Shown here: piece after piece, positions 1 to 64,000 of the stretch
Position numbering within the stretch: position 1 is the first letter of the stretch
How the letters are laid out: each line of letters begins with the position of its first letter
Origin: a virus
DNA: 64,000 bases
Strand: one strand, 5' to 3'
Virus record (IMG/VR): IMGVR_UViG_3300040771_000127
The notes under the pieces: model-generated
Database searches by the model: none
The model's input: only the letters and a program-made list of their open reading frames with translations
Told to the model about the DNA's origin: nothing
Translations under genes and position numbers: made by a program

Positions 1-2
1 GT

Positions 3-188
3 GGAAGATACAGTCAACACAAGCACAATTGCCAAGAAATTACAAAAGTTATAAAGGGGCATCTTATAGAATTACTCGATAACAACAAAATTTATGAAGC
101 TGGCGAAACCGTGATTTATGACAAAGAATTTTTGCATGAACCTTATTGCACCATTGAAAGCGAATACGATGTGACTTTTATACTATAA
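3..188 (+). CDS. 3' end of an upstream gene (partial, hypothetical protein)
   Basis: Frame 3 is open from the window edge to TAA at 186-188 (61 codons, ...EPYCTIESEYDVTFIL*). It lies directly upstream of the lysis genes. No motif recognised. Confidence 0.35.
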   Translation, partial: GRYSQHKHNCQEITKVIKGHLIELLDNNKIYEAGETVIYDKEFLHEPYCTIESEYDVTFIL

Positions 189-204
189 TTTAAAACGATA
201 AAAA

Positions 205-774
205 ATGAAAACAGGAATTTCAGAAAAAAGTTTTAAAGAAGCAGCTAAAAAAATTGGTTGTTCCGTTGCTATGATTAAAGCTGTAGACGCTAAGGAAAGT
301 AAAGGAGGAGGTTTTCTAGCTAATGGTGACGTAAAGATTCTATTTGAACCCCACATATTTTGGAAGTATTTAAGAAGGGCAAAAATAACTCCTGTACTTT
401 CCAATATTTGTTATCCTAAATGGGGTACTAAACCTTACGGAAAAGAAAGTCAACAACACGCAAAGCTTCAAAAAGCGGTTTTAATAAACAGAGATATTGC
501 CCTAATGTCTGCTTCTTGGGGAAGATTTCAAATAATGGGTTTTAACTATAAAGCTTGCGGTTGTAAATCTATTCAAGAGTTTGTAAACAAAATGTTAGAA
601 AGTGAAGAGGTACAGTTGGATATGTTTGTTAATTACATAATAAGTTCCTACTTAGATGATGAATTAGCTAATTTAGACTTTACAGGTTTTGCAGCTGGTT
701 ATAACGGACCCTTGTATAAAAGGAATCTTTATCATACTAAATTAAAAGCTCTTTACTTAAAATTTAATACTTAA
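205..774 (+). CDS. Endolysin, N-acetylmuramidase family (DUF3380/PF11860-like)
   Basis: 189 aa with ...SASWGRFQIMGFNYKACG... and GYNGP motifs, which I recall as typical of phage N-acetylmuramidases. A membrane-anchored ORF follows it. Confidence 0.7.
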   Translation: MKTGISEKSFKEAAKKIGCSVAMIKAVDAKESKGGGFLANGDVKILFEPHIFWKYLRRAKITPVLSNICYPKWGTKPYGKESQQHAKLQKAVLINRDIALMSASWGRFQIMGFNYKACGCKSIQEFVNKMLESEEVQLDMFVNYIISSYLDDELANLDFTGFAAGYNGPLYKRNLYHTKLKALYLKFNT

Positions 775-778
775 AGAT

Positions 779-1387
779 ATGTTTACGATAACAAATTTAA
801 GAACTATACTTCTAGTACTGGCAGCAGTGCTAGTTGTTTGGTTTTACAAAGATTATAAATACCAGGTTAGCGAGAACAATAGGCTTACTGAAAATTTTAG
901 TCAGTTGAGGCGTTCTGATAGTCTAAACTACGCACAACAAATACTAAGCAGTTCTGAAATTAAGGAGTATTTGGAGTACCAGAACAAAGATTTGCAAACC
1001 AAGTTGGCTAATAGTGGTATAAAAGTTAATAGGATAGAAAGTATTATCTCAAATTCTTTTAAATACCGAGATACTACACGCAAGGAAACTGACCTTTCTG
1101 CCATTGTTGATAACATTAGAAACAACATACCCACAAGTCAGGAAGTTACAGATACTACCCTTTGTATGACTACTAAAGGAATAATAACGTACAGTGACAA
1201 CAAATTAAAATGGACAGTCATAGATAGACAGTTTCAGAATAAGTCCGATGGCGTTGCTTACTGGCAGAGAAGACAGTGGAAATTTTTGGGTGTAACTACA
1301 CGTTTTTTGGGTAAAAAAGAATTTACCGCAAAAGTTTTTGACCAGTGTGGGGAGAGTAGTATTTTAAGGATCGAGAAACGAAAATAA
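779..1387 (+). CDS. N-terminally membrane-anchored protein, possible lysis accessory (spanin/holin-like)
   Basis: 202 aa with one N-terminal TM helix (LRTILLVLAAVLVVWFY). It starts 5 nt after the endolysin stop. The function is inferred from position only. Confidence 0.4.
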   Translation: MFTITNLRTILLVLAAVLVVWFYKDYKYQVSENNRLTENFSQLRRSDSLNYAQQILSSSEIKEYLEYQNKDLQTKLANSGIKVNRIESIISNSFKYRDTTRKETDLSAIVDNIRNNIPTSQEVTDTTLCMTTKGIITYSDNKLKWTVIDRQFQNKSDGVAYWQRRQWKFLGVTTRFLGKKEFTAKVFDQCGESSILRIEKRK

Positions 1388-1398
1388 TAGGCAGTAAA

Positions 1399-1476
1399 AT
1401 GATAATAACTTTCAACTTAGTACTTTGTTGGATTTTAATTATTATTTTTGTCAGACGCATTACCTACAAGGAATAA
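1399..1476 (+). CDS. Candidate 25-aa hydrophobic peptide (MIITFNLVLCWILIIIFVRRITYKE)
   Basis: Short ATG ORF below the track cutoff, 11 nt after the previous stop, with a single TM-like segment. No other support. Confidence 0.2.
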   Translation: MIITFNLVLCWILIIIFVRRITYKE

Positions 1477-1545
1477 ATTTCGGATAGTATTTAGGATTAA
1501 CCATTTGAGGAAAAACAGTTTAAAAATTAATTTTACTTATTAATT

Positions 1546-3291
1546 ATGTCTAATAAAATAGGTTTACAAGTAGAGGAGGGAGTAACTAAGGGATTTAGTT
1601 CTTTAGTAGAACCTTCTAAGCGTAACATAGGCGTACTTATGGCTAGGCTACGAGGTGTCGCTAATTTACCAGTACTTTTATCATCACTAGAAGAAGATAG
1701 AAGTGTTTTTGGTGGCTTTTTAGCGGGTGCTTACGGATATGCAGTCATTAAAAATATGTTCAGAAATTCCCGTGGTTATACACCTAGTATCTACGGTTTA
1801 AGAGTTGTAGGTGCAGGTTCTTCTGTTGCTCAAACTACCCTAGATGTATCAGGTCTGTTCTCTTTAGAGGGTACTGCTTCTTACATGGGTTCCGAAGATG
1901 TAGGTTCTTGGGGTAATGACTTAGCTGTAATTTTGTACCCTAAGGGTATTAAATCCGCAGGTAAGTGGTACTTTGAGGTTTTGTACAAAGGTAGAGTTGT
2001 AGAGAGCTACTCTTCTGCTCTTATTTCAGAAATAATTGCACAAACTCAGGAGTCTAAATTTGCGGTATTTACAAGTGCTACAGATTTTACTGTTGCTGAA
2101 AATTCAGAGTTGGCTAAAAGTTTTGACGGGTTAATTAGTGTAGGTTTATCAGGTCTACAGACAGCTAATGGTTTTCTGTTAACTACTATACCAGTAGACT
2201 TCGTAAATCCAGTAGGTTTTGTTCTTTTAGATTCTAAAGGAAGTAAGATCGGTACAGTGGCTACTTTTAACGTAGGTACTAAAGTTGGTACACTGGTGGA
2301 TGTTGCCCTAGTTAGTGGAAACTTAAATGGTGCTACTTTCTTAACGGATGAGGCTTACACAGCTAATTTTACTGGTGGGGTTTATGTTGCGCCCGTGGAA
2401 AGTGATTTCTATGGTAGAACAACTGAGACTGAAAAAATGGGTCTAGACCTATTTAAAACGGAAGATGTTCAGATTGTTATGAACACGGAATTCCACACAA
2501 ACTCTATGGCTATAGAAGGTAAAGCTTTTGCGGAAGATAGTGATGTTTTGTACGTAGCTAACTTACCGGAAAACGCTAATCTAGGCGTTGCTCAAGATTT
2601 CGCTAATTCTTTACAGACTGGTACAGTTTCACATATAGCTGTTTACCATGGTTGGGCCAAGACTATTGTTGACGATGTTAACTCAGGTTATGTTCCCGTT
2701 ATCGGTTGTGTTATTGGTGCTGGGTACGTTCGTGCTACAGGTATGCAAGGAGATTTTATTCATATACCACCAGCAGGGGTAGATTCTGCTTTTAGTGATA
2801 TTTCTGAGGTTAAAGGAGGTAAACTTTCTCAGGTAGAGATTGACCGTTACGTTCAAGACTTTACAGTTAACGTTGTTAAGTACCAGATCGGTTTGGGTTA
2901 CTTTTTGATTAGTTCTAGAACTATGTCAACAAATGCTCTTTACCACTCAATCCACATAAGACTACAGACTAGTTTCTACAAGAGAGTAATTAGTGAGAAC
3001 TTTAACTGGGTATTACAGAAACCTAATACTCCAGAGCTTAAGCGGTCTATCTACTCTTCTTTATTTACTTATTTTAGAAATGAGTACAATAACGGAGCTT
3101 TAGAAAATTCCGTTCCTTTTACTACGGCTTGTGTTATTATTGTAGATAAACGTAATAATCCAGTAGGTCAAGATAGAAAATTGCTTAACACTGATATTGA
3201 TTGGATCCCTACAGAAGCTACGGAGTCTGTTAGAATATCTATGAACAGAAATGATGGGCAATTATTGTTAAATGAAGTAACTACAAACTAA
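1546..3291 (+). CDS. Contractile tail sheath protein
   Basis: 581 aa, the first large ORF of the tail block. A tube-sized ORF follows 1 nt later, then a chaperone pair and the tape measure, which is the canonical myovirus order. Call is by size and synteny; no motif verified. Confidence 0.65.
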   Translation: MSNKIGLQVEEGVTKGFSSLVEPSKRNIGVLMARLRGVANLPVLLSSLEEDRSVFGGFLAGAYGYAVIKNMFRNSRGYTPSIYGLRVVGAGSSVAQTTLDVSGLFSLEGTASYMGSEDVGSWGNDLAVILYPKGIKSAGKWYFEVLYKGRVVESYSSALISEIIAQTQESKFAVFTSATDFTVAENSELAKSFDGLISVGLSGLQTANGFLLTTIPVDFVNPVGFVLLDSKGSKIGTVATFNVGTKVGTLVDVALVSGNLNGATFLTDEAYTANFTGGVYVAPVESDFYGRTTETEKMGLDLFKTEDVQIVMNTEFHTNSMAIEGKAFAEDSDVLYVANLPENANLGVAQDFANSLQTGTVSHIAVYHGWAKTIVDDVNSGYVPVIGCVIGAGYVRATGMQGDFIHIPPAGVDSAFSDISEVKGGKLSQVEIDRYVQDFTVNVVKYQIGLGYFLISSRTMSTNALYHSIHIRLQTSFYKRVISENFNWVLQKPNTPELKRSIYSSLFTYFRNEYNNGALENSVPFTTACVIIVDKRNNPVGQDRKLLNTDIDWIPTEATESVRISMNRNDGQLLLNEVTTN

Positions 3292-3292
3292 G

Positions 3293-3742
3293 ATGGCAAA
3301 ACCAACTAGAGTAAAAGATTTATATGTTCAGAATGGGTGGTACTTGGAATTTCCAGGTTTAATTTCACCCCATTTTGAGACATTGGAGGGGTTAGCTAGA
3401 ACCTCTAATAGTGTGGAAATAGTAGATGGGGGAACGAATAAGAAACACAAATTCGGTTCTCAAATTCTTGATTTTTCAGACATGACACTTACAAGAACTA
3501 TGCAAGGAACTGTTGAGGATAAGACGTTACACGCTATAGCTGACGATATGATTTTAAGAGGTCTACGTTTGCCAGTGATAGCTGTAAAGTTACATCACCA
3601 ACAAGAAGTTTTTAGAATTCTATTTGAAGAGTTTAAAATTAATAGTCAAAATTTACCTAACTTTGACGTTAACTCAGAAGATAAATTCACAATCAGTTAT
3701 TCAGCAAGTTGCTCTGATTGGGACATTCTTTGGGCAGTGTAA
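3293..3742 (+). CDS. Tail tube protein
   Basis: 149 aa immediately after the sheath-sized ORF. Call is by synteny. Confidence 0.6.
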   Translation: MAKPTRVKDLYVQNGWYLEFPGLISPHFETLEGLARTSNSVEIVDGGTNKKHKFGSQILDFSDMTLTRTMQGTVEDKTLHAIADDMILRGLRLPVIAVKLHHQQEVFRILFEEFKINSQNLPNFDVNSEDKFTISYSASCSDWDILWAV

Positions 3743-3779
3743 TTAGGTAATTCGTAGATTATAAATTCATTTAAACATT

Positions 3780-4664
3780 ATGACTAAATTAGGACTAAAA
3801 TTTGACTTAAACATTGGCTTGAAAGTTAACGGAGAAACGGTTAAGGAGGTTGAACTTCTTACCTCTAATTCTGTAGCTGAGGAAGTCTTTACTAGAAAAT
3901 TATCTCAAGAACCTTTTACTTGGATAGGAAACGTTATTTCGGTAGCTGTAGGATCAATAGGGGAAACTAGAATTGCGGAAGCTGTACGCCAAGAATATTT
4001 TAAGACAGGTAAAGTTACCATTCCTAAAATTGTTCGGGATATATCTTTTGCAGATGCTAATAGTTTGTTACTAGAAATTCACAGAAGAGTTTGGCAGCAC
4101 AAATTTGATAGCATGGAAACCATGTGCCGTTACTGCGCCAAAAGTATCGAGGTCGATGTAGACTTGAATAATATAAAGCTAACAGAAGAACAGGAACTAA
4201 TTTTGGAGACTACTCCAGAATTTAACGGTATAGCAGTAGACTTAACTCCTTTCAGTTTAGACTCTTTAATTAAGGATTTAAAAGGGGAGGAGGTTTCTAC
4301 GCTATTAGGTACAACTTTTAATAGATTTACCTACCGTATACCCACTTTAGGGGATGCCATTAAAAATCAGGACTACTTTGACAGAAACATTGAGTTGTGG
4401 AGACGCATAGGTGCTGATTGTTTAGTATCTATACAGAAAGTTGATGAAGAGGGAAATGTAGTTGCGGATATTCCTGAGAACTACATTCGTTTCCTTTCCA
4501 TTAAACTTTACAGAGATATGGATGTGGCTAACCTTAAAAAAATTAGGCACGCTTTACGTGAAGAGCTTCCAGTACTTCCTTTTGCCTACATGGATAGTTG
4601 CGCTTGTGATAGTAGAAGAAAGATACCTTATACTCTAGAGAGTTCGGGTTTTTTTTCGGAATAG
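3780..4664 (+). CDS. Tail assembly chaperone (gpE/gpG-position), frame-0 product
   Basis: Lies between the tube and the tape measure. It ends ...AGT TCG GGT TTT TTT TCG GAA TAG, a slippery run, and the -1 frame is open from there into ORF 4745-4933. Confidence 0.55.
   Translation: MTKLGLKFDLNIGLKVNGETVKEVELLTSNSVAEEVFTRKLSQEPFTWIGNVISVAVGSIGETRIAEAVRQEYFKTGKVTIPKIVRDISFADANSLLLEIHRRVWQHKFDSMETMCRYCAKSIEVDVDLNNIKLTEEQELILETTPEFNGIAVDLTPFSLDSLIKDLKGEEVSTLLGTTFNRFTYRIPTLGDAIKNQDYFDRNIELWRRIGADCLVSIQKVDEEGNVVADIPENYIRFLSIKLYRDMDVANLKKIRHALREELPVLPFAYMDSCACDSRRKIPYTLESSGFFSE
4649..4655 (+). promoter_or_regulatory. Candidate -1 programmed ribosomal frameshift site (U UUU UUU)
   Basis: T49-T55 forms an X XXY YYZ heptamer in frame 0 (GGT TTT TTT). 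The -1 frame (codons starting 4649, 4652...) has no stop up to 4933. An imperfect GGT(T)GGG/CCCACC stem lies at about 4670-4687. Confidence 0.5.
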
Positions 4665-4744
4665 CTCTAGGTTGGGATTACCCACCGAGTTGCTTATTAT
4701 CTGGGAAGAAAAACGAGCTATTCATAGATTGGTTTATAAGCAAT

Positions 4745-4933
4745 ATGTTTTATACCTTTCCTATAACAAGGGAACCAAGACTGTCCCTCGAAGGATTGCA
4801 ACACTTCCTTCTTAAAAGGATACAAGGGTTGGACTACGAGAGTTTAATGTTTATGAGTGTAGAAAAACGGGATGCTTTCTTTGAAGATGAGTATGCTATT
4901 TACCAAAAAGAATTAGAGCAATCTAACAAATAA
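4745..4933 (+). CDS. Chaperone frameshift extension (gpE'/gpT-position)
   Basis: 62-codon ORF in the -1 frame relative to 3780-4664. That frame is open continuously from 4649, so it is probably expressed as a fusion rather than from its own ATG. Confidence 0.5.
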   Translation: MFYTFPITREPRLSLEGLQHFLLKRIQGLDYESLMFMSVEKRDAFFEDEYAIYQKELEQSNK

Positions 4934-4943
4934 ACATTAAAGT

Positions 4944-6980
4944 ATGTCTGACGGAATAAGAGAAGTTGATAATGGTTTAGCTTACGATTTTGGTGTAGCC
5001 ATTGCTAGAGGCGCAGCAAGTTCTTTAGCTGTTATGGCAGCACAGGTTGTAACAATCACTGGAAGTATTTACGCACTTATAGATGCAGGTAATACTTCTG
5101 ATAATATGCTTAGAAGAAACCAGTTGGCTATGGGAGGTTACGCTAATTTCCTAAAGTCAGTTGACTACTTCTCAGAAAAAGTTATATCAGGTCAAAGTTA
5201 CTTTGATGTAGAAAACCTAATGGAAGGTTCCAAGGCTCTACAGAGTGCAGGTATAGATGTAAAGAAAAATTTTGATTTAATCAATAAGTCTGCTCAAGGT
5301 ATTGGGTCAGACTTTTCTGCATTGTCACAAATAATAAAAAACGGGGATTACTCTGCTCTTGCTGAGGCAGGTTTAATAACAGAACGTATGGCTACCAATA
5401 TGGAGCGCACTACGTTTACACAGGAGCAAGGTACTAAACGTGTTTTGGCTTTACTTAAACAAGCTGATACTAAAGGTCTATTTTCTGGAAATATTGCTAC
5501 ACTGGGTCAAACTATTGAACGGATAAGGCAAATATACAATCGATTCATGGAGTCAATACTTGGAGATTTAAAAGATCCCGAGGGTTTTTGGTATATACTT
5601 AAAAAGGCCTTTTCTGATTTTGCTGACTTTTTTGCCAAACGTATGGACAAGATAACCAAGATCGGTAACATACTAGGTAAAGTTTTAGGCTTCATAGTTC
5701 GTACGGTATCGGGATTCATGCGTTTCATGGGTAGAATGTTACAGAAAGTTTTAGGTAACAATGACGAATTTTTTTCTAACTGGCAGGACAAAATGCTGTC
5801 TTTTGGTTTATGGTTAGAAATACTTAGAGTTAAGATAGGTGCTTTTTTCGAGAGTTGGGGACCGCTTATTGTAAAGCTGTGGTTATTTAACTCAGCACTA
5901 AACGCTGTTTGGATGATTGGTACTAAATTAGCCAGTATTAAAAAAGCCACTTTTATTGAGGCATTAACTAAGGGTGGTGATTGGTTGAAGGGTTCAGGTT
6001 TCGCACGTTTAGGTTCTTATATTCAAACTGTTCTTATACCAGCTATAACTACTATGGGAGGTTCTGTTTGGTCGGCACTTGCGCCCGTTATAGTTACTGT
6101 GGGTATAATAGCGGCAGTAGTGGCAGCACTAGTTTTAATAGTGGCTTACTGGGATGAGATAAGAGGTTATGCAAACCAGACTTCTAATTCTACTTTAGTA
6201 CTGTTAAATTTATTCCTGCCTATTGTAGGTTTAGTTCTTACTATAGCTAAATACTGGAACGAGATAAAAACTATTGCTACTAACGTGGGTAGAGTTTTAC
6301 TTAATTACATAGATATATTAATGTCCGTTTATAACATTATAGGTAAATACCTTTGGGGAGGTCTTAAAAATGTGTTTAACTGGTTAAAAGGTATACTTAA
6401 GAGTGTTAATGTTTGGATGTCTAATACTTTTGGCTCTGCTTGGACTACATTTAAGTCTATATTTTTTGACCCTATTAAAAGCGCCTTTATGTGGATAAAA
6501 GATTTGATTGGTAACTTATTTGATTTCGACTTAGGTGCAGGATTTAATAAACTTATTGAGTGGACTAAATCTGCGGCTGATGGTACTAAAGAAGTTGCTG
6601 ATAACTTAGCTAAAAAGTCGGGACGTGCTGGTTTTGCTAAGGGCGGTGAAACGCTTAAAGTTAATCAGAAGAAAGAAGTTGCTAAATTAGTAGCGCAAGG
6701 AAAAAGTGATACTGAAATTGCCACCTTAATGGACAATGGTAACTTCGATAAAAATATGATTTCCCAAGAACGCCAGAATGCTAAAGCTACTAAACCTATT
6801 AAGAGAATTGCTCAGGTTCCTACCAAGATCACCAATAGTAACAGTAGTGGTGGAAACGTTCAAACGAATACGTACAACATTTACGTTAAGAACGAGATGG
6901 ACGTTGAGAAAGTAGTTAAGGCTGTTGAGCAGACAAATAAAAAGCATGCTGATATAAATAATAGACGTAAAGGTAATTAA
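4944..6980 (+). CDS. Tail tape measure protein
   Basis: 678 aa, the largest ORF after the chaperone pair. Helical/hydrophobic central region (IPAITTMGGSVWSALAPVIVTVGIIAAVVAALVLIVAYW). Position is typical of a tape measure. Confidence 0.75.
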   Translation: MSDGIREVDNGLAYDFGVAIARGAASSLAVMAAQVVTITGSIYALIDAGNTSDNMLRRNQLAMGGYANFLKSVDYFSEKVISGQSYFDVENLMEGSKALQSAGIDVKKNFDLINKSAQGIGSDFSALSQIIKNGDYSALAEAGLITERMATNMERTTFTQEQGTKRVLALLKQADTKGLFSGNIATLGQTIERIRQIYNRFMESILGDLKDPEGFWYILKKAFSDFADFFAKRMDKITKIGNILGKVLGFIVRTVSGFMRFMGRMLQKVLGNNDEFFSNWQDKMLSFGLWLEILRVKIGAFFESWGPLIVKLWLFNSALNAVWMIGTKLASIKKATFIEALTKGGDWLKGSGFARLGSYIQTVLIPAITTMGGSVWSALAPVIVTVGIIAAVVAALVLIVAYWDEIRGYANQTSNSTLVLLNLFLPIVGLVLTIAKYWNEIKTIATNVGRVLLNYIDILMSVYNIIGKYLWGGLKNVFNWLKGILKSVNVWMSNTFGSAWTTFKSIFFDPIKSAFMWIKDLIGNLFDFDLGAGFNKLIEWTKSAADGTKEVADNLAKKSGRAGFAKGGETLKVNQKKEVAKLVAQGKSDTEIATLMDNGNFDKNMISQERQNAKATKPIKRIAQVPTKITNSNSSGGNVQTNTYNIYVKNEMDVEKVVKAVEQTNKKHADINNRRKGN

Positions 6981-6981
6981 T

Positions 6982-7713
6982 ATGCTAGTAAGTTTAAAAG
7001 GTATAAATAGTACCACCGCTAAAAAATTGGCTACTGAAAACTTAGGGCCAAAAGCTAGGTCTTTTTTAGGTTTAAATCCTGAGGAGTCTGAGTTAGAAGT
7101 AATCGATAGAAGTAAAAATAGGGCTATACGTGGTATAATAGCTCCCAAGGGTTATTCTCAGGAGAAAGAAATTCTGTTTTTCCAGTTTAATCCTAGTCAG
7201 ATTTCTGATTCTAAAGGTATGGACTGGTTTAGTTCTAAGTATCTAGGTTTCTCTGCGCCAGAACTATTTTGGACTGGAGGACAAGATCGCGTTATAACTT
7301 TCGATTTATTTTTTGATGCTACTACAGATAGTATCGCTTCTTCTATGGGTAGTAATACTAATGGGTATGATGCTATCAGAAGTAGGGACTCTATATACCC
7401 TAGAGGCGTTATGGATATGGTTGAGAAACTACAAGCTTTTCAATACCCTATTAATACAGAAAGTCCTAGATTTGTTGGTAACGTAGCTACACCAAGTCCT
7501 AAGTTTGAAGCTCCACCGATTCTTATTTTTTGCTTTGGATTATTTTACATGGAGTGCGCATTAACGGGGTTGCAGACTTCTTATGAACTTTTTGATACTA
7601 AACTTGTAGCTAGACGGGCTACTTGTAGTGTATCACTAACTGTTTATGAATTTTCAAGAGTAAACATTAATACTAATTTACCTCAGGTAACTAGTGAAAA
7701 CGAGATACGATGA
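6982..7713 (+). CDS. Tail/baseplate assembly protein (position of P2 gpU / Mu gp43-like)
   Basis: 243 aa, starting 1 nt after the tape measure stop. Call is by synteny only. Confidence 0.4.
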   Translation: MLVSLKGINSTTAKKLATENLGPKARSFLGLNPEESELEVIDRSKNRAIRGIIAPKGYSQEKEILFFQFNPSQISDSKGMDWFSSKYLGFSAPELFWTGGQDRVITFDLFFDATTDSIASSMGSNTNGYDAIRSRDSIYPRGVMDMVEKLQAFQYPINTESPRFVGNVATPSPKFEAPPILIFCFGLFYMECALTGLQTSYELFDTKLVARRATCSVSLTVYEFSRVNINTNLPQVTSENEIR

Positions 7714-8042
7714 TAAGCCCACAATTCTACACAAAAGAAAACAGGGTCAAGAGTTTTAGTTTTTCTAAGCTGAAGCACTACCCAAGGAAAAATTTAAGTT
7801 TCGCAGTAGGTTATACGCTTCACGAAGTTAAAGATGGTGAGGACTTATATAGTATTGCAGGTTATTACTTTGGTGAGTTTGGTGAGAGATACTGGACTAC
7901 TATAGCAGATGTTAATGACTTGTCTAAACCTGACTGGTTAAATACAGGTCAAGTTATAAAGATTCCTAGAGCAGTAGTAGAAGATAAAATTGATATAAAA
8001 ACCACTTATGATAGGAACGTTTCCACGGCAATTAAAATATGA
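7710..8042 (+). CDS. LysM-like tail protein (tail protein X-like)
   Basis: 110 aa. The segment GEDLYSIAGYYFGEFGERYWTTIADVNDLSKPDWLNTGQVIKIP looks like a LysM fold pattern. ATGA overlap with the upstream ORF. Confidence 0.55.
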   Translation: MISPQFYTKENRVKSFSFSKLKHYPRKNLSFAVGYTLHEVKDGEDLYSIAGYYFGEFGERYWTTIADVNDLSKPDWLNTGQVIKIPRAVVEDKIDIKTTYDRNVSTAIKI

Positions 8043-9294
8043 TTTATTCATAGGTAATGGCAAAGAGTCAGCTACCGATTTGGTAACAGGTCCCGTAAAG
8101 ATTTCTTTAGATGAGAGCCGTATGGCTCACCTTACTTTTTCGCTAAAAAATCCAGATGTAAATTTGGACTGGTTACGTATGGGAACTAATGTTAAGTTTT
8201 ATGGGGGTTATACTGATAGAGTAAATCCTTTGGATCAAGGCCAAGGTGGTTCAGGTTACAGAATGTTATTTTCCGGAAATATATTTAGGGTTAGTACCAC
8301 TATCAATGAGGCAGGTGTACCTATAGGTTCTATTGAGTGCATAGATGCTTTCTATACCACTGGAGGTTACAGTCCTAAACAGTACAGATACCCTAGTAAA
8401 AATTGTCCTAGAAATTGGGCTTCAGGTAGTACTGTTAAAGTTTCAGAAATAGTTAAAAATATTTGCCTAGAGCTTAATATTGACTACGAAATTAGTTTGG
8501 GTAAGGACTCTGATAAACTATACTCATACACGGACACAGTAGTGCAGGATAGTCAAACTGACTGGGATTTTTTAGTTACTTTAGCTACTCGATGTGGCTG
8601 TTACTGTTGGACAACTATTGAGAATGAAAAAACAAAATTATTTTTTATAGAGCAGGGCAAGTCTTTTTCTAGTAACGATTCTTTGGAGTTTGTAGTTATA
8701 AGTAGGAGGAACAATGAATTTTTTACACCCTCTTACTCAGGCAGAACTAGTGTTCAGAATGAATTGGGTAAGCTTAAGGATAACCAGGTTCTTCTGTACG
8801 AGGTAAGTGTTACTGAGGATCCGGGAATGTATGGACAACATACCTACAAGGTTACTGACTTTGATTCTGCCACTGGTGAACAAAAAGATTTATTGGTAAA
8901 CTACGAGGAGGATTCCGATACTATAACTTACTATGAATTAGATAGTGCTTTAATAGAGTCCATGAATAAAACTCCAGCAGGTTCTAGGGAACTTGACCGT
9001 ATTCTTGGTATGGGGGCTTTATCTATTCCTTGGGCTGAAGCTAAAAAATACTATAAGGAAGTAAACATACCAGCAGGAAAACTTGATGCCTTAGGTGGTG
9101 TGGGTTTTCTAGGTGTTACCATTAGTGCCACTTGTCGTGGAGATTTGCGGGTACTGCCTTATAAATCGTACCTAGTTAATGGGGTTGTTCGTGGTAGGAA
9201 TATGCAAAGAAAAAGTAATAAGTTCTATGTAAAATCCTTGGCTTACGTTTTTGATAATAGCGGTTTTAATATTGAACTTGAATTTATAGCGTAA
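8008..9294 (+). CDS. Baseplate hub / late control gpD-like tail protein
   Basis: 428 aa following the LysM protein and preceding the spike, as in P2 gpD / Mu gp44. The start is uncertain because it overlaps the upstream ORF by 35 nt. Confidence 0.55.
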   Translation: MIGTFPRQLKYDLFIGNGKESATDLVTGPVKISLDESRMAHLTFSLKNPDVNLDWLRMGTNVKFYGGYTDRVNPLDQGQGGSGYRMLFSGNIFRVSTTINEAGVPIGSIECIDAFYTTGGYSPKQYRYPSKNCPRNWASGSTVKVSEIVKNICLELNIDYEISLGKDSDKLYSYTDTVVQDSQTDWDFLVTLATRCGCYCWTTIENEKTKLFFIEQGKSFSSNDSLEFVVISRRNNEFFTPSYSGRTSVQNELGKLKDNQVLLYEVSVTEDPGMYGQHTYKVTDFDSATGEQKDLLVNYEEDSDTITYYELDSALIESMNKTPAGSRELDRILGMGALSIPWAEAKKYYKEVNIPAGKLDALGGVGFLGVTISATCRGDLRVLPYKSYLVNGVVRGRNMQRKSNKFYVKSLAYVFDNSGFNIELEFIA

Positions 9295-9299
9295 TAATT

Positions 9300-9872
9300 A
9301 TGTTGAATACAGGAAGACTTACTGGAGATTACGATGCTGAAAGTGGTTACATTGGGGTAAAACTTTCGCACGGTGAAGAAATATTTGCTAGGCCCATGTG
9401 CCAGATTCCCGTAGTAGGAAGCTACACTAAAAAGTGGGTAGAAAAATATGGTAAACACTTTATTGCTTTAATAGATTACGAGAACGATGTTAAAGAGCGT
9501 CCTATACTTATGGGTTTAGTTCCTTTGAAAAATCCTAAATATCCAGAAGAGGGTTATGAGAACAACTTTTTTCTTATCAGTAATAATTTTAGAGTTTGGT
9601 TAAATGATGATGATAATGAGATGGTACTGGATTTACTAGATGATGGTATTATTAAACTGGGTGGTAAAGATGTTACAGAACCGGCTGTTCTAGGTAACGT
9701 AGCGGTAACTTTACTTAATGAGTTTATCTCAGATCTTGGTAAGCTAGGGACTATAACTACTTCCACAGGTGTTACTGCCCTTATAAGTACTTCACCACAA
9801 TGGCAACCTTTAGTAGCTAAGTGGGAAGAAAAATGGAAAGAGTTTAATTCAGAAAAAGTATTTTTAAAATAA
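9300..9872 (+). CDS. Baseplate central spike (gpV-like)
   Basis: 190 aa between the hub-like and gp25-like ORFs. Size and position match P2 gpV / Mu gp45. Confidence 0.45.
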   Translation: MLNTGRLTGDYDAESGYIGVKLSHGEEIFARPMCQIPVVGSYTKKWVEKYGKHFIALIDYENDVKERPILMGLVPLKNPKYPEEGYENNFFLISNNFRVWLNDDDNEMVLDLLDDGIIKLGGKDVTEPAVLGNVAVTLLNEFISDLGKLGTITTSTGVTALISTSPQWQPLVAKWEEKWKEFNSEKVFLK

Positions 9873-9878
9873 ATAACT

Positions 9879-10079
9879 ATGCCTATACAATGGAACGCAG
9901 TAAAAGAATTGTTGGATGCAGCAGCTATCGAAGCTAGAACTAAAGACGATGTAGACCAAGCTTTAGAAGCCTACAATAATAAAGTTATAGAAGCTTTGCA
10001 GTTAATGATGGCTACTGCCCTTGTTAACGGAGGTGTTACTACGCCTAATGGACCTATAGCGGGAGGATTAATAACCTAA
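9879..10079 (+). CDS. Small baseplate-associated hypothetical protein
   Basis: 66 aa ORF inside the baseplate block. No PAAR motif seen. Confidence 0.45.
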   Translation: MPIQWNAVKELLDAAAIEARTKDDVDQALEAYNNKVIEALQLMMATALVNGGVTTPNGPIAGGLIT

Positions 10080-10113
10080 ATAATTTGTATATTAGCAACT
10101 AAATTAAACTACT

Positions 10114-10497
10114 ATGCGCGGATACATAAAAGACTCAGGACTAACATATAACTTTACCTTGGATAAGGGTAAATTCTCTTTTTTAACAGGTGCGCAAAAA
10201 AAGCGATTTGACCTTTTGTTCTTTATGGGTTTTGATTTTACAAGAAGAATATATCGCCCAGAGTTTAGACCCGGATTAAGTTGGGTAATTCAAAAACCAA
10301 TGAGCTATGTACAGGGCGTTCAGGTTTTACTACTGGGTAATTTAAAGAATAAAATACTTGCCTTTGTGCAAAACATAGATATTACTTCCATGGGTATAGG
10401 TAAGAGCAGGGTTGAAAAATCCTATTACATTACTGTGGAATATACAGGTATAGAAGATACCAATAAAGATGTACAACAACTTGTAACAGTAATTTAA
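10114..10497 (+). CDS. Baseplate wedge protein gpW/gp25-like
   Basis: 127 aa immediately upstream of the J-like ORF (1-nt gap). Size and synteny match gpW/gp25. Confidence 0.5.
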   Translation: MRGYIKDSGLTYNFTLDKGKFSFLTGAQKKRFDLLFFMGFDFTRRIYRPEFRPGLSWVIQKPMSYVQGVQVLLLGNLKNKILAFVQNIDITSMGIGKSRVEKSYYITVEYTGIEDTNKDVQQLVTVI

Positions 10498-10498
10498 T

Positions 10499-11989
10499 AT
10501 GGCTGACACTAATATCACAAAAGAACAATTGCTAGAACAGTTGTCATACAAAGACAAAGATACCTTGGATAAGTTGCTTTTCTATGCGGATAATATTCTT
10601 ATTCCAGAGGAAGACTTATTGGTAAATGCTACTATGAAACAAATGATGGATAAGGCTTTCTCTTTGGCAGATACTTATTTTCCTGACTGGACAGATAGAG
10701 GTGTTTCTGATTTTGGTCGCTTTTTAATAGAGTTATTTGCTTTGTTTTCAGAAAAAGATTTTTACTACATCAATGGTTATGCTAACGAGAATTTGTTAAG
10801 TAAGATGAGTGTTTATTCAGATGCTTTTATGCGTTCTGTAGAACTTGGTTACTACCCTACTTTATGTAGATCTTCTGAAGCAACTTTCAATATAGGTTTT
10901 GCTCCATCTTTAGCTAGTTACATTATTCCTAGAGGTTCTTTAGTGGTTAACGTTTTGGGAAGCCCTTACTCCTTCATAAATTTAGATGACCTCACTATAG
11001 AGTCAAATAATTTAGAAACCACCCTACCCGTAAGGCTTAATGAGGGCAAACTTATAACTGAGACTTTTCAATTTAATTCTTTTTGTGTTTACGTAAGTAA
11101 GAGTAATATAGACACAGAAAGTTTAACGGTTCATATTAGTGACTTGCCTTGGACTAGGGTTAGAACTTTTGGGCAGTCAAATGCAAATAGTAAGCACTAT
11201 GTTGCTATACCAGAAGAAAACGGATCTATTAGAATTTATTTTGGTGATAGTAGTTATGGTAAGAGACCAGAACCTAATGAAGCCGTTACTATAGGTTATC
11301 TAAGATGTGCAGCTTCCGAAGCTAATGGTCTTTTTGGTCCAGCTACATTGAATAGTGCGCCTACGGAAGTGGATGTCACTACTGTAGAAATGCTAGAAGG
11401 TTCTAGTATGGGTTTAGTTCCTGATACACTTTCAGACTTAAAAAATAAGGCTAGAAATTACTTTTTTAATAACTACACACTTAACAACGTACCCGTAGTA
11501 CAATCATGGCTTGCTAGTCAATATGAGGTTAAGAAGAACTTTGTTAAGATCATAAACAACCAAGTATACTTTAGAATTGTTCCTGCTATCTCTACAGAAT
11601 CGGAGACTACAATATTAGACAAGTTGGTTGAAAGAATGCAGCCTTTGGTTACAGGAGGTTACTTCGCACAGGCTTTACTTACGGAATATGTAGCTGTTTT
11701 AAATATCTCAGTTCAGATTTATTTTCTTAAGGGATTTGGTACTACTATAAATATTGCTAAGGTAAGAAACCTTATCTCTGACTACACAAATCCATATACT
11801 TTGGCTAACTACGGTAGAAGTTTCTTGAAGTCGGAACTCGAGGTACTTTTAAAAAGTAAGATTACTGGTTTACAGAATGTCATATTTACAGACATAAACG
11901 GATCACTTTTAGATATAGTGGTTACTCCAGAAAAAATATTATCCAAGGTGCCTGATTCAGGTATAATAATAGACGCGTATGAAAATTAG
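10499..11989 (+). CDS. Baseplate J-like protein (gp6/gpJ family)
   Basis: 496 aa in the W-J-I-fibre order. Confidence 0.6.
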   Translation: MADTNITKEQLLEQLSYKDKDTLDKLLFYADNILIPEEDLLVNATMKQMMDKAFSLADTYFPDWTDRGVSDFGRFLIELFALFSEKDFYYINGYANENLLSKMSVYSDAFMRSVELGYYPTLCRSSEATFNIGFAPSLASYIIPRGSLVVNVLGSPYSFINLDDLTIESNNLETTLPVRLNEGKLITETFQFNSFCVYVSKSNIDTESLTVHISDLPWTRVRTFGQSNANSKHYVAIPEENGSIRIYFGDSSYGKRPEPNEAVTIGYLRCAASEANGLFGPATLNSAPTEVDVTTVEMLEGSSMGLVPDTLSDLKNKARNYFFNNYTLNNVPVVQSWLASQYEVKKNFVKIINNQVYFRIVPAISTESETTILDKLVERMQPLVTGGYFAQALLTEYVAVLNISVQIYFLKGFGTTINIAKVRNLISDYTNPYTLANYGRSFLKSELEVLLKSKITGLQNVIFTDINGSLLDIVVTPEKILSKVPDSGIIIDAYEN

Positions 11990-12704
11990 AGATCAGATAC
12001 CACAAGAACTTATAGATAGTAATGAATACTTGGATAGTTTTATAACTGTCCTAGATGGTATGAACGCCTATAAGGAGTATCAGGTTGATAGGCACGCACT
12101 ATTTTATAAATCTTTATTAATTGGTGACACTTCTTGGCTTAAAAAAAGGTTAGAGGACTACGGTTTCCCTACTATACCAGACAAACTGCCTAAGCAGTGT
12201 ATGGACGCTATGCTTATAAACGCTAGAAATATCATGGCGCTAAAAGGTAGTGATGTAGGTTTAAAATTCTTTTTATGGAGTCTAACTTTTGGTGAGATCT
12301 CTATTGACTGGACAGAGTTTTACCCGAACGTAAATAACCTTACTTTATCTGAATTTACGGGTAAGGGATTTTTACTTGCTGACAATCCCGAGGAAGTGGA
12401 CAACGTTAACTACTTACTTACGAATGATTCAGATCTTAATAGTCAAATACTAAGAATAGGCATTAAAAGTATATACTGGGAAAATGTACACGTTATTCAG
12501 TACATTAAAGAAAACATCACTAAATTTTTAAACTTTACAGAAGATGATTTTCAATTAGAGCTAGTAATGGTATCAGGTCCCTACTTTAGGATTCCTGAGC
12601 CTTATTGGTATTTTGTTAATCCAATAGACTACAGTGTAGTTAACATAGATGCTACTTTTGGTATAGGTAGAATGGTTATTGAAGACACTTTTATAGTAAC
12701 TTAA
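11979..12704 (+). CDS. Baseplate/tail protein gpI-like
   Basis: 241 aa, overlapping the J-like ORF by 11 nt and preceding the fibre. Confidence 0.5.
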   Translation: MKIRDQIPQELIDSNEYLDSFITVLDGMNAYKEYQVDRHALFYKSLLIGDTSWLKKRLEDYGFPTIPDKLPKQCMDAMLINARNIMALKGSDVGLKFFLWSLTFGEISIDWTEFYPNVNNLTLSEFTGKGFLLADNPEEVDNVNYLLTNDSDLNSQILRIGIKSIYWENVHVIQYIKENITKFLNFTEDDFQLELVMVSGPYFRIPEPYWYFVNPIDYSVVNIDATFGIGRMVIEDTFIVT

Positions 12705-12714
12705 AATTAAAATT

Positions 12715-15195
12715 ATGGCAGAATTAACCCCTAAACCGTTTTCAGCTATAAGCGGTTTTTTAAACAGAATATTTAAAGGCGCACCGGCTTACTATGCGCA
12801 ACCAGATTTACAACAATACTTTGATAGTTTGGAGTACTCTTTAAACAGAACCGCTAAATTACTTTTAGGAGATGTTTCAGGTAATGTTTTATTGCACCCC
12901 GATTCCTCTTGGAACCCTTCTAGAAATGCGTATACTCTTAGGTTAGTACTATCAGGAGAGTTAAAAATAGTTGTGGGCAAGTTGGAGGTAGTTTTACCTG
13001 AGGATTCCCTTGACTACTTGGATACTTTTCCTTTCTCAGGTGCTACTGTAGGTCAAGCTGACCCCGTAGGTGGTACGCCTATAATGTTGGGTAATATTAC
13101 TAACGTAGTTTTATTGGCTGACAGACGCGTAGTTACCTTTGCTCAAGACGCAGTTAAAGGAGGTATTACAGGCCCTACAGTAACAGAACCTTTGGAAAGT
13201 TCTGATGTAGTTGAGTATGTTAATTTTACTTTGGGTGTAGTAAAGGGGGATATTATTCCTGAGGTGTATGCTAACAAGGAAGTTGTTTGTGTTCTTGCCC
13301 AATTTACTTTCTATTTTGATGGTTACTGGAAGCCTTTACTTATACAAAACTACAGACAGGATAAAAGTGATATGGGTGTAGTACCCGTAGGTAAGTTTCC
13401 CGTTTTAAATAAAGTTCTTAGTCCTTTTGGGCAGTTTGACTGGTACAATAAAGTGGCTGATGCTCTTAATGCCTTAGCCCTAAGAATTGATGGTTCAAAT
13501 GATGCTCTAGTTGACCTATACGTTAACAAAGGTGCTGGTGGCAGGTTTAAATTTATTACTGCTCAAGATTATGCTACTACACTTAACGCAGGAATAAGTA
13601 AACTGGCTAGTGCTTCGGAGGTTTTGGATCCTCAGAATAATAGTTCCGTAATAACTCCGTTTGCTTTATATAAAGCCATGGGAGCTGTTAGAAGAATATA
13701 CGAGTTAGGTGTATGGGATATGGACACTACAGACACTATCACCATTTCCCACAATTTAGGATTAGAATGGTTGAAAGCTATTCCCTCTGTTTGTGGTGTG
13801 TTTACAGATACACACGATATTGCAAGTAACCTACTTTCAGATACTAACTCTAAGGTATATTTGGACGAAAATTTTATATATGTAGAAAGAGCAGTCGCAG
13901 GTATCTTTGATACGGCTAATTATAGTTCTTCGTTGTTAATTAATAGAGGTTATGTTATTTTGGATCTTGTAAATACGGCTGTGGAAGCTCCTTTGTCTGC
14001 TCCTATAGTTAGTGCGGGAATAGACTCGTCACTTTTAATAGCCTTAGGTTCTAATAGTATCACTTCTAATTTTGTAGGTGCTATTAATAGTATCGAGGCA
14101 GGGGCTAACGTAATATTCAGTGGTTGGGGATTAGTCTCGGGTCCCTCAGGTTCAAGTAGTGTAGTCTCGGGAGTGAATCAAGCAACATACACTTTTAATG
14201 CTCCAGGTGTTTATGTACTTAGATTTTCTGTGACAGTAACAGATGGTACGGATACAGTTACAGGTACGGATACAGTTACCGTTACAGTAACGGCTGATAC
14301 AGTTACCGTACCTTTGGCACAGTTAAGATGGTCTGACGGTACTAATACTGTACAATCTTTTTCGGAGTCTAGTCCTTACGTACTTACCTTATATGGAACT
14401 GTTTCCAATTTAGGTTTAACTACAAAAGTGGATCAAGAGTTTAGTTGGAGAAACAAACCTACAGGTAGTGCCGACTTTGGTGCTTGGGCTACTGCTCCTT
14501 TTAATACTTTCGCAAATACGGCTACCACGCATAATGTAACTTTTGCAGTAAATGTGGATTTAGGTACGGTAGAGTTCCGTGTTAGATTTAGAAATTCTGA
14601 AAATGTTTGGAGTGATTACTCTAACGTTCTTTTGGCTTCTGTAGCTCTTACGCAAGTACCAGCAGCTTTTGCTTATAATGGTTATGAAGTTTTAGCTATT
14701 AACAGTGGAAGTATAGGAGCGCCACCTAATTTAATTTGTTCAGCTTTATTCAACTATAGAGCAGTTGGAGTTCTTAATAACCCTAAATATACTTTTAGAT
14801 TGGCATCATATAAGAATTACATAGAGTACGACCCTAATAACGTTCAGGTACTACCTAGCCCAGTTTTAAATTATGATGTTACCCACAATTTTACACTGCC
14901 AGGTATTTTTGATTGCTCTACAGTACAAGGTGCAAATGACTTGGGTGCTGCAATTGCTACAGCTTTGGATGCAGTAAGTAACAATGCTTCTAACCACCTT
15001 AATGTAGCTCCTTACATAGATGCAAGTTTTAATTTTTTAGATCCTAATCCAGCAGGTGGTTTTACTATAGCCGTAGGTATCTTGGTAAGTAGAGGTTCTA
15101 ATACTGTAAACCAAGATTTACCTCTTACTAGTCCACCAAGACTTGCTACTAGAATAGGTCTTACAGCTTACTTTTCTAATTTCTTAACTAGTTAA
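12715..15195 (+). CDS. Tail fibre / receptor-binding protein with PKD-like domain
   Basis: 826 aa, the last ORF of the tail operon. Contains a PKD/Ig-like signature YTFNAPGVYVLRFSVTVTDGTDTVTGTDTVTVTVTADTVTV. A strong terminator follows. Confidence 0.65.
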   Translation: MAELTPKPFSAISGFLNRIFKGAPAYYAQPDLQQYFDSLEYSLNRTAKLLLGDVSGNVLLHPDSSWNPSRNAYTLRLVLSGELKIVVGKLEVVLPEDSLDYLDTFPFSGATVGQADPVGGTPIMLGNITNVVLLADRRVVTFAQDAVKGGITGPTVTEPLESSDVVEYVNFTLGVVKGDIIPEVYANKEVVCVLAQFTFYFDGYWKPLLIQNYRQDKSDMGVVPVGKFPVLNKVLSPFGQFDWYNKVADALNALALRIDGSNDALVDLYVNKGAGGRFKFITAQDYATTLNAGISKLASASEVLDPQNNSSVITPFALYKAMGAVRRIYELGVWDMDTTDTITISHNLGLEWLKAIPSVCGVFTDTHDIASNLLSDTNSKVYLDENFIYVERAVAGIFDTANYSSSLLINRGYVILDLVNTAVEAPLSAPIVSAGIDSSLLIALGSNSITSNFVGAINSIEAGANVIFSGWGLVSGPSGSSSVVSGVNQATYTFNAPGVYVLRFSVTVTDGTDTVTGTDTVTVTVTADTVTVPLAQLRWSDGTNTVQSFSESSPYVLTLYGTVSNLGLTTKVDQEFSWRNKPTGSADFGAWATAPFNTFANTATTHNVTFAVNVDLGTVEFRVRFRNSENVWSDYSNVLLASVALTQVPAAFAYNGYEVLAINSGSIGAPPNLICSALFNYRAVGVLNNPKYTFRLASYKNYIEYDPNNVQVLPSPVLNYDVTHNFTLPGIFDCSTVQGANDLGAAIATALDAVSNNASNHLNVAPYIDASFNFLDPNPAGGFTIAVGILVSRGSNTVNQDLPLTSPPRLATRIGLTAYFSNFLTS
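14245..14310 (+). repeat. Tandem coding repeat in the fibre gene
   Basis: GGTACGGATACAGTTACA (14245-14262) is repeated as GGTACGGATACAGTTACC (14263-14280), followed by related GTTACAGTAACGGCTGATACAGTTACCGTA. It encodes (G)TDTVT units. Confidence 0.6.
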
Positions 15196-15218
15196 TTTAC
15201 TGGTGTTAACAACAGATA

Positions 15219-15249
15219 ATCCCTTTACTTTTTGGTAAGGGGATTTTTT
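15219..15249 (+). terminator. Rho-independent terminator after the tail operon
   Basis: 10-bp stem ATCCCTTTAC/GTAAGGGGAT (one G-U pair), 6-nt loop, then TTTTTT. Confidence 0.7.
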
Positions 15250-15289
15250 ATTTGTTTTATAATTTAGGATTTATTACTATTAAAAGTTT

Positions 15290-15297
15290 TATATTTG
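15290..15297 (+). promoter_or_regulatory. Bacteroidota-type -7 promoter box TATATTTG
   Basis: Matches the TAnnTTTG consensus, 26 nt upstream of the helicase ATG and just after a terminator. Confidence 0.35.
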
Positions 15298-15322
15298 ACT
15301 AATAATAAGATACCCTTTCGAT

Positions 15323-16837
15323 ATGGCAAATATTTTAGGTCTAGGTAGAATTAATAAATCGGATATTACTATTGCTGAAATCCTTAGAGATTTAAGATTA
15401 GAAAATCCAGCCTACAGTAAACTTGTACAACTAGGCAAGTGGTTAAATCCAGACATTCCACAGTTTTTAGATTTCTTCTATGAGGACTCAGACTATTATT
15501 ATGTTCCTAGGTATTATAGTGAGTTAACTAGTAAGAACTTAGTTTTAGGTGACAAAGTTTTACACAACTTTAAGATCACTCTTAGGGATTACCAAATTAA
15601 ATACTTTTCGGATAATAAACTTTTAGAGATTAAGCAGGGATCTTTTATCATGAACATGAAAACAGGTAATGGTAAAACTGTTTGTGCATTGTACTTAATT
15701 AACGAGCTAAAGCGTAGAACTTTAATTGTGTGTGAGACTAGGTATTTAGTTAACCAGTGGGTTTCTAGAATCAATGATTTTGAGGACTCTCCAGCTATAG
15801 TATATAATAATAATATAATAATTAATAATAAAACTAAATTAGAAACTATACTAAACAATCCTATTTCAGTAATTACTTTAAAAGGTTATAATAGTTTAAA
15901 TAGTTTAGTCAAAGCAGCACTGGCTGAGCATATAGGTACTCTTGTAATGGATGAAGGTCATCGTCTAGGTGCAAAAACCTTTTACCCTATTTTGGAAGAG
16001 TTACCGGCTAAGTACAGAATACTTTTAACTGCCACGCTAAGAAGAAAAGATTCCATGATAGATATTATGCGTTATTCTTTCGGAGAGGTGTATGCATTAC
16101 CAAACCAATTACCCAAGGCTAGTTTATATTTTGTTAGAACAGGTGTTGCCATGACTACCCTTTTACCTAAAGAGGCTTTTGAAAACGTTGCTCAGGTTAA
16201 GTCTGAAATTGAAAAACACTCATTTGTGTATGAAACCAAGGATTATCTAGCATATCAAAGGAAAATGCCACCCAACACCCGTTTATTAAGTAAAAATGAT
16301 GCTAAGGCGTTTAAAAAATATTCTATTAGTACCAGTAATGTAGATTTAAACAAATTTTTGGCACAAGAACAAACACGTAGAAGAAAGGTGCTATCCTTAA
16401 TACGTAAGTGTGTAGCTAAAGGGCGTACCGTTTTATTGGCTTCACCTTTTTTAGATTTAATGTATGCTTTACAAAAAGGACTCCCAGAATTAAATACTTT
16501 CGTGTTAGATGGTGATACTAATGCTAAATTAAAACCAGAGCAGTTAGAAGAATTATTTTCTGATAAGCAGGTAATTTTTGGTAGTATGAAAGTAGTACAA
16601 GAAGGTATGGATGTAGAAAAGTTGGATACCCTTATAGTTTATATGCCTATTTCGGATATTGAACAGTTAGTTGGTAGGATCACTAGAATAATGGATGAAA
16701 AACTAAATCCTAAGGTGTTTTACTTCTCAGATAATATTCCATTTAGTTTTGCCATGATAAAAAAAGCTAAACAATTCGATGATAATTTCATTATAAAAGG
16801 TACTTTTGATTTCTTACAAATAATAAAAACAATTTAA
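15323..16837 (+). CDS. Superfamily 2 DNA helicase (DEAD/DEAH-like, DEGH box)
   Basis: Walker A NMKTGNGKTV, Walker B/DEGH LVMDEGHRLG, motif III LLTATL, plus a C-terminal helicase-like region. Confidence 0.7.
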   Translation: MANILGLGRINKSDITIAEILRDLRLENPAYSKLVQLGKWLNPDIPQFLDFFYEDSDYYYVPRYYSELTSKNLVLGDKVLHNFKITLRDYQIKYFSDNKLLEIKQGSFIMNMKTGNGKTVCALYLINELKRRTLIVCETRYLVNQWVSRINDFEDSPAIVYNNNIIINNKTKLETILNNPISVITLKGYNSLNSLVKAALAEHIGTLVMDEGHRLGAKTFYPILEELPAKYRILLTATLRRKDSMIDIMRYSFGEVYALPNQLPKASLYFVRTGVAMTTLLPKEAFENVAQVKSEIEKHSFVYETKDYLAYQRKMPPNTRLLSKNDAKAFKKYSISTSNVDLNKFLAQEQTRRRKVLSLIRKCVAKGRTVLLASPFLDLMYALQKGLPELNTFVLDGDTNAKLKPEQLEELFSDKQVIFGSMKVVQEGMDVEKLDTLIVYMPISDIEQLVGRITRIMDEKLNPKVFYFSDNIPFSFAMIKKAKQFDDNFIIKGTFDFLQIIKTI

Positions 16838-16840
16838 ACA

Positions 16841-17416
16841 ATGAAGGAACTAACCAACGACAATAGGGTTGAAAAAATAGCAGAACACTTTAAAGAGATT
16901 ATGTTATTACTAGGCTTGGATCTACAAGACGATAGTTTAAAAGATACACCACTAAGAGTTGCTAAGATGTATGTTAATGAGATATTCAGTGGTCTATTTA
17001 CTGAGCAGCCAAAGCTTACTTCTTTTGAAAACACTAAAGGTATAGATCAAATAGTTATAGTTAAAAATATTGAGATGACTTCTGTTTGTGAGCATCACTT
17101 TATGCCCATAGTAGGTAAAGTTCATATAGGTTACATACCTGATGGTAAAGTTTTAGGTTTAAGTAAGTTTAATAGAGTTGTACAATATGTTTCTGCTAGA
17201 CCCCAATTACAGGAACGCATTTTACAAGACATACACGGTATACTTACTCCACAGTTAGGAGAAAATATTATTATAGTGGCTGAAGCTGTCCACTTTTGTA
17301 GTTGTATGCGAGGTCCTAAAGATATGAGTTCTGCTACTGTCACTTCTTTAGCTACGGGTATGTTCCGTTATGACAAAAGTGTTAAAGATGAATTTTTTAA
17401 ACTTCTAGGCAAATGA
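16841..17416 (+). CDS. folE: GTP cyclohydrolase I (FolE)
   Basis: 191 aa with TPLRVAKMY and SVCEHHFMPIVGKVHIGYIP, the characteristic FolE active-site block. Confidence 0.85.
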   Translation: MKELTNDNRVEKIAEHFKEIMLLLGLDLQDDSLKDTPLRVAKMYVNEIFSGLFTEQPKLTSFENTKGIDQIVIVKNIEMTSVCEHHFMPIVGKVHIGYIPDGKVLGLSKFNRVVQYVSARPQLQERILQDIHGILTPQLGENIIIVAEAVHFCSCMRGPKDMSSATVTSLATGMFRYDKSVKDEFFKLLGK

Positions 17417-17721
17417 AAATAGCTACTACAACGCCCAGAAACCAAGAAGTCGTATTTCATAAATACTTAAATGATGCAGGAGATATACCTATACTAATAG
17501 ATATAATAACCGCTTCCGAACAGATACTTGTTCCTAAACCTGAGGAAGGTACGGAAGTTTTAATACGCTGGAATAGTGTTACAGGTAAAGTTACCGTACC
17601 GGCTAATGGTATGGATGTAGAGATGCTACCAGGTGAATACTTAGTAGGGTACAAAAACAAAAAACTAGAGGTAGTAAGTTCTAGGTATTTTAGAGAAAAT
17701 TTTAAACCAGTTAAAAATTAA
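17413..17721 (+). CDS. Hypothetical protein
   Basis: 102 aa with an ATGA overlap with folE. No motif recognised. Confidence 0.55.
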   Translation: MKIATTTPRNQEVVFHKYLNDAGDIPILIDIITASEQILVPKPEEGTEVLIRWNSVTGKVTVPANGMDVEMLPGEYLVGYKNKKLEVVSSRYFRENFKPVKN

Positions 17722-17727
17722 AGAATT

Positions 17728-18351
17728 ATGGAGTTATTTGTGTTGATTGTTTTCGGAGCATGGTTGTTACTAACTTTATTTATTAAAGCACCTATAGTGG
17801 TGACTATACCAAAATTTTGGTACGAGGGAATAACTTTGGGTTGGTTAATTATTCTCAGGAGAGAAAGTTATTCGGATCGTTTAGTTGCTCATGAGTACAT
17901 ACACTTTAAGCAACAGAAGGAGACACTTATTATTTTTGGTTACATTCTATACTTTACGGAATTTGTATGTAAGTCTATTTATTACAGATCATTTTTAAGA
18001 GGCTACCAAAATATTAGTTTCGAGCGTGAGGCTACTTTAATGAGTGGCGCTAGTTCTTACGTACTGGATAGAAAACCTTTTATATTTAGGCACTTTATAT
18101 TTATGGATTCTATTGCCACTGTATCTGTAGATTCCCCACGTTCAGAACACCTAAAAGTGTTTAAAATTGGTAGAGGAGGAGTTTTTAAGTGTGTAGGTAA
18201 TCATACTACAGCTATAAAAATGCTTAACTTTTCGATACCTAAAGGTCAAAAATTTAAAATTCTCAAGGTTAAAAAAGGTACTTCCTTATACCAAGTGTAC
18301 GGAGACAATACCTTCGTAGTCCTTGAAAACACTATGCTTCCCAAGGGTTAG
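17728..18351 (+). CDS. Membrane-associated protein with HExxH motif (putative zinc peptidase)
   Basis: 207 aa with N-terminal TM segments, then LVAHEYIHFKQQKE (HExxH) and a later ...FEREA.... Confidence 0.4.
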   Translation: MELFVLIVFGAWLLLTLFIKAPIVVTIPKFWYEGITLGWLIILRRESYSDRLVAHEYIHFKQQKETLIIFGYILYFTEFVCKSIYYRSFLRGYQNISFEREATLMSGASSYVLDRKPFIFRHFIFMDSIATVSVDSPRSEHLKVFKIGRGGVFKCVGNHTTAIKMLNFSIPKGQKFKILKVKKGTSLYQVYGDNTFVVLENTMLPKG

Positions 18352-18375
18352 TAAATCTAAATTAAGAAATTAAAA

Positions 18376-18410
18376 AAGCCTACTTTGTAATTAAATTAGG
18401 CTTTCTTATT
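18376..18410 (+). terminator. Hairpin terminator
   Basis: AAGCCTA (18376-82) pairs with TAGGCTT (18397-403) and is followed by a T-rich tract. Confidence 0.5.
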
Positions 18411-18478
18411 ATTGTCAATGTTCAAACGAAATAACTGAACAGATGTAAACTATTTTTAAACCATTAAATTATTGCAAG

Positions 18479-19465
18479 ATGCAAAAAACAATTATCCAGT
18501 CAAAAGTGACTATCGTATTACAGATTACTGCAGGACAACCATTAGACGCTATCGTACATGATGGTAAGGCGTACATTGAATATCCAATGCCTGAAGGTAT
18601 TACTATTGGTATGTCAGGTGGTTCAGATGCTCCACCAGTAGCTAAAAGTATTTCTAAAGTAGTTGAGACTGCTAGAGAAACTAAAAAAGTTGAGGACGTT
18701 GCCACTGCTAAAAAAGAAGTAGCTACTAAAGAGGCTGCTAAAGTTGCTAAGAAAGTTGCCAGTACCATAGTGTACACCGAGGAAGAGTTAATGGATGTTG
18801 CTACTTTCCCAGTTACCAAGCTTCTTAAAATTTGTGAGGAAAGAGGAATCGATATTCCTAAAGAAGGTAAGAATACCAACAAGAAACTTCGCTTACTTAT
18901 TATTGATGCGCAAAAAGATGTTGTTGACGAGGAGGAAGAGGAAGAAGACCCAATGGTAGATGCTGATACACCACCAGTAAAAAAAGCGGGTAAAAAAGCT
19001 CCAGTTGTTGACGAGGAGGAAGAAGAGGAAGATGAAGTTTCCACACTAGTTAAGTTGTTTACAGATTTCGATGATGTTGAAATTGACGAGAAGCAATTGT
19101 TAGCAGGTTTGATTGACTTCGGTTATGTTAAGAAAGATGCCCAAGGTATCATCGATGATTTTAACAATGAGACTGAAATGGAAATTGCTGACTTCGTAGA
19201 CGCGTTACTTTCTGAGGAGGAAGAAGAAGTTGAAGAAGAGGAAGAAGATGATGCCCCAGTTGCCAAAACTGGTAAAAAGAAAAAAGTTGAATTTGCTGAC
19301 CTAGTAGTAGGTGACAGAGTTAGTGTTTACTTTGAAAGTGAAGAAGACTACTTTGATGGTACAGTAGCGTCCCTTGGTAGAGGCGGTAAAGTAACCGTAG
19401 ACTACGATGATAACACATCGGACGTATTGACCAAAGAAGAGAACACAACAGTTTACAAAAAATAG
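18479..19465 (+). CDS. Highly acidic protein with poly-Glu tracts and C-terminal Tudor/SH3-like domain
   Basis: 328 aa with three acidic runs (VVDEEEEEEDP, VVDEEEEEEDE, SEEEEEVEEEEEDD). The C-terminus reads VGDRVSVYFESEEDYFDGTVASLGRGGKVTVDYDD. It is the first gene after a terminator. Confidence 0.6.
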   Translation: MQKTIIQSKVTIVLQITAGQPLDAIVHDGKAYIEYPMPEGITIGMSGGSDAPPVAKSISKVVETARETKKVEDVATAKKEVATKEAAKVAKKVASTIVYTEEELMDVATFPVTKLLKICEERGIDIPKEGKNTNKKLRLLIIDAQKDVVDEEEEEEDPMVDADTPPVKKAGKKAPVVDEEEEEEDEVSTLVKLFTDFDDVEIDEKQLLAGLIDFGYVKKDAQGIIDDFNNETEMEIADFVDALLSEEEEEVEEEEEDDAPVAKTGKKKKVEFADLVVGDRVSVYFESEEDYFDGTVASLGRGGKVTVDYDDNTSDVLTKEENTTVYKK

Positions 19466-19488
19466 TTAAGTTCCTTTATTTCAGTATT

Positions 19489-19516
19489 AGCCCCGATTAG
19501 CGTTGGGGCTTTTATT
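19489..19516 (+). terminator. Rho-independent terminator
   Basis: AGCCCC/GGGGCT stem with a 10-nt loop, followed by TTTTATT. Confidence 0.6.
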
Positions 19517-19538
19517 CGTTTAACTAAATTCTAATTTT

Positions 19539-19973
19539 ATGCCAGGTAAAAAAGCAGTAAGAAGACAGAAGAAAATTTTAGTTACTGTAACTCCAGAAGA
19601 GGTACGTAGTTACATTACCCTTAAAGATAGACACGCTAAAATAGGTAAACAACTTGAGACTTATAAAACCAAATTTAATGAGTATGCCGAGAGCGTAGGT
19701 TTTGAAGAGGACAGAAAAGTTGTTATTGAGCGAGAAGGTCACACAGTCACGGTTACTGAGACCGCACAAATTAAAGTTAGTCCTGAGGCTTTAAACATTA
19801 TAGAAAGTAGCCGACGATTTCGACGATTCAAGGATTGTATTGAGACCGTTAAAGTAGTTAATTCAGAAATACTTATGCAGGATCTCGAAAAAGCTTTACT
19901 TAATAAAGAGATCACAAAGGAAGACTCAGACAAAATAATAACTACCACTTATGGTACTAGAGTAACAATGTAA
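19539..19973 (+). CDS. Hypothetical protein
   Basis: 144 aa ORF in the co-directional array. No motif recognised. Confidence 0.55.
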   Translation: MPGKKAVRRQKKILVTVTPEEVRSYITLKDRHAKIGKQLETYKTKFNEYAESVGFEEDRKVVIEREGHTVTVTETAQIKVSPEALNIIESSRRFRRFKDCIETVKVVNSEILMQDLEKALLNKEITKEDSDKIITTTYGTRVTM

Positions 19974-20209
19974 TGAGAAAGATATATTTTGAGTTATCGA
20001 TATACGGCATAAATGCCCTTGAACTTAAAGACATAATTGCTACTCCCGTAGCTATGGCTTATGCTAATAAGAGCATCAATAGTATTATTGACCCACTGCC
20101 CACTAGGTTCCTAGTTTATGTTTCTTACTATCCAGTTGAGGCTAATACCTTCGTTAGTGTGCTTAATTCTGCCTTAATTGCCTTAGGTAATCAACACTAC
20201 AAAAAGTAA
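19973..20209 (+). CDS. Hypothetical protein
   Basis: 78 aa with a TAATG-type junction to the upstream ORF. Confidence 0.5.
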   Translation: MRKIYFELSIYGINALELKDIIATPVAMAYANKSINSIIDPLPTRFLVYVSYYPVEANTFVSVLNSALIALGNQHYKK

Positions 20210-20211
20210 GT

Positions 20212-20523
20212 ATGAAGAAACTAATGGTAGGAACTAAAGTGGGAGTGTTTTACAGTGTGGGTGAGTTATGCGATTTTTTAGATATATCCGTTAGTTACTT
20301 ACGCAAATTAGAGGAACGTAAAATTATTCCTGAGGCTAACTACAGGTACAAAAAAGCTAACTGGGTCAAAGCAGGTAACAGAATTTACTCCGAGCAGTTA
20401 GTTAAGGAATTAGTACCTATAATTAGTTCTTTTAAACGTGGAGTTAAAATAGATGAAGAGTCCATTCGTTTAATCACAATGGCTTTTCAAAATGAGAAAT
20501 TTTATTTTAATAGTAAAAATTAA
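20212..20523 (+). CDS. Putative MerR/excisionase-type HTH DNA-binding protein
   Basis: 103 aa. The segment YSVGELCDFLDISVSYLRKLEERKIIP resembles a MerR-family HTH. Confidence 0.4.
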   Translation: MKKLMVGTKVGVFYSVGELCDFLDISVSYLRKLEERKIIPEANYRYKKANWVKAGNRIYSEQLVKELVPIISSFKRGVKIDEESIRLITMAFQNEKFYFNSKN

Positions 20524-20526
20524 ATT

Positions 20527-20868
20527 ATGCCAGTAAGAAAAGTTCGCAGAGCAGTAAGTAAAAAAGTAGAGGAAGAAAAATCTAGAAAGAGAACCTCGCC
20601 CGACTTACATGAAGAGAGTAGTTCAGATATGCATGATGCTTCTAGTACTTCTAGAATATTAAATGCGTCAGGAGTACCAACCGTTTATGTAGAGAAAGGT
20701 GTTACTAAAAACATGGGTGATTTTAATTCTGCCCGAGTTACTGTAGGTATGTCTTTACCTATAGACTACACACCAGAAGAGTTGGCCAAGGCTAAAAAAG
20801 CAATAGTAGTAATAGATGCCTTAGTGGTTGCCCACCTTGAGACTGAGATAGAAAAACTATTTGATTAA
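20527..20868 (+). CDS. Hypothetical protein
   Basis: 113 aa, tightly spaced with neighbours. No motif recognised. Confidence 0.55.
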   Translation: MPVRKVRRAVSKKVEEEKSRKRTSPDLHEESSSDMHDASSTSRILNASGVPTVYVEKGVTKNMGDFNSARVTVGMSLPIDYTPEELAKAKKAIVVIDALVVAHLETEIEKLFD

Positions 20869-20871
20869 ATT

Positions 20872-21582
20872 ATGAATTGTATAAACAAAGTAAAAGAACT
20901 TCCCGAGAATTTAACTACCCAAGAATTAACTGTGTATTTTTACTTGTTATCCCGATGCTACGAGGATAATAACCTTATAATTAGTCATGTCACTGCTGAT
21001 TCGTTAAAGAGGCAGTTTGTATTAGATGAAGAACAGCTGGACCAGGTGCTAGATGCTTTATTTGACAAGAACCTTATTTCTGAGGAGCATGGTATTATTG
21101 GTTTAGGTTACTTTGTTGATAAGACAGTAGTATTGTACACCGAAGAGGAAAGTAGTTCTGAAGCTCTAAATGTTTTTCCTGACTTGCTTGAGCGATCGGA
21201 CACTTTTATGACTACTGCTAAGAGGGCAGTATCTAAGAATTTATCATATAACATTAAAGAGTCACTTATTGAATTGAGTAAAGTAAAAGCTGCGGAGTAT
21301 AATACTCACCAGATGCTTAAACTATTTAAAAGTGTTTCGGAACTTGTTATGCAGGAAGAGTATCGTGCTTTTGATAAAGCTGAAGCAGGAAGCATGAAAC
21401 GTTTACTTACTAATTTAGGTGGTGCTAAGCTTTTACCCTTAATTGTTACCTACTGCACCAACTTTGACAAATGGGGTAATTTTCCCAACGTTTTAAACCT
21501 TACTAAGAATAAGGACGCTATTTACGGAAGCTTCAAGGTAATAGAAAGTGATGAAAAGTTAGGCACGGAGAGTTTTGGATAA
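20872..21582 (+). CDS. Putative replication organizer / winged-helix initiator (DnaD-like)
   Basis: 236 aa. The N-terminal LTTQELTVYFYLLSRCYEDNNLIISHVTADSLKRQF...LDALFDKNLISEE looks like a winged helix. It lies upstream of the DnaC-like loader. Function is inferred. Confidence 0.35.
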   Translation: MNCINKVKELPENLTTQELTVYFYLLSRCYEDNNLIISHVTADSLKRQFVLDEEQLDQVLDALFDKNLISEEHGIIGLGYFVDKTVVLYTEEESSSEALNVFPDLLERSDTFMTTAKRAVSKNLSYNIKESLIELSKVKAAEYNTHQMLKLFKSVSELVMQEEYRAFDKAEAGSMKRLLTNLGGAKLLPLIVTYCTNFDKWGNFPNVLNLTKNKDAIYGSFKVIESDEKLGTESFG

Positions 21583-21593
21583 ATCTAAATACC

Positions 21594-22028
21594 ATGGATG
21601 GAAAATTTAAAAAAGGTCACGTACCACATAACAAAGATAAAAAAATAGAGGACTATCTTTCTCCCGAAGCAATACTCAAGGTTAAAAGCAGTCAATTCGT
21701 TAAAGGAGAGTGTTCGGGGGAAAATAACCTTTCTTGGAAAGGTGGTGTACAAAAAATATCTAATGACTGTGTGCATATTTGGGTAGGTACAAATTCTCGT
21801 AAAAGAAGACCCGTACTTAATTATGAAGCAGTACACGGTAAAATACCTTATCGTTGGATTATATATCACCTAGACCAAGACAAAGATAATGACGAGGTAA
21901 GTAACCTTATCGCTATTCCTAGAGCCGTACTAATGGCTTTAAATAAAGGTCGCATAATCAATAGTCACGCAGAGATTACTGCAGCAGTACAAAACTACAT
22001 AAACAAAAACCAGACTTATGACAACTAA
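21594..22028 (+). CDS. HNH homing endonuclease
   Basis: 144 aa with the HNH pattern NYEAVHGKIPYRWIIYHLDQDKDNDEVSNLIAIPRAVLMALN. Confidence 0.65.
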   Translation: MDGKFKKGHVPHNKDKKIEDYLSPEAILKVKSSQFVKGECSGENNLSWKGGVQKISNDCVHIWVGTNSRKRRPVLNYEAVHGKIPYRWIIYHLDQDKDNDEVSNLIAIPRAVLMALNKGRIINSHAEITAAVQNYINKNQTYDN

Positions 22029-22239
22029 ACTATTATATGGTTACAGGGAGGGAATATTGACAGCTACTATTTCTGCACTTGCAGGACACAAACATTTGGT
22101 AGGTAGCTTAGTCAGGTATAAATTAGTCTCTAAAATTTGGTGCAACACAAGGCAAATGTATATACAAGGTAAAGAGTACCATTACTTAGATTTGAATAAC
22201 AAAAATAAAGTTAGAACACCAAAATTTTTAATTGATTAA
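22018..22239 (+). CDS. Hypothetical protein
   Basis: 73 aa, overlapping the HNH ORF by 11 nt. Confidence 0.5.
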   Translation: MTTKLLYGYREGILTATISALAGHKHLVGSLVRYKLVSKIWCNTRQMYIQGKEYHYLDLNNKNKVRTPKFLID

Positions 22240-22241
22240 AT

Positions 22242-22424
22242 ATGAGCGCGACAGATTTTATAGGTGTAATGACCATAATAATTTTTACTTTTTGGTTGTT
22301 AATTAAGATTTTTAGATTAATAGTTCCTAAGAGGTACAATTGGAATAACTGCCCTAATGACCACGATACTATGGCTAGGTATGGTTATAGTGGTAGATGT
22401 ATTAAATGCGGTAACAAATTGTAA
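22242..22424 (+). CDS. Small membrane protein with C-terminal zinc-ribbon-like CxxxxH...CxxC
   Basis: 60 aa with TM segment VMTIIIFTFWLLIKIF, then CPNDHD...CIKCGNKL. Confidence 0.5.
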   Translation: MSATDFIGVMTIIIFTFWLLIKIFRLIVPKRYNWNNCPNDHDTMARYGYSGRCIKCGNKL

Positions 22425-22426
22425 TT

Positions 22427-23062
22427 ATGAAAGAAAAAGAAAAACCTAGTCTAGTTAGTTTAGGCATACTACCAATTTGGCATGATAAAAGTTGGGACGA
22501 TTTCACCAATGACGAAAGAGCTAGAGAAGTAATTGTCACCTACAGTAAAAAGTTAGAGGCAGCGGAAAAAGATTGTGTAGGTTATTTTATTTACGGACTT
22601 CCAGGTGTGGGTAAATCTATGCTCGCTAACATTTTATTTAAAGATCTAGTTGACAAAAGTAAACGGGTAAAGGTTATCTCTCTTGGTGGGTTGGTAGACT
22701 TATTCACCGCTTCTTGGAGTGATAGTGACAAACGTGAAGATTTCCGCTATTTAGTACAAGTTGTAGATTACTTATGTATTGAAGATTTTGGTAAAGAGTT
22801 TTATCGAAAAGATGGGGATGGTAAAAGTTTCGCTACTACCATTCTTGAAGATGTATTGGTTAAACGTTTAGGTTTCCGAAAGATTACTTTTATCGTTAGT
22901 AGTATTGGTGCAGGTGAGGTAAGTAAAATTTACTCTAAAAACTTGGCTTCACTAGTACTAGAAACTTGTGTACCCTTACAAGTAGTAGGGAAAGATTTCC
23001 GTACAAAAATACAGGCACGCTTAAAAGGTAAGTGGCAACCGGATAAAGAAAAATTACAGTAG
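22427..23062 (+). CDS. DnaC/IstB-like AAA+ helicase loader
   Basis: Walker A GLPGVGKSMLAN and Walker B YLCIEDFG. 211 aa. Confidence 0.65.
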   Translation: MKEKEKPSLVSLGILPIWHDKSWDDFTNDERAREVIVTYSKKLEAAEKDCVGYFIYGLPGVGKSMLANILFKDLVDKSKRVKVISLGGLVDLFTASWSDSDKREDFRYLVQVVDYLCIEDFGKEFYRKDGDGKSFATTILEDVLVKRLGFRKITFIVSSIGAGEVSKIYSKNLASLVLETCVPLQVVGKDFRTKIQARLKGKWQPDKEKLQ

Positions 23063-23064
23063 TT

Positions 23065-23445
23065 ATGAATACAATAGAAAAAAATAAAAATTTAGTGGAG
23101 CTTATAGGTAGAAAAGGTAACATAAATGAAAGTCTTTATACTTGGAAAGATATTGATAAACTTCTATCAGGTGGTTGGGTACCTTTAGAACAAATGAAAT
23201 TTAGTACTGACTGGAACTGGTCAATGCAAGTAGTAGAGTACATCGAAAAAATAGGCTACCAAGTAGATATTAACTCAAGGCTACTTCCAGATAAGTCTGC
23301 AAAAGATCATTGGTGTACTATTTGGGATGATGCGCATGAAGTAAAGGTTTGTGAGATTGGTAGTGATGCCAGTAAGATTCTAGCTGTTCACGAAGCTTGT
23401 ACCCACTTCGCAGTTTGGTATAAAAGCCAAAATACTAAATCTTAG
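23065..23445 (+). CDS. Hypothetical protein
   Basis: 126 aa ORF. No motif recognised. Confidence 0.55.
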   Translation: MNTIEKNKNLVELIGRKGNINESLYTWKDIDKLLSGGWVPLEQMKFSTDWNWSMQVVEYIEKIGYQVDINSRLLPDKSAKDHWCTIWDDAHEVKVCEIGSDASKILAVHEACTHFAVWYKSQNTKS

Positions 23446-23483
23446 GTTGTAGCTAAATTTAGTTTTCTGTATTATTACAGTAT

Positions 23484-23568
23484 TAAAGTAAACAGTTTGA
23501 AGCCTGCTAATCAGAAAGGAAGGGACAGGCAAAACGTCAAAACTCCGACCCGTTAACTGTTTACTTTA
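23484..23568 (+). repeat. Long-range inverted repeat (14-bp stem closing a 57-nt loop)
   Basis: TAAAGTAAACAGTT (23484-23497) is the exact reverse complement of AACTGTTTACTTTA (23555-23568). The element is intergenic and sits directly upstream of the tRNA-like element. Confidence 0.6.
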
Positions 23569-23572
23569 TTTT

Positions 23573-23670
23573 GGGGAGGCAAGTCCACTTGGAAGGGCAA
23601 CATACAGTGTCGGGGCATAAAGATATAAGCTAATATCTCCCCAAGGTGGGTTCGATTCCCACCCTCTCCA
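23573..23670 (+). ncRNA. Atypical tRNA-like element (canonical acceptor, D and T arms; no canonical anticodon arm)
   Basis: The 5' strand GGGGAGG pairs with the 3' strand CCTCTCC, including a G3-U70 wobble, with A at the discriminator position. T arm is GTGGG-TTCGATT-CCCAC. D-like arm is GTCC-ACTTGGAA-GGGC. The middle folds as an extended hairpin GGGG-CATAA-AGATAT-AAGCTA-ATATCT-CCCC instead of a 5-bp/7-nt anticodon arm. Total length is 98 nt. Confidence 0.45.
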
Positions 23671-23684
23671 CAAAAAACCATGAC

Positions 23685-24041
23685 ATGAAAGAAAAAGTAA
23701 AAAAAGCTGAATTATTAAGTATAGTTCCTAAGGAAGTAGATGGTAAGGTAAAAATAGAGGTTATATTTAGTGATATAGCTAAGTGGTTACCTAAGGAGTT
23801 ACTTAAAATAGAAATTACTCTTGAGCAGTGGCTACAGTTTCTAGAGGACTGCTTTAAACAATTAAAAGATCCAGATCACGTAGTAGTTCCCTTTGATATT
23901 ACCTTAGATTTCCAAAAGTCTCAGGTAAAAGTAATAGGTTTAGGAGAGTATGCATTTTCTTTCCCCAAAAGTAATTGGAAAAGATTTATTGAGGGAGAAG
24001 CGGAAAAGTTACTACTCACAGGAGTTATACAATTAGAATAA
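23685..24041 (+). CDS. Hypothetical protein
   Basis: The track ORF 23646-24041 begins with GTG inside the tRNA-like T arm. The first ATG (MKEKVKK...) is at 23685, giving 118 aa. Confidence 0.55.
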   Translation: MKEKVKKAELLSIVPKEVDGKVKIEVIFSDIAKWLPKELLKIEITLEQWLQFLEDCFKQLKDPDHVVVPFDITLDFQKSQVKVIGLGEYAFSFPKSNWKRFIEGEAEKLLLTGVIQLE

Positions 24042-24048
24042 TATAAAT

Positions 24049-24270
24049 ACCACACACAGAAAGACGAATAAATAAAGAGATACTACCTTGCTTACCTCAC
24101 TAGTAAGAGATAGGGGTAACACAAATTTATGGTACTACAAGAAGTACTGTATTTGTTTAGTATGATGATAGTTTTGAAGATCGGTGTTAGGCAACAGGTT
24201 AGTTCGACTATGGCAGAATGTCGGTATGTGGAAGAAACAATATTCATTCCTATCTTGAAGGGTGTGTGGT
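24049..24270 (+). repeat. Long-range inverted repeat closing a ~200-nt intergenic element
   Basis: ACCACACAC (24049-24057) is the reverse complement of GTGTGTGGT (24062+200 = 24262-24270). The 257-nt gap has internal hairpins (CTTAC/GTAAG, GTACT/AGTAC). A 49-codon ORF (24129-24278) also fits here, so coding cannot be excluded. Confidence 0.4.
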
Positions 24271-24298
24271 TATTTTAATAAATTTAAAAACTAATTTT

Positions 24299-24586
24299 AT
24301 GAGGACAATAACATTTAAACAAGTTAAAGATCATTTATCTGAGGCAATACTATTAATTAGATTTGACCCATACCAAGCCAACTTACTTCTTAAAGCTGTT
24401 TCTATAATGAGTATAGACATGGTTACTGAGCAGTTTTTATTAGGTTATATAGGTTCTGATTTATTTTTGTATTCAGAGCCAGATCGTATCAGTACTAATG
24501 TTTATAAATTCGAGGATGGTAGAACTTACTCTGCGTATCTACCCGCTGGAGGAACTAAAGAAGACTTGATAATAAACAAGATGTAG
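24299..24586 (+). CDS. Hypothetical protein
   Basis: The track ORF 24218-24586 is trimmed to the internal ATG (MRTITFKQ...) because the upstream part overlaps the structured intergenic element. 95 aa. Confidence 0.5.
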   Translation: MRTITFKQVKDHLSEAILLIRFDPYQANLLLKAVSIMSIDMVTEQFLLGYIGSDLFLYSEPDRISTNVYKFEDGRTYSAYLPAGGTKEDLIINKM

Positions 24587-24606
24587 TACACGTAACTAAT
24601 TATAAA

Positions 24607-25242
24607 ATGCAAGAAAAAAATAATTTAGGAGGTATCACTATTAGTACAGATGCAAGTTTTTGTCCCCGTACTAAAGTTGGAGGTTGGGCTTCTTATGTAG
24701 TTTGCAATCACTTTAAATTTAAGATTAGTGGTAAACTAAAAGGCTTTTTACTTTCACCACAAGAAGCTGAAATTAAAGCCATAGGTAACGTATTACATTA
24801 CATACTTAGTAGTCCACATATTCCAGAATTTAGTTACATATATGTTAATACTGATTGTAAGAACGGAGCTAAAGCTATAGAAAACCCTAGTACACCTTTA
24901 GAATGGGCAGTAAATAAAAGTCTGCAACTTTTGGCTACTAGGACTAATTGCCCTAAAGTAGAATTTAGGTATGTTGCAGCGCACACAAGTTCTACTACGC
25001 CAAGAAGCTACGTTAATGAATGGTGCGACAAACAGGCAAAAAAACACATGGCCGTAAGGCGTAAAGAAGTAAAAGATCAGGAATCAGCTAAACCTAAACC
25101 TTGTACTGTTTGTCCGTGGATCCAAAAAGGACAACCGGATATAACAGAAGAGCTTAAGTCACTTGCCAAATCAGGTGAATGGTTTTGTTGTCACAAAAAT
25201 TTAGGCACTTGTATAGGTGCAGCTAACTATAAAAGTAAATAG
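24607..25242 (+). CDS. RNase H (type 1) with Cys-rich C-terminal extension
   Basis: DEDD(H)-like order: ISTDASF, QEAEIKAI, VNTDCKN, AAHT, NEWCDKQAK. The C-terminal tail is CTVCPW...WFCCHKNLGTC. Confidence 0.65.
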   Translation: MQEKNNLGGITISTDASFCPRTKVGGWASYVVCNHFKFKISGKLKGFLLSPQEAEIKAIGNVLHYILSSPHIPEFSYIYVNTDCKNGAKAIENPSTPLEWAVNKSLQLLATRTNCPKVEFRYVAAHTSSTTPRSYVNEWCDKQAKKHMAVRRKEVKDQESAKPKPCTVCPWIQKGQPDITEELKSLAKSGEWFCCHKNLGTCIGAANYKSK

Positions 25243-25632
25243 ATGGGAGTACTTATAAAATACCACGTTAATGAGTATGGAGTTGTTTCCCACCCAACAG
25301 AAATTTGGAACTACACTAAAGATAGAAGGTTGTTTAGTATTAATATTGGTAGTAAAGATGGTTTTATGTGGGCTGTGGGTACTAGAGGTTATCTAAGTTT
25401 ACAGGGTTGGGGATCTCCCGTATCTATGTTTAATTTTATTTCACGTGACCAAGCTATTGCTTATGGTGTTCACTGGATGTACAAGGAGTTAAAAAAATTA
25501 GAAAACTCTGAACTACCTACCAAAGATTTAGTACTAGTAAAAGAAGCCTTAAAGAGCTTACATAGTAACTATGATATTAAGGTTCCCTTTGTTTTAAATG
25601 ATAACATTATCCTTATAGCACTAATATTATGA
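25243..25632 (+). CDS. Hypothetical protein
   Basis: 129 aa, starting immediately after the previous stop. Confidence 0.55.
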   Translation: MGVLIKYHVNEYGVVSHPTEIWNYTKDRRLFSINIGSKDGFMWAVGTRGYLSLQGWGSPVSMFNFISRDQAIAYGVHWMYKELKKLENSELPTKDLVLVKEALKSLHSNYDIKVPFVLNDNIILIALIL

Positions 25633-25928
25633 GTAAAGCGGTTAAAAGAAAATTGTACTATTGGAATAGTAAATTTGCTATTAGTAAGAGACGGGACAAA
25701 AATACAACTAATCACTATGAGATAATAACTCTTCTTACTGGTGAAGTTTTACCTAGTGGGCATAGAACAGATATGCTACAATTAAAAAAATTTTGTGAGA
25801 AGCAACTGTTTAGTATGAAGTACGATGAAGATTTATTAATTAAACAAGGAAAACCTCGTAGTGCTAGACGCGAGAAACTAAAAAATAGTCTACTTGAAGA
25901 AGCTTATGAATGGGTAACGAGTATTTAA
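25629..25928 (+). CDS. Hypothetical protein
   Basis: 99 aa with an ATGA overlap. Confidence 0.55.
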   Translation: MSKAVKRKLYYWNSKFAISKRRDKNTTNHYEIITLLTGEVLPSGHRTDMLQLKKFCEKQLFSMKYDEDLLIKQGKPRSARREKLKNSLLEEAYEWVTSI

Positions 25929-25946
25929 CATAAAAATTATACAGGT

Positions 25947-26276
25947 ATGAGAATAAATTTAATTAGCCAAAAAGAGTACCTTAAAATTCAGGACATTTAT
26001 AAAATGTTTCCTAACCTTACTTTGCAGAATGTAGGTTATGAGAAAATAAATAAAGAAGTACTTTCGCCTACCACTAAGTTAGTACTACAGGAAGTAGAAA
26101 CAATACTTAGTAAATCTATAGTAGGATTTATAAATTTTAGTAATTTTAAGATCACCTCAGAGGGTTTCCTACTACTTAGATTTAAGTACAATTATAACTA
26201 CGATGGACGTGGTATACCCTTTACAGGTGTAGGATACATTTTATTAGAAGAATTATTAAAAGGGTTTAAAGAATAA
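25947..26276 (+). CDS. Hypothetical protein
   Basis: 109 aa ORF. Confidence 0.55.
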   Translation: MRINLISQKEYLKIQDIYKMFPNLTLQNVGYEKINKEVLSPTTKLVLQEVETILSKSIVGFINFSNFKITSEGFLLLRFKYNYNYDGRGIPFTGVGYILLEELLKGFKE

Positions 26277-26281
26277 TAATT

Positions 26282-26512
26282 ATGCAAGGAAAAGTAAAAA
26301 AGAAGACAAAAAAAGAATTAGCCTCTTTAAAATTAGCAACACTTTTAGAAGTGGGTGATAGTTTTTCTATGGAGGATGCGGTAATTGAAATGTATAATAA
26401 TTACGACTTTTATCTTAGAAGAAGCTATGATGTTCATTTAGCAGCAGCAAAGAAAATGTTTCCAGATCGTACATTTAGAACTATTCAAGGACAACTAACA
26501 CGTATAACATAA
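26282..26512 (+). CDS. Hypothetical protein
   Basis: 76 aa ORF, 1 nt from the methyltransferase start. Confidence 0.5.
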   Translation: MQGKVKKKTKKELASLKLATLLEVGDSFSMEDAVIEMYNNYDFYLRRSYDVHLAAAKKMFPDRTFRTIQGQLTRIT

Positions 26513-26513
26513 G

Positions 26514-27929
26514 ATGGTAAAAGAATTCGTCATAGACTTATTTTGTGGTGCTGGAGGTACAGCTACCGGAATACATTTAGCTAATTGTGATAGTGAGGTA
26601 GTTGCTTGTGTTAACCATGATGCCAAAGCAATAGAAAGCCATAAACTCAACCACCCTAAAGCTGTACACTACACAGAGGATATTAGAAATCCTGAGGTAG
26701 TTGCCAAATTAAAAATACAAGTGCAAGAACTAAGGTATAAATACCCACTATGCGTAATTACTATTTGGGCAAGTTTGGAGTGTACTAATTTTAGTAAAGC
26801 CAAGGGCGGTTTGCCTAGGGATGCTGATAGTCGTACACTTGCGGAACACCTTAATATGTACGTGGAAGCTATTAATCCAGAATACCTAATGATTGAAAAT
26901 GTACAGGAGTTCATGAGTTGGGGTCCTTTAGATACTTTAGGTAAACCTATTAGTCGCTTCAAGGGTTCTGATTATACTGCTTGGGTAGACAGTATTAAAA
27001 AATATGGTTATGATTTTGACTATAGAATACTAAATTCAGCTGATTTTGGTGCGCCACAGTCGAGGAAACGTTACTTTTCTCAATTTGCTAAAATTGGTAT
27101 GCCTATAGAGTTTCCGTTGCCCACACACAATAAAAAAGGAACTGACGGACTTTTAAAACATTCGGCCGTTAGACACGTTTTAGATTTGACTGATATTGGA
27201 GCGTCCATATTCAATCGAAAAAAGTTGCACGTAGAGAACACACATAAAAGAATACTTGCGGGTCTAAAAAAGAGCGTAGTTTCTACAGATAAAGATTTTC
27301 TAACTACTTATTACGGTAGTGGAGCTTGTGTACATTCCGTTGATAGACCCAGTCCTTGCCTGACAACTAAAGACAGGGTTGCTAAGGTTCATTTTTTAAT
27401 GCTTAGTTACACTACAGGTGATAACGTTAAAGATATAGATGGTCCAGCAGGTACAGTAATGGTAAATGATAAGCACAATTTTGTTACCGCAGAACACTTT
27501 GTTTATAATCCTCAATACAAGAATACAGGCAGTAGTATTGAACGCCCTAGCCCTACAGTAATTGCTAGACAAGATAAAGCGCCACTTTATTTGATTAGTT
27601 ACGTTTTTGATAGTGAGTTGAAGATACCTATTTATGAGACAGACAATCCTACGTTAGTTAAGATCAAAGAATTCATGGCTGCTAATGGTATTGTAGATGT
27701 TCTTATGCGCCTTTTCTATGTTCCAGAGTTATTAGCAGTTCAAGGTTTCCCCAAAGATTACAAATTAGTAGGTACTTTAGCAGAACAGAAAAAGTTTATA
27801 GGTAACGCAGTAGAGACTACTATCGCTAAAAAACTATTCGAGGCGCACTCTAGTTCTATCGACTACTTAAGATCTTTAGACTCTGCCGTGCTAAGAACTA
27901 TGCTTTGTACTAATTTAATAATTGGATAA
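26514..27929 (+). CDS. DNA (cytosine-5)-methyltransferase with very large variable region
   Basis: Motif I DLFCGAGG, catalytic region WASLECTNFSKAKGG, motif VI MIENVQEF, motif VIII QSRKRYF, motif X IGNAVE near the C-terminus. About 240 aa lie between motifs VIII and X. Confidence 0.85.
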   Translation: MVKEFVIDLFCGAGGTATGIHLANCDSEVVACVNHDAKAIESHKLNHPKAVHYTEDIRNPEVVAKLKIQVQELRYKYPLCVITIWASLECTNFSKAKGGLPRDADSRTLAEHLNMYVEAINPEYLMIENVQEFMSWGPLDTLGKPISRFKGSDYTAWVDSIKKYGYDFDYRILNSADFGAPQSRKRYFSQFAKIGMPIEFPLPTHNKKGTDGLLKHSAVRHVLDLTDIGASIFNRKKLHVENTHKRILAGLKKSVVSTDKDFLTTYYGSGACVHSVDRPSPCLTTKDRVAKVHFLMLSYTTGDNVKDIDGPAGTVMVNDKHNFVTAEHFVYNPQYKNTGSSIERPSPTVIARQDKAPLYLISYVFDSELKIPIYETDNPTLVKIKEFMAANGIVDVLMRLFYVPELLAVQGFPKDYKLVGTLAEQKKFIGNAVETTIAKKLFEAHSSSIDYLRSLDSAVLRTMLCTNLIIG

Positions 27930-27986
27930 AGTAAGTTTGTTTTGTAGTTTAGGTATACCTATTATTGTCCTAATAAAATAAACCAA

Positions 27987-28133
27987 ATGAAACGTAAAAA
28001 GGTAATAGCCGTTATTAAAGTAGTCACGGACATACACCCAGACGTATTACAGTCTAGGATAGATGCAGCCATACTACGTGAATTAAAATATCTAGAAGTA
28101 ACCAAAATAGAAACCATTATTTACCCAGATTAA
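27987..28133 (+). CDS. Candidate small protein (48 aa)
   Basis: ATG ORF MKRKKVIAVIKVVTDIHPDVLQSRIDAAILRELKYLEVTKIETIIYPD fills the gap before the helicase gene. It is below the track cutoff. Confidence 0.35.
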   Translation: MKRKKVIAVIKVVTDIHPDVLQSRIDAAILRELKYLEVTKIETIIYPD

Positions 28134-28135
28134 TT

Positions 28136-29407
28136 ATGACTGCAGGAGAGAGCCTTTTTATTAAAATACTAATTGATGCGGACACTAAAAGTTTAGTACT
28201 TGTAGATTTTGAGTGGTTGGAAGGTGACGAGATACCTATGTATAATTTCATCACCAACTATTTTAAGGAGTACACCAAGTTACCCTCAATAAAATTATTT
28301 AAGAGTAAGTTTTCTATCAGGGATATTTCCGTAGAAGACGAAGCAGCTTATTTTTTAGATGCCCTCAGAGACAGGTACGTTTATGTTACACTAGTTGATA
28401 AGGTTCCTAAAATTATAAAAGATGCTAAAAAATCAAGTAAGGAATCACTTGTAAGTTTACGAGATTTAATTGCTAAGTTATCTGCTACTGGTAAAGATAC
28501 GGAACTATCCAATTACGGTTCTAAAGGTAAAGAACGTTTGGAAGAGTATGAGAATCGTATAGTTTCAGGCGGTATCACTTACTTACCTACAGGTGATAAA
28601 TTCTTAGACAGTTTAATGTTTGGTTACTCAGAGTCAGATTTAATTACTATTGGTGGAAGACCAGGTACAAAGAAAACTTGGATACTAATTTATTTAACAC
28701 TCGCACTGGATAAATTACTAGGTGACTATTTAAAAGATCGCCCATTATTATTTGTTAGTAATGAGATTGGTGTTAGTGAATTAATGGATCGTATGGATTG
28801 TATGAAATATAAGATGCCCTATACTGACTTCTTAAAAGGGGAACTAGATACCCGTACTCATGCTAGGTATGAAAGAGGTCTCAAATCCAAAAGAGTTTCC
28901 AACATACAAATTACTACTAAATGTAGACACTTGGCTGACCTAGAATTACTAGTTAAACTTTACAGACCTGCAGCTATATTTTTAGATGGTAGTTACCTTA
29001 TGGAACCTAAGATGTCAGTTGGTTGGGAGAAAGTTACATTTATTACACAGAATTTAAAAGCTATAGCCCTTAGTAATGGAACTCCCGTTATTAATACCAC
29101 ACAGTCACGAAGACGCTCGGGTACTTCTAGTACTAAGGGACCTAAGAGCGCAGTTGCAGCACAAGATGATTTTGCTTTTGCCGATAGTTACTCGCAGGAT
29201 AGTGATTTAGCTATGCTTCTATATCCAAAAGATGACAGTAAATGGAGTAATGAAATTGCAGGTATAGTCGCCAAAGGACGTAGTATCGATATAGAGAAGT
29301 CTAACTTTAAAGTAATGGCGTCACTAACCAGTATGGACTTTAAATTTGTTCAAGATTTTATCGATGATGAAGAAGAAGATGAAAAAGATAAAACCATAAG
29401 TTACTAG
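28136..29407 (+). CDS. DnaB-like replicative DNA helicase
   Basis: 423 aa with Walker A GGRPGTKKTW, Walker B AAIFLDGSYLM and an NTTQSRR arginine-finger-like region. Confidence 0.7.
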   Translation: MTAGESLFIKILIDADTKSLVLVDFEWLEGDEIPMYNFITNYFKEYTKLPSIKLFKSKFSIRDISVEDEAAYFLDALRDRYVYVTLVDKVPKIIKDAKKSSKESLVSLRDLIAKLSATGKDTELSNYGSKGKERLEEYENRIVSGGITYLPTGDKFLDSLMFGYSESDLITIGGRPGTKKTWILIYLTLALDKLLGDYLKDRPLLFVSNEIGVSELMDRMDCMKYKMPYTDFLKGELDTRTHARYERGLKSKRVSNIQITTKCRHLADLELLVKLYRPAAIFLDGSYLMEPKMSVGWEKVTFITQNLKAIALSNGTPVINTTQSRRRSGTSSTKGPKSAVAAQDDFAFADSYSQDSDLAMLLYPKDDSKWSNEIAGIVAKGRSIDIEKSNFKVMASLTSMDFKFVQDFIDDEEEDEKDKTISY

Positions 29408-29409
29408 TT

Positions 29410-29742
29410 ATGAAATTACAATACCTCGCTACAAGATTCGCATATAAAGATGCTGTTACCGAAAAGTACACTATAGGTTTCAAAAGATACCCAATGAACT
29501 GCGTGTTTAGTTACGCAGGTTTGGTGTGGTGTATAGATCCAGAAACCCTAAATATTACTGAGACTACCACAGGGTATAAAATACTACCCCTAGGAGTTAA
29601 GCCTGACTATTCTGAATACAATCTTAGATTAATTAAAGAACTTATTGTTACCTTTATAGACAGTAAAATGGGTGATTTGCCTAAAAGGATCACAGCTTGT
29701 CGTAATGGTTACATAGAACCTTTTATACATACATTACTATGA
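29410..29742 (+). CDS. Hypothetical protein
   Basis: 110 aa ORF. Confidence 0.55.
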   Translation: MKLQYLATRFAYKDAVTEKYTIGFKRYPMNCVFSYAGLVWCIDPETLNITETTTGYKILPLGVKPDYSEYNLRLIKELIVTFIDSKMGDLPKRITACRNGYIEPFIHTLL

Positions 29743-30050
29743 TGGAACAACTATTAGTATCTACTATGCATAATAATGAGGTAGACATAAGAAACATATT
29801 GCAGCAAGCAATAAAAAATTATTTTCAACATCTTATAAAGTCTGACAAGAGTAAAAATTTATCAGATATAGTAATAATTATGGATGTAGACAAGGACAGT
29901 GATATACTAAAAAGTAAAGACCGTATTAGTGGTAGACTTCTTGACAATATAGCCACAGTTATCCACACTGAAAGAGCTTTTACTATAACTTCAAAATACT
30001 TAGAGGATGCGAATATTATTGACGGCAGTTTCTTTATTTGCCTTAATTAA
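29739..30050 (+). CDS. Hypothetical protein
   Basis: 103 aa with an ATGA overlap. Confidence 0.55.
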   Translation: MMEQLLVSTMHNNEVDIRNILQQAIKNYFQHLIKSDKSKNLSDIVIIMDVDKDSDILKSKDRISGRLLDNIATVIHTERAFTITSKYLEDANIIDGSFFICLN

Positions 30051-30348
30051 CGGACTATACATTTATTTTCTTTGGGACACCCATGTAATAAATATTTGGG
30101 AAATGCGTTTCTACTTATTCTACGCTTGGGTTATAGGAGCGCTTATAGCCTTTGGTATTCTCAGAGTGTACAATGCAGTAGTTAGCAATACTCTGTATCT
30201 TCTTAAATTAAGACAAGAAATAAGAAGTTTTGTTACTAGTGCAAAAAATTTGGAGCGAAGTACTAGTTCTTATGCTAAGGTTGTTACACCTCTTAAGGTA
30301 GCTATAGTAAAGCTTACTACAGCAATTACCTTGAATAAAAAACGCTAG
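30007..30348 (+). CDS. Membrane protein (2 TM)
   Basis: 113 aa with two hydrophobic helices. The start is uncertain because of a 44-nt overlap. Confidence 0.45.
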   Translation: MRILLTAVSLFALINGLYIYFLWDTHVINIWEMRFYLFYAWVIGALIAFGILRVYNAVVSNTLYLLKLRQEIRSFVTSAKNLERSTSSYAKVVTPLKVAIVKLTTAITLNKKR

Positions 30349-30350
30349 TT

Positions 30351-31202
30351 TTGGAACTTATCGACATAGTAGGGGACTTTTCTCCTAGACTTTCAGGATC
30401 TCAGATACGTATGCAATGCCCCTTTAGAGATAAGCATACCGATGGTAGTGGGCAGGTATCAATGTTTTTAACACCAGATATTAATGCGTACCATTGCTTT
30501 TCTTGTAAGAGTAAAGGTAAATTAACCCAGTTGCTTGTAAGGGAGTTTGATATTAGTCTTACGGATGCCTATGACTATATAAATATGGACGCGTACCTTA
30601 CAGGTAGTCGTACTACTATAAAAGAAGCTATACGTGAAGATCCTTACTATAAATTAGCTACGCCTAAGATGTATAGTAAAAGAAAAATTTCGGAAAGTGT
30701 TCTACGTAATTTTAAACTGGGTTACAATTCTGAAGATGTTGTAATACCTTATATTGAGAATAATAAAATTGTCGGTTACATAAAAAGAAACATTGAAAAT
30801 CCCACCCGATACAATTTAGATTTTAAACGTGGAAAGTACGTATACAACTATAAGCCTAAGAACAGTTCTGCTATTATAGTTGAAGGTGCAGCAGACGTTT
30901 GGCGATTGGTTAGTTGGGGGTTACACGCAGAGGGTTTAGGAGGTACTGAATTTTCCTTAGAGATTGTTGAAAAACTAAAAGCGCATAAAGAATTATACTT
31001 TGCATTAGACAACGATATAGCTGGAATACGATGTGCCGATAAACTTTATCAGGCGTTGTACCGAGATGTAGAAATACATTTTATTGAATATGATGGTGAA
31101 GACCCTGAGAAGTCCACCCGTTCTAGTTTTTTTGAGGGTTATAAAGATCCAAAAGATTACTACGAATTTAAGAGTACGTTTATTGATATTTTAGAATACT
31201 AA
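30351..31202 (+). CDS. DNA primase (CHC2 zinc finger + TOPRIM)
   Basis: CPFRDKH...YHCFSCKSKG zinc finger, TOPRIM IIVEGAADVW and LDNDIAG. Apparent TTG start. Confidence 0.8.
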   Translation: MELIDIVGDFSPRLSGSQIRMQCPFRDKHTDGSGQVSMFLTPDINAYHCFSCKSKGKLTQLLVREFDISLTDAYDYINMDAYLTGSRTTIKEAIREDPYYKLATPKMYSKRKISESVLRNFKLGYNSEDVVIPYIENNKIVGYIKRNIENPTRYNLDFKRGKYVYNYKPKNSSAIIVEGAADVWRLVSWGLHAEGLGGTEFSLEIVEKLKAHKELYFALDNDIAGIRCADKLYQALYRDVEIHFIEYDGEDPEKSTRSSFFEGYKDPKDYYEFKSTFIDILEY

Positions 31203-31264
31203 TAAATTAGGCTTGTGATTAAATTTAGAATTGAGTATTATTAGTATTATTGAAACCTTAAAAT

Positions 31265-32080
31265 TTGAGAAGTATGCCAGTATCAAGACGAAGAGCAGTA
31301 AAAGCTCGTGAAGAAGATGAAGATGTAAAGCCAAAAAGAAGAGCCTTACGTAGTGAAGAAAGTGAAGAATATGAAGAGCGCCCTAAGAGAAGTTCTAGAC
31401 GTGCCGATGATGATGATGAAGATGAACCAGCTAGAAAACCTCGCAGGTCTGCTAGTAGAGATGATTCAGATGATGGTTCTCCTAAAGCTACTGCTACAAG
31501 TGGTTCCGGCTGGGGAAAAGTTGCCAGTAAAGCAAAACAAGTAGAAGACAATGCTAAAAACAATGTTAATGAGTTTTGGTTAGCTGATGGTGAGAGTGCC
31601 ATAATACAGTTTTATGAAGACGAACCTTACTGCACAGAAGGACACACTGTACAGCAGGGTAAGAAGTACACTTTTGTACCTTGTCAATTAACTAAACAAA
31701 GACACTGTTTATTATGTGAAGAAGCAGTTACTCATTCTTGGAAAGCGGCGTTTAAAGTTTTTGACCACCGTGGTACTTGGGATAAGGACAAACGTAGATT
31801 CAAACATGATAAATTAGTTGAGAAAGTTTGGTTGATTGGTCCAGCATTAACTGAACAACTAAAAGCTTATGTTGATAAAAAAGGTAAGACTTTAAGTAAA
31901 ATAGTTCTAGAAGTATCTCGCACTGGTGCAGGTAAAAAAGCAGCTTATAATATTGAGGTTGCTTGGGATGAAGATGAAGATAGACCTATGAAACCTAAAG
32001 TTGTTAAAAGTGAATTGGATAGTTTGGATGTTCTGTATGCACCGCCTACGGATGAGTTCATAGCTGACAATTACATTTAG
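31265..32080 (+). CDS. Putative gp32-like ssDNA-binding protein with charged low-complexity N-terminus
   Basis: His/Cys pattern H-x12-C-x7-C-x2-C (GHTVQQGKKYTFVPCQLTKQRHCLLC) resembles the T4 gp32 zinc site H-x12-C-x9-C-x2-C. It lies between the primase and the polymerase. Confidence 0.45.
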   Translation: MRSMPVSRRRAVKAREEDEDVKPKRRALRSEESEEYEERPKRSSRRADDDDEDEPARKPRRSASRDDSDDGSPKATATSGSGWGKVASKAKQVEDNAKNNVNEFWLADGESAIIQFYEDEPYCTEGHTVQQGKKYTFVPCQLTKQRHCLLCEEAVTHSWKAAFKVFDHRGTWDKDKRRFKHDKLVEKVWLIGPALTEQLKAYVDKKGKTLSKIVLEVSRTGAGKKAAYNIEVAWDEDEDRPMKPKVVKSELDSLDVLYAPPTDEFIADNYI

Positions 32081-32090
32081 TATTAATCAG

Positions 32091-32121
32091 TAAGCCTAAC
32101 GAAATACTTAGGCTTATTTTT
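32091..32121 (+). terminator. Rho-independent terminator
   Basis: TAAGCCTAA/TTAGGCTTA 9-bp stem followed by TTTTT. Confidence 0.65.
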
Positions 32122-32132
32122 ATTTTATATGC

Positions 32133-34001
32133 ATGCGGATAGAAAAAGAAATAATAACCACAGAATCTAGGTTACTACAAGTACTCACTAAGCTGGTTCC
32201 TTATGAGATCGTTTTTGATACTGAGAGTACAGGACTAGTTTACTCTTCCTTACTTTTAGGTACCTCTTTTTACTCGCCAGAATTTAATACTGCCTATTGG
32301 GTAGCTACGAATTACTTTTTTGAGCAGGGAATTTCTGTAGAGGCTATTGCTAGAGTAATGAACCAATTTACTTTCAAAAGTATATTCCATAATGCTAAGT
32401 ATGACTTTACAGTTTTTGCTAGAAATAAAGTGGACTTAGAAGTTTTTGATTTGGTAGACGACACTATACTACTTATACATTTACACGACCCAGAGCTACT
32501 TAAAAAAATGGAGGAACGTATAAAGTTAGATTTTGGTGTTAAGAAGAAAACGTTCAAGGAAATTGTTGGTAAAAACTGGGATAGAATTGATTGGAATAAA
32601 GATGTGATTCGCTTCGAGGGTGACACAGGTTGTTTTACCTTTGAACAATTAGCCGATTATGCTTGCTCAGATGTTTACTGGACTTATCGTTTACGAGAAT
32701 ACTACTTACCTAAAGTTTTGGCAGATACTAGATTGTATAAAGTTTACACAGATATAGAACTACCCTTAGTTCCCGTTTTATGTGAGATGTATATGCAAGG
32801 AGTAAATATTCGTCCTGAGGTACTGACTGCCATGGATGGTGTTTTACTTTCTGAAATCGAGAGAACAAAAGAGAGTATATTTAAACAGTGTGGAGTAGTA
32901 TTTAATATGAACTCGCCCCAGCAGAAAGCTGATGTTCTATACAATACTTTAGGCTACCCAGTATTAGGATACACTAAAACTGGAAATCCTAGCACTGATG
33001 CTTCAACACTGGATCAGTTAGCAGATATGGACTATGATGTTTGCGTTACTATGCGAGAATACTCAACACTGCAAAAACTTTACAGCGGCTATGTAAATGG
33101 AATTCCTAGTTTACTGGATTACGATGGTAGGTTACGGGGTAACTTTAATAGTACAGGTACCAAAACTGGTAGATTTAGTTCTGATAAACCTAATTTACAA
33201 AACCAGCCTAATAACAAGGCGTACCCAGTAAGGGCTGCTTTTATTCCCAGACCCGGATATAAGATGATAGTTGCCGATTATTCGCAGATTGAGTTACGTT
33301 TCATGGCACACGTATCTAAAGATGAAATTTTTACCTCTGCTTTTTGGCGTGGTGATGATGTACACCAGCAAGTTGCTGACGATTTAGGTATAACACGTAA
33401 ACAAGCTAAGATTGTAAACTTTGCCGTTCTTTATGGTATGACTTTTATGGGATTAGCTCTAAGTTTAAAGATCACAGAGAAAAAGGCTAAAAAAATAATT
33501 GCCGATTACGAGAGTACGTACAAAGGTTACTACCGTTGGAAAACACGTGTAGAAGAAAAAGTAATCAAGGATAAAATGTCTAGAACAATATTCGGAAGAA
33601 TAAGACGTATGCCCTATGTTAATAATCCTAAGATGCACAATTCCGCATTACGTCAAGGAGTAAATGCAGAAGTACAAGGAGGTGCAGCCGATGTTATTAA
33701 ACTAGCCATGATTAAAATACACAAAAAATGGTGCGGAGAAAATGACTACGGTGCTAGGATGTTAATGCAGGTACATGATGAACTTATATGCGAGGCTCCT
33801 ATAGAACACGCTGAAAGAGCTTACGCTGAACTTATTTATGAAATGGAGAATTGCGTTAAACTAGACGTACCATTACTTGTAGAGGGAATACTTTGTGATA
33901 GTTGGGATGCTATGAAAGGTGGTGATGTTCCAGATTACTTACAAGACGTCTTTTCTCCCGTTGATACCAGTTTTTCAGCCTATTTATACCCTATAAATTA
34001 A
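32133..34001 (+). CDS. polA: Family A DNA polymerase with 3'-5' exonuclease domain
   Basis: Exo I FDTESTGL, motif A DYSQIELRF, motif B KIVNFAVLYG, motif C QVHDEL. Confidence 0.9.
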   Translation: MRIEKEIITTESRLLQVLTKLVPYEIVFDTESTGLVYSSLLLGTSFYSPEFNTAYWVATNYFFEQGISVEAIARVMNQFTFKSIFHNAKYDFTVFARNKVDLEVFDLVDDTILLIHLHDPELLKKMEERIKLDFGVKKKTFKEIVGKNWDRIDWNKDVIRFEGDTGCFTFEQLADYACSDVYWTYRLREYYLPKVLADTRLYKVYTDIELPLVPVLCEMYMQGVNIRPEVLTAMDGVLLSEIERTKESIFKQCGVVFNMNSPQQKADVLYNTLGYPVLGYTKTGNPSTDASTLDQLADMDYDVCVTMREYSTLQKLYSGYVNGIPSLLDYDGRLRGNFNSTGTKTGRFSSDKPNLQNQPNNKAYPVRAAFIPRPGYKMIVADYSQIELRFMAHVSKDEIFTSAFWRGDDVHQQVADDLGITRKQAKIVNFAVLYGMTFMGLALSLKITEKKAKKIIADYESTYKGYYRWKTRVEEKVIKDKMSRTIFGRIRRMPYVNNPKMHNSALRQGVNAEVQGGAADVIKLAMIKIHKKWCGENDYGARMLMQVHDELICEAPIEHAERAYAELIYEMENCVKLDVPLLVEGILCDSWDAMKGGDVPDYLQDVFSPVDTSFSAYLYPIN

Positions 34002-34007
34002 GAACCT

Positions 34008-34214
34008 ATGATTTTTTATGACCACGATTCGGGAGAATCATTATCACTAGAAGAACTGTGCAAGCGGTTAGTAGACGCTAAACATTTAATTACCACGGAG
34101 GTTAAAATGGCTAGAGAAGTAACTACCAGTACTACTAGAAAACCGTATTATCTTATAGATAGTACGAATACAGCATACAAAATTGAACCAAATAAATATA
34201 CAGTATATGAGTGA
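34008..34214 (+). CDS. Hypothetical protein
   Basis: 68 aa ORF. Confidence 0.5.
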   Translation: MIFYDHDSGESLSLEELCKRLVDAKHLITTEVKMAREVTTSTTRKPYYLIDSTNTAYKIEPNKYTVYE

Positions 34215-35340
34215 TGATTTAGGAGTAACGCTTAAAGCGCTACAAAAAAAGTATGGTGAGAACGTTATTACATACGGAAACCAGTTGCAACCAATACGAA
34301 AGATACCTTTGGGTATACCTGCTTTTGACTACGTAACTACTGGGGGATTTCCAGTACATAGGTTTACTGAACTCTACGGAGATTTTAGTTCTCTTAAAAG
34401 TTATTTTACTTACGTAGGTATAGGAAAATTTCAAAAATATGATTGGGCTAACAACTTTAATGATGTACTATCTGTGGATGTTAAAGTGGGTAAAGATGGT
34501 TTACCAAAGGTAACCAAGATTAAAACACCTAGGTCTTATAAACCTAAATTAGACCCAGTTTATAAGTTTTGCGTTCTTATAGATCTAGAAGGTACTTATG
34601 ACAGAGCTTGGGGTAAAAAACTTGGTATTGACAACGAGGCTTTAATTTACATTAATCCAAGTTCCTTAAACGTTTCTATAGATTTGTTAGACGCGTTCCT
34701 TAGTAACGTAGATATTTCTTTAGTGGTTTTTGATAGTATGATTGCTATAGGTGCCGATGCCGAAGCAGATGCTAGTATGGAGAAAGAACAAATGGGTGTA
34801 AATGCTAAGTTTTGGAATAAGGCTATGCGTAAAATTACTGCAGCCATGAATCGAAATCCAGAAAAAGATGTAACGTTAGCCATGATTAATGGTGCTTATG
34901 AAAAGTTAGGTATGGTATTCGGGGACCCCGAACAAACTAAAAATGGTAAAGGTGTAGGTTTAGCTAAAAGTATGTCTATTCGTAGTAGTGCTTTAAAGAC
35001 TCAGAGTGATACTGTAGAAGGTGTTACACTGGTTAAAGGTAGAAACATCACTTTACGTAATAAGAAGAACAAAGTGGGCGCACCATTCAGAGAAGCTTCT
35101 CTATACTTTTCTTTTGTTGATGATGGTATAATGGAAGCTGGCGACACAGATATTGTTTCCCAGTTAGTGACCTTGGCTACTTCTCACGGTTTAATTACCC
35201 GAAAAGGTGCTTACTATAGTTACAAGGACTATAAGATTAATGGTTTTGACAACTTCTGTAACGTTTTCATAGAAGATGTAGAAAAACGTAATGATTTATT
35301 TGACACTGTTTATAAAGAAATAATTTTTAAAGATGCGTGA
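34183..35340 (+). CDS. RecA-family recombinase with variant P-loop
   Basis: Collinear with RecA: TGGFPVHRFTELYGDFSSLKS (versus GGLPxGRIVEIYGPESSGKT), VVFDSMIA, MGVNAKFWNKAMRKI, GMVFGDPEQTKNGKG. The likely true start is ATG 34207 (MSDDLG...). Confidence 0.75.
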   Translation: MNQINIQYMSDDLGVTLKALQKKYGENVITYGNQLQPIRKIPLGIPAFDYVTTGGFPVHRFTELYGDFSSLKSYFTYVGIGKFQKYDWANNFNDVLSVDVKVGKDGLPKVTKIKTPRSYKPKLDPVYKFCVLIDLEGTYDRAWGKKLGIDNEALIYINPSSLNVSIDLLDAFLSNVDISLVVFDSMIAIGADAEADASMEKEQMGVNAKFWNKAMRKITAAMNRNPEKDVTLAMINGAYEKLGMVFGDPEQTKNGKGVGLAKSMSIRSSALKTQSDTVEGVTLVKGRNITLRNKKNKVGAPFREASLYFSFVDDGIMEAGDTDIVSQLVTLATSHGLITRKGAYYSYKDYKINGFDNFCNVFIEDVEKRNDLFDTVYKEIIFKDA

Positions 35341-35824
35341 GGATAAAACTGTTACACAATTTAGAGATATAGCCAGTTCCCCGATAGTAAAATTTTCGGG
35401 GAAAGCTACTATGCTCATAAAAGCCAATACTACAGGTAATCTGTTAACTTACCCTATACTGTTACCTTTTGATGGAGACGAGACAAACTTTAGGATAGAC
35501 TACTTTAACGAACTTAATAAACTACACGCACAAGGTAAATTAGAGGAGTTGTTGCAATTTAATTTTTTACATTCCTCAGGTGAAGAAGAAAAGTTACTTA
35601 CTAGTCAGGAACTATTTGACTTACTAAATGAGAGTATAGAGACGAATACTAAGGTTTGTACGCTTGAAGAGGTAACTAAAAAAGTACCTAAATTTTATAG
35701 ACCCGTTGTTAGGTTTATGGCAGATAAACGAAATACAGGATTATTTATTATAATTCTTGTATCTGTAGTAGCTAATATAGCCACCTTAATAAATATTTTT
35801 ATATGGCTCTTCCTAAACACCTAA
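35333..35824 (+). CDS. Hypothetical protein with C-terminal TM anchor
   Basis: 163 aa with C-terminal LFIIILVSVVANIATLINIFIWLF. Confidence 0.5.
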   Translation: MREDKTVTQFRDIASSPIVKFSGKATMLIKANTTGNLLTYPILLPFDGDETNFRIDYFNELNKLHAQGKLEELLQFNFLHSSGEEEKLLTSQELFDLLNESIETNTKVCTLEEVTKKVPKFYRPVVRFMADKRNTGLFIIILVSVVANIATLINIFIWLFLNT

Positions 35825-36156
35825 GACCTCCGGATACTCCACAAGTAAAAGGTCGAAAATATGAGACGGTACTGGCTAAAACTCTCGGTGGTAGAGTTGC
35901 AGTAAATTCAGGTGCTACTTTTGGTGAGAACGATATTATAGCTGACTTTTGTGAAGTAGAAGCTAAATTAACTACCAACGAAAGTTACAGTTTAAAAGCT
36001 AAGTATTTTCGGGAAGTAAAGAAGAAGTGTAGCATTAAAAAAATTCCTATAATGGTGGTAAACTTTGAAAAGTACAAGGACAGTTACGCTATTGTACCAA
36101 TGGAAGATTTTGAGTTCTTACTGGAAACCTTAGAAAACCTAAAAAATAAGCTGTAA
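35803..36156 (+). CDS. Putative PD-(D/E)XK nuclease (resolvase-like)
   Basis: 117 aa with the D...ExK-like block ENDIIADFCEVEAKLT. Confidence 0.35.
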   Translation: MALPKHLRPPDTPQVKGRKYETVLAKTLGGRVAVNSGATFGENDIIADFCEVEAKLTTNESYSLKAKYFREVKKKCSIKKIPIMVVNFEKYKDSYAIVPMEDFEFLLETLENLKNKL

Positions 36157-36200
36157 AAATGTATTAGTTACGCAATTTAAAAATCTTTATAATTACACCA

Positions 36201-36398
36201 ATGCAAAGTAAACCAAAGTACAGATTTGAGTTCAAGATAAAGCAGCACCCTACAACAGGTGTATGCAAGATTACCAAATACAAGGTAAACGTAATTACAG
36301 GTAAAGTGCTTTCTTATAGTACTGCCTACAAAAATTTAGATTTGTCTACTGCTAATGAGTATATGTACTTTTTAGAACGAGGCAAACTTCCTATCTAA
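36201..36398 (+). CDS. Hypothetical protein
   Basis: 65 aa ORF. Confidence 0.45.
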   Translation: MQSKPKYRFEFKIKQHPTTGVCKITKYKVNVITGKVLSYSTAYKNLDLSTANEYMYFLERGKLPI

Positions 36399-36429
36399 CA
36401 AAGAGTTTAATTTTAAAAAATCTATATAA

Positions 36430-37617
36430 ATGTATTTAATAACTGTAGTTGAAGAACGCACGGGGTATAAGTTACGCCCAGTCGCAGGACAAGTAGATCC
36501 TGATGGCAATGATATTGATAATTCCATGAATGTTCAGGGAGACACCGCAATAAGATCACTACTAGGTGTAGGAGCAATTCTTTATGCACCAAAGTTAATT
36601 GCCCGAGGAAAGTACTACCAAACTGATGGAGTTTTCTGCTGTGATGCAGCCTTAGCAAAGGTACACTCGCTAACTTTAGCACCACCTGAGGGTCTAGAGC
36701 TTTACAATAAGTACTTAATGAGTGTTAAAAAAGGTAAACCCTTAAGTACGGTAGCCGAAATCGACAAGACTAGTTTTCTAGGTAAGTTAATGAAGCATCC
36801 TAAGTATGGTATTCCCGATTTTGAGGAAACTGGTTTTCACGTAGATAAAGACGACTGGTTCCTATTACTAAGGAATTTGAAACGCAAAGAAAGTACCATG
36901 ATTTATGGACCTACAGGTTCAGGTAAAACTGAGTTAGTAATGCTCATGGCTCAATCTCTTAAAGTGGACATAGAAATTTTTGATATGGGTTCTGCTTTAG
37001 ATCCTACCGCTACCCTTGTAGGTGTGCATAGATTAGAAGATGGTGCTTCCATATTTGACTATTCCAGATTTTACCATGCAATACAAAAACCAGGTATTGT
37101 ACTTTTAGATGAATTATCCAGAGCGCCAGAGAATACAACAAATTTATTGCTTCCTTGTTTAGATTCCCGTAGAACATTGTATACTGATATAGGTAGTGGT
37201 AAAGTAGCTAGAGAAGTTTCTGTACACCCTGACTGCGTTTTTATAGCTACCGCAAACGTAGGTAGTGAATACGTGGGTGTAAACTTACTCGATAAAGCTG
37301 TACTTTCTAGATTTTTTAAACTAGAGCTTGACTACCCTAGTAGAGAAATAGAAATAAGTATTTTGGAGAATCGTACTGGTATCGATAGAAAAGATGCTGA
37401 AACAGTAACTAAAATTTGCCAAGATATTAGAGGCGGTTATCTAAAGGGTACCTTATCTAGAGATGTGAGTATAAGAGAAAGTCTAAGTATAGGTAACTTA
37501 ATCAGGGATGGTTACGATACACTAACGGCACTAAAATTAGTTTTAATTCCTTGCTTTGAAGGTTCTGTAGATGGAGGAGACCGTTCTGTAGTACTTGCAA
37601 AAATAATAGCCCACTAA
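36430..37617 (+). CDS. MoxR/CbbQ-type AAA+ ATPase
   Basis: Walker A YGPTGSGKTE and Walker B VLLDELSRA. Paired with a downstream VWA protein. Confidence 0.75.
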   Translation: MYLITVVEERTGYKLRPVAGQVDPDGNDIDNSMNVQGDTAIRSLLGVGAILYAPKLIARGKYYQTDGVFCCDAALAKVHSLTLAPPEGLELYNKYLMSVKKGKPLSTVAEIDKTSFLGKLMKHPKYGIPDFEETGFHVDKDDWFLLLRNLKRKESTMIYGPTGSGKTELVMLMAQSLKVDIEIFDMGSALDPTATLVGVHRLEDGASIFDYSRFYHAIQKPGIVLLDELSRAPENTTNLLLPCLDSRRTLYTDIGSGKVAREVSVHPDCVFIATANVGSEYVGVNLLDKAVLSRFFKLELDYPSREIEISILENRTGIDRKDAETVTKICQDIRGGYLKGTLSRDVSIRESLSIGNLIRDGYDTLTALKLVLIPCFEGSVDGGDRSVVLAKIIAH

Positions 37618-37619
37618 CC

Positions 37620-39452
37620 ATGCCTAGACTATCACCAAAAACAAAAAGTATAGATTCCGAGCCTATACCTCTAGAACCAATATCGCCCCTAGAGGCACTA
37701 TTAGATAATTGGATCACCAAACGTGGCGATTATTTTGTTACCGCTTTCCTAGATAGTACAGTTATGTGGGAAGAAAAAATAGACATAGAATCAGTACCTT
37801 TTATCCAGTATTTAGTTACATCACTAAAGTTAGACAAGTTTTATAAAACTAAAGAGCTTATTAGAATAAAGGCTTTTGCTTTCGCTAGAAACACTCTTCA
37901 TTCAATAGATGTAAATACCTTGGAATATCATCTTAGAATTTCTGATGGTACTGATAGTTTTACGGACGGTAAAAAAATTGTAATATCAGGAAAAGTACTT
38001 GAACTAAAAGAGTCTAAGTATGAAGATCTAAGTGGTTATGATGTTTTCATTGGTTTAGCGTTGCATGAGGGTTGCCACATACTCTACACTGATTTTAAAG
38101 AGTACTCAGAATTCCTAGCGTCCAAAGATTTACCTAAGGGTGCTTCTGCCTTACTACATACAATTGTAAATATTCTAGAGGACGAACGCATAGAAAGAAA
38201 GTTGTTAGATAAATATCCGGGACACGGTAACTTTCTAGCACGCCTTAAGGAATACTACTTTGGGGGTATTAGAAAAAAAGACGAGTTGAGTGAGGAGGAG
38301 AATGTAACTGAATTTTTAAATTTATTTTTACAGATCATTAGATACCCAAAATACCTAGATAGTTTGCTTGTAGAGCGCTATATAGACTTACTGTTTAGTA
38401 TTAAAGAAATACTGCTACCCTACCCAGAGGAAATGGGTGAGTGTTTAGATAAATCTTATGAAGTTTTTGAACTTATACTAGAGTACTTTGATTTACGTTT
38501 TGAACGTGAAGAAGATGATGAAGAACTAGCTAAAGCTTCTGATGAAATATCTAAAGCAGGTGGTGGGGGTGTTTCTAAAATAGCCGTATCTTCTAGTGAA
38601 GACTCCTCTGACACTGGGGGTAGTATGCCTTCCAAAGGTAAGGAAGAATCAATATTAGATGGTGAGTATTCTTTCAGCGAAGAAGGTTTAAAAGTTCTAG
38701 CTGATAATAGTACTAAAGAAAAGTATAATGAAATACTGGATAGACTAAGAAAGTACTTGCCAGGTTTTAGACACTTTTTATTTTATAACACTTATGTTAA
38801 GCACAGAAATTTAGTGGGTTTAAAAAGTGGTAACTTAGATACTAATAAATTAGTTGAGGGTTTCCAAGGCGTGCAAAGTATTTATGCACGTAAAGAAAAG
38901 CCAGTACTAAAACGTTTAACAGTATCGCTATTAGTTGACATGAGTGGAAGTATGGGCGGTGATTGTATTAAAAGAGCTAGGGAGTGTGCCGTTTTACTTA
39001 CTGAGGTATTTTCTACTAATAAAATGGTGGATCTATATGTGTACGGATATACTGGTCAGGACATAACTAGTCATAAGGCTGAATTGTATGAGTACTACAC
39101 CCCTAAGAACCCTAGAAAGTACAGCCTTGTTAACATGGTTGCTAAATCTCAGAACTTGGATGGATTTTCACTATTGCAAATGAGAAACGAGATTAGAAAA
39201 GATACCAATAATGATGTTCTTACTTTTATGATTTCTGACGGAGAGCCTTATGCTACAGGGTACTCAGGTAGGGCAGCAATAGACCATTTAAAAGGGGCTG
39301 TTACCGAATTGGAGAAAGATAAATTTAAAATTATTCACATAGCTGTAGGCTACAGTGGTTTACCTGACGTATATAAAAATTTGGTACTGGTGGAAGATGT
39401 TGCTACCTTAGCAAATGATTTATACATATTGGTAAAGCGTACTATAAAATAA
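37620..39452 (+). CDS. VWA-domain protein with N-terminal HExxH metallopeptidase-like domain (CobT/NorD/DUF2201-like)
   Basis: HExxH in GLALHEGCHILY, followed by ILEDERIE. MIDAS motif LLVDMSGSMGG in the C-terminal half. Starts 2 nt after the MoxR stop. Confidence 0.7.
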   Translation: MPRLSPKTKSIDSEPIPLEPISPLEALLDNWITKRGDYFVTAFLDSTVMWEEKIDIESVPFIQYLVTSLKLDKFYKTKELIRIKAFAFARNTLHSIDVNTLEYHLRISDGTDSFTDGKKIVISGKVLELKESKYEDLSGYDVFIGLALHEGCHILYTDFKEYSEFLASKDLPKGASALLHTIVNILEDERIERKLLDKYPGHGNFLARLKEYYFGGIRKKDELSEEENVTEFLNLFLQIIRYPKYLDSLLVERYIDLLFSIKEILLPYPEEMGECLDKSYEVFELILEYFDLRFEREEDDEELAKASDEISKAGGGGVSKIAVSSSEDSSDTGGSMPSKGKEESILDGEYSFSEEGLKVLADNSTKEKYNEILDRLRKYLPGFRHFLFYNTYVKHRNLVGLKSGNLDTNKLVEGFQGVQSIYARKEKPVLKRLTVSLLVDMSGSMGGDCIKRARECAVLLTEVFSTNKMVDLYVYGYTGQDITSHKAELYEYYTPKNPRKYSLVNMVAKSQNLDGFSLLQMRNEIRKDTNNDVLTFMISDGEPYATGYSGRAAIDHLKGAVTELEKDKFKIIHIAVGYSGLPDVYKNLVLVEDVATLANDLYILVKRTIK

Positions 39453-39459
39453 CTAAATT

Positions 39460-39711
39460 GTGAGGTACAAGAAAGCCAAAGTAGAGACACTATGGGAGCA
39501 GAGTGCTATTTTTCACAGCCTTATTGATGATTTGTTACACAATAATCCTGAGATAATATTAACAAGAACTTTTACGGGTAGACAAAGTGTGATAATAGAA
39601 TTACCATGTTCTTGCAAAGAGTATCAGTTTACCCAACTACTTAGCCCTGATTGTTTCTACGAGGCTAGTTATTACTTTTGTGCCTACCATAAAAAACTAT
39701 TAAATGAGTAA
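39460..39711 (+). CDS. Hypothetical protein (Cys-containing)
   Basis: 83 aa with an apparent GTG start. Overlaps the next ORF by 8 nt. Confidence 0.45.
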   Translation: MRYKKAKVETLWEQSAIFHSLIDDLLHNNPEIILTRTFTGRQSVIIELPCSCKEYQFTQLLSPDCFYEASYYFCAYHKKLLNE

Positions 39712-40549
39712 AAGCCTAAAAAAATTACTGACAGCTAAAGTTGGTGCAGATTCTAAAATAGCTACTCTAGAGGATGCTATATACCGAGCCATTAAAGACA
39801 AACCCATAAGAGACGATAAAAAAATAGTAGAGTCCGCCAAAAAACTTACCCGAGCGCTTATGCTAGTAGCTAGAGGAGAGTACGTAGACTTTGATACTAT
39901 TAATAATCTATACCTAAACTTTTCCTCAGAGTACCATGCTGAACCTCCTAGAGATAAAAGAAAAGTTCACCCAAGTTCCCTTAGGCGTGAGTGTGAAAGA
40001 AATATGTATTACTCTCTAGGGGGTTTTGCATACAGTGATAGAGTAGCCGACTTTATTGATGGTAGGCTACAATTAATATTTGACCAAGGACACTGGTTTC
40101 ATAGTTACATACAATCAGCCCTTTACAGAGCAGGAATACTTATTCAAGCAGAAGTTCCTATTGTAGACAAAAAAAGGTTTATTGGTGGTAGGATGGACGG
40201 TAAAATAATTTGGCAGGGAGAAGTAATGGCTCTCGAAGTTAAAACTATGAACTCTTTTCGTTTCCGTACAGGTAAAATAGCTCCTTTCGAGGATAACATC
40301 TATCAGAATAGTTTTTACGCAAATCATTTAGGCATTAAAAAAATTCTGTTTCTATACTTCAATAAAGATACTTCGGAGATTGCTATACACATACTGAAGA
40401 CTAATACTACTATGGCTACTTTAGCTAATGAGAAAATAGATGCTGTTCTACACAGTATAGAAATTGAAAAAGCCCCTAGGAGAGTTTGTACTAGTAAAGA
40501 TTCAGATCAAGCCAAAAAATGTCCTTTCAGAACTTTATGTTTTAAATAG
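39704..40549 (+). CDS. PD-(D/E)XK exonuclease, Cas4/RecB-like
   Basis: GRMDGKI...ALEVKT nuclease core. One N-terminal Cys (RRECERN) and a C-terminal CTSKDSDQAKKCPFRTLC are arranged like Cas4/AddB-type Fe-S nucleases. Confidence 0.55.
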   Translation: MSKSLKKLLTAKVGADSKIATLEDAIYRAIKDKPIRDDKKIVESAKKLTRALMLVARGEYVDFDTINNLYLNFSSEYHAEPPRDKRKVHPSSLRRECERNMYYSLGGFAYSDRVADFIDGRLQLIFDQGHWFHSYIQSALYRAGILIQAEVPIVDKKRFIGGRMDGKIIWQGEVMALEVKTMNSFRFRTGKIAPFEDNIYQNSFYANHLGIKKILFLYFNKDTSEIAIHILKTNTTMATLANEKIDAVLHSIEIEKAPRRVCTSKDSDQAKKCPFRTLCFK

Positions 40550-40587
40550 TCGTGCAAAAAAGATACAAAAATTAAAGTAAACTAACC

Positions 40588-40707
40588 ATGAAAAAAAGAC
40601 ACAAAAATTATATTAGAATAGCCGTTGTAGTACTAATTTTAGACATATTTGCGGCTATTGTATTAGCAAGTTACATTTTGGTTGCAACCTATAAATACTT
40701 AAACTAG
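40588..40707 (+). CDS. Candidate 39-aa membrane peptide
   Basis: MKKRHKNYIRIAVVVLILDIFAAIVLASYILVATYKYLN: basic N-terminus plus one TM. It fills an otherwise empty gap. Confidence 0.3.
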   Translation: MKKRHKNYIRIAVVVLILDIFAAIVLASYILVATYKYLN

Positions 40708-40708
40708 A

Positions 40709-41194
40709 ATGAAAGAAATACCTAAAAGAAGAAGAGGCACACCCGCTAAATTTCCTGATGAAGTAGCCAAAAGACCGAGTGCTTACACTAAATTTAGAGC
40801 TGGGTTTTCTGTACTTAAAAAACCAGAACTAGATAGTCCCACTATGCCCAAGAGAGTTTCCGTACTAAGTTCAGATGCAATATCTGACCTAATGTTTAGG
40901 ATTAGTGCTTGGCGTGATTACACGGACGACCTTATTTACGAGGCTACTACCGAGTACTTAATGGCTAAGGAAAAGCACCAGTATCAGTGGGATATTTCGA
41001 TTATTGTCGCTAAGGGATCTTCTGTAAAAGAAAAAGAGGCTAATGTTAGAGTACTTCAAAAAGTAAAAATACTACGTGAAGATATGCTAGAGAAAGAGAT
41101 GTATCTAGATTTACTTGAACGTAAGCATGAAAATTATAGTAACAATATTTCGATAATTTCTAGAGAGATAAGTCGTAGGTCTAATCTTAGTTAG
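40709..41194 (+). CDS. Hypothetical protein
   Basis: 161 aa with a basic N-terminus and a helical C-terminus. Confidence 0.55.
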   Translation: MKEIPKRRRGTPAKFPDEVAKRPSAYTKFRAGFSVLKKPELDSPTMPKRVSVLSSDAISDLMFRISAWRDYTDDLIYEATTEYLMAKEKHQYQWDISIIVAKGSSVKEKEANVRVLQKVKILREDMLEKEMYLDLLERKHENYSNNISIISREISRRSNLS

Positions 41195-41195
41195 T

Positions 41196-41831
41196 ATGAA
41201 AGAGGAAAAAGAAAATGAGTATGAAAAAAACTTTGAGTACTGGTTACAGGAATTACTAGAGTTGGATTTAATACTAGCCTACACACACCAACCAAAGACC
41301 TTTGAACTTTACCCACCTTTGGAAGTACCCTATCTAGAGAAACTTAAAACTAAAGACAAACCAAAATTCTTTAATATACTCAGAGACATTAAGTACACGG
41401 CTGACTTTAGTTTTATAGTAAACAAGAACAAAAATCTTGCTCACCTAATAGGTCACTTAAATAAGGATTTTTTGTACTCTGACCCCAGAGAATTTCTGTT
41501 TTACACTACTCAGGTTACTAGATCAGGACATCCTATAGTAATAGTCGATATTAAACCCTCTAGTCAAGCTACTAGGTTTAGTAGTGCTTTAGGTTCGTCC
41601 AGAGAGTTCCCCGTTAAGCAGAGAATACTTTATGATAAACAAGGTATATTCGTTAACAAGGTGGTTCCCTACGGTTCTAAGGATTGTCTTTTTGGTAAAA
41701 CGTTTACTCCAGAGAATTTCTACTTCACTGATAAGCGCACAAAAATAAGGTCGGTCCCAAAAGATAAAGATAAAAAACCTTTATACGTTCCCATACTAAT
41801 TAACAGTTGGAAATTAATTCACGAACACTAA
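41196..41831 (+). CDS. Hypothetical protein, possibly DUF1064/PD-(D/E)XK-like
   Basis: 211 aa. KYTADFSFIV ... IVIVDIKPS resembles the Y-x-x-D-F ... E/D-x-K pattern. Confidence 0.3.
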   Translation: MKEEKENEYEKNFEYWLQELLELDLILAYTHQPKTFELYPPLEVPYLEKLKTKDKPKFFNILRDIKYTADFSFIVNKNKNLAHLIGHLNKDFLYSDPREFLFYTTQVTRSGHPIVIVDIKPSSQATRFSSALGSSREFPVKQRILYDKQGIFVNKVVPYGSKDCLFGKTFTPENFYFTDKRTKIRSVPKDKDKKPLYVPILINSWKLIHEH

Positions 41832-41849
41832 CCAATAATTATAATAGAT

Positions 41850-42020
41850 ATGAAAGAATTACAAATTTGGAAGCATGATAGTCTCATTAAGAGTATTTCA
41901 GTAAGTAGTAAAAAAGAAGCCTTAGAAGAAAAGACCCGTTACTTGGGGGTACAATTGAAACATGAAGAAAATAAAGCTAAAGATTATTTGTTCATTTATT
42001 TCGTAAGACAAACACTTTAG
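41850..42020 (+). CDS. Candidate small protein (56 aa)
   Basis: ATG ORF MKELQIWKHDSLIKS... fills an intergenic gap. It is below the track cutoff. Confidence 0.35.
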   Translation: MKELQIWKHDSLIKSISVSSKKEALEEKTRYLGVQLKHEENKAKDYLFIYFVRQTL

Positions 42021-42024
42021 AATT

Positions 42025-42306
42025 ATGAAGACAACAATATTACAGATAATTATTTTTTTAGTTTGTATTTTATTTGTTTCCCGACCTACTGTAAATTTTA
42101 GACCCTTTAGTTTACAGTTTGAGCGTGGTTACTACGCACTAGGCTTATTCTTAGTTTTGCTTGGTGTACAATTTATAGTCCACGGAATTAGAAAAGAAAC
42201 TAAAATGGAGATGTACGATTTCTTAGAAGATAAAATTTCTGAATTAGCTAAAATTAAAAAAGAAGAAAAAGAAAAAACAGAGGAAATAAATCGGTTAATA
42301 CCGTAA
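42025..42306 (+). CDS. Membrane protein (2 TM)
   Basis: 93 aa with two hydrophobic helices and a charged KEEKEKTEE tail. Confidence 0.5.
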   Translation: MKTTILQIIIFLVCILFVSRPTVNFRPFSLQFERGYYALGLFLVLLGVQFIVHGIRKETKMEMYDFLEDKISELAKIKKEEKEKTEEINRLIP

Positions 42307-42318
42307 GTAGGGGTAAGA

Positions 42319-42350
42319 GACTTGCAGTTTTGTAGATTTCTCTGCAAGTC
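42319..42350 (+). other. Hairpin without U-tract
   Basis: GACTTGCAG (42319-27) pairs with CTGCAAGTC (42342-50) around a 14-nt loop. It is intergenic, upstream of the SpoVS-like gene. Confidence 0.4.
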
Positions 42351-42453
42351 ACCACTACTGTAGCTAACTAATTTATTTTGTACACATAAAAAATTACCTA
42401 GGCTGTATGCATCGTGCGTTAATATTTTGTAGTTTTGAGCAAAACAAATTATT

Positions 42454-42756
42454 ATGGCGCAAGATTCAGAAAACTCAAAAGTTTTTAAAGTGGCTTCTAC
42501 TACCAGTTGTACGGTACTAGCCTCTGGATTATTCAAAGAATTAACTAAAAGTCCTCCAACAGAGTTACGTGTTAGAGCTGTAGGTGCTTCCGCACTTAAC
42601 CAAGCTATAAAAGCTGTAGCTAATTTAAACAGTTTATTGGCTTCTAAAAATAAGTGGGCTTCTGTAGTTCCTTATTTTGACCAAGTTAAATTTCCTGATT
42701 CAGATAAGCTGTACACCGTACTGGAGATGAAATTAATACTACACGAGGTATGTTAG
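42454..42756 (+). CDS. SpoVS-like (Alba-fold) nucleic-acid-binding protein
   Basis: 100 aa. FKVASTTS...VLASGLF...LRVRAVGASALNQAIKAVANLN is collinear with Bacillus SpoVS (LKVSAKS...AIGAGALNQAVKAIAIAR), from memory. Confidence 0.65.
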   Translation: MAQDSENSKVFKVASTTSCTVLASGLFKELTKSPPTELRVRAVGASALNQAIKAVANLNSLLASKNKWASVVPYFDQVKFPDSDKLYTVLEMKLILHEVC

Positions 42757-43142
42757 GAAAATTTGTTTACTTAGAAAAATTTCAAGATGGTATAAGAATG
42801 GTACTTGAATTATCTATTAATGGTAACAAGATTAAAGCTCTTATTGACACGGGTGCTTCTGTAAATTACTTTTGCAGTTCGCTTAAATTTTTAGAGGTAA
42901 ATAAAAAAGACTATGCCAGTGTTACTGGTTTCACGGGACATACTAAAAGAGCGTACGGTATCAAGGTATTTAAAACAGATCTACTAGACTTGGAGTTCTC
43001 CAATTTTTACCAGTTAAGTTTAGATCACCTAGGTGTTAACTGCGTTATGGGTATTGACTTTTTAGTTAAGAATGGTATTCAGTTAAACATTCCAGAGTGC
43101 AACTATGAAAAAATTACGGGCGTAAATGTAATTGTATTGTAA
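42750..43142 (+). CDS. Retropepsin-like aspartic protease
   Basis: 130 aa, the size of a retropepsin monomer, with the catalytic signature KALIDTGASVNYF. Overlaps the SpoVS-like ORF by 7 nt. Confidence 0.6.
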   Translation: MLGKFVYLEKFQDGIRMVLELSINGNKIKALIDTGASVNYFCSSLKFLEVNKKDYASVTGFTGHTKRAYGIKVFKTDLLDLEFSNFYQLSLDHLGVNCVMGIDFLVKNGIQLNIPECNYEKITGVNVIVL

Positions 43143-43149
43143 AAATTGT

Positions 43150-43157
43150 TATATTTG
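43150..43157 (+). promoter_or_regulatory. TATATTTG promoter-like -7 box
   Basis: Matches TAnnTTTG, upstream of the H1-like gene. The -33 element is unclear. Confidence 0.3.
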
Positions 43158-43243
43158 GGTCTCTAAAGGTATTAGTCTTGTTCCAGCCGATAACGGACTT
43201 TTATTTGTCAATTCAATACACGGCAAAGAAAAAATCAAACATT

Positions 43244-43393
43244 ATGAAAAATGTACATTTTTTAACAACTGGAGCAGGTGCAGCTAAAGCACCCGCTAAA
43301 AAAACACCAGGTAAAAAAGCACCAGCTAAAAAAGCACCTGCTAAAAAAGCACCTGCTAAAGCACCTGCTAAAAAAACTAGAGTTAGAAAGTAA
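43244..43393 (+). CDS. Histone H1-like Lys/Ala/Pro-repeat protein (49 aa)
   Basis: MKNVHFLTTGAGAAKAPAKKTPGKKAPAKKAPAKKAPAKAPAKKTRVRK, encoded by a ~15-nt tandem DNA repeat. The track ORF starts at a TTG upstream. It has its own terminator. Confidence 0.5.
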   Translation: MKNVHFLTTGAGAAKAPAKKTPGKKAPAKKAPAKKAPAKAPAKKTRVRK

Positions 43394-43415
43394 TTTCTGC
43401 TCTATGGAACAAAGT

Positions 43416-43447
43416 AAAAAGGAACTCTTCATTGGGTTCCTTTTTTT
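43416..43447 (+). terminator. Rho-independent terminator
   Basis: AAAAAGGAAC ... GTTCCTTTTT stem followed by a T7 run. Confidence 0.65.
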
Positions 43448-43476
43448 AGTTATATTTGTAAAATAAACCAGTTACT

Positions 43477-44157
43477 ATGGATTCGATTCTACTATTTTCG
43501 GCGGGTAAGGAAAGTCTATACCAGTTACACCATAAACAAAAAGTGATAGGCAAACTTATTATGTTTGACTACGGACAACTTTCTTTTCCAGCAGAGTTTA
43601 CCTCACTTAGGTATTATGCTAAACTTTACGATAAACCGTATCAGGTAATCAAACTAGACTTCTTTATTTTACCACCAGCAATAAAAGATGGTATTGACTG
43701 CAATCCTTACGTAGCGCAAAGAAATTTAGTTTTTTGTAGTATTGCGCTATCTCTTGCAGAAGTAGGCGGTTATAAGAAAGTATTTTTAGGAGCCGTAGCT
43801 GATGCAGTAGATTTCGATGGTTCTCCAAGATTTGTAGATGATATGAATTACCTACTAGCTAGTAGTAGTGTAAAAGTCGAAAGTTTTTCTCGTAGGTATA
43901 CTACAGGACAGATACTTGCTTCCCTAGTAAAAAATAAAGTAGACATATCCCACCTTTGGAGTTGCGATAATCCCAGAGATGCACCTACATTTTGTGGATC
44001 TTGTGCTAAGTGTACTAGTGCTTTAAGAAACCTCAGAGACCATTATTCCAATAATAAGTTAGTTAGAAAATTCTACGACCAGAAATATAAAAATTCGGAC
44101 ATCCTAAATGTTTTAAGTTATGAGTTTGGACAGGAGCAAAAAATATGCGAGCGATAG
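43477..44157 (+). CDS. queC: QueC-like protein (7-cyano-7-deazaguanine synthase family) with variant PP-loop
   Basis: Collinear with QueC: LLFSAGKES (versus VFSGGQDS), MFDYGQ, VAQRNLVF, and the zinc site WSCDNPRDAPTFCGSCAKC. Confidence 0.65.
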   Translation: MDSILLFSAGKESLYQLHHKQKVIGKLIMFDYGQLSFPAEFTSLRYYAKLYDKPYQVIKLDFFILPPAIKDGIDCNPYVAQRNLVFCSIALSLAEVGGYKKVFLGAVADAVDFDGSPRFVDDMNYLLASSSVKVESFSRRYTTGQILASLVKNKVDISHLWSCDNPRDAPTFCGSCAKCTSALRNLRDHYSNNKLVRKFYDQKYKNSDILNVLSYEFGQEQKICER

Positions 44158-45076
44158 TAATAAGGATAAGGCAGTAATGTTTTTTTCCGCTTCCTCTTAC
44201 AAGGATGCTCTAGCAGTACTAGATTCAGGTATAAATGATATTCTTACTTCCTACCACTATATAATGAAGCGTGAAAAAGGTTTCACTGAAGACGTAATGC
44301 CCCGTATAAAAGCTAACGGAGGTTTATTTATGACAGATAGTGGTGCGTTTACTTTCTTTGCTAAACCTACTCCTGAGATGTACACCGAAGAATACTGGGA
44401 ACCCTATATTGAAGAGTACGTTAAGTTTCTACGAGATAACGCTCACCAAATTTATTGTGCGGCTAACATGGATATTGATATTTTTGTAGGTCAAGAAATT
44501 GTAGATCGCTGGAACAAAAAGTATTTTGAACCTTTAAAAGGTATTGTTCAGATAGTTTACATTGTGCATGGTAATAAAGCTATACGTAGAGATGATGAAT
44601 ATGGAATAAAACGCTTTAAAGAATACGCAGCTAAATATGAATACTTAGGTATGGGTTCTTCTATGTTTAAGAAAAACTCTCGTTCAGACAACCGTTACTA
44701 CGCCCTTGCTAGGTTGCTTAAAGTTAGGCTACATGGTTTTGGTTGGACTTCTATTCCCTCTTTAAAAGAGTTTCCTTTCTTTAGTGTGGATTCAACTACT
44801 TGGCTTGGGGGTGTTCGTTATGGAACTACCTATACCTATGATGGTGCTAACGATAGAGTACTGGACCACAAGAAAAAATTTAGACGTAAGGGTATGAAAT
44901 CCTTATGTAAAGATTTAGGAATAAATCACGAAAACTTGTTATTAGAGAAGAGGGATGAAATAAATGCACTAAATTTGTATGGATGGAAAGGTTTTAGGTT
45001 TGAGTTTCTTAAGGCCGCCAATACTAAATTAAAGTATAACCCAGCACGTAGTTACGCTAAATACCTAGAAAAATGA
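44120..45076 (+). CDS. dpdA: DpdA-like DNA guanine transglycosylase (TGT fold)
   Basis: 318 aa between queC-like and queE. GGLFMTDSGAFTF resembles the TGT DSGGFQ pocket motif. An alternative start is ATG 44177 (MFFSASS). Confidence 0.55.
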   Translation: MSLDRSKKYASDSNKDKAVMFFSASSYKDALAVLDSGINDILTSYHYIMKREKGFTEDVMPRIKANGGLFMTDSGAFTFFAKPTPEMYTEEYWEPYIEEYVKFLRDNAHQIYCAANMDIDIFVGQEIVDRWNKKYFEPLKGIVQIVYIVHGNKAIRRDDEYGIKRFKEYAAKYEYLGMGSSMFKKNSRSDNRYYALARLLKVRLHGFGWTSIPSLKEFPFFSVDSTTWLGGVRYGTTYTYDGANDRVLDHKKKFRRKGMKSLCKDLGINHENLLLEKRDEINALNLYGWKGFRFEFLKAANTKLKYNPARSYAKYLEK

Positions 45077-45378
45077 GAAGTACTGTAAAACAACATAAGA
45101 GAAAAGTCAAGAACAAAGTAGTAACCGTTACTAGGCACGCTAGAGGTAAGTACGGTAAAAAACCTAAGAATGATAAATACCCACCTAGAGATAACGCTAG
45201 TGTTGACCTTGCCACATTGCAGGCACACTATAAAAAGTATCAAGAGGAATTTACTAAGCTACTCAATGGACAATTAACTTCTAGTGACCAACATAAAAGT
45301 TTTATTGCCCGTAGACTAAGAGCAGCCGCTAGAGCAATAAAGTTAAAACAAAAGAGAAACAAAAATTCGGATAACTAA
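45073..45378 (+). CDS. Very basic small protein
   Basis: 101 aa, rich in Lys/Arg at both ends (KQHKRKVKNKV..., ...KLKQKRNKNSDN). ATGA overlap with the dpdA-like ORF. Confidence 0.5.
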   Translation: MRSTVKQHKRKVKNKVVTVTRHARGKYGKKPKNDKYPPRDNASVDLATLQAHYKKYQEEFTKLLNGQLTSSDQHKSFIARRLRAAARAIKLKQKRNKNSDN

Positions 45379-45394
45379 TTAGAAACACTTTATT

Positions 45395-45988
45395 ATGCTA
45401 ACACTACCAAAATTTATTAAGCGCACAAAAAATTCTTACCACACTATTAAGCCTTACGTAGCTGAGGTTATTTTCACACCCGATGAATGTAAAATATTAG
45501 TCGAAGCAATTACTTCCAGTCAAGTAGGTAATAGGGAATTTATACCAGGTAAAGAGGGAAAAGATTCTAGTCGTTACGATTTAGATAGTACCAAGTATGC
45601 TTGGGTATACGCTCGTATTTATGAATTTATGTTGAAAGCCAACAAAGAGAATTTTGGTTTAGATCCTAATTTTTGTTTGTCAGAGCCAGTATACCTTAAT
45701 GAGTATAAGGGTAAGGAGTACTGCGGTTGGCATACAGATGGTTTTATATCTGATGGTGAAAAATACCTTTACAGAAAACTTACTTGCGTAATTCAGATGA
45801 GTGAACCTAAGGATTACACTGGAGGAGATTTTGAATTGTTTTCTTACCATGCAATACACGAAGATATTAGACCTATTGGTACTGCCTACATTATACCGGC
45901 TTTCGAGTGGCACAGAGTTACCCCTATTGAAAGTGGTACTAGAAGAAGTTTAATAATGTTTCTTGAAGGAACAGAACGCTTAAAATAA
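45395..45988 (+). CDS. 2OG-Fe(II) oxygenase (prolyl-4-hydroxylase-like)
   Basis: HxD...H...R facial triad context: CGWHTDG, FEWHRVTP, TRRSLIMF. Confidence 0.7.
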   Translation: MLTLPKFIKRTKNSYHTIKPYVAEVIFTPDECKILVEAITSSQVGNREFIPGKEGKDSSRYDLDSTKYAWVYARIYEFMLKANKENFGLDPNFCLSEPVYLNEYKGKEYCGWHTDGFISDGEKYLYRKLTCVIQMSEPKDYTGGDFELFSYHAIHEDIRPIGTAYIIPAFEWHRVTPIESGTRRSLIMFLEGTERLK

Positions 45989-46827
45989 TGCCTAGAAAAA
46001 GTAAACGTTTAGAAGAAGCAATAGTATCTGTAGAGGAAGTATCTCCAGAATTACTAGATAAAACACCTAAAAAAGAAGTCTCCCTTATACTTAAGGAAGG
46101 GGAGTTTATGCATGACCTAGTTGGTGAGATAACAGAAGTTGAGGACTTACGTAATGTTGTCTGTCCTTTCTACAAAAACGGTAGAGCTGTTAAATGTATA
46201 GGCTGTAAAAAAGAAGATGATATTGTAGAAGGTTGCAAGGAGGAACTAATAGCCGGTTTATTACGTAGACCTACTTACGGACTTTCGGGAGCCTTTTATG
46301 ATACTGCATTTGATTTGCCCATAGTGTTACCTAGGGTAGCAAAAGTTTCTGTATTAGACACAGTAGCAATGGGATTGATTTGTAATACTTGTCACGTTTC
46401 AGACAATTGCCCACTTTATGTAGAGAATCATGAGTGTGGTATTGACTGGAAAGAGGGAGTAGACACCACAGACACAAAAGCTGTCTTAGGCCACATGATT
46501 GACTTACAGATGCAGCGCGTTACTCGTGCTAGAAATATGGAGTTAATCGATGGTGGTATGCCTGACCAAACCACTTCGGGAGAAATGGATCGCCTTACGG
46601 GTCTTATAGGTATGAAAGACAACTTGGATGCTGACCGATTTTCTGTTCGTATTGATGCCAGTAGTAAGAGTGGTAGCGAAGGCGGCGGAATACTCGCTAA
46701 ACTTTTCGGAGGTGGAGGTAGTGGTAGTAATACCGAGAATCTCCCTGAGTTAGAAGCTAAAACAATTGATTTTGAAGAACTGGAAGTAAAACCCGCTACC
46801 AAAGATAAAAGAAAAAAAGATGAATAA
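45988..46827 (+). CDS. Cys-rich hypothetical protein with Gly-rich tail
   Basis: 279 aa with clusters CPFYKNGRAVKCIGCKKEDDIVEGC and CNTCHVSDNCPLYVENHEC, and GGGILAKLFGGGGSGS near the C-terminus. Confidence 0.5.
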   Translation: MPRKSKRLEEAIVSVEEVSPELLDKTPKKEVSLILKEGEFMHDLVGEITEVEDLRNVVCPFYKNGRAVKCIGCKKEDDIVEGCKEELIAGLLRRPTYGLSGAFYDTAFDLPIVLPRVAKVSVLDTVAMGLICNTCHVSDNCPLYVENHECGIDWKEGVDTTDTKAVLGHMIDLQMQRVTRARNMELIDGGMPDQTTSGEMDRLTGLIGMKDNLDADRFSVRIDASSKSGSEGGGILAKLFGGGGSGSNTENLPELEAKTIDFEELEVKPATKDKRKKDE

Positions 46828-47560
46828 GTTAAGACTAAACACTATCTACATTACCTATCAAGGTGAGGTAAACCATTTCGGAATCGGTACTCCCGTAATC
46901 TTTTTACGTTTACAAGGATGTCCTATTCGTTGCTACAAAGATACTATGGGTGTTCTTTGTGACACTCCAGAGGCTTTAGAAAAAGGTACTAGCAACTCTC
47001 TTGAGGTTACTGAAATAGTAAACCGATTAAAAGACGTTAAGAAGTACACAGGAATTAATCTTATCTGTTTAAGTGGTGGAGACCCTCTTTGGCAGAATAA
47101 GGAATCACTACATGATTTGTTTCAGCAGTTAGAGGCGAATAAATTTAATGTGAGTGTTGAGACTTCGGGAGTAATATCTATAAAACCTTACAGTAAGTAC
47201 AAGAATGTTTTTTGGGTAGTTGACTATAAATTATTGTCTGCAGGTGTAAAGACAGATTTCCATAAAGATAACTACGCTACCCCTGAGGGAACTATTATAA
47301 AATTCGTTGTTTATGACGAGGCTGATTTAGCTGAGGCTATACACATATATAGACTGGGTGTGTTTAGTTTAAATACTAAATTTACTTTTGGTTTATATTG
47401 GGGAACTACAAAAATCACTTACTCCGAATTAACGGGTCGCCTTGTACGGGAGAATATGTTAGGCCTAGTAGGGGTAAATTTCCAAGTACATAAAATGGCT
47501 GAGTTTTATGACCAAAACAGTGTAGCTGCCCATGAAACAGTAGTTAGAGCTAAAATTTAG
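46820..47560 (+). CDS. queE: 7-carboxy-7-deazaguanine synthase (QueE, radical SAM)
   Basis: IYITYQGEVNHFGIGTPVIFLRLQGCPIRCYKDTMGVLCDTPEA is collinear with the QueE N-terminus (SIQGEG..G.P..F.R..GC...C..CDT), but the cysteine spacing is C-x3-C-x8-C. Confidence 0.75.
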   Translation: MNKLRLNTIYITYQGEVNHFGIGTPVIFLRLQGCPIRCYKDTMGVLCDTPEALEKGTSNSLEVTEIVNRLKDVKKYTGINLICLSGGDPLWQNKESLHDLFQQLEANKFNVSVETSGVISIKPYSKYKNVFWVVDYKLLSAGVKTDFHKDNYATPEGTIIKFVVYDEADLAEAIHIYRLGVFSLNTKFTFGLYWGTTKITYSELTGRLVRENMLGLVGVNFQVHKMAEFYDQNSVAAHETVVRAKI

Positions 47561-47633
47561 TTTCAGAATATTTAATTTGATTATTAATTTAGGTTTGTGT
47601 ATAATTACATATTCCAATAAAAACAAGTAGCCC

Positions 47634-48068
47634 ATGTTTACGGAATCCACTATCATTAAAGATTACCATTTTTATACTGCTCACAGGAACGAAAACTTAC
47701 GAGATAAATGTCGTAATATCCACGGACACACGTACTATCTAAAAATAGGTTTACGCTTTTTAACCTCTGAATTTAATGTAGAATCAGGTATTTACTTAAA
47801 CTTTAATGATGTGGATGCCCACATGGAACCTTTAGTTAAATCTTTAGATCATGCAACACTAGTATCTAAAAAAGATTCCCTACTTGTAGAGTGTGTTAGT
47901 CAATACCCAGATATTTTTGGCAAAATAGTTTTAATGCCCGAAGCTACTTCTGTGGAGAACTTAACACAATTTATTGCTAATTTAATACGTACAACACCGC
48001 TAGGTAAGAACCTAGCTTTTATATCAATTAAAGAAACAACCACATCGGAAGTAGTTCTTAACTTCTAA
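47634..48068 (+). CDS. queD: 6-carboxy-5,6,7,8-tetrahydropterin synthase (QueD)
   Basis: 144 aa with YHFYTAH...CRNIHGHTYYLKI (the HGH zinc/catalytic block of the PTPS/QueD family). Confidence 0.75.
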   Translation: MFTESTIIKDYHFYTAHRNENLRDKCRNIHGHTYYLKIGLRFLTSEFNVESGIYLNFNDVDAHMEPLVKSLDHATLVSKKDSLLVECVSQYPDIFGKIVLMPEATSVENLTQFIANLIRTTPLGKNLAFISIKETTTSEVVLNF

Positions 48069-48083
48069 AAACAACAAATTTTT

Positions 48084-48950
48084 ATGGAAAGTAAACCTAA
48101 TTTAGCTATCGGGGAAGTAGTCTTGTTCCCTATTGAAGATGGTTCCTATTTAAGAGGAACTATATTATCATTCTTGCGTTCAGATAAAAAAGCTCGCATA
48201 GAAGAAGAAATTACAGGAGATATATACAAGTGTCCTACTGTTTCCTTAGACAAGATAGTTAGTAATGATGTCAACTGGAGATTTAAGTATTATGAAGATT
48301 TAGCCACACTCACAATTTTTAAAGAGCTTAAAAGTATTTTCGTTGCTGGAGAGGGAGGTCTTGGTAAGTCCTACATAATACAACAAATTTTAGAGAGTGA
48401 GGAGTTTCGTGAAGATAGAGATTACGTGTACGTTAAAGGTCATGTGTCTGCTTACGCTTTATTTCAGTTATTACAAGATCACCCGAGCAAACCTTTCATA
48501 TTTGATGATTGCGATGGGATATTAAAAGATCCTATAGCTTTAAATATTCTTAAAGGTGTTATTGATAGTTACAGTGTACGTAAAGTTAAATGGCTTACTA
48601 ACTCGGGAGTTGCTTCTAGGGTAAGTAGAACCTTTGAGTTTACAGGATCAATAATATTCCTATCTAATTTAAACGTTGAGAATGTACCGCAACCTATAGT
48701 TTCTAGAACTACTATGGTAGATGTTTCTATGACTAGTAAAGAGAAGATGGAACGTATGCGCCACATTGTAAAGCACATGCCAGAGATGGAAGCCATTAGT
48801 TTAGTTGACAGAGAAAAACTCCTCGATATTCTAGACAGTTATAAAATGATTGTAAAAGATTTCAACTTGCGTAGTTTAGTAAAAGCGGCAAATATGTTTA
48901 ATAAAACAGGCGACTGGTCTTACGTTAAAGCAAGTATTTTAGCCTCGTAA
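48084..48950 (+). CDS. P-loop NTPase with N-terminal Tudor/SH3-like domain
   Basis: Walker A VAGEGGLGKSY and Walker B PFIFDDCDG. The N-terminus is IGEVVLFPIEDGSYLRGTILSF. Confidence 0.5.
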   Translation: MESKPNLAIGEVVLFPIEDGSYLRGTILSFLRSDKKARIEEEITGDIYKCPTVSLDKIVSNDVNWRFKYYEDLATLTIFKELKSIFVAGEGGLGKSYIIQQILESEEFREDRDYVYVKGHVSAYALFQLLQDHPSKPFIFDDCDGILKDPIALNILKGVIDSYSVRKVKWLTNSGVASRVSRTFEFTGSIIFLSNLNVENVPQPIVSRTTMVDVSMTSKEKMERMRHIVKHMPEMEAISLVDREKLLDILDSYKMIVKDFNLRSLVKAANMFNKTGDWSYVKASILAS

Positions 48951-48961
48951 AAGTAATAACC

Positions 48962-49237
48962 ATGGGAATAATAGTAAAGGGCAGTATAAATTTTGTAGTT
49001 GAGATTCAAGGTAATGACTTACACTTATACAAAGAAGTAATTCAGTTACTCGCTAGACGCGAACCAGTAGCTATGGAAGACCTAGAAATCCTATTCGGTT
49101 TATCAGGTATGGTTATTACTAGTAGTACAAAACGTGAACAACAAGAAATAGCTACGCACGCTAATTACAAAAATCTAGATAGCACATTTAATAGAGTAGT
49201 TTACTTAAATATGGACTGCTCAGAACCTACTAAATAA
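48962..49237 (+). CDS. Hypothetical protein (paralogue of 49244-49492)
   Basis: 91 aa. LHLYKEVIQLLARREPVAMEDLEILFGLSGMV aligns with the next ORF. Confidence 0.55.
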   Translation: MGIIVKGSINFVVEIQGNDLHLYKEVIQLLARREPVAMEDLEILFGLSGMVITSSTKREQQEIATHANYKNLDSTFNRVVYLNMDCSEPTK

Positions 49238-49243
49238 AGTTAT

Positions 49244-49492
49244 ATGCGTACTATAATTAGGTTACAGTTAGATCTAGAAGCCGACCTAACCCCACATTTA
49301 CAGGAAGTTTTACAAAACTTTGTGCATAGAAAGCACATACATTTTGAGGAATTAGATTTTCTTGTTGGGCTGTCCAGAAGAGTTTGTCTTTTAAAAGAAG
49401 CCAACTTCTCCCATTCCGCAGTTGCCTTAGATCCCTACGCTTTACCAATAAAACTTTTGGAAATTAAATGCAGTTTATCAGATGAAAGTTAG
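49244..49492 (+). CDS. Hypothetical protein (paralogue of 48962-49237)
   Basis: 82 aa, with TPHLQEVLQNFVHRKHIHFEELDFLVGLSRRV. Confidence 0.55.
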   Translation: MRTIIRLQLDLEADLTPHLQEVLQNFVHRKHIHFEELDFLVGLSRRVCLLKEANFSHSAVALDPYALPIKLLEIKCSLSDES

Positions 49493-49835
49493 AGAATTAG
49501 TATACGGTTTACATTCAGATCACGTTGCTTCTGAGCATACCAGTAATGTTAGGTTTATTCACGATTTGGCTGTAATGTTAAATTGGAATTATACACTTGT
49601 TTATAAAATAGGGCAATACCATGTAGCGTTTGTTCCTTCTAGTTGTATGAGACCTATAAGTTACTTAGAGAGTGAATATTGCCTAGGCAGTCTTTATTAT
49701 GGTTCGTACTACCTTTTAACACCTCAGCAGGTAGTCGCACAAAACCTAGGATATAATACAGTAGTATTATCAGATGACTACCTTGGTTATAAACCTATAG
49801 AGGAACAATTAATTTTTTATGCTTTATTCTTATGA
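49482..49835 (+). CDS. Hypothetical protein
   Basis: 117 aa ORF. Confidence 0.5.
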   Translation: MKVRELVYGLHSDHVASEHTSNVRFIHDLAVMLNWNYTLVYKIGQYHVAFVPSSCMRPISYLESEYCLGSLYYGSYYLLTPQQVVAQNLGYNTVVLSDDYLGYKPIEEQLIFYALFL

Positions 49836-50305
49836 TGCAGATAGTAATAGAAACAACTTGTGTGACAGACAACTTTTTGGATGAGGGTAGTAACTCTTTC
49901 ACCAATAGAAAAAATTTCACTTCGGTAGAAGTAGAAAAAATATTTAAGGAACATAATTTTGGTAGTAATGTAGTACCCTCACTTTATTACATGGCTGACT
50001 TGGGTAACAATCCAAACATATTTACACCTCCAGATGGTAGAGACTACTTCGTGCAGATTCATGAAGTTTCCTTATGCTACATTTTACCTCAAGACTGTTA
50101 CGAAACCGGAAAAGATATTGAAGATTTGTTACTACTTGTAACTAAGGGTTTACGTGACGAGGATAAAGTAGTTGAGTTAATAAACAAAGCTTTTGTAGAA
50201 TTGGATCAACGTATGTTATGGATGACCGACTTACCAAACAAAGAGAAGTTCAAGGAAATACCAGGTTTAGCAGCCATAGTAAATAAACGTTTAAAAAAGA
50301 AATAG
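49832..50305 (+). CDS. Hypothetical protein
   Basis: 157 aa with an ATGA overlap. Confidence 0.55.
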   Translation: MMQIVIETTCVTDNFLDEGSNSFTNRKNFTSVEVEKIFKEHNFGSNVVPSLYYMADLGNNPNIFTPPDGRDYFVQIHEVSLCYILPQDCYETGKDIEDLLLLVTKGLRDEDKVVELINKAFVELDQRMLWMTDLPNKEKFKEIPGLAAIVNKRLKKK

Positions 50306-50306
50306 T

Positions 50307-50993
50307 ATGAAAAACGTGTTCGTATTACCAACAGATAAACCAAGTAGAGTATATTACAATAATAATGACGAAGAATTACAAGTATGTGAAGTTTATAGAA
50401 AAACTACTTTATTGAAAGAAAACAGAAACATCTACATCACTTCTGATGAAGAAATTAAAAAGGGAGATTGGTTCTATTGTTTTCAAAATAATAATGTGTT
50501 AAAATGTTTTAAAAAAGAAAATTCATTATTGAATGATTATCATACAAGATATGCTAAAATCATACTAACAACAGACCCAGACCTAATCAAAGATAGTGTA
50601 CAAGCTATTGATGATGATTTTTTAGAGTGGTTTGTTAAGAATCCGAGTTGTAAAGAAATAGAAGTAATACCAATAGGTTTTGAAGAAAGAGAAAATTACT
50701 TAACAATCATTCCAAAAGAAGAACCTAAGCAAGGTGTACACAAAGTAAAAGAGCAACTTATTATTCAAAGAGAACCTGACTACTTTAATTATGATGATGG
50801 AAAAAAACTTAATTTTTCCGAACAACAAGAGATAGAAAAGCAGATAGAAAAAACTGAAAAAAGATATAGTGAAGAAGAAGTTTTAGGGCAACTAAACCTT
50901 TTGCACAGTATGAAAAACTCTACTGTAGATACTTTTACAGATGAGAACGACTATATCACAATTAAGTGGTTTGAACAATTTAAAAAGAAATAA
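50307..50993 (+). CDS. Hypothetical protein
   Basis: 228 aa ORF. Confidence 0.55.
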   Translation: MKNVFVLPTDKPSRVYYNNNDEELQVCEVYRKTTLLKENRNIYITSDEEIKKGDWFYCFQNNNVLKCFKKENSLLNDYHTRYAKIILTTDPDLIKDSVQAIDDDFLEWFVKNPSCKEIEVIPIGFEERENYLTIIPKEEPKQGVHKVKEQLIIQREPDYFNYDDGKKLNFSEQQEIEKQIEKTEKRYSEEEVLGQLNLLHSMKNSTVDTFTDENDYITIKWFEQFKKK

Positions 50994-51202
50994 TGGCAGC
51001 AGTACCTACAGGAATAAAATATAAGGCCACATTTAAAGCCTACGGAGACCCTAATTACGTTAAGAGTAAAGAGTACGTAATAGTAATACACGATAATTCC
51101 AGTTTTACTATTAGTCTAGAGGATGGTACAGGTAAAAGATACCATGGTTCATTAAAGAATTTCTTTGCTCATTGGGATAAAGTTTCTGAACTAACAGAGT
51201 AA
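50993..51202 (+). CDS. Hypothetical protein
   Basis: 69 aa with a TAATG junction. Confidence 0.5.
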   Translation: MAAVPTGIKYKATFKAYGDPNYVKSKEYVIVIHDNSSFTISLEDGTGKRYHGSLKNFFAHWDKVSELTE

Positions 51203-51232
51203 GTAATTTTAACCTTTATAAATAATAACATG

Positions 51233-51262
51233 TAGGCATCACTTTACTGTAGTGCCTATTTT
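51233..51262 (+). terminator. Imperfect hairpin terminator
   Basis: TAGGCA/TGCCTA stem with an imperfect extension, followed by TTTT. Confidence 0.4.
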
Positions 51263-51276
51263 AAAATACTAGTTTT

Positions 51277-51780
51277 ATGAATACAGTTCAGCGAAAATAC
51301 ATTATAGATAAACTTACAGAGAAAACCAAACTTACGATTGAATTATTAAAGAAGTCTGTTCCTGAGCCACTGTCACTAAATGTGAATATACTTCATAGGG
51401 TAATGTCAAATGATTTTGAAATTAGAACTACTGAGGAACTCAAAAAAATAATACTTGAAAAAGCCCTTAAAGCGGGTAGTAATAAAAATATTAGAGAAGA
51501 TTGGTTAGGTAACTCTTGGGGAACTAGTAACAGAACTGGAGTGCATTTCACGTTCGATGAATTTTTTATCATACCTGAGGAGTACATTAAGTTACGAGAA
51601 GAAAGAGAAGCAGCAGTAAAAAGTGTTGAAGCTGAAATAAGAACTTTGCAGGTACAACTTGAAACATTAGAGATCAGGATTATGGTAGCTTCTGATAAAA
51701 CATTACAAACTTTAATAAATGAGGTTGATGATATGGGTAGTGTAACCCTAATAGATACCAAATTAAAATTACTTTCATAA
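51277..51780 (+). CDS. Hypothetical coiled-coil protein
   Basis: 167 aa ORF. Confidence 0.55.
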   Translation: MNTVQRKYIIDKLTEKTKLTIELLKKSVPEPLSLNVNILHRVMSNDFEIRTTEELKKIILEKALKAGSNKNIREDWLGNSWGTSNRTGVHFTFDEFFIIPEEYIKLREEREAAVKSVEAEIRTLQVQLETLEIRIMVASDKTLQTLINEVDDMGSVTLIDTKLKLLS

Positions 51781-51812
51781 ACAATAAAATAGCAACAATA
51801 AAAATTTACATT

Positions 51813-52310
51813 ATGATAAAAATAGTCGTATTAATGCCAATAAAAGACTCTTCTGTGGAGGAAGTAATAAAAAATCTTTCGGAAAAACAAAAAGCTACAG
51901 GTATTGCCAATAGTCACCATATTGAATACTCTTTAGAAATAGCAGAAAATTTTAACAGGGTTGAGTGGTACTGTCCTGATAAGTTTATAGATGCTAAGTA
52001 CATTCCTATTGTTGAGGAGGTAGTAAGTGGGATTAGGGAATACTTGGATTCTTTTTTAGTAGCGGTAAATAAAGAAGAGAAGACTTTAAATTATGATAGT
52101 CCCGTTTGCACGGACCCCGTTAGGCATTTAGCAGAGTTGATGGCTATTGAACTTATGAGTGGTAGATCGCTATCGGAACAAAATAAAATCTTGATTAGTG
52201 TTAAGAAATTACTACTTATAGATAGGGAACAAAAATTGCTGAAATCAGAGGAAGAGGCTTTACTACTTCGTCAGAGTATTATTGAACTTAATACACTTTT
52301 ATCGGATTAA
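51813..52310 (+). CDS. Hypothetical protein
   Basis: 165 aa ORF. Confidence 0.55.
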   Translation: MIKIVVLMPIKDSSVEEVIKNLSEKQKATGIANSHHIEYSLEIAENFNRVEWYCPDKFIDAKYIPIVEEVVSGIREYLDSFLVAVNKEEKTLNYDSPVCTDPVRHLAELMAIELMSGRSLSEQNKILISVKKLLLIDREQKLLKSEEEALLLRQSIIELNTLLSD

Positions 52311-52314
52311 AATT

Positions 52315-52686
52315 ATGCTAGTTAGAAATTTGCATATAGTAACATGGGAAACATTATTCGTATTAAAGGTAAGTGTGGATAGTTTTACTATGCGCAGATT
52401 TAAAGTAGTTCTTAATACTCACGTAAAAGATTTAGAAACCGTTGAATTAATTTTCACTATTCAAGTAGGTTCCTATAAGGGTATCACTTCCTTATTAGAC
52501 TACCTACTTGAATACTCAGGTTACCCTAGTTATTATTCTATAATATTCCCGAGTGTAGTAGTAGCGGATAGTCAATTTGTTACACCAGATCAATTACACT
52601 TACATTTGTTTAAAGTTTTTCAAGATTTATTTTTTGATACACCACAACCTAAGAGGTTAAAGAGAACTAAAAAATTAAAGAAGTAA
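52315..52686 (+). CDS. Hypothetical protein
   Basis: The track ORF 52282-52686 is trimmed to ATG 52315 (MLVRNLHIV...), which removes the overlap with the upstream gene. 123 aa. Confidence 0.5.
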   Translation: MLVRNLHIVTWETLFVLKVSVDSFTMRRFKVVLNTHVKDLETVELIFTIQVGSYKGITSLLDYLLEYSGYPSYYSIIFPSVVVADSQFVTPDQLHLHLFKVFQDLFFDTPQPKRLKRTKKLKK

Positions 52687-52691
52687 AATAA

Positions 52692-52866
52692 AATTCTAAC
52701 TGCCGAGAATAGATAACATATACTGTAGTTAAAGTAACTACGGATAGACTAGTCACCATTATTAAACTTAGTGGGTTTGTGCAGATAACACATGAAGGGG
52801 TTAACTTTTCCGATTCTACTGGGATAACTCTCCCTTGAACAACTCCACAATGAGGCAGTTAGAATT
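52692..52866 (+). repeat. Intergenic element closed by a perfect 13-bp long-range stem
   Basis: AATTCTAACTGCC (52692-52704) is the exact reverse complement of GGCAGTTAGAATT (52854-52866). The interior has a hairpin GTAGTT/AACTAC (~52723-52741) and three GATAAC copies. No ORF longer than 11 codons. Confidence 0.55.
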
Positions 52867-52894
52867 AATATTAAATAATTAAAAAACAAAAGGT

Positions 52895-53137
52895 ATGTTT
52901 ATAGATTTTAACCATCACATAGGTGACCAGTTAGGAAAAATGGCACATGATAATTTATACGAAGTAAGTATGTTACAGATGATTGCCCTTTTAAAACCTA
53001 CATTTGCTAAAGAGGGAGATATGTTTTGTTACTTGTATGGTGAAAACTTACATTCGGGAATTGCTGGATTCGGTAGTACTCCTTATGAGGCTATGGTTTC
53101 TTTTTGTACTGCTTTCAAGACAGAAAAGGCTAAATAA
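52895..53137 (+). CDS. Hypothetical protein
   Basis: 80 aa ORF. Confidence 0.5.
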   Translation: MFIDFNHHIGDQLGKMAHDNLYEVSMLQMIALLKPTFAKEGDMFCYLYGENLHSGIAGFGSTPYEAMVSFCTAFKTEKAK

Positions 53138-53149
53138 ATTCGGAACGAT

Positions 53150-53377
53150 ATGATAGTAATAGAAATAGGAACGCCACAACCAGTAGATTGCCCAAACTGT
53201 AAGTGTAAAAATGGTTACAGGATTATTCAATTGGTACAGCTTTATAGTTTCAACTGCTTTGATAAAGATGGTAATTATTTTACAGAAATTAATTCAGAGT
53301 CCAGAAAAGTAATTAGGCAGTTGAAGAAAGTTTGTTGTCACGAGTGTCTAGTTATACTACCTTTTAGGGTTAGTTAG
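53150..53377 (+). CDS. Zinc-ribbon-like small protein
   Basis: 75 aa with CPNCKC ... CCHEC. Confidence 0.5.
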   Translation: MIVIEIGTPQPVDCPNCKCKNGYRIIQLVQLYSFNCFDKDGNYFTEINSESRKVIRQLKKVCCHECLVILPFRVS

Positions 53378-53388
53378 TTGTTATTAGC

Positions 53389-54015
53389 TACACAGTAAGA
53401 GTATCTGATACAAGGGTAAAATGCTTTTGCGGGTAGTAGTAAATCTACCAGTAGCTACTAATGTATACACAGACGCATTTACTAGGGTTACACACAGCTA
53501 GTATATGATACACGAAGTACCAGTAGCGAAAATCATCGGTTAGAGATGCGTAAAAAGTAAAATTTGCCCCATAAGAAGTCAGGCACAATGGTAATAGTAT
53601 ACTAATATGACTGATAACGTTGGGAAACCCCTTGAATACTGCCTTAAACCATACTAGAAAAATATGCGGGCAAAGTGTTAATGGTAAGTTTATCTATGTT
53701 ATGTATAGTATAAGTATATGGTAGTAGATGTTTATGTGTGATGTAGGTACGGAGAGATACCAAAAGAAAGAAAGAAGTTCTGTAGCCACAGGTACACGTA
53801 GCTGCGTAGGGTAATTAGTTACACAGAGAGATTCTACACACACAGAGATTAGCTAACTACACACACGCACACACAGGGAATTTTACACAGGTAAATTTTA
53901 CACACGCAGTTACAAGCGTAGCTGGGTAATAAATTAAATATAACTACACGCACAGAGAATATGCTTAAAGATACACACGCACATTTAGGGAGAGTTTTTG
54001 GTAATCTACACACAG
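53389..54015 (+). repeat. Array of 13 same-orientation TACAC(AC)n(G)CAG-type short repeats
   Basis: Copies start at 53389, 53466, 53489, 53509, 53793, 53820, 53835, 53858, 53884, 53899, 53945, 53972 and 54007. The last two lie inside the first codons of ORF 53961. The span is otherwise a 583-nt non-coding gap. Confidence 0.7.
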
Positions 54016-54305
54016 ACTATCTAGCCATTATTGATTATAAAACTGCTGGCAGTCCATCACGTAAATTAGTTCTAGTTAGTATGAGCGTAGATTATTCTTC
54101 TTGGTTAGTAACTACTGGAACTATTTCTAAATTCTACGGGGAGGAAGATGTAGATGATATGTTAGTTAATATATTAGAACACTTAAATTACCCAGATAAA
54201 TTTCTAGTAACTAGTCAATCTGAATTTACTGGAATAGTTCCTTATACTACTCAGCAAATGCTTAGGCACTTGTGTAGTTACTTACCAGTTAATTTTAAGC
54301 CTTGA
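53961..54305 (+). CDS. Hypothetical protein (paralogue family member 1)
   Basis: 114 aa. ISKFYGEEDVDDMLVNILEHLNYPDKFLVTS aligns with the next ORF. Confidence 0.5.
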   Translation: MLKDTHAHLGRVFGNLHTDYLAIIDYKTAGSPSRKLVLVSMSVDYSSWLVTTGTISKFYGEEDVDDMLVNILEHLNYPDKFLVTSQSEFTGIVPYTTQQMLRHLCSYLPVNFKP

Positions 54306-54328
54306 AAAAATAATAAAATATTATACAC

Positions 54329-54874
54329 ATGACTTCATCAAATACTTGGCACGTATGGGAAACTGCTACTACCGGATTAGATCCACAGGACTTAATATTA
54401 CTTATCGAATACCAAGAATCAGAACGTACTTTTACTATTAAAACAATTAACGCTTTTAGTAGGATAGTAGGAGAAGAAAAAGAATTAAACTCTTCGCAAC
54501 TAGTAATGGAGATACTAGAACGTTTAAGTTTCCCGTTGTACTTTTCTGTAATAAGTTTGACTGGTAAGGAAACTGCAAAAAAACGCATGAGTATAGAGAG
54601 GGTAGTTAGTTATATTATAAATGCTACTACTTTAATTAAGGCTACGAGGATGCGTGATTCTTTAAGTCCTACGGGTGTTACACCTTTTAAGCCTGAAAAA
54701 CTTTCGGACGCTTCAGGTAGTGTAAGTGGTAGGTCTATTACTCCTTTTCCACGTGGTATGTTTAGAGAGACTGATATAAAAGGTAGTGTTCATACTTCTG
54801 ATATGATGGATGCTTACATTAGTGCGCTTAGTGATGTGCTTGATTTAACTATACTAAAAGATAAAGAAAAATAA
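54329..54874 (+). CDS. Hypothetical protein (paralogue family member 2)
   Basis: 181 aa, with FSRIVGEEKELNSSQLVMEILERLSFPLYFSVIS. Confidence 0.5.
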   Translation: MTSSNTWHVWETATTGLDPQDLILLIEYQESERTFTIKTINAFSRIVGEEKELNSSQLVMEILERLSFPLYFSVISLTGKETAKKRMSIERVVSYIINATTLIKATRMRDSLSPTGVTPFKPEKLSDASGSVSGRSITPFPRGMFRETDIKGSVHTSDMMDAYISALSDVLDLTILKDKEK

Positions 54875-54876
54875 CT

Positions 54877-55260
54877 ATGATAAGAATCGTAAAGTTTTAT
54901 TTCCGTAGTGAAGAGAAAGTTAGTACAGCTTGTTGTATTATTATAAAGTATGGTGTTCTTACTCGAAGAGTTAGTGCCAGCTACAATTTTACGCATACTG
55001 GAGAAGGTACTGTAATACGCAATGAGGGTAAAGAGTCTCTATTGTATGAACTGGAGTTATTATTGCTGGATATAAACAATTACGGAAATAATATAATTGT
55101 TGGTATTACACTACATGAGGATAAAGTAGTAGTTAAAATGTACAGAGTTATCTTTATGCTCCGTGTAGTTATAGACTCTTTAATTGGAGGTGTATCTGTT
55201 AATGAAGATGTAATGATACGTAACTATTGTTTAGAATCTAGACATGATATATTTAGCTAG
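54877..55260 (+). CDS. Hypothetical protein (possible third paralogue)
   Basis: 127 aa, with a weaker resemblance (NEGKESLLYELELLLLDINNYGNNIIVGIT). Confidence 0.45.
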   Translation: MIRIVKFYFRSEEKVSTACCIIIKYGVLTRRVSASYNFTHTGEGTVIRNEGKESLLYELELLLLDINNYGNNIIVGITLHEDKVVVKMYRVIFMLRVVIDSLIGGVSVNEDVMIRNYCLESRHDIFS

Positions 55261-55277
55261 GAACGGAGTGGATGAAA

Positions 55278-55530
55278 CTGTGTGTGTGTTTAGCTGGCTT
55301 GGATTAGACCCCCCCACCAAAGTTCGTCAACGGCTGGGTAAAAGCTTGGCTTAGTAGTGATACAAAAAAGCTAGATACCGTAGAACACAAGTATAATTAT
55401 TAACTATCGAAAGGTAAACAATGTGTGCGTGTGTGTTAGGTAACTGGGATGTGTGTGTACGGGTGTAGTGTGTGGATGGGGTGAGGTTAGTGTGTAGGTA
55501 AAAAATTTGTGTGTGATGTGTTGTGTGTAA
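55278..55530 (+). repeat. Array of GTGTGTA-type repeats (reverse complement of the 53389-54015 array)
   Basis: CTGTGTGTGTGT 55278, TGTGTGCGTGTGTGT 55422-55436 (exact inverted copy of ACACACACGCACACA at 53859-53873), TGTGTGTGTA 55450, GTGTAGTGTGTGG 55463, AGTGTGTAGG 55489, TTGTGTGTGATGTGTTGTGTGTAA 55507-55530. Confidence 0.7.
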
Positions 55531-55542
55531 GATAAAAATTGG

Positions 55543-55550
55543 TATATTTG
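55543..55550 (+). promoter_or_regulatory. TATATTTG promoter-like -7 box with TTG 19 nt upstream
   Basis: Matches TAnnTTTG. TTG at 55521-55523 gives Bacteroidota-like -33/-7 spacing. Confidence 0.4.
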
Positions 55551-55556
55551 AAAAGC

Positions 55557-55647
55557 CCTTGATGGTTGGGGCTAGAATCTTTCATACATTTATATCTATT
55601 GGTTAGTTAGGTGGGAGTTCCTCTACTGTAATGGTAGGGGAATTTTT
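55557..55647 (+). ncRNA. Candidate ~90-nt small RNA (promoter box to intrinsic terminator)
   Basis: Bounded by the promoter-like box at 55543-55550 and the terminator at 55618-55647. The only ORF inside is 14 codons. Boundaries are inferred. Confidence 0.3.
55618..55647 (+). terminator. Rho-independent terminator
   Basis: TTCCTCTAC/GTAGGGGAA 9-bp stem (one G-U pair), 7-nt loop, then TTTTT. Confidence 0.65.
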
Positions 55648-55798
55648 GCGTTTGGTAGGTGCGTAATGGTGCAATCAGAGCCTTCGCTTGTGTAGTTTGA
55701 CTGGGTTGTGTTGTTCACAGGTAAGTAGTAAAATGATGGTGAAAGTCGGCATAGTGCCTTATTTGGTCGTTTTTGGTGGCTATCTGATTAACTTACGT

Positions 55799-55819
55799 AA
55801 ATTTAACAAAAATTTAACA
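55799..55819 (+). repeat. AAATTTAACA direct repeat x2, 11-nt periodicity, in an AT-rich tract
   Basis: Copies at 55799-55808 and 55810-55819, inside a non-coding AT-rich stretch next to the GT-repeat array. Confidence 0.55.
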
Positions 55820-55861
55820 TTTCTACCTTGTTTAACTATTGTAGGTTAATCAATGTTGTCG

Positions 55862-55869
55862 TATCTTTG
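55862..55869 (+). promoter_or_regulatory. TATCTTTG promoter-like -7 box with TTG 20 nt upstream
   Basis: Matches TAnnTTTG, with TTG at 55839-55841. It would give a ~230-nt leader before ATG 56106. Confidence 0.35.
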
Positions 55870-55967
55870 TATGGTAATACAATACGAGGGGCAAGTTCCT
55901 TCGACGTTTGAGAGAAGAACGGATTAAAACTCTTAGGTGGTACTTCCCACTTTCCTGCCAAGGGAGC

Positions 55968-56035
55968 CTATAAGCACTAGCGAATACGAGGCCACCCAGA
56001 CATCACAGGCAAATGAGGTAACTATAAGCACTAGC
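55968..56035 (+). repeat. 14-nt perfect direct repeat CTATAAGCACTAGC x2 in the leader region
   Basis: Copies at 55968-55981 and 56022-56035. AATACGAGG also occurs twice (55881-55889, 55983-55991). Confidence 0.6.
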
Positions 56036-56105
56036 TTGCTAAGGTTAACTGATGAGGCTTCAATAGCCGAAACCATTTAGGTATTAACCATTAAAATTTA
56101 CGGAT

Positions 56106-56297
56106 ATGAAACTTACAAAAGAACAAAGTGAAGCAATTAGTACACTTAAAATGTTTAAGAGAACCCATATAACTAAGCTTGCTAAAAAAGAAATTACTTT
56201 GAAGCAGTATCATGACGACTTCCAGATAGCCTTGGAAACTGCCGTTCAAAAAACGGGTTTAGAAACTAGTGAAGTCGGATTTTTAATACTATCATAA
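56106..56297 (+). CDS. Hypothetical protein
   Basis: 63 aa, the first ORF after the long non-coding region. Confidence 0.5.
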   Translation: MKLTKEQSEAISTLKMFKRTHITKLAKKEITLKQYHDDFQIALETAVQKTGLETSEVGFLILS

Positions 56298-56298
56298 T

Positions 56299-56691
56299 AT
56301 GAAAGCGATAAAACACATAGTAGCCATTAAATTGGTTGAGCAAGTATTGGACTTAGTTCCAGTAATAAATTCGGGAACTTATAATATGGTTGACCCTACT
56401 CACTACGAGAATGGGTTTTCCGATTTGGGTTGGTGTACTGTTGGGTATAATGATGTGACTTGGGGAGTGACTTTGACTATAAAAGATAAAGAAGCTGGAA
56501 GTCGTGGTCGTAGCATTTACTTCGATGGTGAGGATTTAACTCCACAGGATAATTGGGTTAAGGGTTCTTTTTTAATGTTACGTGAGATATTGAAAGATAT
56601 GCGTAAAGCGGGTATGCGTTCTAAACGTGAGGCGTACTTTGAGGAACGTAGTATGGTTGACCCAATGGGATGTTTAGAGGATTATATTTAA
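56299..56691 (+). CDS. Hypothetical protein
   Basis: 130 aa ORF. Confidence 0.55.
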   Translation: MKAIKHIVAIKLVEQVLDLVPVINSGTYNMVDPTHYENGFSDLGWCTVGYNDVTWGVTLTIKDKEAGSRGRSIYFDGEDLTPQDNWVKGSFLMLREILKDMRKAGMRSKREAYFEERSMVDPMGCLEDYI

Positions 56692-56710
56692 TTTAAAAAA
56701 GATAGAAATT

Positions 56711-57022
56711 ATGAAAGCAATGTACAACGCATGGAAAGAGAGTGACAACGTAATAGCAGTGGATGGCGGTTTTAAAACTCAATGCACTCAATACACGATA
56801 ACGTTCACGGAAGATGAATTGAGAAAATACTACTTGCAAGAGTATGGCAGGGATGATGATGCTACTATTTATAGCTTGAAGTGTGACTATTACCACAAGG
56901 AGTTTCCTACGTTGGAAGCTTTGGTGGCTGACTTCTACGGTAGCGGTATGGACCCTAGTTATGAGGTTACCAAAAATGGTCGTGGAATTGGAGAATTACT
57001 AGAAGATTTTTTAACTTATTAA
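56711..57022 (+). CDS. Hypothetical protein
   Basis: 103 aa ORF. Confidence 0.55.
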   Translation: MKAMYNAWKESDNVIAVDGGFKTQCTQYTITFTEDELRKYYLQEYGRDDDATIYSLKCDYYHKEFPTLEALVADFYGSGMDPSYEVTKNGRGIGELLEDFLTY

Positions 57023-57033
57023 ATTTAGATATT

Positions 57034-57228
57034 ATGGATATTACACAAGCACTTTCTTGTAGAGAACAAGCAGAAAATATTAGAGAAATTAGTAACAACT
57101 ACCTTATGGGTTTAATTTCGGGGGTCGATTTCCTGCTACAAGTGGAGGTCGTTGTTGAAGTAAAAAAGCGGGAATACGCTGAAATACAAAAAGAGTTGGA
57201 TAAGCTACTAAAACCTAAAACTAAGTAA
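57034..57228 (+). CDS. Hypothetical protein
   Basis: 64 aa ORF. Confidence 0.45.
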   Translation: MDITQALSCREQAENIREISNNYLMGLISGVDFLLQVEVVVEVKKREYAEIQKELDKLLKPKTK

Positions 57229-57229
57229 T

Positions 57230-57577
57230 ATGGATGGATTACCAATAGTAACGGGAATAGCAATTATACTAATAGTAAGATGGGCGGCATTAATCGCCCT
57301 AAAAAGAAAAAAACCTGAATTATTTAAGATAAAAATTATGGCAGAGAAAACAGTAATATTTGAAAAAGGTGTGGTTCTAATGAATACACGCACAACAACA
57401 AAAAGATACGTTAGTGTAGTAGAGTGTGATGAAGATGGAAAAGAGACTGATGCTATTTATTGCATGGAGAGTAGTAGTGACAGTCAAATAAATGTTTGGG
57501 TGGATGCTTACGGTGAGCGTGTAAGTCCTGAGAAAAGTCACCATTTGAATAGAGCGTTATTAACAAGTAAATTTTAG
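57230..57577 (+). CDS. Hypothetical protein with N-terminal TM segment
   Basis: 115 aa, with LPIVTGIAIILIVRWAALIAL. Confidence 0.5.
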   Translation: MDGLPIVTGIAIILIVRWAALIALKRKKPELFKIKIMAEKTVIFEKGVVLMNTRTTTKRYVSVVECDEDGKETDAIYCMESSSDSQINVWVDAYGERVSPEKSHHLNRALLTSKF

Positions 57578-57581
57578 TAAG

Positions 57582-58094
57582 ATGCCAGGTAAAGCTAAAC
57601 CAATCGAAAAGACTGTAACTTCAAAAATTGCAGCAGTAAAAACTTCTAGAAGAAAAGTAGTTGTTGAGGAAGAAATTTCAGAATTACAAAAAATCGTAAA
57701 TCGTGTGGCTGATGTTCGCCTTGACGAGATCGAGAATAATATGCTTGAATCTGAATTAATTGAAGAGGGGGAGCGTCACGAAAGAGGTACTGAAATATAT
57801 CGATTATTTAAAATGTGGAGAGCACAAATGACGGATATAGGACTTCCTGATGTTAACTACCAAAAGTTAAAAGATTTGATTCTAGAGGTATTTGATTCTA
57901 ATGAATTTAATTACTGGTTAATGGGTGAGGAACGCTACCTACAAAAAATACTTTGGAGCGTACTGAAACAAGATGGTTTTTGTGAAGAGTACAAAATAAG
58001 AAGAAACAAAACATTGGGCCTTATGAGTGAAGATCATCGTTGGGCTTATGTTATCACCACATTTGGAAGTAAAACAACAATGTATAGAGATTAG
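57582..58094 (+). CDS. Hypothetical protein
   Basis: 170 aa ORF. Confidence 0.55.
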   Translation: MPGKAKPIEKTVTSKIAAVKTSRRKVVVEEEISELQKIVNRVADVRLDEIENNMLESELIEEGERHERGTEIYRLFKMWRAQMTDIGLPDVNYQKLKDLILEVFDSNEFNYWLMGEERYLQKILWSVLKQDGFCEEYKIRRNKTLGLMSEDHRWAYVITTFGSKTTMYRD

Positions 58095-58098
58095 TATT

Positions 58099-58410
58099 AT
58101 GGAGACAGAAATTAAGTATTGGAAATTTAGTACCACGGCGGTTGAGACACCGCCAATGAAAGAAGAGTACTTGACTGAACCAAAAGATTTTCTAGCACAT
58201 AAATTTGCTAACCGGCACGACTTCGGTACTTTTGAATTAGCCACTACGGGTATGTATAAGTTATTGGGCTGGGTTTATGATTTCAGACCCGTGATGAAAA
58301 AATATGTTGTAAAACAGCATGGTAATTGGCGAGAATACTTTGCCCCGAATAGGACACTGATTAGAAAATACGCTTACGGAAGAGTTGATAAAATATTAGA
58401 AGTAAAATAA
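58099..58410 (+). CDS. Hypothetical protein
   Basis: The track ORF 58027-58410 is trimmed to ATG 58099 (METEIKYWKF...), which removes a 68-nt overlap. 103 aa. Confidence 0.5.
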   Translation: METEIKYWKFSTTAVETPPMKEEYLTEPKDFLAHKFANRHDFGTFELATTGMYKLLGWVYDFRPVMKKYVVKQHGNWREYFAPNRTLIRKYAYGRVDKILEVK

Positions 58411-58428
58411 CCATTAAAATATTAAACC

Positions 58429-58983
58429 ATGGAAATAAAGTATAAGAATTTAATTGTAGATTTTATTTACGAGCAAAATGATTTGGAAATGTTAATGGGT
58501 TACGGAAGAACTGTAATACCACATAAACTGTTTTTAGCTTATGTCACTTACTTGGATGTAGATGATGATAGAGTACAGTTGGAGTATGGTGAAGATGAGG
58601 TAAACGAGTGGTTGTCTAGTGGTAACGAGAAGGAGGAGGATTTTGAAACTTATAATACGGATTTGTCAATACTATTTTTTAACTGGTGTTTAGATCAGGA
58701 TACTGAATGTGAATTTGAACACTTAGGCGAAAGTCCTTTGTGGTTGTTACACGATTTTATGCACGCTGAGAATGATGTTTACTCAGGTGTGATAAACGAG
58801 GGTTCTTATTTTGAAACTAATGCTGTTTACGCTAGTATGGAATTAGCCAAAAGATTAGGTATGATTTGTCTTTTCACCGTAAAGTATTTTGAAGAATTAG
58901 ATTCTGAATACTTATCCAGATGGAAAGAAAATTTCCCCGTAGGTGAAGCGATAAATTATTTAAACGAACTAACACAAAATTAG
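58429..58983 (+). CDS. Hypothetical acidic protein
   Basis: 184 aa ORF. Confidence 0.55.
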   Translation: MEIKYKNLIVDFIYEQNDLEMLMGYGRTVIPHKLFLAYVTYLDVDDDRVQLEYGEDEVNEWLSSGNEKEEDFETYNTDLSILFFNWCLDQDTECEFEHLGESPLWLLHDFMHAENDVYSGVINEGSYFETNAVYASMELAKRLGMICLFTVKYFEELDSEYLSRWKENFPVGEAINYLNELTQN

Positions 58984-58987
58984 AGTT

Positions 58988-59329
58988 ATGATTACACCAG
59001 CAATAATAGTTCCTAGAGCTACACGTTTTTTAGTATTCTCAGGAGAGGATTTATTAGTTGATTGTTATAGTAGACAAGAGGCTGAATTTTGGGTTATGAT
59101 TGATACCCTACACAAAAAAGAACTGCAGCAGGAGGTAAAACAACAGTTTTACGTTCACGAGAGAACCGGATACCGTATGGTAAAAATGTTTTCTAAAAAT
59201 AGGTTAGATGAGACCGAAGAAGCTTTTTGGCATTGCCGAATATATACGGAAGAGGGTATCACTTACGCTACGTATTCTGAATCAGCGATACTAGAACATT
59301 TTAAACCATTTAGTTTTCCTAAGCACTAA
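58988..59329 (+). CDS. Hypothetical protein
   Basis: 113 aa ORF. Confidence 0.55.
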   Translation: MITPAIIVPRATRFLVFSGEDLLVDCYSRQEAEFWVMIDTLHKKELQQEVKQQFYVHERTGYRMVKMFSKNRLDETEEAFWHCRIYTEEGITYATYSESAILEHFKPFSFPKH

Positions 59330-59359
59330 CCAAAAGTATAAATCAAAAACCATAACAGT

Positions 59360-60595
59360 ATGACAACGGAAACAGTAAAAGTTGGAAACACAACTTACGT
59401 AATAACGGACCCAGAAAATAAAAAGGTAAAAAAATTGTACAGTTTCGATAACTTGGAGGAGCTGATAACAATGGATCAAACTTTCCAAGATAGTTTTATG
59501 AATACACTTCATGGTTATCTTAGAGAAAAAGATGAAGTTACTACCACTAGGAGAAAAGATAAAGTCGGTGATTGGATAATGTGTAGAGGTTATAAAATTC
59601 AAGTGGATGATGAATTAGGTTTTACTATAAGCGATATGCAAAATTACGCTAGAGTATGTGAAGAGTTTGATAATCCTTGCCCTACTCCTAGGGAAGTTTG
59701 GGACTTTATTAATAGTAGCACCCATCGTAAAAAGAGTAAAGAAGTATTTGTAAAAGTAACGCCTAAGGTAGTTGTTGAAAAAGAAGAAAAGCACTATACT
59801 GAAAAAGCGGAAGATGAATTGGTTTCCAGTGAGTATGAATTATTGAGGGCTGATTTACTTAACGAACTAGAAGGACTATCAGTACCTAAGATGGTAGAGA
59901 TGGTTTACAAGTACATACCGAATAGAAAATTCAACCACAGGGTAAATAAATTATGTAATGCCTACCTAGCTAAAGAAATGCGAGGATTAAAATTTCGTAA
60001 CGAGCTTACGGAACTAATAAATACGCACAAGTTTGAAGAGGTTAAAAAAGTAGCCAAAAAATTCGTGGGTCTTGGTTGGTACAATATTAATACTTTAGAG
60101 GTAGTGAAAGACAGTATATCATTTGTTACAAAAACTGAGGGGCGTTTCCACTTTAGTAAGAGTGAGTTTTTAGCTAGATACTTATTACACCTAGAGCCTA
60201 AAATAATGCCTCAAATGTGGAGGTTTATAAATGGTTTCCTGACTAGAGAGCAGTTCTTAGAAGCACCATTACTTACGGGTGATACTGAGGCAAAATATAT
60301 AGATTTTGATATTAGCTGCCTTAGAAAACCTAATGAGGAACTTGATGCAATATGTAACAAGATTCTAAAAATTTGGGAAGAGCCTAATCCATTAGGTATA
60401 TGCTACAAGAACGACCTTACTACCGAATTAAAAGTGGGTGATTACGTTGAAGTACAATGGAAAGATTTTCATACTTCTTACGAGGGTAAAGTTATAGGTT
60501 TTAATGGTGGTATTCGTATACGCTACGAGGACGGGGAGGTTATGCCTTTATATAAGTGGCAAGAAGTTGAGGTGTTATCTAAAAGACCTGAGTAA
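59360..60595 (+). CDS. Hypothetical protein with C-terminal Tudor/SH3-like domain
   Basis: 411 aa, with C-terminal LKVGDYVEVQWKDFHTSYEGKVIGFNGGIRIRYEDGEVMPLYKWQEVEVL. Confidence 0.55.
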   Translation: MTTETVKVGNTTYVITDPENKKVKKLYSFDNLEELITMDQTFQDSFMNTLHGYLREKDEVTTTRRKDKVGDWIMCRGYKIQVDDELGFTISDMQNYARVCEEFDNPCPTPREVWDFINSSTHRKKSKEVFVKVTPKVVVEKEEKHYTEKAEDELVSSEYELLRADLLNELEGLSVPKMVEMVYKYIPNRKFNHRVNKLCNAYLAKEMRGLKFRNELTELINTHKFEEVKKVAKKFVGLGWYNINTLEVVKDSISFVTKTEGRFHFSKSEFLARYLLHLEPKIMPQMWRFINGFLTREQFLEAPLLTGDTEAKYIDFDISCLRKPNEELDAICNKILKIWEEPNPLGICYKNDLTTELKVGDYVEVQWKDFHTSYEGKVIGFNGGIRIRYEDGEVMPLYKWQEVEVLSKRPE

Positions 60596-60768
60596 TGAGT
60601 AAGAAACCCAGAAAGCGTATAGCGGTAGGTCAACTAGTTTACTCTACCAACAAAAAACAAAACTATTGTTTAATAGGTCAAATAGTTTTACACTTCTATA
60701 GGCCCCTAAGTTATCTAAGAGTTAGGCGAACCGTTCCCCCTACTTTAGATGAGAATCAGATAATCTAA
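60595..60768 (+). CDS. Candidate small basic protein (57 aa)
   Basis: TAATG-coupled ORF MSKKPRKRIAVGQLVYSTNKKQNYCLIG.... It is just below the track cutoff. Confidence 0.35.
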   Translation: MSKKPRKRIAVGQLVYSTNKKQNYCLIGQIVLHFYRPLSYLRVRRTVPPTLDENQII

Positions 60769-60795
60769 ACAACACACAAAAGAAAATTGTAAATT

Positions 60796-60815
60796 AGCCC
60801 TTAGTAATGAGGGCT
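60796..60815 (+). other. Hairpin AGCCCT/AGGGCT without U-tract
   Basis: 6-bp stem with an 8-nt loop, followed by an A-rich sequence. A weak terminator at best. Confidence 0.25.
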
Positions 60816-60830
60816 TAATAAAAAGTAAAA

Positions 60831-61115
60831 ATGAAAAAGACGCGAAAAACTAAGTTCCATGTGAGCTTAGCAGAAATTAAACAAACGCTTATAAACAAGA
60901 TCGTAGAACAGTACGGTTCGATTAATAAGTTTTCGCTACACGAGGATGCCAAGTCTTTAGGTGTAGAGAAATCCGTTAAAACTATTTTATCCAAGGGCGG
61001 TAGAAACAGTTTAATTGTTATTAATAAACTGCAAGTGTATTACGGACTTCCGGCCATCTACAAGGAAGAGGAAATTATAAGAAACATAACGTACTTTAGA
61101 GAACCAAAAAAATAA
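60831..61115 (+). CDS. Putative HTH DNA-binding protein
   Basis: 94 aa. GSINKFSLHEDAKSLGVEKSVKTILSKG looks like a Cro/C1-type HTH. Low certainty. Confidence 0.35.
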   Translation: MKKTRKTKFHVSLAEIKQTLINKIVEQYGSINKFSLHEDAKSLGVEKSVKTILSKGGRNSLIVINKLQVYYGLPAIYKEEEIIRNITYFREPKK

Positions 61116-61121
61116 AAGCTT

Positions 61122-61403
61122 ATGTACAAATATCTTATTACATGGATTGTTGTTTCGATACAAGCAGCATCATGTCCAGACGTTATTAAGGAAAGTGAAT
61201 TTGGTACTTTAAATAGGTCACCAATAACTTGCGCAGTTTACCACGTTAAAGAGGTAAGGGAAAACAAGTGCAAAGAGTTCCAGTCAAGAGATTCCGCAAT
61301 GAGTTTTACTAAAAGACTTAAAAATTACAAGCCAGAAGGTTTCAGTACTTCCTTAGAAGACAAAATAGAAAATATAAAAATTGATAGTTTAATTATTAAA
61401 TAA
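61122..61403 (+). CDS. Putative secreted/lipoprotein
   Basis: 93 aa. The signal-like N-terminus MYKYLITWIVVSIQAASC ends in a lipobox-like Cys. Confidence 0.45.
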   Translation: MYKYLITWIVVSIQAASCPDVIKESEFGTLNRSPITCAVYHVKEVRENKCKEFQSRDSAMSFTKRLKNYKPEGFSTSLEDKIENIKIDSLIIK

Positions 61404-61404
61404 G

Positions 61405-61998
61405 ATGAAAAAATTAATTGCAACTTTAGTAACGGCTTTTGTGCTTACAGTAGTACAAGGTCAAGATCGTGATTCCTACATAGGTTTAAGTACGGGTATC
61501 GATATAAGAAATGCTATAGTAGGTAGCGCACCCACTGATAATAAAAGTGCAGCAGACCTAAACTTAATACTTAGCCTAGTATCTAAAAACTGGGAAGTAA
61601 CTGCTGGATATGAACACTTCGAGAAAATAAATTTTTCAAAGTACAGTATTGGAGTTGGCTACCGATTCCCCCTATACTGCTACATAGGAAATAAACAAGT
61701 AAGGACAACTGTAGCACCATCTATTGAGTATAACATTATAAATAGATGGGATAAGTGGGGTAACAGTCTTAGCTATGATGAACCTAGTTCCCACCTAGCT
61801 CCTAGTGCTTCGCTACGTATTCATTGGGAGTTAGGAGAACGTTTAGGCTTAGGTCTTTTACTTAATGCACAAGTCAGAGCAGACCTAGGCGCAAAGTACC
61901 CTAACACTAGTTGGCATCAAAAAGCCACTGCTTTTAATTCTCCCGTTGTAGGTTCTACGTTTCTAGTTATATCATACAAATTGAAGAAGTACTTTTAA
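61405..61998 (+). CDS. Outer-membrane beta-barrel protein (OmpA-barrel/OprF-like small OMP)
   Basis: 197 aa with signal peptide MKKLIATLVTAFVLTVVQGQ, alternating amphipathic strands, and a C-terminal ...SYKLKKYF ending in an aromatic residue. Confidence 0.55.
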   Translation: MKKLIATLVTAFVLTVVQGQDRDSYIGLSTGIDIRNAIVGSAPTDNKSAADLNLILSLVSKNWEVTAGYEHFEKINFSKYSIGVGYRFPLYCYIGNKQVRTTVAPSIEYNIINRWDKWGNSLSYDEPSSHLAPSASLRIHWELGERLGLGLLLNAQVRADLGAKYPNTSWHQKATAFNSPVVGSTFLVISYKLKKYF

Positions 61999-62077
61999 TA
62001 ATCTAAAAATTGGTACAATATCTAATAAAAAGTACTTAATTTTTAACTCTATTTTACTACCTTAAAAACCTTAAAAA

Positions 62078-62467
62078 ATGCTTAAACACACTATAAAGTC
62101 AATCGGTACTGAAAAACTCGGGAAACAGTCTCTAAATAAGTCAAAAAATCCAACTAAAAAACGTGCTATTCCTACGGTAGCCAATAAAAACGCACTAAAG
62201 ATAAATCCTAATGTACGTAAGGTCGATAGTAAAAGTAGTATAGTTAGGCGAAAGGGTATAGCGTTCACAACCGTGGAATCTTCTAACTTAAAAGGTTTTT
62301 TCCACGATGTAACTAAGAGAGAATTGTTGATTCTTTTTAATACTAATAGAGTTTACAGGTATGCTAGAGTACCTAATTACGTTGTGGCTGGATTAGCCAA
62401 CGCTTCCAGTAAAGGGATTTATTTTACTGCCAACATTAGATACAAATATTCCAAGAAAGAATTATAG
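62078..62467 (+). CDS. KTSC-domain protein with basic N-terminal arm
   Basis: 129 aa. VESSNLKGFFHDVTKRELLILFNTNRVYRYARVPNYVVAGLANASSKGIYFTANIRYKY fits the KTSC domain pattern. It lies directly upstream of the large terminase. Confidence 0.55.
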   Translation: MLKHTIKSIGTEKLGKQSLNKSKNPTKKRAIPTVANKNALKINPNVRKVDSKSSIVRRKGIAFTTVESSNLKGFFHDVTKRELLILFNTNRVYRYARVPNYVVAGLANASSKGIYFTANIRYKYSKKEL

Positions 62468-62499
62468 TAATTAAAAATAGTACACACTAAACTAGCAAC

Positions 62500-62524
62500 A
62501 GCTCCCTATATGGGGGCTTTTTTT
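62500..62524 (+). terminator. Rho-independent terminator
   Basis: AGCTCCC/GGGGGCT stem (one G-U pair), 5-nt loop, then a T7 run. Confidence 0.65.
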
Positions 62525-62564
62525 ATGGCTTTTTTTGTCTATATTTACGGAAAATATTTCGGTT

Positions 62565-64000
62565 ATGGCTAAAAAGAAAATAAAAGAGCGTATTAATGAT
62601 ACAGCCTTTACAACCTCGGGAGCTAGTATAGACAGTATTGAAAACCTTATAGAGAAAGAGTTAGGATCAATATCTTTCGATGCACATTTTGTTACTGCCA
62701 AGACTATGCAGTTTGGTAAGCTACTTACGGGTATACCTTTGTACTCATATCAAGAAATGATTGCTTATAGAATCATATATGCGGTACTTACTTTAGAGAA
62801 TACTACAATTACTATGTTACTTTCTAGGCAGTCGGGTAAGTCCGAAACTTTGGCTTTCGTGGTTAATACTCTTTCCACACTACTTCCAGCACTTGCTACT
62901 GTTTTTGAGGACTTGGATCAGTTCAAGCTTGGTATTAAGATAGGTTTATTTGCACCACAAGCCGACCAGGTATTTACTACTTACAATAGAGCCTTACTTC
63001 GTTTAGATAATGAGAACGCTGAAATGGTACTAGGAGACCCAGACTTGAATGTTGAACTTACTAAGCCTACAAAGTATGAGCTTACCAATGGTAGTTACAT
63101 GATGGGTCAAGTAGCAAGTAAACAATCAAAAATAGAATCGAAAACTTATGACCTTATACTTCTTGAAGAGGCACAAGATTTGGATACTACACTAGTACAA
63201 AAGTCTATTGAGCCAATGGTTTCCGCAGTAGGAGGAACAATTATAAAATGTGGAACTACCGGAACTAGTAAGTCTGATTTTTGGCAGGAGATACAATACA
63301 ATATTAAGCGATCGGTACAAATTGCTGATGGACGTTTAAAGTATCATTTAGAATTTAATCACAAAATGATTTTTAAAAGTAAGAGGGAACAGTTCGCTAT
63401 AGATGGTAAAAAATTTCACCTACTGTACGAACGTGATGTTGAGGCCAAAGAAAAAAAGTGGGGTAGGGATGCCACACCTTTCCGTTTAGGTTATGCACTT
63501 GAATGGGACTTGGATAGTGGTATGCTTATCTCAGATAAACTATTTAAAAAAGTTTGTAACCGTAGAAAGGGTCTTGGTGTTTTTGAAGATGAAGACATTA
63601 TGGTTGCAGGACTAGATATTGGTAAAGATCAATCCTCTACAATTGTTACTATAGGTAAAGTAATTTTCAATCCTATAGATGACTTAGGAGACCAAGATAT
63701 TAAAAAGGAACTGGTTGACTGGATGGAATTACACAAGGTAGACTATGAGACACAATTTAATGAGGTTGTCGATTTTTTACTAGAATATAATGTTTCAGCA
63801 GTAACTTGTGATTATACAGGTGTAGGTAAACCTTTTGTTGATAGGTTACGTGCAGCAGTAGGTGATGTTATACATATTATAGAGTACCCATTTAGTACTT
63901 CTAGTAAATCAGATTTGTGGTTAAATCTTTTAAGCTACTTTGAAACTGGTAGATTTATATTGCCCGCAAATTCGCAGGCTCAGAAAACAGAAACTTGGGA
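62565..64000 (+). CDS. terL: Terminase large subunit (5' part; runs off the window)
   Basis: My own translation from ATG 62565 gives MAKKKIKERINDTAF.... Walker A-like LLSRQSGKSE and Walker B YDLILLEEAQ. The frame stays open to position 64000. It is absent from the ORF track because it is incomplete. Confidence 0.8.
   Translation, partial: MAKKKIKERINDTAFTTSGASIDSIENLIEKELGSISFDAHFVTAKTMQFGKLLTGIPLYSYQEMIAYRIIYAVLTLENTTITMLLSRQSGKSETLAFVVNTLSTLLPALATVFEDLDQFKLGIKIGLFAPQADQVFTTYNRALLRLDNENAEMVLGDPDLNVELTKPTKYELTNGSYMMGQVASKQSKIESKTYDLILLEEAQDLDTTLVQKSIEPMVSAVGGTIIKCGTTGTSKSDFWQEIQYNIKRSVQIADGRLKYHLEFNHKMIFKSKREQFAIDGKKFHLLYERDVEAKEKKWGRDATPFRLGYALEWDLDSGMLISDKLFKKVCNRRKGLGVFEDEDIMVAGLDIGKDQSSTIVTIGKVIFNPIDDLGDQDIKKELVDWMELHKVDYETQFNEVVDFLLEYNVSAVTCDYTGVGKPFVDRLRAAVGDVIHIIEYPFSTSSKSDLWLNLLSYFETGRFILPANSQAQKTETW

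Follow-up and report, generated by a model that had tools for sequence, protein, structure and literature searches.

A tRNA-like element without a readable anticodon arm in the replication module of a lytic-type myophage

Introduction

The mascRNA of MALAT1 and the precursors of C4 RNA (P1/P7) and CI RNA (P4) contain tRNA-like RNase P processing elements, in which a tRNA-shaped module directs cleavage by RNase P or RNase Z and takes no part in decoding. A second kind of non-decoding tRNA shape is the TLD of tmRNA, whose hallmarks are the absence of a D stem, a UUCGAC that follows the acceptor stem and a GGAC that precedes the T stem. Mycobacteriophage DS6A has a TLD-only tmRNA gene, and a TLD molecule of similar design acts as an inhibitor of tmRNA in chargeable and unchargeable form alike (PMC4131195); additionally, CDS-less tmRNAs and tags of two amino acids (Ala-Ala) exist (PMC11915505). 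The TLD-only and CDS-less RNAs of DS6A, jakobid mitochondria and Mallomonadaceae plastids, one of them phage-encoded, have no or almost no tag frame (PMC4131195, PMC11915505).

The tRNA-like element described here, 98 nt at positions 23573-23670 of the + strand, resembles each of these systems in part. Like the TLD-only and CDS-less RNAs it is small and combines an alanine-type acceptor with a T arm in the absence of an anticodon, but those RNAs are recognisable tmRNA derivatives, whereas the element has a D stem and reaches 13.5 bits against the 47 bits of the tmRNA family. It has no sequence relationship to mascRNA, C4 or CI, which work in the way proposed below for a role of the element in cis. 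Like tRNA-Ala (RF00005), it has the acceptor identity set, the T arm GTGGG-TTCGATT-CCCAC and a GG in the D loop; unlike tRNA-Ala, it has no anticodon arm and no UGC or GGC anticodon, carries C8 and a 3-nt connector, and is 98 nt long.

Results

The window analysed here is the whole 64,000-nt stretch of DNA, the first 64 kb of a phage genome that is complete at 81,286 bp and bounded by direct terminal repeats (IMG/VR record). The genome has a G+C content of ~35% and bears nearly all of its genes on the + strand, including a tail sheath, tape measure and baseplate wedge that mark a myophage with a contractile tail. The phage is of lytic type and comes from a cold environment; the sole sequencing run containing its DNA is an ice metagenome, the probable source sample, and a search of sequencing runs listed no RNA data set with the phage. 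Among cultured phages its nearest relative is Bacteroides phage BS162P1 (37% identity in DnaB). Searches of the complete genome gave no match to a tyrosine integrase (PF00589) or a serine recombinase/resolvase (PF00239), the genome encodes no SmpB, TROVE (Ro60), RtcB or CCA-adding enzyme, and ARAGORN finds no tRNA or tmRNA gene across the 81,286 bp, with introns allowed or not.

A 239-nt gap without genes (23446-23684), with the gene of a 126-aa protein on one side and that of a 118-aa protein on the other, houses the element on the coding strand; it is one of the few long non-coding gaps in this tightly packed genome. The element is the only tRNA-shaped gene of the phage and is present in a single copy in the 81 kb. 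The surrounding replication module encodes, besides the loader and RNase H listed in Table 1, a C5 methylase, a DnaB-like helicase and a family-A polymerase. The proteins encoded next to the element were placed in no family by Pfam and PHROG searches; fold hints from the Atlas liken the downstream 118-aa protein, weakly, to PUR/Whirly folds and the upstream protein to an ABA sandwich.

Table 1. Positions of the parts of the tRNA-like element and of the features around it
Feature	Position	Strand	Basis and details
DnaC-like loader	22427-23062		replication module
Upstream structured segment	23484..23568	+	fold of 23446-23572, -30.2 kcal/mol
Acceptor stem, 5' strand GGGGAGG	23573..23579	+	sequence; G3 at 23575
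Connector CAA, 3 nt	23580-23582	+	between acceptor and D stems
D arm	23583..23598	+	4-bp stem GTCC/GGGC, 8-nt loop ACTTGGAA containing GG
Spacer, 13 nt	23599..23611	+	AACATACAGTGTC; weak 4-bp/3-nt-loop hairpin in MFE fold
Extended hairpin replacing the anticodon arm	23612..23642	+	GGGG/CATAA/AGATAT-AAGCTA-ATATCT/CCCC: outer stem GGGG/CCCC, 5' bulge CATAA (5 nt), inner stem AGATAT/ATATCT, 6-nt loop AAGCTA
21-nt segment homologous to the L059 insert	23616..23636	+	16/21 identical
T arm	23646..23662	+	stem GTGGG/CCCAC, loop TTCGATT
Acceptor stem, 3' strand CCTCTCC	23663..23669	+	sequence; U70 at 23667
Discriminator A73	23670	+	sequence
Downstream gene, 118 aa	23685..24041	+	ORF list; ATG 14 nt past the discriminator, A-rich leader before it
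RNase H	24607-25242		replication module

The four tRNA-like parts of the element are all in register. The acceptor stem pairs at 7 of 7 positions, with G.U as the third pair, and no second GGRGRGG lies close enough to reach the 3' strand; the stem is stacked directly on a 5-bp T stem with a TTCRANY-type loop, and the T arm is the sole GGTTCGAWTCC in the window. CCA is not encoded, and the 3' trailer reads CAAAAAACC up to the ATG at 23685. Deviations from the canonical core consist of a connector of 3 rather than 2 nt and a C rather than a U at position 8, with the 4-bp D stem and the GG both present. The scaffold retains 16 of 16 base pairs, the T loop and the GG of the D loop, and the anticodon region alone is non-canonical, a pattern consistent with selection acting on the top half.

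In place of the anticodon arm, an extended hairpin is reproduced by both the MFE and the centroid folds (-35.9 kcal/mol, z = -2.7), and its exact core, AAGATATAAGCTAATATC at 23620-23637, is unique within the window. No 5-bp anticodon stem with a 7-nt loop (U33, purine 37) that lines up with the D and T arms is found by ARAGORN, by hand or in the folds. The description in the earlier note, drawn from the letters alone, therefore stands in its structural parts: the acceptor stem with G3.U70 and A73, the D-like arm with GG and the T arm are read directly in the sequence, the folds agree on the long interrupted central hairpin with its 6-nt loop, and neither folds nor ARAGORN provide the in-register anticodon arm without which the element cannot decode normally.

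Because partial tRNA shapes can be defined at several levels of stringency, chance expectation was gauged on shuffled windows. A loose definition (a 5-bp stem with a TTCRA loop and an adjacent 7-bp acceptor) occurs ~0.25 times per shuffled window and is weak by itself; requiring the G53/C61 closing pair reduces this to 0.04, and when a D arm with GG is required as well, none of 400 shuffled windows contains a match and 23573-23670 alone passes in the real window. A loose match at 56425-56540 fails both the G53/C61 and the D-arm criteria and was set aside as chance.

The standard tools are silent on the element because a hairpin of 4 bp, a 5-nt bulge and 6 bp, together with the 13-nt spacer, stands in for the anticodon arm. 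The check with ARAGORN and covariance models suggested in the earlier note, the latter taken from Rfam, returned no tRNA or tmRNA call at default and gathering scores respectively, the canonical tRNA model (RF00005, 29 bits) included. Below threshold, the best match in the Rfam clan is tmRNA (13.5 bits, E 0.0014), a score to which the T arm and the acceptor's 3' strand contribute nearly everything, and tRNA scores lower. At very low thresholds ARAGORN flags a cloverleaf at the element as a 'possible pseudogene', and ARAGORN -m reports no tmRNA there even at a low threshold.

Immediately upstream, the structured segment consists of a perfect 14-bp long-range stem around 57 nt with an inner GCCTG/CAGGC hairpin. 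A U-rich tract follows and leads to the tRNA-like 5' end, and the structure with its U tract ends 4 nt before G1; the segment is probably a terminator or a 3'-end protector of the upstream transcript. A hairpin with an A/U tract directly 5' of the look-alike also occurs in Danklef_1, MA9V-3 and L059 (see below). A consensus scan for promoters and terminators yielded nothing useful and no recognisable promoter between the upstream hairpin and G1, so transcription of the element must stem from upstream read-through. By eye, weak matches only to the Bacteroidota -7 box can be seen. When an antisense partner of the hairpin was sought by duplex prediction, in the flanks and across the genome, nothing convincing emerged.

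One independent homologue, at L059:3422-3515 with an identical copy in L097 (both IMG/VR contigs), was identified by its hairpin core among the elements that a scan for the 3'-end motif recovered (see below). It scores 40 bits (E about 5e-9) with R1, a single-sequence covariance model of the window element that was applied to the loci retrieved. The homologue belongs to an array of tRNA genes (Phe, Glu, Glu, Ala, Phe...) borne by a fragment of an uncultured jumbo phage. With introns allowed, ARAGORN reads it as a tRNA-Asn(GTT) that a 21-nt insert interrupts precisely at 37/38, and its neighbour as a tRNA with a 53-nt insert. From the hairpin insert through the T arm the two copies are ~85% identical; the insert itself has the same length and the same distance from the T arm as the window hairpin segment. 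The homologue core reads AAAGATATAA-GC/CT-TAATATC. Both genes share the order of parts, the 21-nt insert, the stem GATAT/ATATC and the loop AAsyTA. The L059 gene differs in its 5-bp anticodon stem, its U33-GUU-A37 loop in register, its canonical D arm and connector and its A3-U70 pair; the window copy, conversely, has no readable anticodon loop, has an extra 13-nt spacer and G3.U70, and is a solitary element of a phage that lacks tRNA genes.

When the two copies are compared, 98% of cells pair, and seven pairs have changed on both sides (acceptor pair 7, two in the D stem, one in the outer stem and three in the T stem) while the inner hairpin is invariant, although this covariation rests on two sequences and compensatory differences are expected between any two tRNAs. 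The D stem is kept in L059 with two pairs changed on both sides and two on one side. In the cmsearch alignment the GUGUC of the window spacer falls on the GUGUU anticodon-loop segment of L059. In the window copy GGGG abuts the insert and GUGUC is displaced 5' of that stem, and for this reason no anticodon loop is in register.

Further copies were sought by pattern. An acceptor stem and T arm separated by a gap of 50-80 nt gave 0 matches in a scan of viral contigs, and the hairpin with the T loop was found in L059 and L097 only; the same pattern matched 10 times in metagenome contigs and 3 times in genome contigs, all of them random and not tRNA-like. Both the element and the middle of its homologue, compared by blastn with 50,697 phage records, returned generic T-arm matches only. 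The 3' part, which the earlier note had wished to see compared with host tRNA genes, resembles many 3' ends of tRNA-Ala and tmRNA in this search.

All 32 of the sampled relatives of the phage are without the element. R1 found no match in 26 distant relatives (~40% DnaB identity); an alignment of DnaB proteins led to 24 distant loci, all lacking the element. Nor did R1 find a match in the closer relatives to which the loader protein led (nine homologues at 55-75% identity, and seven contigs), where the interval from loader to RNase H is full of small ORFs and has no comparable non-coding gap. Single-protein searches of IMG/VR for close relatives with the loader, the 118-aa protein and DnaB found nothing. 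With 32 relatives lacking it, the element is dispensable in this group of phages and may be a relic of recent capture.

Anticodon-less tRNA look-alikes are common in phages; they are mostly not alanine-type and constitute a recurring kind. An IMG/VR scan for the 3'-end motif recovered ordinary 74-nt tRNA-Ala genes together with ~30 non-canonical elements of 58-132 nt that have an alanine-type acceptor stem and T arm around unrelated middles. A scan neutral to identity, for a canonical D arm with a T arm within 20 nt, yielded at least 120 loci; among the matches listed, the 7-bp acceptor stem is perfectly paired in 73 of 122 elements (0.1% expected), and 48 of these 73 are in loci without another tRNA, with diverse acceptor sequences. 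A generic scanner applied to 2.2 Mb of phage DNA added 63 tRNA-shaped elements uncalled by ARAGORN, nine of which are alanine-type. An ORF starts within 30 nt of 21-24% of the non-canonical elements as compared to 12% of canonical tRNAs, which are often in arrays, so that the layout of hairpin, tRNA-like element and ORF start is only modestly enriched.

Discussion

The tRNA shape of 23573-23670 is not a product of chance: its top half is intact, and no anticodon can be read in it. Judged by its sequence, the element is homologous to the insert-bearing tRNA-like gene of another phage and is likely to be a real, processed tRNA-like RNA. The best explanation, to which slightly better than even confidence is attached, is a genuine non-decoding tRNA mimic that derives from an insert-bearing phage tRNA and would be processed by the tRNA enzymes of the host. 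Such a mimic may have originated when an insert-bearing tRNA gene was acquired by a tRNA-less lytic phage, with the readable anticodon loop either lost or never present. The acceptor helix on the canonical T arm is kept as the 'top half', together with a D arm whose GG would form the elbow. Transcribed together with the replication genes of the + strand, the element could be cut by RNase P at G1, just past the protective hairpin upstream, and by the 3' tRNA-processing nuclease after A73, where the host CCA enzyme would add CCA. Genuine 74-nt phage tRNA-Ala genes have a matching 3' context (...TCTCCA-CAAAA) and likewise do not encode CCA, and since the CAAAA trailer is common to them, maturation of the element by the same route is plausible. 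It should be noted that the L-shape is not assured, as C8, the 3-nt connector and the 13-nt spacer make for an imperfect tRNA core.

What the mimic might do is a matter of lower confidence than its existence. The role rated most likely, and that tentatively, is one of 'punctuation' in cis, in which the two cuts would also part the upstream message from the downstream gene; it is suggested by the positions of the 14-bp-stem structure, which ends 4 nt before G1, and of the ATG, 14 nt past A73. A released RNA of ~100 nt would, in addition, bind EF-Tu and yet read no codon, and a role in trans as a mimic or decoy of tRNA or of the tmRNA TLD is possible though unlikely. More specific, and distinctly more doubtful, is a selected alanine-charged mimic acting in trans, by titrating SmpB, EF-Tu or AlaRS or as a decoy for a tRNA-directed defence of the host, with the conserved 21-nt hairpin as a portable module placed by phages at 37/38 of tRNA genes; if true, tRNA introns or tRNA-scaffolded payload RNAs would have their counterpart in bacterial viruses. 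The aminoacylatable decoy first proposed from the sequence is upheld in that the full AlaRS sequence set is present, with the trans role itself left possible and without specific support. Nothing in the analysis supports a primer, which had been named beside it.

Alanyl-tRNA synthetase is said, from work by Hou and Schimmel in 1988 and Francklyn and Schimmel in 1989, to charge acceptor helices with G3.U70 independently of the anticodon, minihelices included. The E. coli-type AlaRS set is complete in the element (G1-C72, G2-C71, G3.U70, G4-C69 and A73), as had been noticed from G3.U70 and A73 at the outset, and the released RNA would very probably be charged with alanine if made. That this is the point of the element is another matter. 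The sole homologue has A3-U70 as its third acceptor pair, and the alanine mark is doubted because it is not conserved; G3.U70 is one transition from A3-U70 and A73 is the commonest discriminator, so the mark could be incidental. In the identity-neutral sample, G.U occupies 3-70 in 6 of 73 phage look-alikes without an anticodon arm among the matches listed, and chance should give an 'alanine set' to roughly 1 in 10-20 of them. What the element is for probably does not turn on the alanine mark, and alanine charging is doubtful as a target of selection.

The main rival to a functional mimic is a captured, decaying tRNA gene, a less probable reading that still carries real weight. It would make the element a pseudogene of an insert-bearing tRNA(GUN) taken from a tRNA-array phage, in which one rearrangement or indel wrecked the anticodon stem-loop, the remainder is too young to have decayed, and G3.U70 is a neutral A-to-G wobble change. 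The absence of the element from all 32 sampled relatives, the reading of the homologue as a tRNA-Asn with A3-U70, the 'possible pseudogene' flag and a core that is off-norm at C8 and in its extra connector nucleotide all agree with such a relic, as does the GUGUC lying outside the stem, as though the 5' strand and loop had been rearranged. The relic reading has more difficulty with the 16 of 16 scaffold pairs and both conserved loops, which are intact despite seven double-changed pairs between the copies, with a replacement hairpin that is itself well formed, and with the rarity with which ~100 nt of dead sequence are retained in compact lytic phage genomes. The degenerate tRNA among the first suggestions accordingly stays a live option, favoured by a homologue that reads as tRNA-Asn(GTT) and disfavoured by an intact scaffold. 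A fragment copied from a host tRNA gene, suggested alongside it, does not fit an element in which both tRNA halves are present.

A TLD-only or mini-tmRNA, charged with alanine or bound by SmpB, that blocks host trans-translation or adds an Ala-Ala tag, is improbable. G3.U70, A73 and the T arm are common to tmRNA, the best Rfam clan match is to tmRNA rather than tRNA, the 3' part matches the tmRNA 3' ends of crAss-like phages by blastn, and an RNA of ~120 nt on phage contig L130 scores above the tmRNA gathering threshold at 53.3 bits, though not on a shorter slice. The score of the element itself is far under the gathering score of 47 (RF00023), and inspection finds a true 4-bp D stem, no UUCGAC motif past the acceptor stem and AAG, not GGAC, before the T stem. 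A tag frame can be read as GCA-UAA at 23615-23620, in the single-stranded bulge, and as ...AAA GAU AUA AGC UAA, but all three frames stop quickly in this AT-rich stretch and GCA-UAA was picked post hoc; moreover, the decoding centre is hardly within range of a 'resume codon' that sits 4 bp from the tRNA core. As read from its sequence, the element is without the TLD motifs specific to tmRNA, and titration of SmpB in trans is possible but has nothing specific in its favour.

A tRNA that functions in decoding, with its insert either excised or tolerated, as an intron-containing gene of the kind L059 is called, is very improbable for the window copy. The L059 call and that of its neighbour, together with several other insert-bearing phage elements that the Rfam tRNA model scores above threshold, speak for such genes in phages. 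In the window, however, ARAGORN -i finds nothing at default thresholds and a 5-bp stem with a U33 loop cannot be placed in register by hand; the -i calls are themselves error-prone and inconsistent in homologous pairs (Val vs Tyr in L064 and L134), and RtcB is absent from the phage genome. To our knowledge, no splicing system for tRNA inserts of 20-50 nt exists in bacteria or phages. A standard cloverleaf with an intron, which the earlier note had conceded it might have missed, is thus what was found for the homologue and its 21-nt insert, and not for the window copy.

Least probable of all is a DNA-level feature with an incidental tRNA shape, either an attP core copied from the 3' end of a host tRNA or tmRNA (the prophage junction once considered) or part of a replication origin, for although the element lies in the replication module beside a long inverted repeat and its 3' 30 nt resemble many tRNA-Ala and tmRNA 3' ends, neither a tyrosine integrase nor a serine recombinase is encoded in the complete genome with its DTRs, both tRNA halves are present and perfectly paired where att cores keep the 3' part alone, and the architecture is not expected by chance. 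A mimic akin to YrlA or Y RNA was also considered and rejected, with no TROVE or RtcB in the genome, no Rfam YrlA match and a fold in which the hairpin is closed and the acceptor stem open.

Phage annotation reports tRNAs only where a tool finds an anticodon; the present case and the several hundred look-alikes from the scans show that phages carry many tRNA-shaped genes unable to decode, and full-text literature searches found no description of this anticodon-less class. Should these RNAs be processed and, with G3.U70, charged, they would represent a largely unstudied layer between phage and host that touches tRNA maturation, aminoacylation and ribosome rescue. The window copy, of modest weight as a single copy with one homologue, shows that elements of this sort may occur singly in phages without tRNA genes, and its possible descent from an insert-bearing tRNA of a jumbo-phage array suggests how mimics arise.

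Two look-alikes from cultured phages illustrate the class. Polaribacter phage Danklef_1 carries a 58-nt element (L028:368-425), annotated as 'tRNA-OTHER/Undet', with G3.U70 and A73 and an anticodon arm cut to 3 nt, and Chryseobacterium phage MA9V-3 carries an unannotated one of 89 nt (L029:337-425). Sequence homology to the window element is limited to generic tRNA parts: the middles are unrelated (3 nt in Danklef_1, a 23-nt loop region in MA9V-3) and the D arms, unlike that of the window element, are canonical. Both nevertheless share with the window element the acceptor stem with G3.U70 and A73, the canonical T arm and the CAAAA trailer, as well as the upstream hairpin with its A/U tract and a gene start a few nt downstream.

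Structured segment and genes around the element

The segment directly 5' of the tRNA-like element is itself structured: its long-range stem encloses 57 nt that contain a GCCTG/CAGGC hairpin, and a U-rich tract 3' of the stem reaches the first base of the element. The structure matches no family in Rfam; it could serve as a large terminator or as a 3'-end protector, or represent a small RNA of its own.

The two small proteins flanking the element belong to no family in Pfam or PHROG, and Atlas comparisons of predicted folds provide hints for both, with the upstream protein resembling a phage ABA-sandwich (TM 0.62-0.72) and the downstream protein a PUR/Whirly-like single-strand-binding fold (TM about 0.5). 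Within the replication module, an HNH endonuclease gene lies ~1.5 kb 5' of the tRNA-like element. This gene may mark the region of the replication module as prone to gene insertion.

tRNA-like RNAs in other phages

tRNA look-alikes with the G3.U70/A73 combination are present in cultured Bacteroidota phages, and Chryseobacterium phage MA9V-3 and Polaribacter phage Danklef_1 provide tractable systems in which to test them. In the IMG/VR loci scanned for closely spaced D and T arms (L159-L278), the matches listed include dozens of 55-68-nt 'mini tRNAs', each with an acceptor stem and with a linker of 3-20 nt between its canonical D arm and its T arm. The acceptor stems pair perfectly over 7 bp yet are highly diverse, many with a non-G first base, and among the matches listed the 'mini tRNAs' are mostly solitary within their own loci.

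The tRNA array of the IMG/VR jumbo-phage fragment L059, which carries the homologue of the element, holds a further insert-bearing tRNA. Its D arm is class-II-like, and its anticodon stem of 5 bp encloses a loop region of ~60 nt. ARAGORN (-i) called a 53-nt insert, and an AUGUAAA (Tyr-like) loop was distinguished by eye 5' of it. Small inserts in the anticodon loops of phage tRNAs may constitute a distinct phenomenon.

An RNA on phage contig L130 is a candidate mini-tmRNA, with a tmRNA-like 5' end (GGGGATGAATAGGGTGTCGAC) and GGAC before the T stem. In one run the Rfam tmRNA model gave it 53.3 bits (threshold 47), but the same RNA went unreported when a shorter slice was searched.

Coordinates of features in the window and in other phage loci
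Feature	Coordinates	Source or match	Description
HNH endonuclease gene	window 21594-22028	PHROG 1891, E 2e-19	
Upstream small protein	window 23065-23445		
Long-range stem	window 23484-23568		perfect, 14 bp, TAAAGTAAACAGTT / AACTGTTTACTTTA
Downstream small protein	window 23685-24041		
tRNA look-alike	L028:368-425	Polaribacter phage Danklef_1	annotated tRNA-OTHER, 58 nt, without anticodon arm
tRNA look-alike	L029:337-425	Chryseobacterium phage MA9V-3	unannotated, 89 nt, 23-nt anticodon-loop region
tRNA look-alike	L029:608-704	Chryseobacterium phage MA9V-3	annotated tRNA-Gln, 98 nt, long extra arm
Insert-bearing tRNA	L059:3024-3148	Rfam tRNA, 47.5 bits	
Candidate mini-tmRNA	L130:2911-3031		~120 nt, adjoining tRNA-Ala gene

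Follow-up and report, generated by a model that had tools for sequence, protein, structure and literature searches.

A putative phage operon for 7-deazaguanine DNA modification with DpdA encoded as two genes

Introduction

Phages of the DpdA1 type, such as the Escherichia phages 9g and CAjan and the Pseudomonas phage Iggy, carry FolE, QueD, QueE, a QueC-family enzyme and a DpdA barrel. The DpdA of Iggy, a single protein of ~300 aa without a C-terminal Cys module, was experimentally validated as a DNA transglycosylase (PMC10484667). In Salmonella Montevideo, the DpdA/DpdB/DpdC system exchanges guanine in DNA with a TGT-like barrel whose Asp pair acts by double displacement (PMC10164549). This transglycosylase requires a second protein, the ParB-like ATPase DpdB, and the system makes dADG on DNA via DpdC, with coupled restriction genes. 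In the type represented by the Campylobacter phage CP220, DpdA3 is accompanied by the QueC variant QueC*, proposed to halt at the amide, and dADG replaces all G (PMC10516641); this type is a precedent for an outcome other than preQ0 in a phage.

The locus described here is a system of this known kind in a new architecture, with DpdA present as two genes. It is probably a phage operon that, once the phage DNA has been replicated, swaps guanine in it for a 7-deazaguanine base by means of a split DpdA.

Results

The analyzed window comprised 64,000 nt of a source contig of 81,286 nt, ~17 kb of which lie beyond it. An ORF check of the window recovered on the + strand, at its coordinates, every ORF named in the preliminary description. 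The genes considered were the following:

16841..17416, + strand, FolE, GTP cyclohydrolase I (Pfam GTP_cyclohydroI, 8.2e-55)
42454..42756, + strand, SpoVS-like small protein (Pfam SpoVS, 2.5e-12)
43244..43393, + strand, 49-aa Lys/Ala-rich protein, extremely basic (pI 12.0), with a conserved N-terminus
43477..44157, + strand, highly divergent QueC-family ATP-pyrophosphatase (Pfam QueC, 7.3e-14; PHROG 'QueC-like', 5.5e-19)
44120..45076, + strand, DpdA-N, putative catalytic subunit, a (beta/alpha) barrel, of a split DNA guanine transglycosylase (phrog_887, similarity to Iggy DpdA, barrel model)
45073..45378, + strand, 101-aa very basic protein (homologues by HMM, no family)
45395..45988, + strand, 2OG-Fe(II) oxygenase of the PKHD/P4H type (Pfam 2OG-FeII_Oxy_3, 1.9e-08; phrog_61, 4.8e-22)
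45988..46827, + strand, DpdA-C, acidic Cys-rich subunit of 279 aa (phrog_887; collinear blastp matches to fused DpdAs)
46820..47560, + strand, QueE, radical-SAM CDG synthase (NCBIfam QueE models, phrog_2076)
47634..48068, + strand, QueD, 6-carboxytetrahydropterin synthase (Pfam PTPS, 9.2e-17; NCBIfam QueD, 2e-16)
48084..48950, + strand, P-loop NTPase (phrog_1250, 1.1e-36)

Between 43477 and 48950 the ORFs were tightly packed, either overlapping (by 38, 4, 1 and 8 nt) or separated by 16-73 nt, a layout compatible with a single operon. The gene for FolE, the first step of the pathway, lay in the replication module, 27 kb upstream, and its product scored 185 bits in Pfam and 220 bits with the NCBIfam FolE model, over the cutoff of 202 bits. 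QueE was matched over its full length by two NCBIfam QueE models (5.9e-23 and 2e-21, under the model cutoffs) and by phrog_2076 (3.9e-26), and motif comparison revealed an unusual cluster motif, C-x3-C-x8-C. QueD contained CRNIHGH, the canonical CxxxHGH motif; a DpdL decarboxylase paralogue was ruled out for this ORF, since the DpdL signature is LxxxHRHxF (PMC10516641). Profile HMM searches of Pfam, NCBIfam and PHROG thus upheld the calls of FolE, QueD, QueE and a QueC-family protein made in the preliminary description and, with the DpdA-like TIM barrel also found by HMM, its assignment of the island to 7-deazaguanine DNA modification.

The placement of DpdA-N in the phage DpdA/TGT group, proposed before from the ORF alone, was confirmed by several lines of evidence. 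It matched positions 9-272 of the 509 of phrog_887 ('queuine tRNA-ribosyltransferase') at 1.3e-33 and shared 24% identity with the Iggy DpdA (tblastn 2e-8; blastp 3.7e-14 in a small local database). The AF2 model was a confident barrel (pLDDT 93.2), and Foldseek against viral models matched it to phage TGT/DpdA proteins, including those of Vibrio phage nt-1 and Cellulophaga phage phiST. Among 54 sequences D73, D118, H205 and D224 were invariant, and F77 and H150 were conserved in at least 90%. DpdA-N therefore appears to keep D73 as the general acid/base Asp, with a Phe four residues on (F77), D118 as the second Asp and D224 as the nucleophile, which correspond to Asp95/Phe99, Asp130 and Asp256 of the Salmonella DpdA (PMC10164549). 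Sequence searches of Pfam, NCBIfam and the PDB gave no TGT match, and Foldseek against solved structures retrieved only generic TIM barrels (TM up to 0.46), with no TGT among the top 50; the validated Iggy DpdA likewise lacked a Pfam match. In eight related loci an intein was inserted exactly within the nucleophile motif of DpdA-N, between DS and TTW. Inteins typically occupy conserved functional sites.

The 279-aa protein had been regarded as a possible extra tailoring or targeting enzyme. Its Cys-rich character was borne out by eight Cys in two 4-Cys clusters (pI 4.9), and the Cys and motifs were invariant in its homologues. Nevertheless, it is, as judged by sequence, the C-terminal module of single-chain DpdAs: it matched positions 360-487 of the same phrog_887 profile (5.8e-17), so that DpdA-N and DpdA-C fall successively on one PHROG, and blastp aligned it collinearly with the C-termini of fused ORFs in Bacillus phage BCD7 (residues 601-735 of 757), Streptomyces phage BRock (356-477 of 500) and the related locus L056 (544-678 of 689). 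Both halves were present collinearly in one fused ORF in 18 related loci as well as in BCD7 and BRock, and as separate genes in different reading frames in ~50 loci; they co-occurred in 71 of 72 sources. A recoded stop as the origin of the split was excluded by the different frames of the two halves in 52 of the 53 separated pairs. The DpdA-C module was matched by 781 representative clusters, ~75 stand-alone versus hundreds fused; its predicted model was poor (pLDDT 43). DpdA thus appears to be encoded as two polypeptides, which is new here. Since the 279-aa ORF is a half of DpdA, the island is less interleaved with unassigned enzymes than had been described.

Furthermore, several small proteins accompanied the enzymes. 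Of 72 sources with this DpdA, 69 had a SpoVS-like gene as well, which was also found in BCD7 (gp031), L160, L161 and L163; it was absent near the DpdA genes of Iggy, unlike in the window, and of BRock. It is the most consistent non-enzymatic companion of this DpdA family and a candidate nucleic-acid-binding partner. In the window it lies upstream of the 43477-48950 span and had been missed. The N-terminus of the 49-aa protein, MKNVHFLTTGAG, was conserved in L003, L004 and L006, and 12 of the 13 sampled loci of the split clade had a small basic low-complexity ORF rich in K/A/G/R in the interval from the SpoVS-like gene to the QueC-like one. The 101-aa protein was as basic as described (pI 10.9; 28 K+R versus 7 D+E) and matched no Pfam or PHROG family. 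Its homologues were detected by HMM in 23 of 72 sources (for instance, at 7705-8025 in L001 and 9932-10249 in L002) and also in L161, and in most relatives its gene was placed 3' of DpdA-C. It is a recurrent cassette member across the wider clade.

The QueC-like protein reached 32.8 bits on the NCBIfam QueC equivalog, for which the cutoff is 150.3, whereas the phage QueCs of known chemistry scored 122-243 bits with the same model. Its motifs were SAGKES, in place of the P-loop motif SGGxDS, YGQ(x)5E, VAQRN, F-DGS and C-D...CxxCxxC. Compared with canonical QueC, it had lost H39, P97, the PDC triad and Y189, and it retained Y32, Q34, R82, N83 and the Zn cysteines. The motif criteria and the mutants Y189A and Y131A have been reported (PMC13329287), and the window protein lacks the Tyr whose change to Ala inactivates E. 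coli QueC. The protein is presumed to turn CDG into the inserted base; because residues required by canonical QueC are lost, its product is uncertain and may be non-standard. The YxQ(x)5E motif and the Cys-acidic variant are common to this protein and the amide-forming ligase Cap9, and a base of the amide type (7-amido-7-deazaguanine or an amide akin to it) seems about as likely as preQ0. The Campylobacter QueC*, linked to dADG, retains His39 and Tyr189, so the loss of these residues is no established marker of an amide product.

An ordinary dPreQ0 system, in which the divergent QueC-like protein still makes preQ0 and the basic, 2OG and P-loop proteins are passengers, is an alternative that we regard as possible but rather doubtful. 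It would agree with the gene set FolE, QueD, QueE, QueC-family enzyme and DpdA, which equals that of the dPreQ0 phages (PMC6884629), and with the residues retained by the QueC-like protein. In L039 and L041 the same split DpdA is paired with a fully canonical QueC, and this DpdA type can hence evidently operate with preQ0 producers. Against it stand the score, far below that of every phage QueC of known chemistry, the loss of the PDC triad, of the His of the motif and of the Tyr whose Ala mutant is inactive in E. coli, and the altered P-loop motif. On balance, an installed base other than plain dPreQ0 appears slightly favored. The suggestion that the base may not be plain dPreQ0 had been made without use of the QueC-like divergence, which now backs it and is the strongest pointer to a non-standard base; we infer the identity of the base itself purely from sequence.

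The oxygenase family was confirmed by Pfam and PHROG and by a match to PDB 3dkq (1.7e-08), and the catalytic site was intact, with H113, D115, H173 and R183 invariant. The role in tailoring proposed for it would require that the oxygenase oxidise the 7-substituent or the inserted base to an undescribed deazaguanine derivative, in L005 together with a glycosyltransferase-like protein, and we consider such a hypermodification unlikely. The HxD...H...R site does persist across DpdA-N divergence down to ~51%, and, wherever present, the gene always lies between the QueC-like gene and DpdA-C, in four different arrangements. As previously described, no published tailoring enzyme was recognizable: a domain search of the window ORFs of at least 90 aa found no QueF, ArcS, GATase, DpdM-like or formyltransferase domain, which would agree with such a role. 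In L005 the oxygenase adjoins a weak glycosyltransferase-like ORF, but that match is below threshold. Moreover, phrog_61 is a generic phage family of 230 records, mostly from cyanophages and pelagiphages, no deazaguanine gene was found in 80 loci (765 kb) encoding oxygenase relatives, and the closest solved relatives are PKHD-type hydroxylases without a known nucleic-acid substrate. The oxygenase was present in seven of the nine loci with at least 50% DpdA-N identity, being confined to the nearest relatives of the window, and was absent in L160 and L162, of the same subclade, and in ~65 more distant loci. It is thus at best a weak tailoring candidate, a lineage-restricted accessory from a generic phage family. 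Its constant place is a hint that it may not be a mere chance passenger.

The P-loop protein, likewise put forward as a tailoring or targeting factor, proved to be a sporadic cassette neighbor, found in 5 of 76 sources (the window, L003, L006, L041 and L160 only). Its other matches were weak (AAA+, clamp-loader, DnaC-like), and the 'Tudor-like' N-terminus found no support, since Pfam gave nothing meaningful. The scarcity of this protein and the unlinked oxygenase relatives are both in line with passengers in a dPreQ0 system.

A target other than DNA, either protein (carboxydeazaguanylation of the Cap9/QatC type, e.g., of basic proteins) or tRNA, is very improbable: the motif variants shared with Cap9 and the two very basic small proteins would fit it, but those DpdA-N homologues whose function is known act on DNA as transglycosylases (Iggy; PMC10484667), the module lies in a phage replication region with a complete CDG pathway, CD-NTase, QatA, QatB and QatD are absent, and PADLOC gave only a generic QueC model, matched equally by canonical QueC, with no Cap9/QatC-specific match.

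Discussion

In the favored reading, guanine exchange in the phage DNA by a split DpdA, FolE, QueD and QueE would, by homology, convert GTP to 7-carboxy-7-deazaguanine (CDG), whose carboxylate would be activated with ATP by the QueC-family enzyme. The DpdA-group transglycosylase would then swap guanine in DNA for the deazaguanine base. The DpdA-N and DpdA-C polypeptides may join as a heteromeric enzyme, in which the acidic DpdA-C, with its two Cys clusters, could give a metal-binding and a DNA- or partner-binding function; a comparable function in TGT and bacterial DpdA would be housed in the large insertion that follows the nucleophile. The SpoVS-like, 49-aa K/A-rich and 101-aa basic proteins are probably conserved cassette accessories of a DNA-binding type, and the 2OG oxygenase and the P-loop NTPase may be lineage-restricted add-ons outside the core.

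The DpdA1 proteins of 9g, CAjan and Iggy share ~24-28% identity with DpdA-N, with the catalytic Asp motifs DSGAF and DS(S/T)(S/T)W in common. Their systems have a canonical QueC (141-243 bits, versus 33 bits in the window), and the single-chain Iggy enzyme contrasts with the two genes found here. The Salmonella transglycosylase resembles the split DpdA in its need for a partner, which here would be a Cys-rich non-ATPase module; the window has neither DpdC nor the restriction genes. The CP220-type DpdA3 is only remotely similar to DpdA-N (Foldseek E = 5e-3 for the phiST protein), and QueC*, at 140 bits, is far nearer to the canonical enzyme. Cap9 and QatC, protein carboxydeazaguanylases of bacterial defence, use an ATP-dependent QueC fold to form an amide from CDG; the QueC-like protein has in common with them the spacing of YxQ(x)5E and the acidic residue that follows the first Zn cysteine. 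Nevertheless, they act on protein N-termini and belong to operons with CD-NTase or QatABD, whereas the QueC-like protein lacks the YxDC motif of Cap9 and adjoins a phage DNA transglycosylase.

Bacillus phage BCD7 encodes, besides its SpoVS-like partner, QueD (gp028), QueE (gp027), a QueC-like protein (gp025), FolE (gp022) and a 757-aa DpdA (gp021). No report on its DNA chemistry was found in the searchable literature. Its DpdA belongs to the same lineage, with N and C modules, and its QueC is non-canonical and of the same type (YGQKNRIQE, SCN). Unlike in the window, this DpdA is a single chain that contains a long linker of low complexity, the QueE motif is the canonical Cx3Cx2C, and the 2OG oxygenase, the basic 101-aa protein and the P-loop gene are missing. 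In the Bacteroides phage BS162P1 (OP172706) and ~50 metagenomic relatives, DpdA-N and DpdA-C are adjacent, the basic gene follows DpdA-C, and the cassette has no 2OG oxygenase, all of which differs from the window. The BS162P1 QueC-like protein is of a second divergent type, with SGGxDS kept, no YxQ motif, and APDK and SCY present. All of these cassette genes are annotated as 'hypothetical' in OP172706. This group shares with the window the split DpdA, the SpoVS-like protein, the Cx3Cx8C QueE and a basic protein, of ~105 aa.

Organization of the deazaguanine cassette

All ORFs named in the preliminary description were found on the + strand, with the boundaries listed here, and profile searches upheld its family assignments for FolE, QueD, QueE, the QueC-like protein, the DpdA-like protein and the 2OG oxygenase. 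The ORFs of the cassette were dense: neighbors overlapped by 38, 4, 1 or 8 nt or were 16-73 nt apart, which suggests one transcription unit.

Features of the window discussed in the text
16841-17416, +, FolE (NF006824, 220.1 bits vs a cutoff of 202; TIGR00063, 193.9 vs 181.6)
26514-27929, +, C5-cytosine DNA methyltransferase, 471 aa (Pfam DNA_methylase 1.9e-29, match spread over residues 6-445)
36430-37617, +, MoxR/CbbQ-type AAA+ ATPase, upstream of the cassette
37620-39452, +, CobT-like VWA protein, upstream of the cassette
42454-42756, +, SpoVS-like protein
42750-43142, +, retropepsin-like aspartyl protease, 130 aa (gag-asp_proteas 1.9e-06, DTGA motif)
43244-43393, +, small K/A/G/R-rich basic ORF (pI 12.0)
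43477-44157, +, QueC-like protein
44120-45076, +, DpdA-N, barrel half of the putative split transglycosylase
45073-45378, +, basic 101-aa protein
45395-45988, +, 2OG-Fe(II) oxygenase (Pfam, 35.6 bits vs a cutoff of 27)
45988-46827, +, DpdA-C, Cys-rich half of the putative split transglycosylase
46820-47560, +, QueE-type radical-SAM protein (NCBIfam QueE models to 5.9e-23, full length)
47634-48068, +, QueD (PTPS 9.2e-17; CRNIHGH at residues 26-32)
48084-48950, +, P-loop NTPase

The window derived from a contractile-tailed phage of ~35% G+C with its genes all on one strand. A tail-sheath domain and a CIS tube protein were encoded, together with a replication module comprising an SNF2-type helicase, FolE, RNase H, the C5-cytosine methyltransferase, DnaB, primase, Pol A and RecA, and no near-identical DNA was retrieved by megablast against phage genomes. 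The methyltransferase at 26514-27929 provides this phage with a second, independent DNA-modification gene. In L005 and L161, two of the related loci carrying this DpdA (designated here by L numbers), a CobT-like protein was placed likewise. Two small adjacent ORFs (48962-49237 and 49244-49492, +) resembled each other in their central part (EDLEILFGLSGMV in one, EELDFLVGLSRRV in the other) and may be tandem paralogues.

DpdA-N as a putative DpdA-group transglycosylase

DpdA-N was aligned with the DpdA of phage Iggy, an experimentally validated dPreQ0 inserter (PMC10484667), both by tblastn (E = 2e-8, 24.5% identity, 71% of the query) and by blastp against a small local database (3.7e-14). Identities to DpdA1-type proteins, Iggy DpdA included, were 24-28%, and phrog_887, 'queuine tRNA-ribosyltransferase', was matched at 1.3e-33. 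No TGT profile (Pfam PF01702, NCBIfam) matched DpdA-N, and neither phmmer nor a search with a 13-sequence profile recovered any PDB sequence. These negatives carry little weight, since the validated Iggy DpdA, as well as the DpdA of Bacillus phage BCD7, was likewise without a Pfam match.

The AF2 model obtained from a 54-sequence alignment was a beta/alpha barrel (pLDDT 93.2, pTM 0.91). When it was compared with predicted viral structures by Foldseek, many annotated phage TGTs were recovered (1e-8 to 1e-5), as were proteins of Vibrio phage nt-1 (6.5e-6) and Cellulophaga phage phiST (5e-3), presumably the DpdA2 and DpdA3 of the literature. Against the PDB, the top 50 matches contained generic TIM barrels only and no TGT. 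Membership of 44120-45076 in the TGT/DpdA family, on which the preliminary description had made its proposal depend, was supported by the phrog_887 match and by the similarity to Iggy DpdA.

Three aspartates, D73 (TDSGAF, with F77), D118 and D224 (DSTTW), were invariant in the 54 sequences. The catalytic residues of Salmonella DpdA are Asp95/Phe99, Asp130 and the nucleophile Asp256 (PMC10164549), and the spacing between D73 and F77 equals that between Asp95 and Phe99. Matched by motif and not by superposition, D73/F77, D118 and D224 would correspond to these residues in the same order, as general acid/base with its aromatic gate, base-recognition Asp and nucleophile, respectively. In eight related loci (L002, L045-L050 and L053) an intein with a LAGLIDADG domain was located exactly inside the nucleophile motif, between DS and TTW; the interrupted DpdA-N ORF, at 6986-9184 in L002, was 732 aa long in these loci (Intein_splicing 2.6e-23; LAGLIDADG_3 7e-09). 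From the sequence, the AF2 model, the catalytic motifs and the intein site, it was concluded that DpdA-N is the putative catalytic subunit of a DpdA-group transglycosylase, nearest to DpdA1 by sequence, yet of a distinct long or split lineage.

A second gene for the C-terminal half of DpdA

The 279-aa Cys-rich protein, which the preliminary description had left unassigned, proved to be DpdA's own C-terminal half, as it belonged to the same PHROG as DpdA-N and was collinear with it in fused ORFs. Out of the 509 positions of phrog_887, DpdA-N covered 9-272 and DpdA-C 360-487. The ORFs of 66 related IMG/VR loci, two GenBank phages and three metagenomic contigs were searched with profiles built from the window proteins. 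Both halves were found in one ORF of ~510-710 aa in 18 loci (28-35% identity) and as separate ORFs in 53 sources, the split clade. In blastp alignments, residues 12-312 of DpdA-N corresponded to ~35-330 of the fused proteins, and residues ~110/130-250 of DpdA-C to their last ~120-135 residues (601-735 of 757 in BCD7 gp021, 356-477 of 500 in Streptomyces phage BRock gp36 and 544-678 of 689 in the fused ORF of L056).

A recoded in-frame stop was ruled out as the origin of the split, because the halves were in different frames in 52 of the 53 separated pairs; where adjacent, they were spaced by −38 to +49 nt. The island had been described as interleaved with unassigned enzymes, and genes do sit between the DpdA halves, but the 279-aa ORF is not one of these extra enzymes. 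The window, its three closest arrangements (L003, L004 and L005) and L161 were unusual only by the genes inserted between the halves.

By exhaustive profile search, the C-module was detected in 781 representative clusters (50% identity), ~75 of them being stand-alone proteins of ~250 aa with a full-length match. Most of the weaker matches listed were limited to the second Cys cluster with the helices that follow it, and lay at the C terminus of 350-850-aa proteins. For DpdA-N, 148 word-indexed relatives were counted, and the relatives of both halves were labelled 'hypothetical' in every source. The clade is large and unannotated, and the family is abundant.

DpdA-C (pI 4.9) contained eight Cys, in agreement with its description as Cys-rich. 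The first cluster (C59/C70/C73/C83) was confined to the split clade and the second (C132-x2-C135-x5-C141-x8-C150) was present in all forms, along with the conserved motifs GIDW, ERVxR, DGGxPD and SxEMDRL. The Gly-rich tail, which is probably disordered, carried the motif G-G-[ILM]-L-x-[KR]-[IL]-F at residues ~232-242 (window 46690-46730). This motif was also found in L001 (Bacteroides phage BS162P1), L002, L056, L072 and L074, in split and fused forms alike; it looks like a docking peptide and, as speculation only, G-G-I-L-x-K-L-F could be a clamp-binding-like motif. For DpdA-C, the AF2 model obtained from 9 sequences had a pLDDT of 43, too low for use. Because the Zn site of TGT enzymes lies in the segment after the nucleophile Asp, and DpdA-N has two Cys only, DpdA-C would, by analogy, act in trans to bind a metal as well as DNA or a partner. 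A large insertion follows the nucleophile Asp in TGT and in bacterial DpdA (PMC10164549).

Genes accompanying the split DpdA

Co-occurrence with DpdA-N was counted over 72 sources. DpdA-C and the QueC-like gene were each present in 71, QueE in 70 and the SpoVS-like gene in 69, followed by FolE (37/72, within the flanks fetched), the basic 101-aa protein (23/72), QueD (21/72), the 2OG oxygenase (5/72) and the P-loop protein (4/72). The figure for the basic protein, whose computed pI of 10.9 agrees with the earlier wording "very basic", is probably an undercount, the protein being short and of low complexity. The SpoVS-like gene was the partner found most consistently with this DpdA; its BCD7 counterpart, gp031, is annotated as 'sporulation protein', and it was absent near the DpdA of Iggy and BRock. 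In most of the split-clade loci sampled, the interval from the SpoVS-like to the QueC-like gene held a small K/A/G/R-rich ORF. The retropepsin-like ORF, a domain unusual for a tailed phage, occupied the same interval and was also seen in L003, L004, L006 and L163. The sporadic P-loop protein corresponded to phrog_1250, and no support was found for the Tudor-like N-terminus previously attributed to it.

The preliminary description had put forward the 2OG oxygenase as a tailoring candidate. In its favor, the catalytic site was intact, the HxD...H triad and the 2OG-binding Arg (H113, D115, H173 and R183) being invariant in five sequences, and the gene, when present, was always located between the QueC-like gene and DpdA-C. 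Four arrangements were observed: N-basic-2OG-C, N-GT-like-2OG-C, N-2OG-C and QueC-2OG-N-C. Of four further relatives at 51-57% identity, L161 and L163 carried the oxygenase and L160 and L162 did not. Against it, the family is generic (found in 230 phage records, predominantly of cyanophages and pelagiphages), and no deazaguanine genes were found in the best 80 IMG/VR loci encoding its relatives (765 kb). No substrate of PiuC or YbiX was reported in the literature searched. A tailoring role of this oxygenase is considered unlikely.

Adjoining the 2OG oxygenase of L005, between the DpdA halves, was a glycosyltransferase-like ORF of 310 aa (6932-7864) whose match to glycosyltransferase group 1 (3.7e-04) was below threshold. 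HNH homing-endonuclease genes were noted in or beside the cassette in L001 (3633-4637) and L163 (6988-7470), and one HNH_3 match was obtained among the window ORFs; together with the inteins, these genes suggest that selfish elements preferentially target the cassette.

Pathway enzymes and the identity of the base

The window QueD was of the QueD type, with the signature CxxxHGH and without LxxxHRHxF, the signature of its paralogue DpdL, the proposed decarboxylase of 7-carboxy-7-deazaguanine (CDG) (PMC10516641). A DpdL route to dDG was ruled out for the window because its QueD is canonical. QueE matched four NCBIfam QueE models best, at full length and all under the equivalog cutoffs (81.7 vs 300). 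Its Cys motif was G-C-x3-C-x8-C-D-T instead of Cx3Cx2C, a six-residue insertion conserved in the whole split clade; BCD7, Iggy and the majority of the clade with fused DpdA had canonical C-x3-C-x2-C.

Pfam searches of the window ORFs of at least 90 aa gave no match to QueF, ArcS or formyltransferase, nor any methyltransferase domain besides that of the C5-cytosine enzyme, and the QueC-like protein (226 aa) lacked a GATase domain. Domains corresponding to the known tailoring enzymes (QueF, ArcS, Gat-QueC, DpdM and DpdN) were not found within the 64-kb window of the 81-kb contig, so that the earlier observation of their absence stood.

The QueC-like protein was recognized by Pfam QueC (7.3e-14; PF06508 passed with 52.2 bits vs a gathering cutoff of 22), and its family profile matched B. 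subtilis QueC 3BL5 at 1.8e-48. On the canonical QueC equivalog TIGR00364 it scored 32.8 bits, below the cutoff of 150.3. The generic QueC model of PADLOC was discarded as a discriminator, since it matched the window protein and canonical QueC without separating them.

TIGR00364 scores of QueC proteins (bits)
CAjan, 243
phiSM, 234
L041 (split DpdA), 232
Rosebush, 154
Iggy, 141
Campylobacter QueC*, 140
immuto, 122
BCD7, 102
L006 (related locus), 43
BS162P1 (L001), 35
Window, 33

The canonical QueC signature comprises SGGxDS, YxQxHxxE, VPxRN, YPDC and C(x)8CxxCxxC with an essential Tyr after the first Cys, and the E. coli mutants Y35A, R99A, Y131A and Y189A are inactive, Y131F being partly active (PMC13329287). 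The window protein departed from this catalytic signature, its motifs being SAGKES, YGQLSFPAE (Ser in place of the motif His, and Glu shifted one residue downstream), VAQRN, F-DGS and C-D-(x)8-CxxCxxC. It kept Y32, Q34, R82, N83 and the Zn cysteines; gone were the His and Pro of their respective motifs, the PDC triad and the Tyr that corresponds to Y189. The phage QueCs with preQ0-derived chemistry (CAjan, phiSM, Rosebush, Iggy and immuto) all retained the His, VPxRN, the PDC triad and the Tyr.

This divergence is the main reason to doubt dPreQ0. It should be read with caution, since Campylobacter QueC*, which is linked to dADG, deviates mildly and keeps the residues lost here, and since L039 and L041 combine the same split DpdA with a fully canonical QueC. 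Pantoea phage MED16 was dropped as a reference for dADG and QueC, as it encodes DpdA only. On these sequence comparisons, dPreQ0 and dADG are tentative candidates of equal standing, and some other base is only slightly less likely. A joint reading, in which the clade installs an undescribed base, appears rather improbable. In such a reading, the remodelled QueC-family enzyme would be a Cap9-like, amide-forming ligase yielding 7-amido-7-deazaguanine or an N-substituted amide, and the two-subunit DpdA would insert this amide-type base into DNA. In the window's own subclade the 2OG oxygenase would oxidize the base further, and in L005 the glycosyltransferase-like protein would also act.

Should the product differ from preQ0, the next deazaguanine derivative could come from this clade. 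In the collection searched, the only cultured phages of the clade had Bacteroides and Bacillus hosts, and with BS162P1 and BCD7 in culture the identity of the base is directly testable.

Comparison with known deazaguanine systems

The deazaguanine pathway and the principle of base exchange in DNA were already known (PMC6884629, PMC10516641, PMC10164549). 7-Deazaguanine modifications shield phage genomes from restriction enzymes, and that of phage Iggy protects from Cas9 in vitro (PMC6884629, PMC10484667). Neither a two-gene DpdA with its C-terminal module nor a SpoVS-like partner, a Cx3Cx8C QueE or a strongly remodelled QueC was found described in the literature searched. The split provides a natural handle on the non-catalytic module of long DpdAs, e.g., for metal binding, DNA targeting or partner recruitment.

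The window QueC-like protein and Cap9, which forms the amide from CDG and stops short of the nitrile, have two variants in common: the spacing YxQ(x)5E, and a first Zn cysteine that is followed by an acidic residue. To date, eight derivatives are on record, and phage DpdAs have been divided into four subfamilies (PMC10516641). The two-gene DpdA, together with its SpoVS-like partner and divergent QueC and QueE, shows a further architecture.

Follow-up and report, generated by a model that had tools for sequence, protein, structure and literature searches.

Results

Layout of the locus

The sequence analysed here (the window, 64,000 nt of IMG/VR record IMGVR_UViG_3300040771_000127) belongs to a Bacteroidota-type phage of ~81 kb, which encodes a contractile-tail sheath, its own DnaB, primase, PolA and RecA, a 7-deazaguanine module, and two further replication-related products, a DnaD-like Lin1244_N protein and an AAA+ loader-like protein. 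Every one of the 32 ORFs of 200 aa or more in the window lies on the + strand. A 2.7-kb region, the only large non-coding one, separates the last genes from the first genes of this one-directional array, and three small genes are set within it (Table 1). The gaps on either side of these genes (583 nt and 845 nt) are, as stated in the initial annotation, the two largest true intergenic gaps in the window, and a search of the 64 kb for repeat fields elsewhere found none.

Table 1. Features of the repeat locus, in window coordinates
Feature	Position	Strand	Sequence or size	Evidence and remarks
Left non-coding gap	53378–53960	+	583 nt	Gap list; layout conserved in alignment with L003, L004 and L007
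Distal element 1	53389–53414	+	TACACAG-N-GTAT-N-GATACAAG	Kept in L003, L004, L008 and L009
Distal element 2	53488–53514	+	TTACACACAG-N-GTAT-N-GATACA	Same build as distal element 1
Gene-proximal direct-repeat field	53793–54015	+	Nine TACAC(AC)n(G)CAG(AGA) units	
ORF1	53961–54305	+	114 aa	Small 'LNYPxxF' paralogue family, HMM E = 3e-20
ORF2	54329–54874	+	181 aa	'LNYPxxF' family, HMM E = 1e-26; extra C-terminal part
ORF3	54877–55260	+	127 aa	Doubtful third family member
Conserved non-coding block	55260–55399	+	GGAACGGAGTGGA, then C7 run, ACCAAAG, then GGCTTAGTAGTGATACAAAAAAG	Alignments
O1	55400–55419	+	TTAACTATCGAAAGGTAAAC	Copy of the TTAAC-N-GTTAA dyad found overlapping promoter P2; 80% identical to 55832–55856 (direct repeat D5)
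Right 'array'	55420–55530	+	C-depleted G+T tract	(TG)n blocks every ~19–22 nt
P1	55543–55550	+	TATATTTG	Bacteroidota-type −7 box; conserved in L003, L004, L006, L008 and L009
Short transcript from P1 (predicted)	55556–55655	+	~100 nt	Ends in hairpin and U run
Most conserved non-coding block	55785–55861	+	TGATTAAC, two AAATTTAACA copies, O2	
P2	55862–55869	+	TATCTTTG	−7 box; promoter of first (early) gene block; invariant in all aligned relatives
Type I hammerhead ribozyme (predicted)	56043–56089	+		In leader; predicted cleavage between 56083 and 56084

At least two of the three small ORFs had been taken for paralogues, and for ORF1 and ORF2 this is borne out by BLASTP (E = 3e-4) and by the family HMM; ORF3 is marginal in the HMM (E ~0.01) and has no BLASTP similarity to either. 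The family has 18 database members, all of them uncharacterised. Searches of Pfam and PHROG gave no match for ORF1–3 or the family member P0007, no HTH or other DNA-binding signature in ORF1–3, no transposase or recombinase in the cassette and no regulator gene at the locus, and a single-sequence search with ORF2 among 5.8e9 proteins returned only ORF2 itself. Known folds, Rep-like ones included, were rejected for the cassette proteins, as the AF2 models were of low confidence (pLDDT 54 for ORF2 and 47 for a second model) and gave no Foldseek match with E < 0.03. The number of paralogues per lineage ranges from 0 to 6, and tandem duplications of 12–13 nt are found in and before the first gene of L006. 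On the best reading, the small paralogous genes are a fast-changing cassette inserted into one 2.7-kb cis-acting hub.

The left repeat field

The left element consists of two distal elements, in which a TACACA core is followed by a TGTAT/ATACA dyad, and a denser field next to ORF1. The thirteen same-orientation copies described initially between 53389 and 54015 were recovered as 13 TACAC cores on the + strand, where the rest of the window predicts 1.03 (Poisson P ~9e-11). Comparison with shuffled sequence, a check suggested at the same time, placed the motif density above expectation: TACACRCAG with at most one mismatch has 38 matches in the window versus 19.8 ± 4.5 in shuffles, none of 100 shuffles reaches 38, and 12 of the 38 lie on the + strand at 53464–54015. 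Units of the gene-proximal field are irregularly spaced (15–46 nt) and extend into the first 18 codons of ORF1, where the last two copies fall as reported (53972 and 54007); the in-gene copies hold one reading frame, His-Thr/Ala-Asp/Glu. The densest repeats cover −170 to +55 of ORF1 and the last unit provides the context of the ATG (CACAGAGAATATG), as a repeat unit likewise does in L006 and L003, while no start codon lies within 450 nt of the distal copies.

A promoter-box search found no consensus promoter in the left gap and no leftward (minus-strand) promoters that might explain the left skew by transcription. The possibility that the gap consists of decayed paralogue copies was rejected, since its three-frame translation carries no family signal.

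The right element

The C7 run of the right block (55309–55315) is the only run of six or more C or G in the window; its length varies from C6 to C9 among relatives. GGCTTAGTAGTGATACAAAAAAG occupies 55348–55370, and GGTCGGCTT is retained even in the more distant L007 and BS162P1. O1, which follows, is conserved in the alignment of relatives. The right cluster includes the most C-depleted and most G-over-C-skewed 150 nt of the window (GC skew 0.83). Eight (TG)n blocks lie at 55278–55530, with 14 occurrences of GTGTG against 0.13 expected; their periodicity is weak by autocorrelation, and their sequence is not conserved. In relatives, the G+T tract has 3–8% C and a different sequence (GGTGTRG / CGTGGGTG), and among close relatives it differs by an indel of an 18–24 nt unit, with no substitution that introduces a C. 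C depletion persists through sequence turnover in at least six lineages. The right element is a conserved C-run block followed by a nearly C-free G+T tract, just upstream of two early host-type promoters.

The initial annotation had read this cluster as at least six reverse-complement copies of the left motif. Only three matches to the reverse complement of TACACRCAG (at most one mismatch) and only four GTGTA were found there. The exact 15-nt inverted pair is present (53859–53873 and 55422–55436), but it is not conserved and is a by-product of how rich in (CA)n/(TG)n this particular phage is. The short words said to be shared in direct orientation are present as well, GCTGGGTAA at 53921 and 55333, and TGTGTGATGT at 53735 and 55510. 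Because the left side is A/C-rich yet has 19% G (21 C versus 19 G per 100 nt) and the right has 5 C in 150 nt, the two sides are not mirror images in composition. Long-range pairing of the two arrays, as RNA or as DNA, was rejected as a conserved feature, since the longest cognate complements in relatives span 9–12 nt and lie outside the CA/GT parts; non-cognate left arrays pair over 14 nt with the right array of the window, and cognate complementarity is no better. Taken together, the comparison indicates that the left and right clusters are two different elements and not one mirrored iteron set. Of the proposed iteron field, repeat clusters far above chance and without a second field in the window are supported; one iteron type in opposed arrays is not.

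Promoters and the early leader

P1 and P2, both of the conserved TAnnTTTG type, sit just right of the GT tract, and the promoters of this phage are of the Bacteroidota type. Similar TAnnTTTG-like boxes also occur in front of other genes in the window. The terminator hairpin of the predicted P1 transcript is at 55611–55648, and L003 has a canonical terminator at the same place. The AT-rich block ahead of P2 is near-invariant in four lineages. It contains the AAATTTAACA repeats noted initially, as two copies at 55799 and 55810, and the O2 dyad TTAACTATTGTAGGTTAATC (55832–55851). O1 and O2 (TTAAC-N-GTTAA) are 432 nt apart and flank the GT tract and P1.

The leader downstream of P2 contains a predicted hammerhead ribozyme with CUGANGA and GAAA cores, three helices and a NUH cleavage site. 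A search in Rfam gathering mode gave no match; the score against HH9 is 22.9 bits (E = 0.015), below the gathering score of 52. The motif is present in five relatives, and all three stems were recovered by RNAalifold, together with a compensatory pair. This GC↔AU exchange is in stem I, where AU→GU also occurs; L006 has stem III lengthened to 7 bp, and position H17 is occupied by A or C. With type I members of Rfam clan CL00010 it shares the CUGAUGA and GAAA cores, the three stems and the GUA/GUC cleavage triplet; it differs in being a minimal form, below gathering thresholds, whose predicted cleavage position lies 22 nt before a start codon, the ATG at 56106 of the first early gene. Given this placement, cleavage would split a conserved leader RNA of ~200 nt from the early mRNA. 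A pattern search also brought up at least 120 unrelated metagenome contigs that share this core and its stem II.

Comparison with related phages

Comparison with related genomes, which had been suggested as a check, covered nine related phage loci, and the layout of the region is kept in every relative found. No closer relatives were found in IMG/VR with ORF2, the 411-aa protein and the AT-rich block as queries, or in JGI metagenome contigs with the P2 block. The two distal elements are ~99% identical among close relatives. The gene-proximal field is more variable: L003 and L009 differ in unit number, and in L008, which comes from a full-length contig of 81,350 nt, the field is deleted. The left direct-repeat consensus is YRCACA(CA)GAGA, and the YRCAC motif field is shared between lineages down to 54% terminase identity. 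The dense field always lies immediately upstream of the first cassette gene, and the blocks flanking the cassette are syntenic in all relatives.

In L007 and BS162P1, two more distant relatives, palindromic TCTAATTAGA-type repeats take the place of the left field, with TAATTAG sites at the homologous spot (11 of 19 in BS162P1, 9 of 14 in L007). Such a lineage switch of the left motif, from TACACRCAG to a palindrome, would fit specific protein-binding sites, and the left element is a lineage-specific field of short direct repeats, most likely sites for a sequence-specific DNA-binding protein. The locus is syntenic with a 2.1-kb non-coding region of BS162P1, and in both genomes it has a small-gene block on one side and, on the other, the genes that lead to terminase, portal and capsid. 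In BS162P1 the two elements occur without an intervening gene, and the left and right motifs differ in relatives, so that the initial picture of one iteron type bracketing three genes is not supported. MT835482.1 has a TACAC field at the record start and lacks the C-depleted tract.

Two co-variation schemes were rejected. Repeat type does not follow cassette family, as MT835482.1 combines a TACAC field with an unrelated paralogue pair; co-variation with the DnaD-like protein (20872–21582) was set aside because this protein has no homologue in BS162P1 or MT835482.1.

Discussion

A possible concatemer-junction and early-control region

We tentatively favour, as possible rather than probable, a reading of the locus as a concatemer-junction and early-control region. 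The packaged genome would have defined ends and a short direct terminal repeat (DTR), with the locus as concatemer junction or terminal region; the early promoters would lie just inside the entering end, and the repeat field and GT tract would act as recognition, spacing or end-processing elements. Several features point this way. The array of large ORFs runs in one direction, and its last and first genes meet at a non-coding junction with P1 and P2, conserved and host-type, just inside. The region matches in position the non-coding region of BS162P1 ahead of the terminase-, portal- and capsid-leading genes. Both the sole C7 run and the most extreme strand skew in the window fall within it, no second repeat field competes with it in the 64 kb, and its left motif switches between lineages in a manner that fits specific protein recognition.

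Evidence from terminase and assemblies cuts both ways. The nearest characterised relative of the large terminase is that of Streptomyces phage BRock, at 32% identity over 92%, a level that predicts packaging mode weakly. BRock has a 221-bp DTR, demonstrated by double coverage (PMC7453282). A strand-skew switch at the BRock DTR was rejected as an analogue, being confounded there by divergent gene orientation. The full-length contigs (80.7–82.1 kb) begin and end at positions unrelated to one another, as would happen if a terminally repeated or permuted genome assembled like a circle; this is compatible with defined, duplicated ends but not diagnostic of them. In three independent assemblies a contig boundary falls inside the left repeat field (the starts of L006 and MT835482.1, and the ends of the BS162P1 record), although breaks in short tandem repeats can be assembly artefacts, and the source contig and three other long contigs run straight through the region. 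Since the gene-proximal field is absent in L008, it is not an essential cutting or recognition site, and the TACAC field of MT835482.1 without a C-depleted tract also speaks against this reading.

The junctions of T7-like and other short-DTR phages such as BRock offer the closest parallel, sharing one-directional gene order, a large non-coding junction of last and first genes, host-type early promoters inside it and nearby short-repeat fields; in T7, fields of short repeats reportedly adjoin the junction. Here, a cassette lies inside the junction, the motifs are unrelated, the ends and their redundancy are putative, and the strand-polar composition, CA versus GT, is not described there. The long terminal repeats of SPO1-like phages and Kayvirus, which carry small early 'tre' genes, are said to be bracketed by short inverted repeats. 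They likewise place small fast-evolving genes at the start/end junction, but are 3–13 kb and proven by end sequencing, whereas the cassette here is 1.3 kb and its inverted pair is not conserved. In phage K, the small terminal-repeat genes are transcribed earliest (PMC11598898). Terminase recognition sites in which short words recur on either side of the cut, such as the P1 pac hexamers, SPP1 pacL/pacR and lambda cosB R sites, also form clusters around a central segment upstream of packaging genes; here the terminase gene is ~7 kb away, and candidate small-terminase genes are at 61405–61998 and 62078–62467.

A variant that we regard as improbable has a short, terminally redundant segment bordered by the CA-rich field on one side and the C-free GT tract on the other, with a phage RecA/UvsX-type recombinase using G+T-rich 3′ tails to invade another copy. 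Both ends of the virion DNA would thereby carry a G+T-rich 3′-ending strand, with a polarity like that of telomeres, and concatemers and recombination-dependent replication would both result from tail invasion. Lying within the repeat, the hypervariable paralogue cassette would enter the cell first or last.

Alternative functions

A doubtful but still possible alternative is that the left repeats and the GT tract are operator or enhancer arrays, binding phage regulators that time the cassette, P1 and P2, with no role in ends or replication. The two conserved host-type promoters, the promoter-to-terminator transcript and the O1/O2 dyads would suit such control, as would the strongly conserved distal TGTAT/ATACA dyads, the constant position of the dense field right before the first cassette gene, and the palindromic repeats of L007 and BS162P1, which resemble sites of dimeric regulators. 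However, an irregularly spaced set of nine to thirteen non-palindromic copies, all in the same sense, does not resemble known operators, the left gap has no consensus promoter, the GT tract conserves composition and not sequence, and the Pfam and PHROG searches identified neither a regulator gene at the locus nor an HTH or other DNA-binding signature in ORF1–3.

With its own DnaB, primase, PolA, DnaD-like protein and AAA+ loader-like protein, the phage needs an origin, and it is conceivable, if rather unlikely, that it lies here. A phage initiator would bind the repeats as iterons, the AT-rich block (55785–55861) would serve as unwinding element, and initiation would be primed or activated by the P1 transcript or by RNA that reads through over the G-rich strand, the CA-left/GT-right polarity marking divergent forks. 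That this is the sole repeat field in the window, with (TG)n blocks every ~19–22 nt, an adjoining AT-rich conserved block and promoters, and a non-template strand whose extreme G>C skew is of a type favourable to R-loops, argues for an origin. In P1 oriR-repA-incA and mini-F incB-repE-incC, repeats, a gene and repeats follow one another, which the locus recalls; with these iteron replicons (P1 also as oriR/incC-repA-incA) and phage P4 ori/crr it shares two separated short-repeat clusters with small genes between and an AT-rich segment near. The left units, however, are only ~9 nt and irregularly spaced, rather than 17–22 nt at two-turn spacing, left and right motifs differ, and in close relatives unit number varies and the proximal field is dispensable (L008). 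No Rep-type winged-helix initiator gene was found at the locus (ORF1–3, P0007), and BS162P1 has no gene between its elements. The AT-rich block carries P2 and its dyad, which may account for it, there is no minus-strand promoter for a leftward R-loop, and 17 kb of the genome lie outside the window. A DnaA-box cluster was rejected, as such words are not enriched (TTWTNCACA with at most one mismatch, 192 versus 193 expected in the window; three exact matches lie near the array). An origin inside the DnaD-like gene was also rejected, its two 16-nt repeats being too weak.

We give little credence to a role at the RNA level, in which the CA repeats form a long unstructured leader and start region of the cassette mRNA, as translation enhancer or standby site in a host without Shine-Dalgarno pairing, and the GU tract, being poor in C, offers Rho no loading sites on untranslated RNA. 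Every one of the 13 copies lies on the sense strand, the densest part being around the ORF1 start, where the last unit supplies the ATG context and the in-gene copies share one reading frame. On the other hand, the palindromic AT-rich repeats at the same place in L007 and BS162P1 point to DNA recognition, the distal copies are far from any start codon, CA/GU long-range pairing is not conserved, and the left field, not being G-poor, is a poor Rho site.

The probability is similarly low that the repeats lack a specific function, as low-complexity DNA that slippage has produced in a spacer under weak constraint beside a rapidly duplicating cassette. Changes in unit number and loss of the whole field among close relatives would fit, as would the tandem duplications of L006 and the varying number of paralogues, but the YRCAC field is kept across distant lineages, C depletion is maintained through sequence turnover, and the distal elements hardly vary. 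Least probable by far is a mobile cassette with the inverted CA/TG ends as terminal inverted repeats of a transposon-like element with three genes: the exact 15-nt pair and several imperfect pairs recall it, yet the exact pair lacks conservation and does not surpass non-cognate pairs, the cassette has no transposase or recombinase by Pfam or PHROG, target-site duplications are absent, and the comparison of relatives, with its syntenic flanks, contradicts it.

Implications

The cultured myoviruses of Bacteroidota in this clade have received hardly any study, and no origin, packaging signal or early control element is known to have been described for them. Nearly all visible cis-acting signals of the clade are collected in the 2.7 kb of this locus, namely lineage-specific repeat fields, a strand-polar C-free tract, two host-type promoters, a small transcript and a predicted ribozyme before the first early gene. 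The locus is thus an obvious target for end mapping, origin mapping and gut-phage vector engineering. If the polar CA/GT borders are genome ends, they would represent a new kind of terminal architecture; otherwise, the locus would be an ordinary though ornate phage control region.

Results

When ORF2, one of the three small tandem genes, was used as a lone query, it retrieved only itself among 5.8e9 proteins. Relatives were obtained with the 411-aa protein encoded at 59360-60595 (47-73% identity, contigs of 80.7-82.1 kb), and the loci L003-L007 were taken from these; L008 and L009 were added through a profile of the cassette family, and GenBank supplied MT835482.1, whose terminase is 54% identical, and BS162P1. 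The order of elements is identical across all relatives, the G+T tract excepted in MT835482.1, where it is missing: a conserved left non-coding part and then a repeat field, zero to six small paralogous genes in tandem, a conserved block that contains a run of C (of G in BS162P1) and GGTCGGCTT, the G+T tract, a promoter box TATATTTG with a short transcript and then a terminator downstream, an AT-rich block bearing TATCTTTG, and a leader that runs into the first genes, toward terminase and portal.

Positions of features at the locus and elsewhere in the window (relatives named where they apply)
Feature	Position	Remarks
tRNA-like element	23573-23673	~100 nt, within a 239-nt intergenic gap
KAPAKK-repeat ORF	43240-43390	in gap 43143-43476
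7-deazaguanine DNA-modification module	43477-47560	QueC-like, two TGT/DpdA-like (44120-45076, 45988-46827), QueE-like
Gene between the TGT-like genes	45395-45988	
TACACA-N-TGTAT-N-ATACAA elements	53389-53414, 53488-53514	two, distal left part
AGCGTAGCTGGGTAA	53915-53929	left gap; also right gap of L003 (7386-7400), L008 and L009
C7 run	55309-55315	upstream of the G+T tract
Second copy of dyad TTAACTATTGTAGGTTAA	55400	432 nt upstream of the P2 copy
P1, TATATTTG	55543	hairpin and U run downstream
Short predicted transcript	55543-55655	
P2, TATCTTTG	55862	invariant; dyad TTAACTATTGTAGGTTAA overlaps
Leader	55870-56083	~200 nt, upstream of the ribozyme
Leader repeat CTATAAGCACTAGC	55968, 56022	exact, 14 nt
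Type I hammerhead, minimal, predicted	56043-56089	3' end of leader before first early gene; predicted cut between 56083 and 56084, 22 nt upstream of ATG at 56106
Hammerhead homologues	L003 8181-8228; L006 3012-3071	also L008, L009

The count of 13 TACAC copies at 53389-54015 in the initial annotation was borne out, against 1.03 expected, and the window-wide enrichment of TACACRCAG (≤1 mismatch) is due solely to 12 + strand matches at 53464-54015. When the close relatives L003, L008 and L009 are aligned, the left gap falls into two parts. The distal 250 nt are ~99% identical among the three. The gene-proximal field, which in the window is the dense part of the array, differs between L003 and L009 by substitutions and one 12-nt unit and is missing from L008, a loss that argues against an indispensable role. 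The repeat consensus is YRCAC-A-(CA)-G-A-G-A (84 sites). The MT835482.1 scaffold starts with a YRCAC motif field (18 of the 60 YRCACR sites in the 12 kb examined lie in the first 602 nt), and the homologous spot in L007 and BS162P1 is occupied by TCTAATTAGA/TAATTAGC repeats (9/14 and 11/19 of their copies, respectively). Since the motif changes from lineage to lineage and takes a palindromic form in some, these patterns argue for recognition of the left repeats by a specific DNA-binding protein. The word AGCGTAGCTGGGTAA of the left gap reappears in the right gap of three relatives; a similar word, GCGTAGCTAGTGTAAG, is found in phage BRock (L130 339-356), 120 nt inward from the left boundary of its direct terminal repeat (DTR); this may be chance.

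The reverse-complement copies reported on the right side were overstated, as just three or four motif matches occur there. The right side consists instead of a tract rich in (TG)n that has 5 C in 150 nt and a GC skew of 0.83, both window extremes. With the right tract depleted in C and the G content of the left side normal, the left and right sides do not mirror each other. The C content of the tract is 3-8% in all relatives but MT835482.1, compared to 14.9% for the genome, and its words vary by relative (GGTGTRG, CGTGGGTG, CGTGTG). Among close relatives it shows an 18-24-nt unit indel and more frequent substitutions than its near-identical flanks, none of them introducing C; it is the composition of the tract that is kept, not its sequence. 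The C7 run is the sole C or G homopolymer of ≥6 in the window; its equivalents are C6 in L003, L004, L006 and L008, C9 in L009 and L007, and G7 in BS162P1.

The 15-nt exact inverted pair, the two words shared in direct orientation and the sizes of the gaps agree with the first description. The inverted pair reflects how rich the window phage itself is in (CA)n/(TG)n. For the left arrays of L003, L008 and L009, the right tract of the window offers complements of 14 nt; their cognate left/right complements reach 9-12 nt at most, outside the CA/GT parts. As the pair is not cognate-specific, and BS162P1 has both elements with zero genes between, the reported bracketing of three genes is incidental. 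ORF1 and ORF2 are paralogues, as proposed; ORF3 is doubtful. Their family is real (~100 aa, with beta strands leading into a helix that closes with LNYPxxF) and has 18 database members, all without annotation. Pfam and PHROG gave zero matches to the cassette proteins, AF2 models of family members were poor (pLDDT 54 and 47), and the one Foldseek search returned no match below E=0.03. L007 and MT835482.1 carry tandem paralogues unrelated to this family at the same spot, which attracts fast-evolving duplicated small genes of whatever family. The first cassette gene of L004 (6046-6408) is interrupted by a frameshift relative to its L003 orthologue, so that it is a pseudogene unless the sequence is in error.

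Right of the tract, the P1 box and its hairpin stand at the same position in all close relatives, with a canonical terminator in L003 at the place of the window hairpin. In the short predicted transcript, the hairpin and U run follow the box by ~70-100 nt; it is non-coding or encodes a 14-aa mini-ORF, MVGARIFHTFISIG. The AAATTTAACA pair, described initially as phased repeats in an AT-rich tract, is present and is located in the P2/AT-rich block, which is better conserved than any other non-coding part of the locus. The leader that follows is conserved in the window, L006 and L003, with blocks CCCACTTTCCTGCCAA, ATAAGCAC and AGACATCACAGGCAAATGA, and matches no Rfam family. The predicted hammerhead scores under the Rfam gathering thresholds and its stems covary: the core is intact and three stems are recovered, with one compensatory pair and a longer stem III in L006. 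It is missing from L004, which has a different leader and a different pair of first genes. At least 120 JGI/ENA/TARA metagenome contigs (L135 onward) contain the same core together with stem II GGCTT-NNN-TAGCC; none of those listed is a relative of this phage, and several have a homologue of the AAA+ protein (window 48084-48950) nearby.

The window comes from a contig of 81,286 nt, and no nucleotide match to the window was found among 50,697 phage records. The closest isolate, Bacteroides phage BS162P1 (PolA 42% identical), is colinear in gene order across window 1.5-47.5 kb, and the Bacteroidota -7 box TAnnTTTG is present in intergenic regions of the window. All 32 ORFs of ≥200 aa lie on the + strand. 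Annotated genes include tail sheath, SNF2-type helicase, C5 methylase, PolA, a CobT-like protein, DnaB, RecA, a primase of the DnaG type and a DnaD-like Lin1244_N protein, and 7-deazaguanine DNA genes (QueC, QueE, TGT/DpdA-like). Two extra genes separate the TGT-like genes, which are adjacent in BS162P1; from its look by eye, we take the gene tabulated between them to resemble a 2OG-Fe(II) oxygenase. The KAPAKK-repeat ORF is small and encodes a lysine/alanine-rich peptide like a histone H1 tail; its DNA is a 15-nt tandem repeat (6.2 copies) with a TATATTTG box on each side. No tRNA genes, and no Rfam families at gathering score, were found in the window. The tRNA-like element has an acceptor stem and T arm (GGGGAGG...GGGTTCGATTCCCACCCTCTCCAC); it matches the tmRNA model at the ends of that model, with 24.8 bits, under the gathering score of 47, and ARAGORN reported nothing on it.

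Discussion

The locus is most likely where the end and the start of a genome read in one direction meet, and early promoters of host type follow immediately on the right. We tentatively favour a concatemer-junction and early-control region, because of the BRock DTR, the scattered contig cuts and the breaks in the left repeat field. The nearest characterised terminase is that of BRock, a phage with a 221-bp direct terminal repeat (PMC7453282). The cuts in the long contigs fall at unrelated places, as would be the case if ends were joined in assembly. Three independent assemblies break within the left repeat field: the ends of the BS162P1 record OP172706.1 (L001 1-54 and L002 43849-43902) overlap by 54 nt, as in a circle-like assembly, and are cut inside the repeat field of that phage, and the MT835482.1 scaffold (L133 1-40) and the L006 contig (1-45) both start within a TACAC-type array. 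There is a chance that these breaks are repeat artefacts, which counts against a terminal reading. An operator or enhancer role for the locus is only slightly less probable, and a replication origin somewhat less probable again. Counting against the iteron origin first proposed, there is no initiator at the locus, the 9-nt units are irregular, the proximal part is lost in L008, and DnaA boxes are not enriched. Junction with early control, operator or enhancer, and origin need not be exclusive.

Fields of repeats are familiar from the neighbourhood of phage ends, origins and early promoters. To our knowledge, and in the literature searched, there is no description of the build that this locus has, in which a lineage-switching repeat field and a C-free tract surround a paralogue cassette, with a putatively ribozyme-processed early leader. 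If the predicted ribozyme cleaves, the leader would become a separate RNA.
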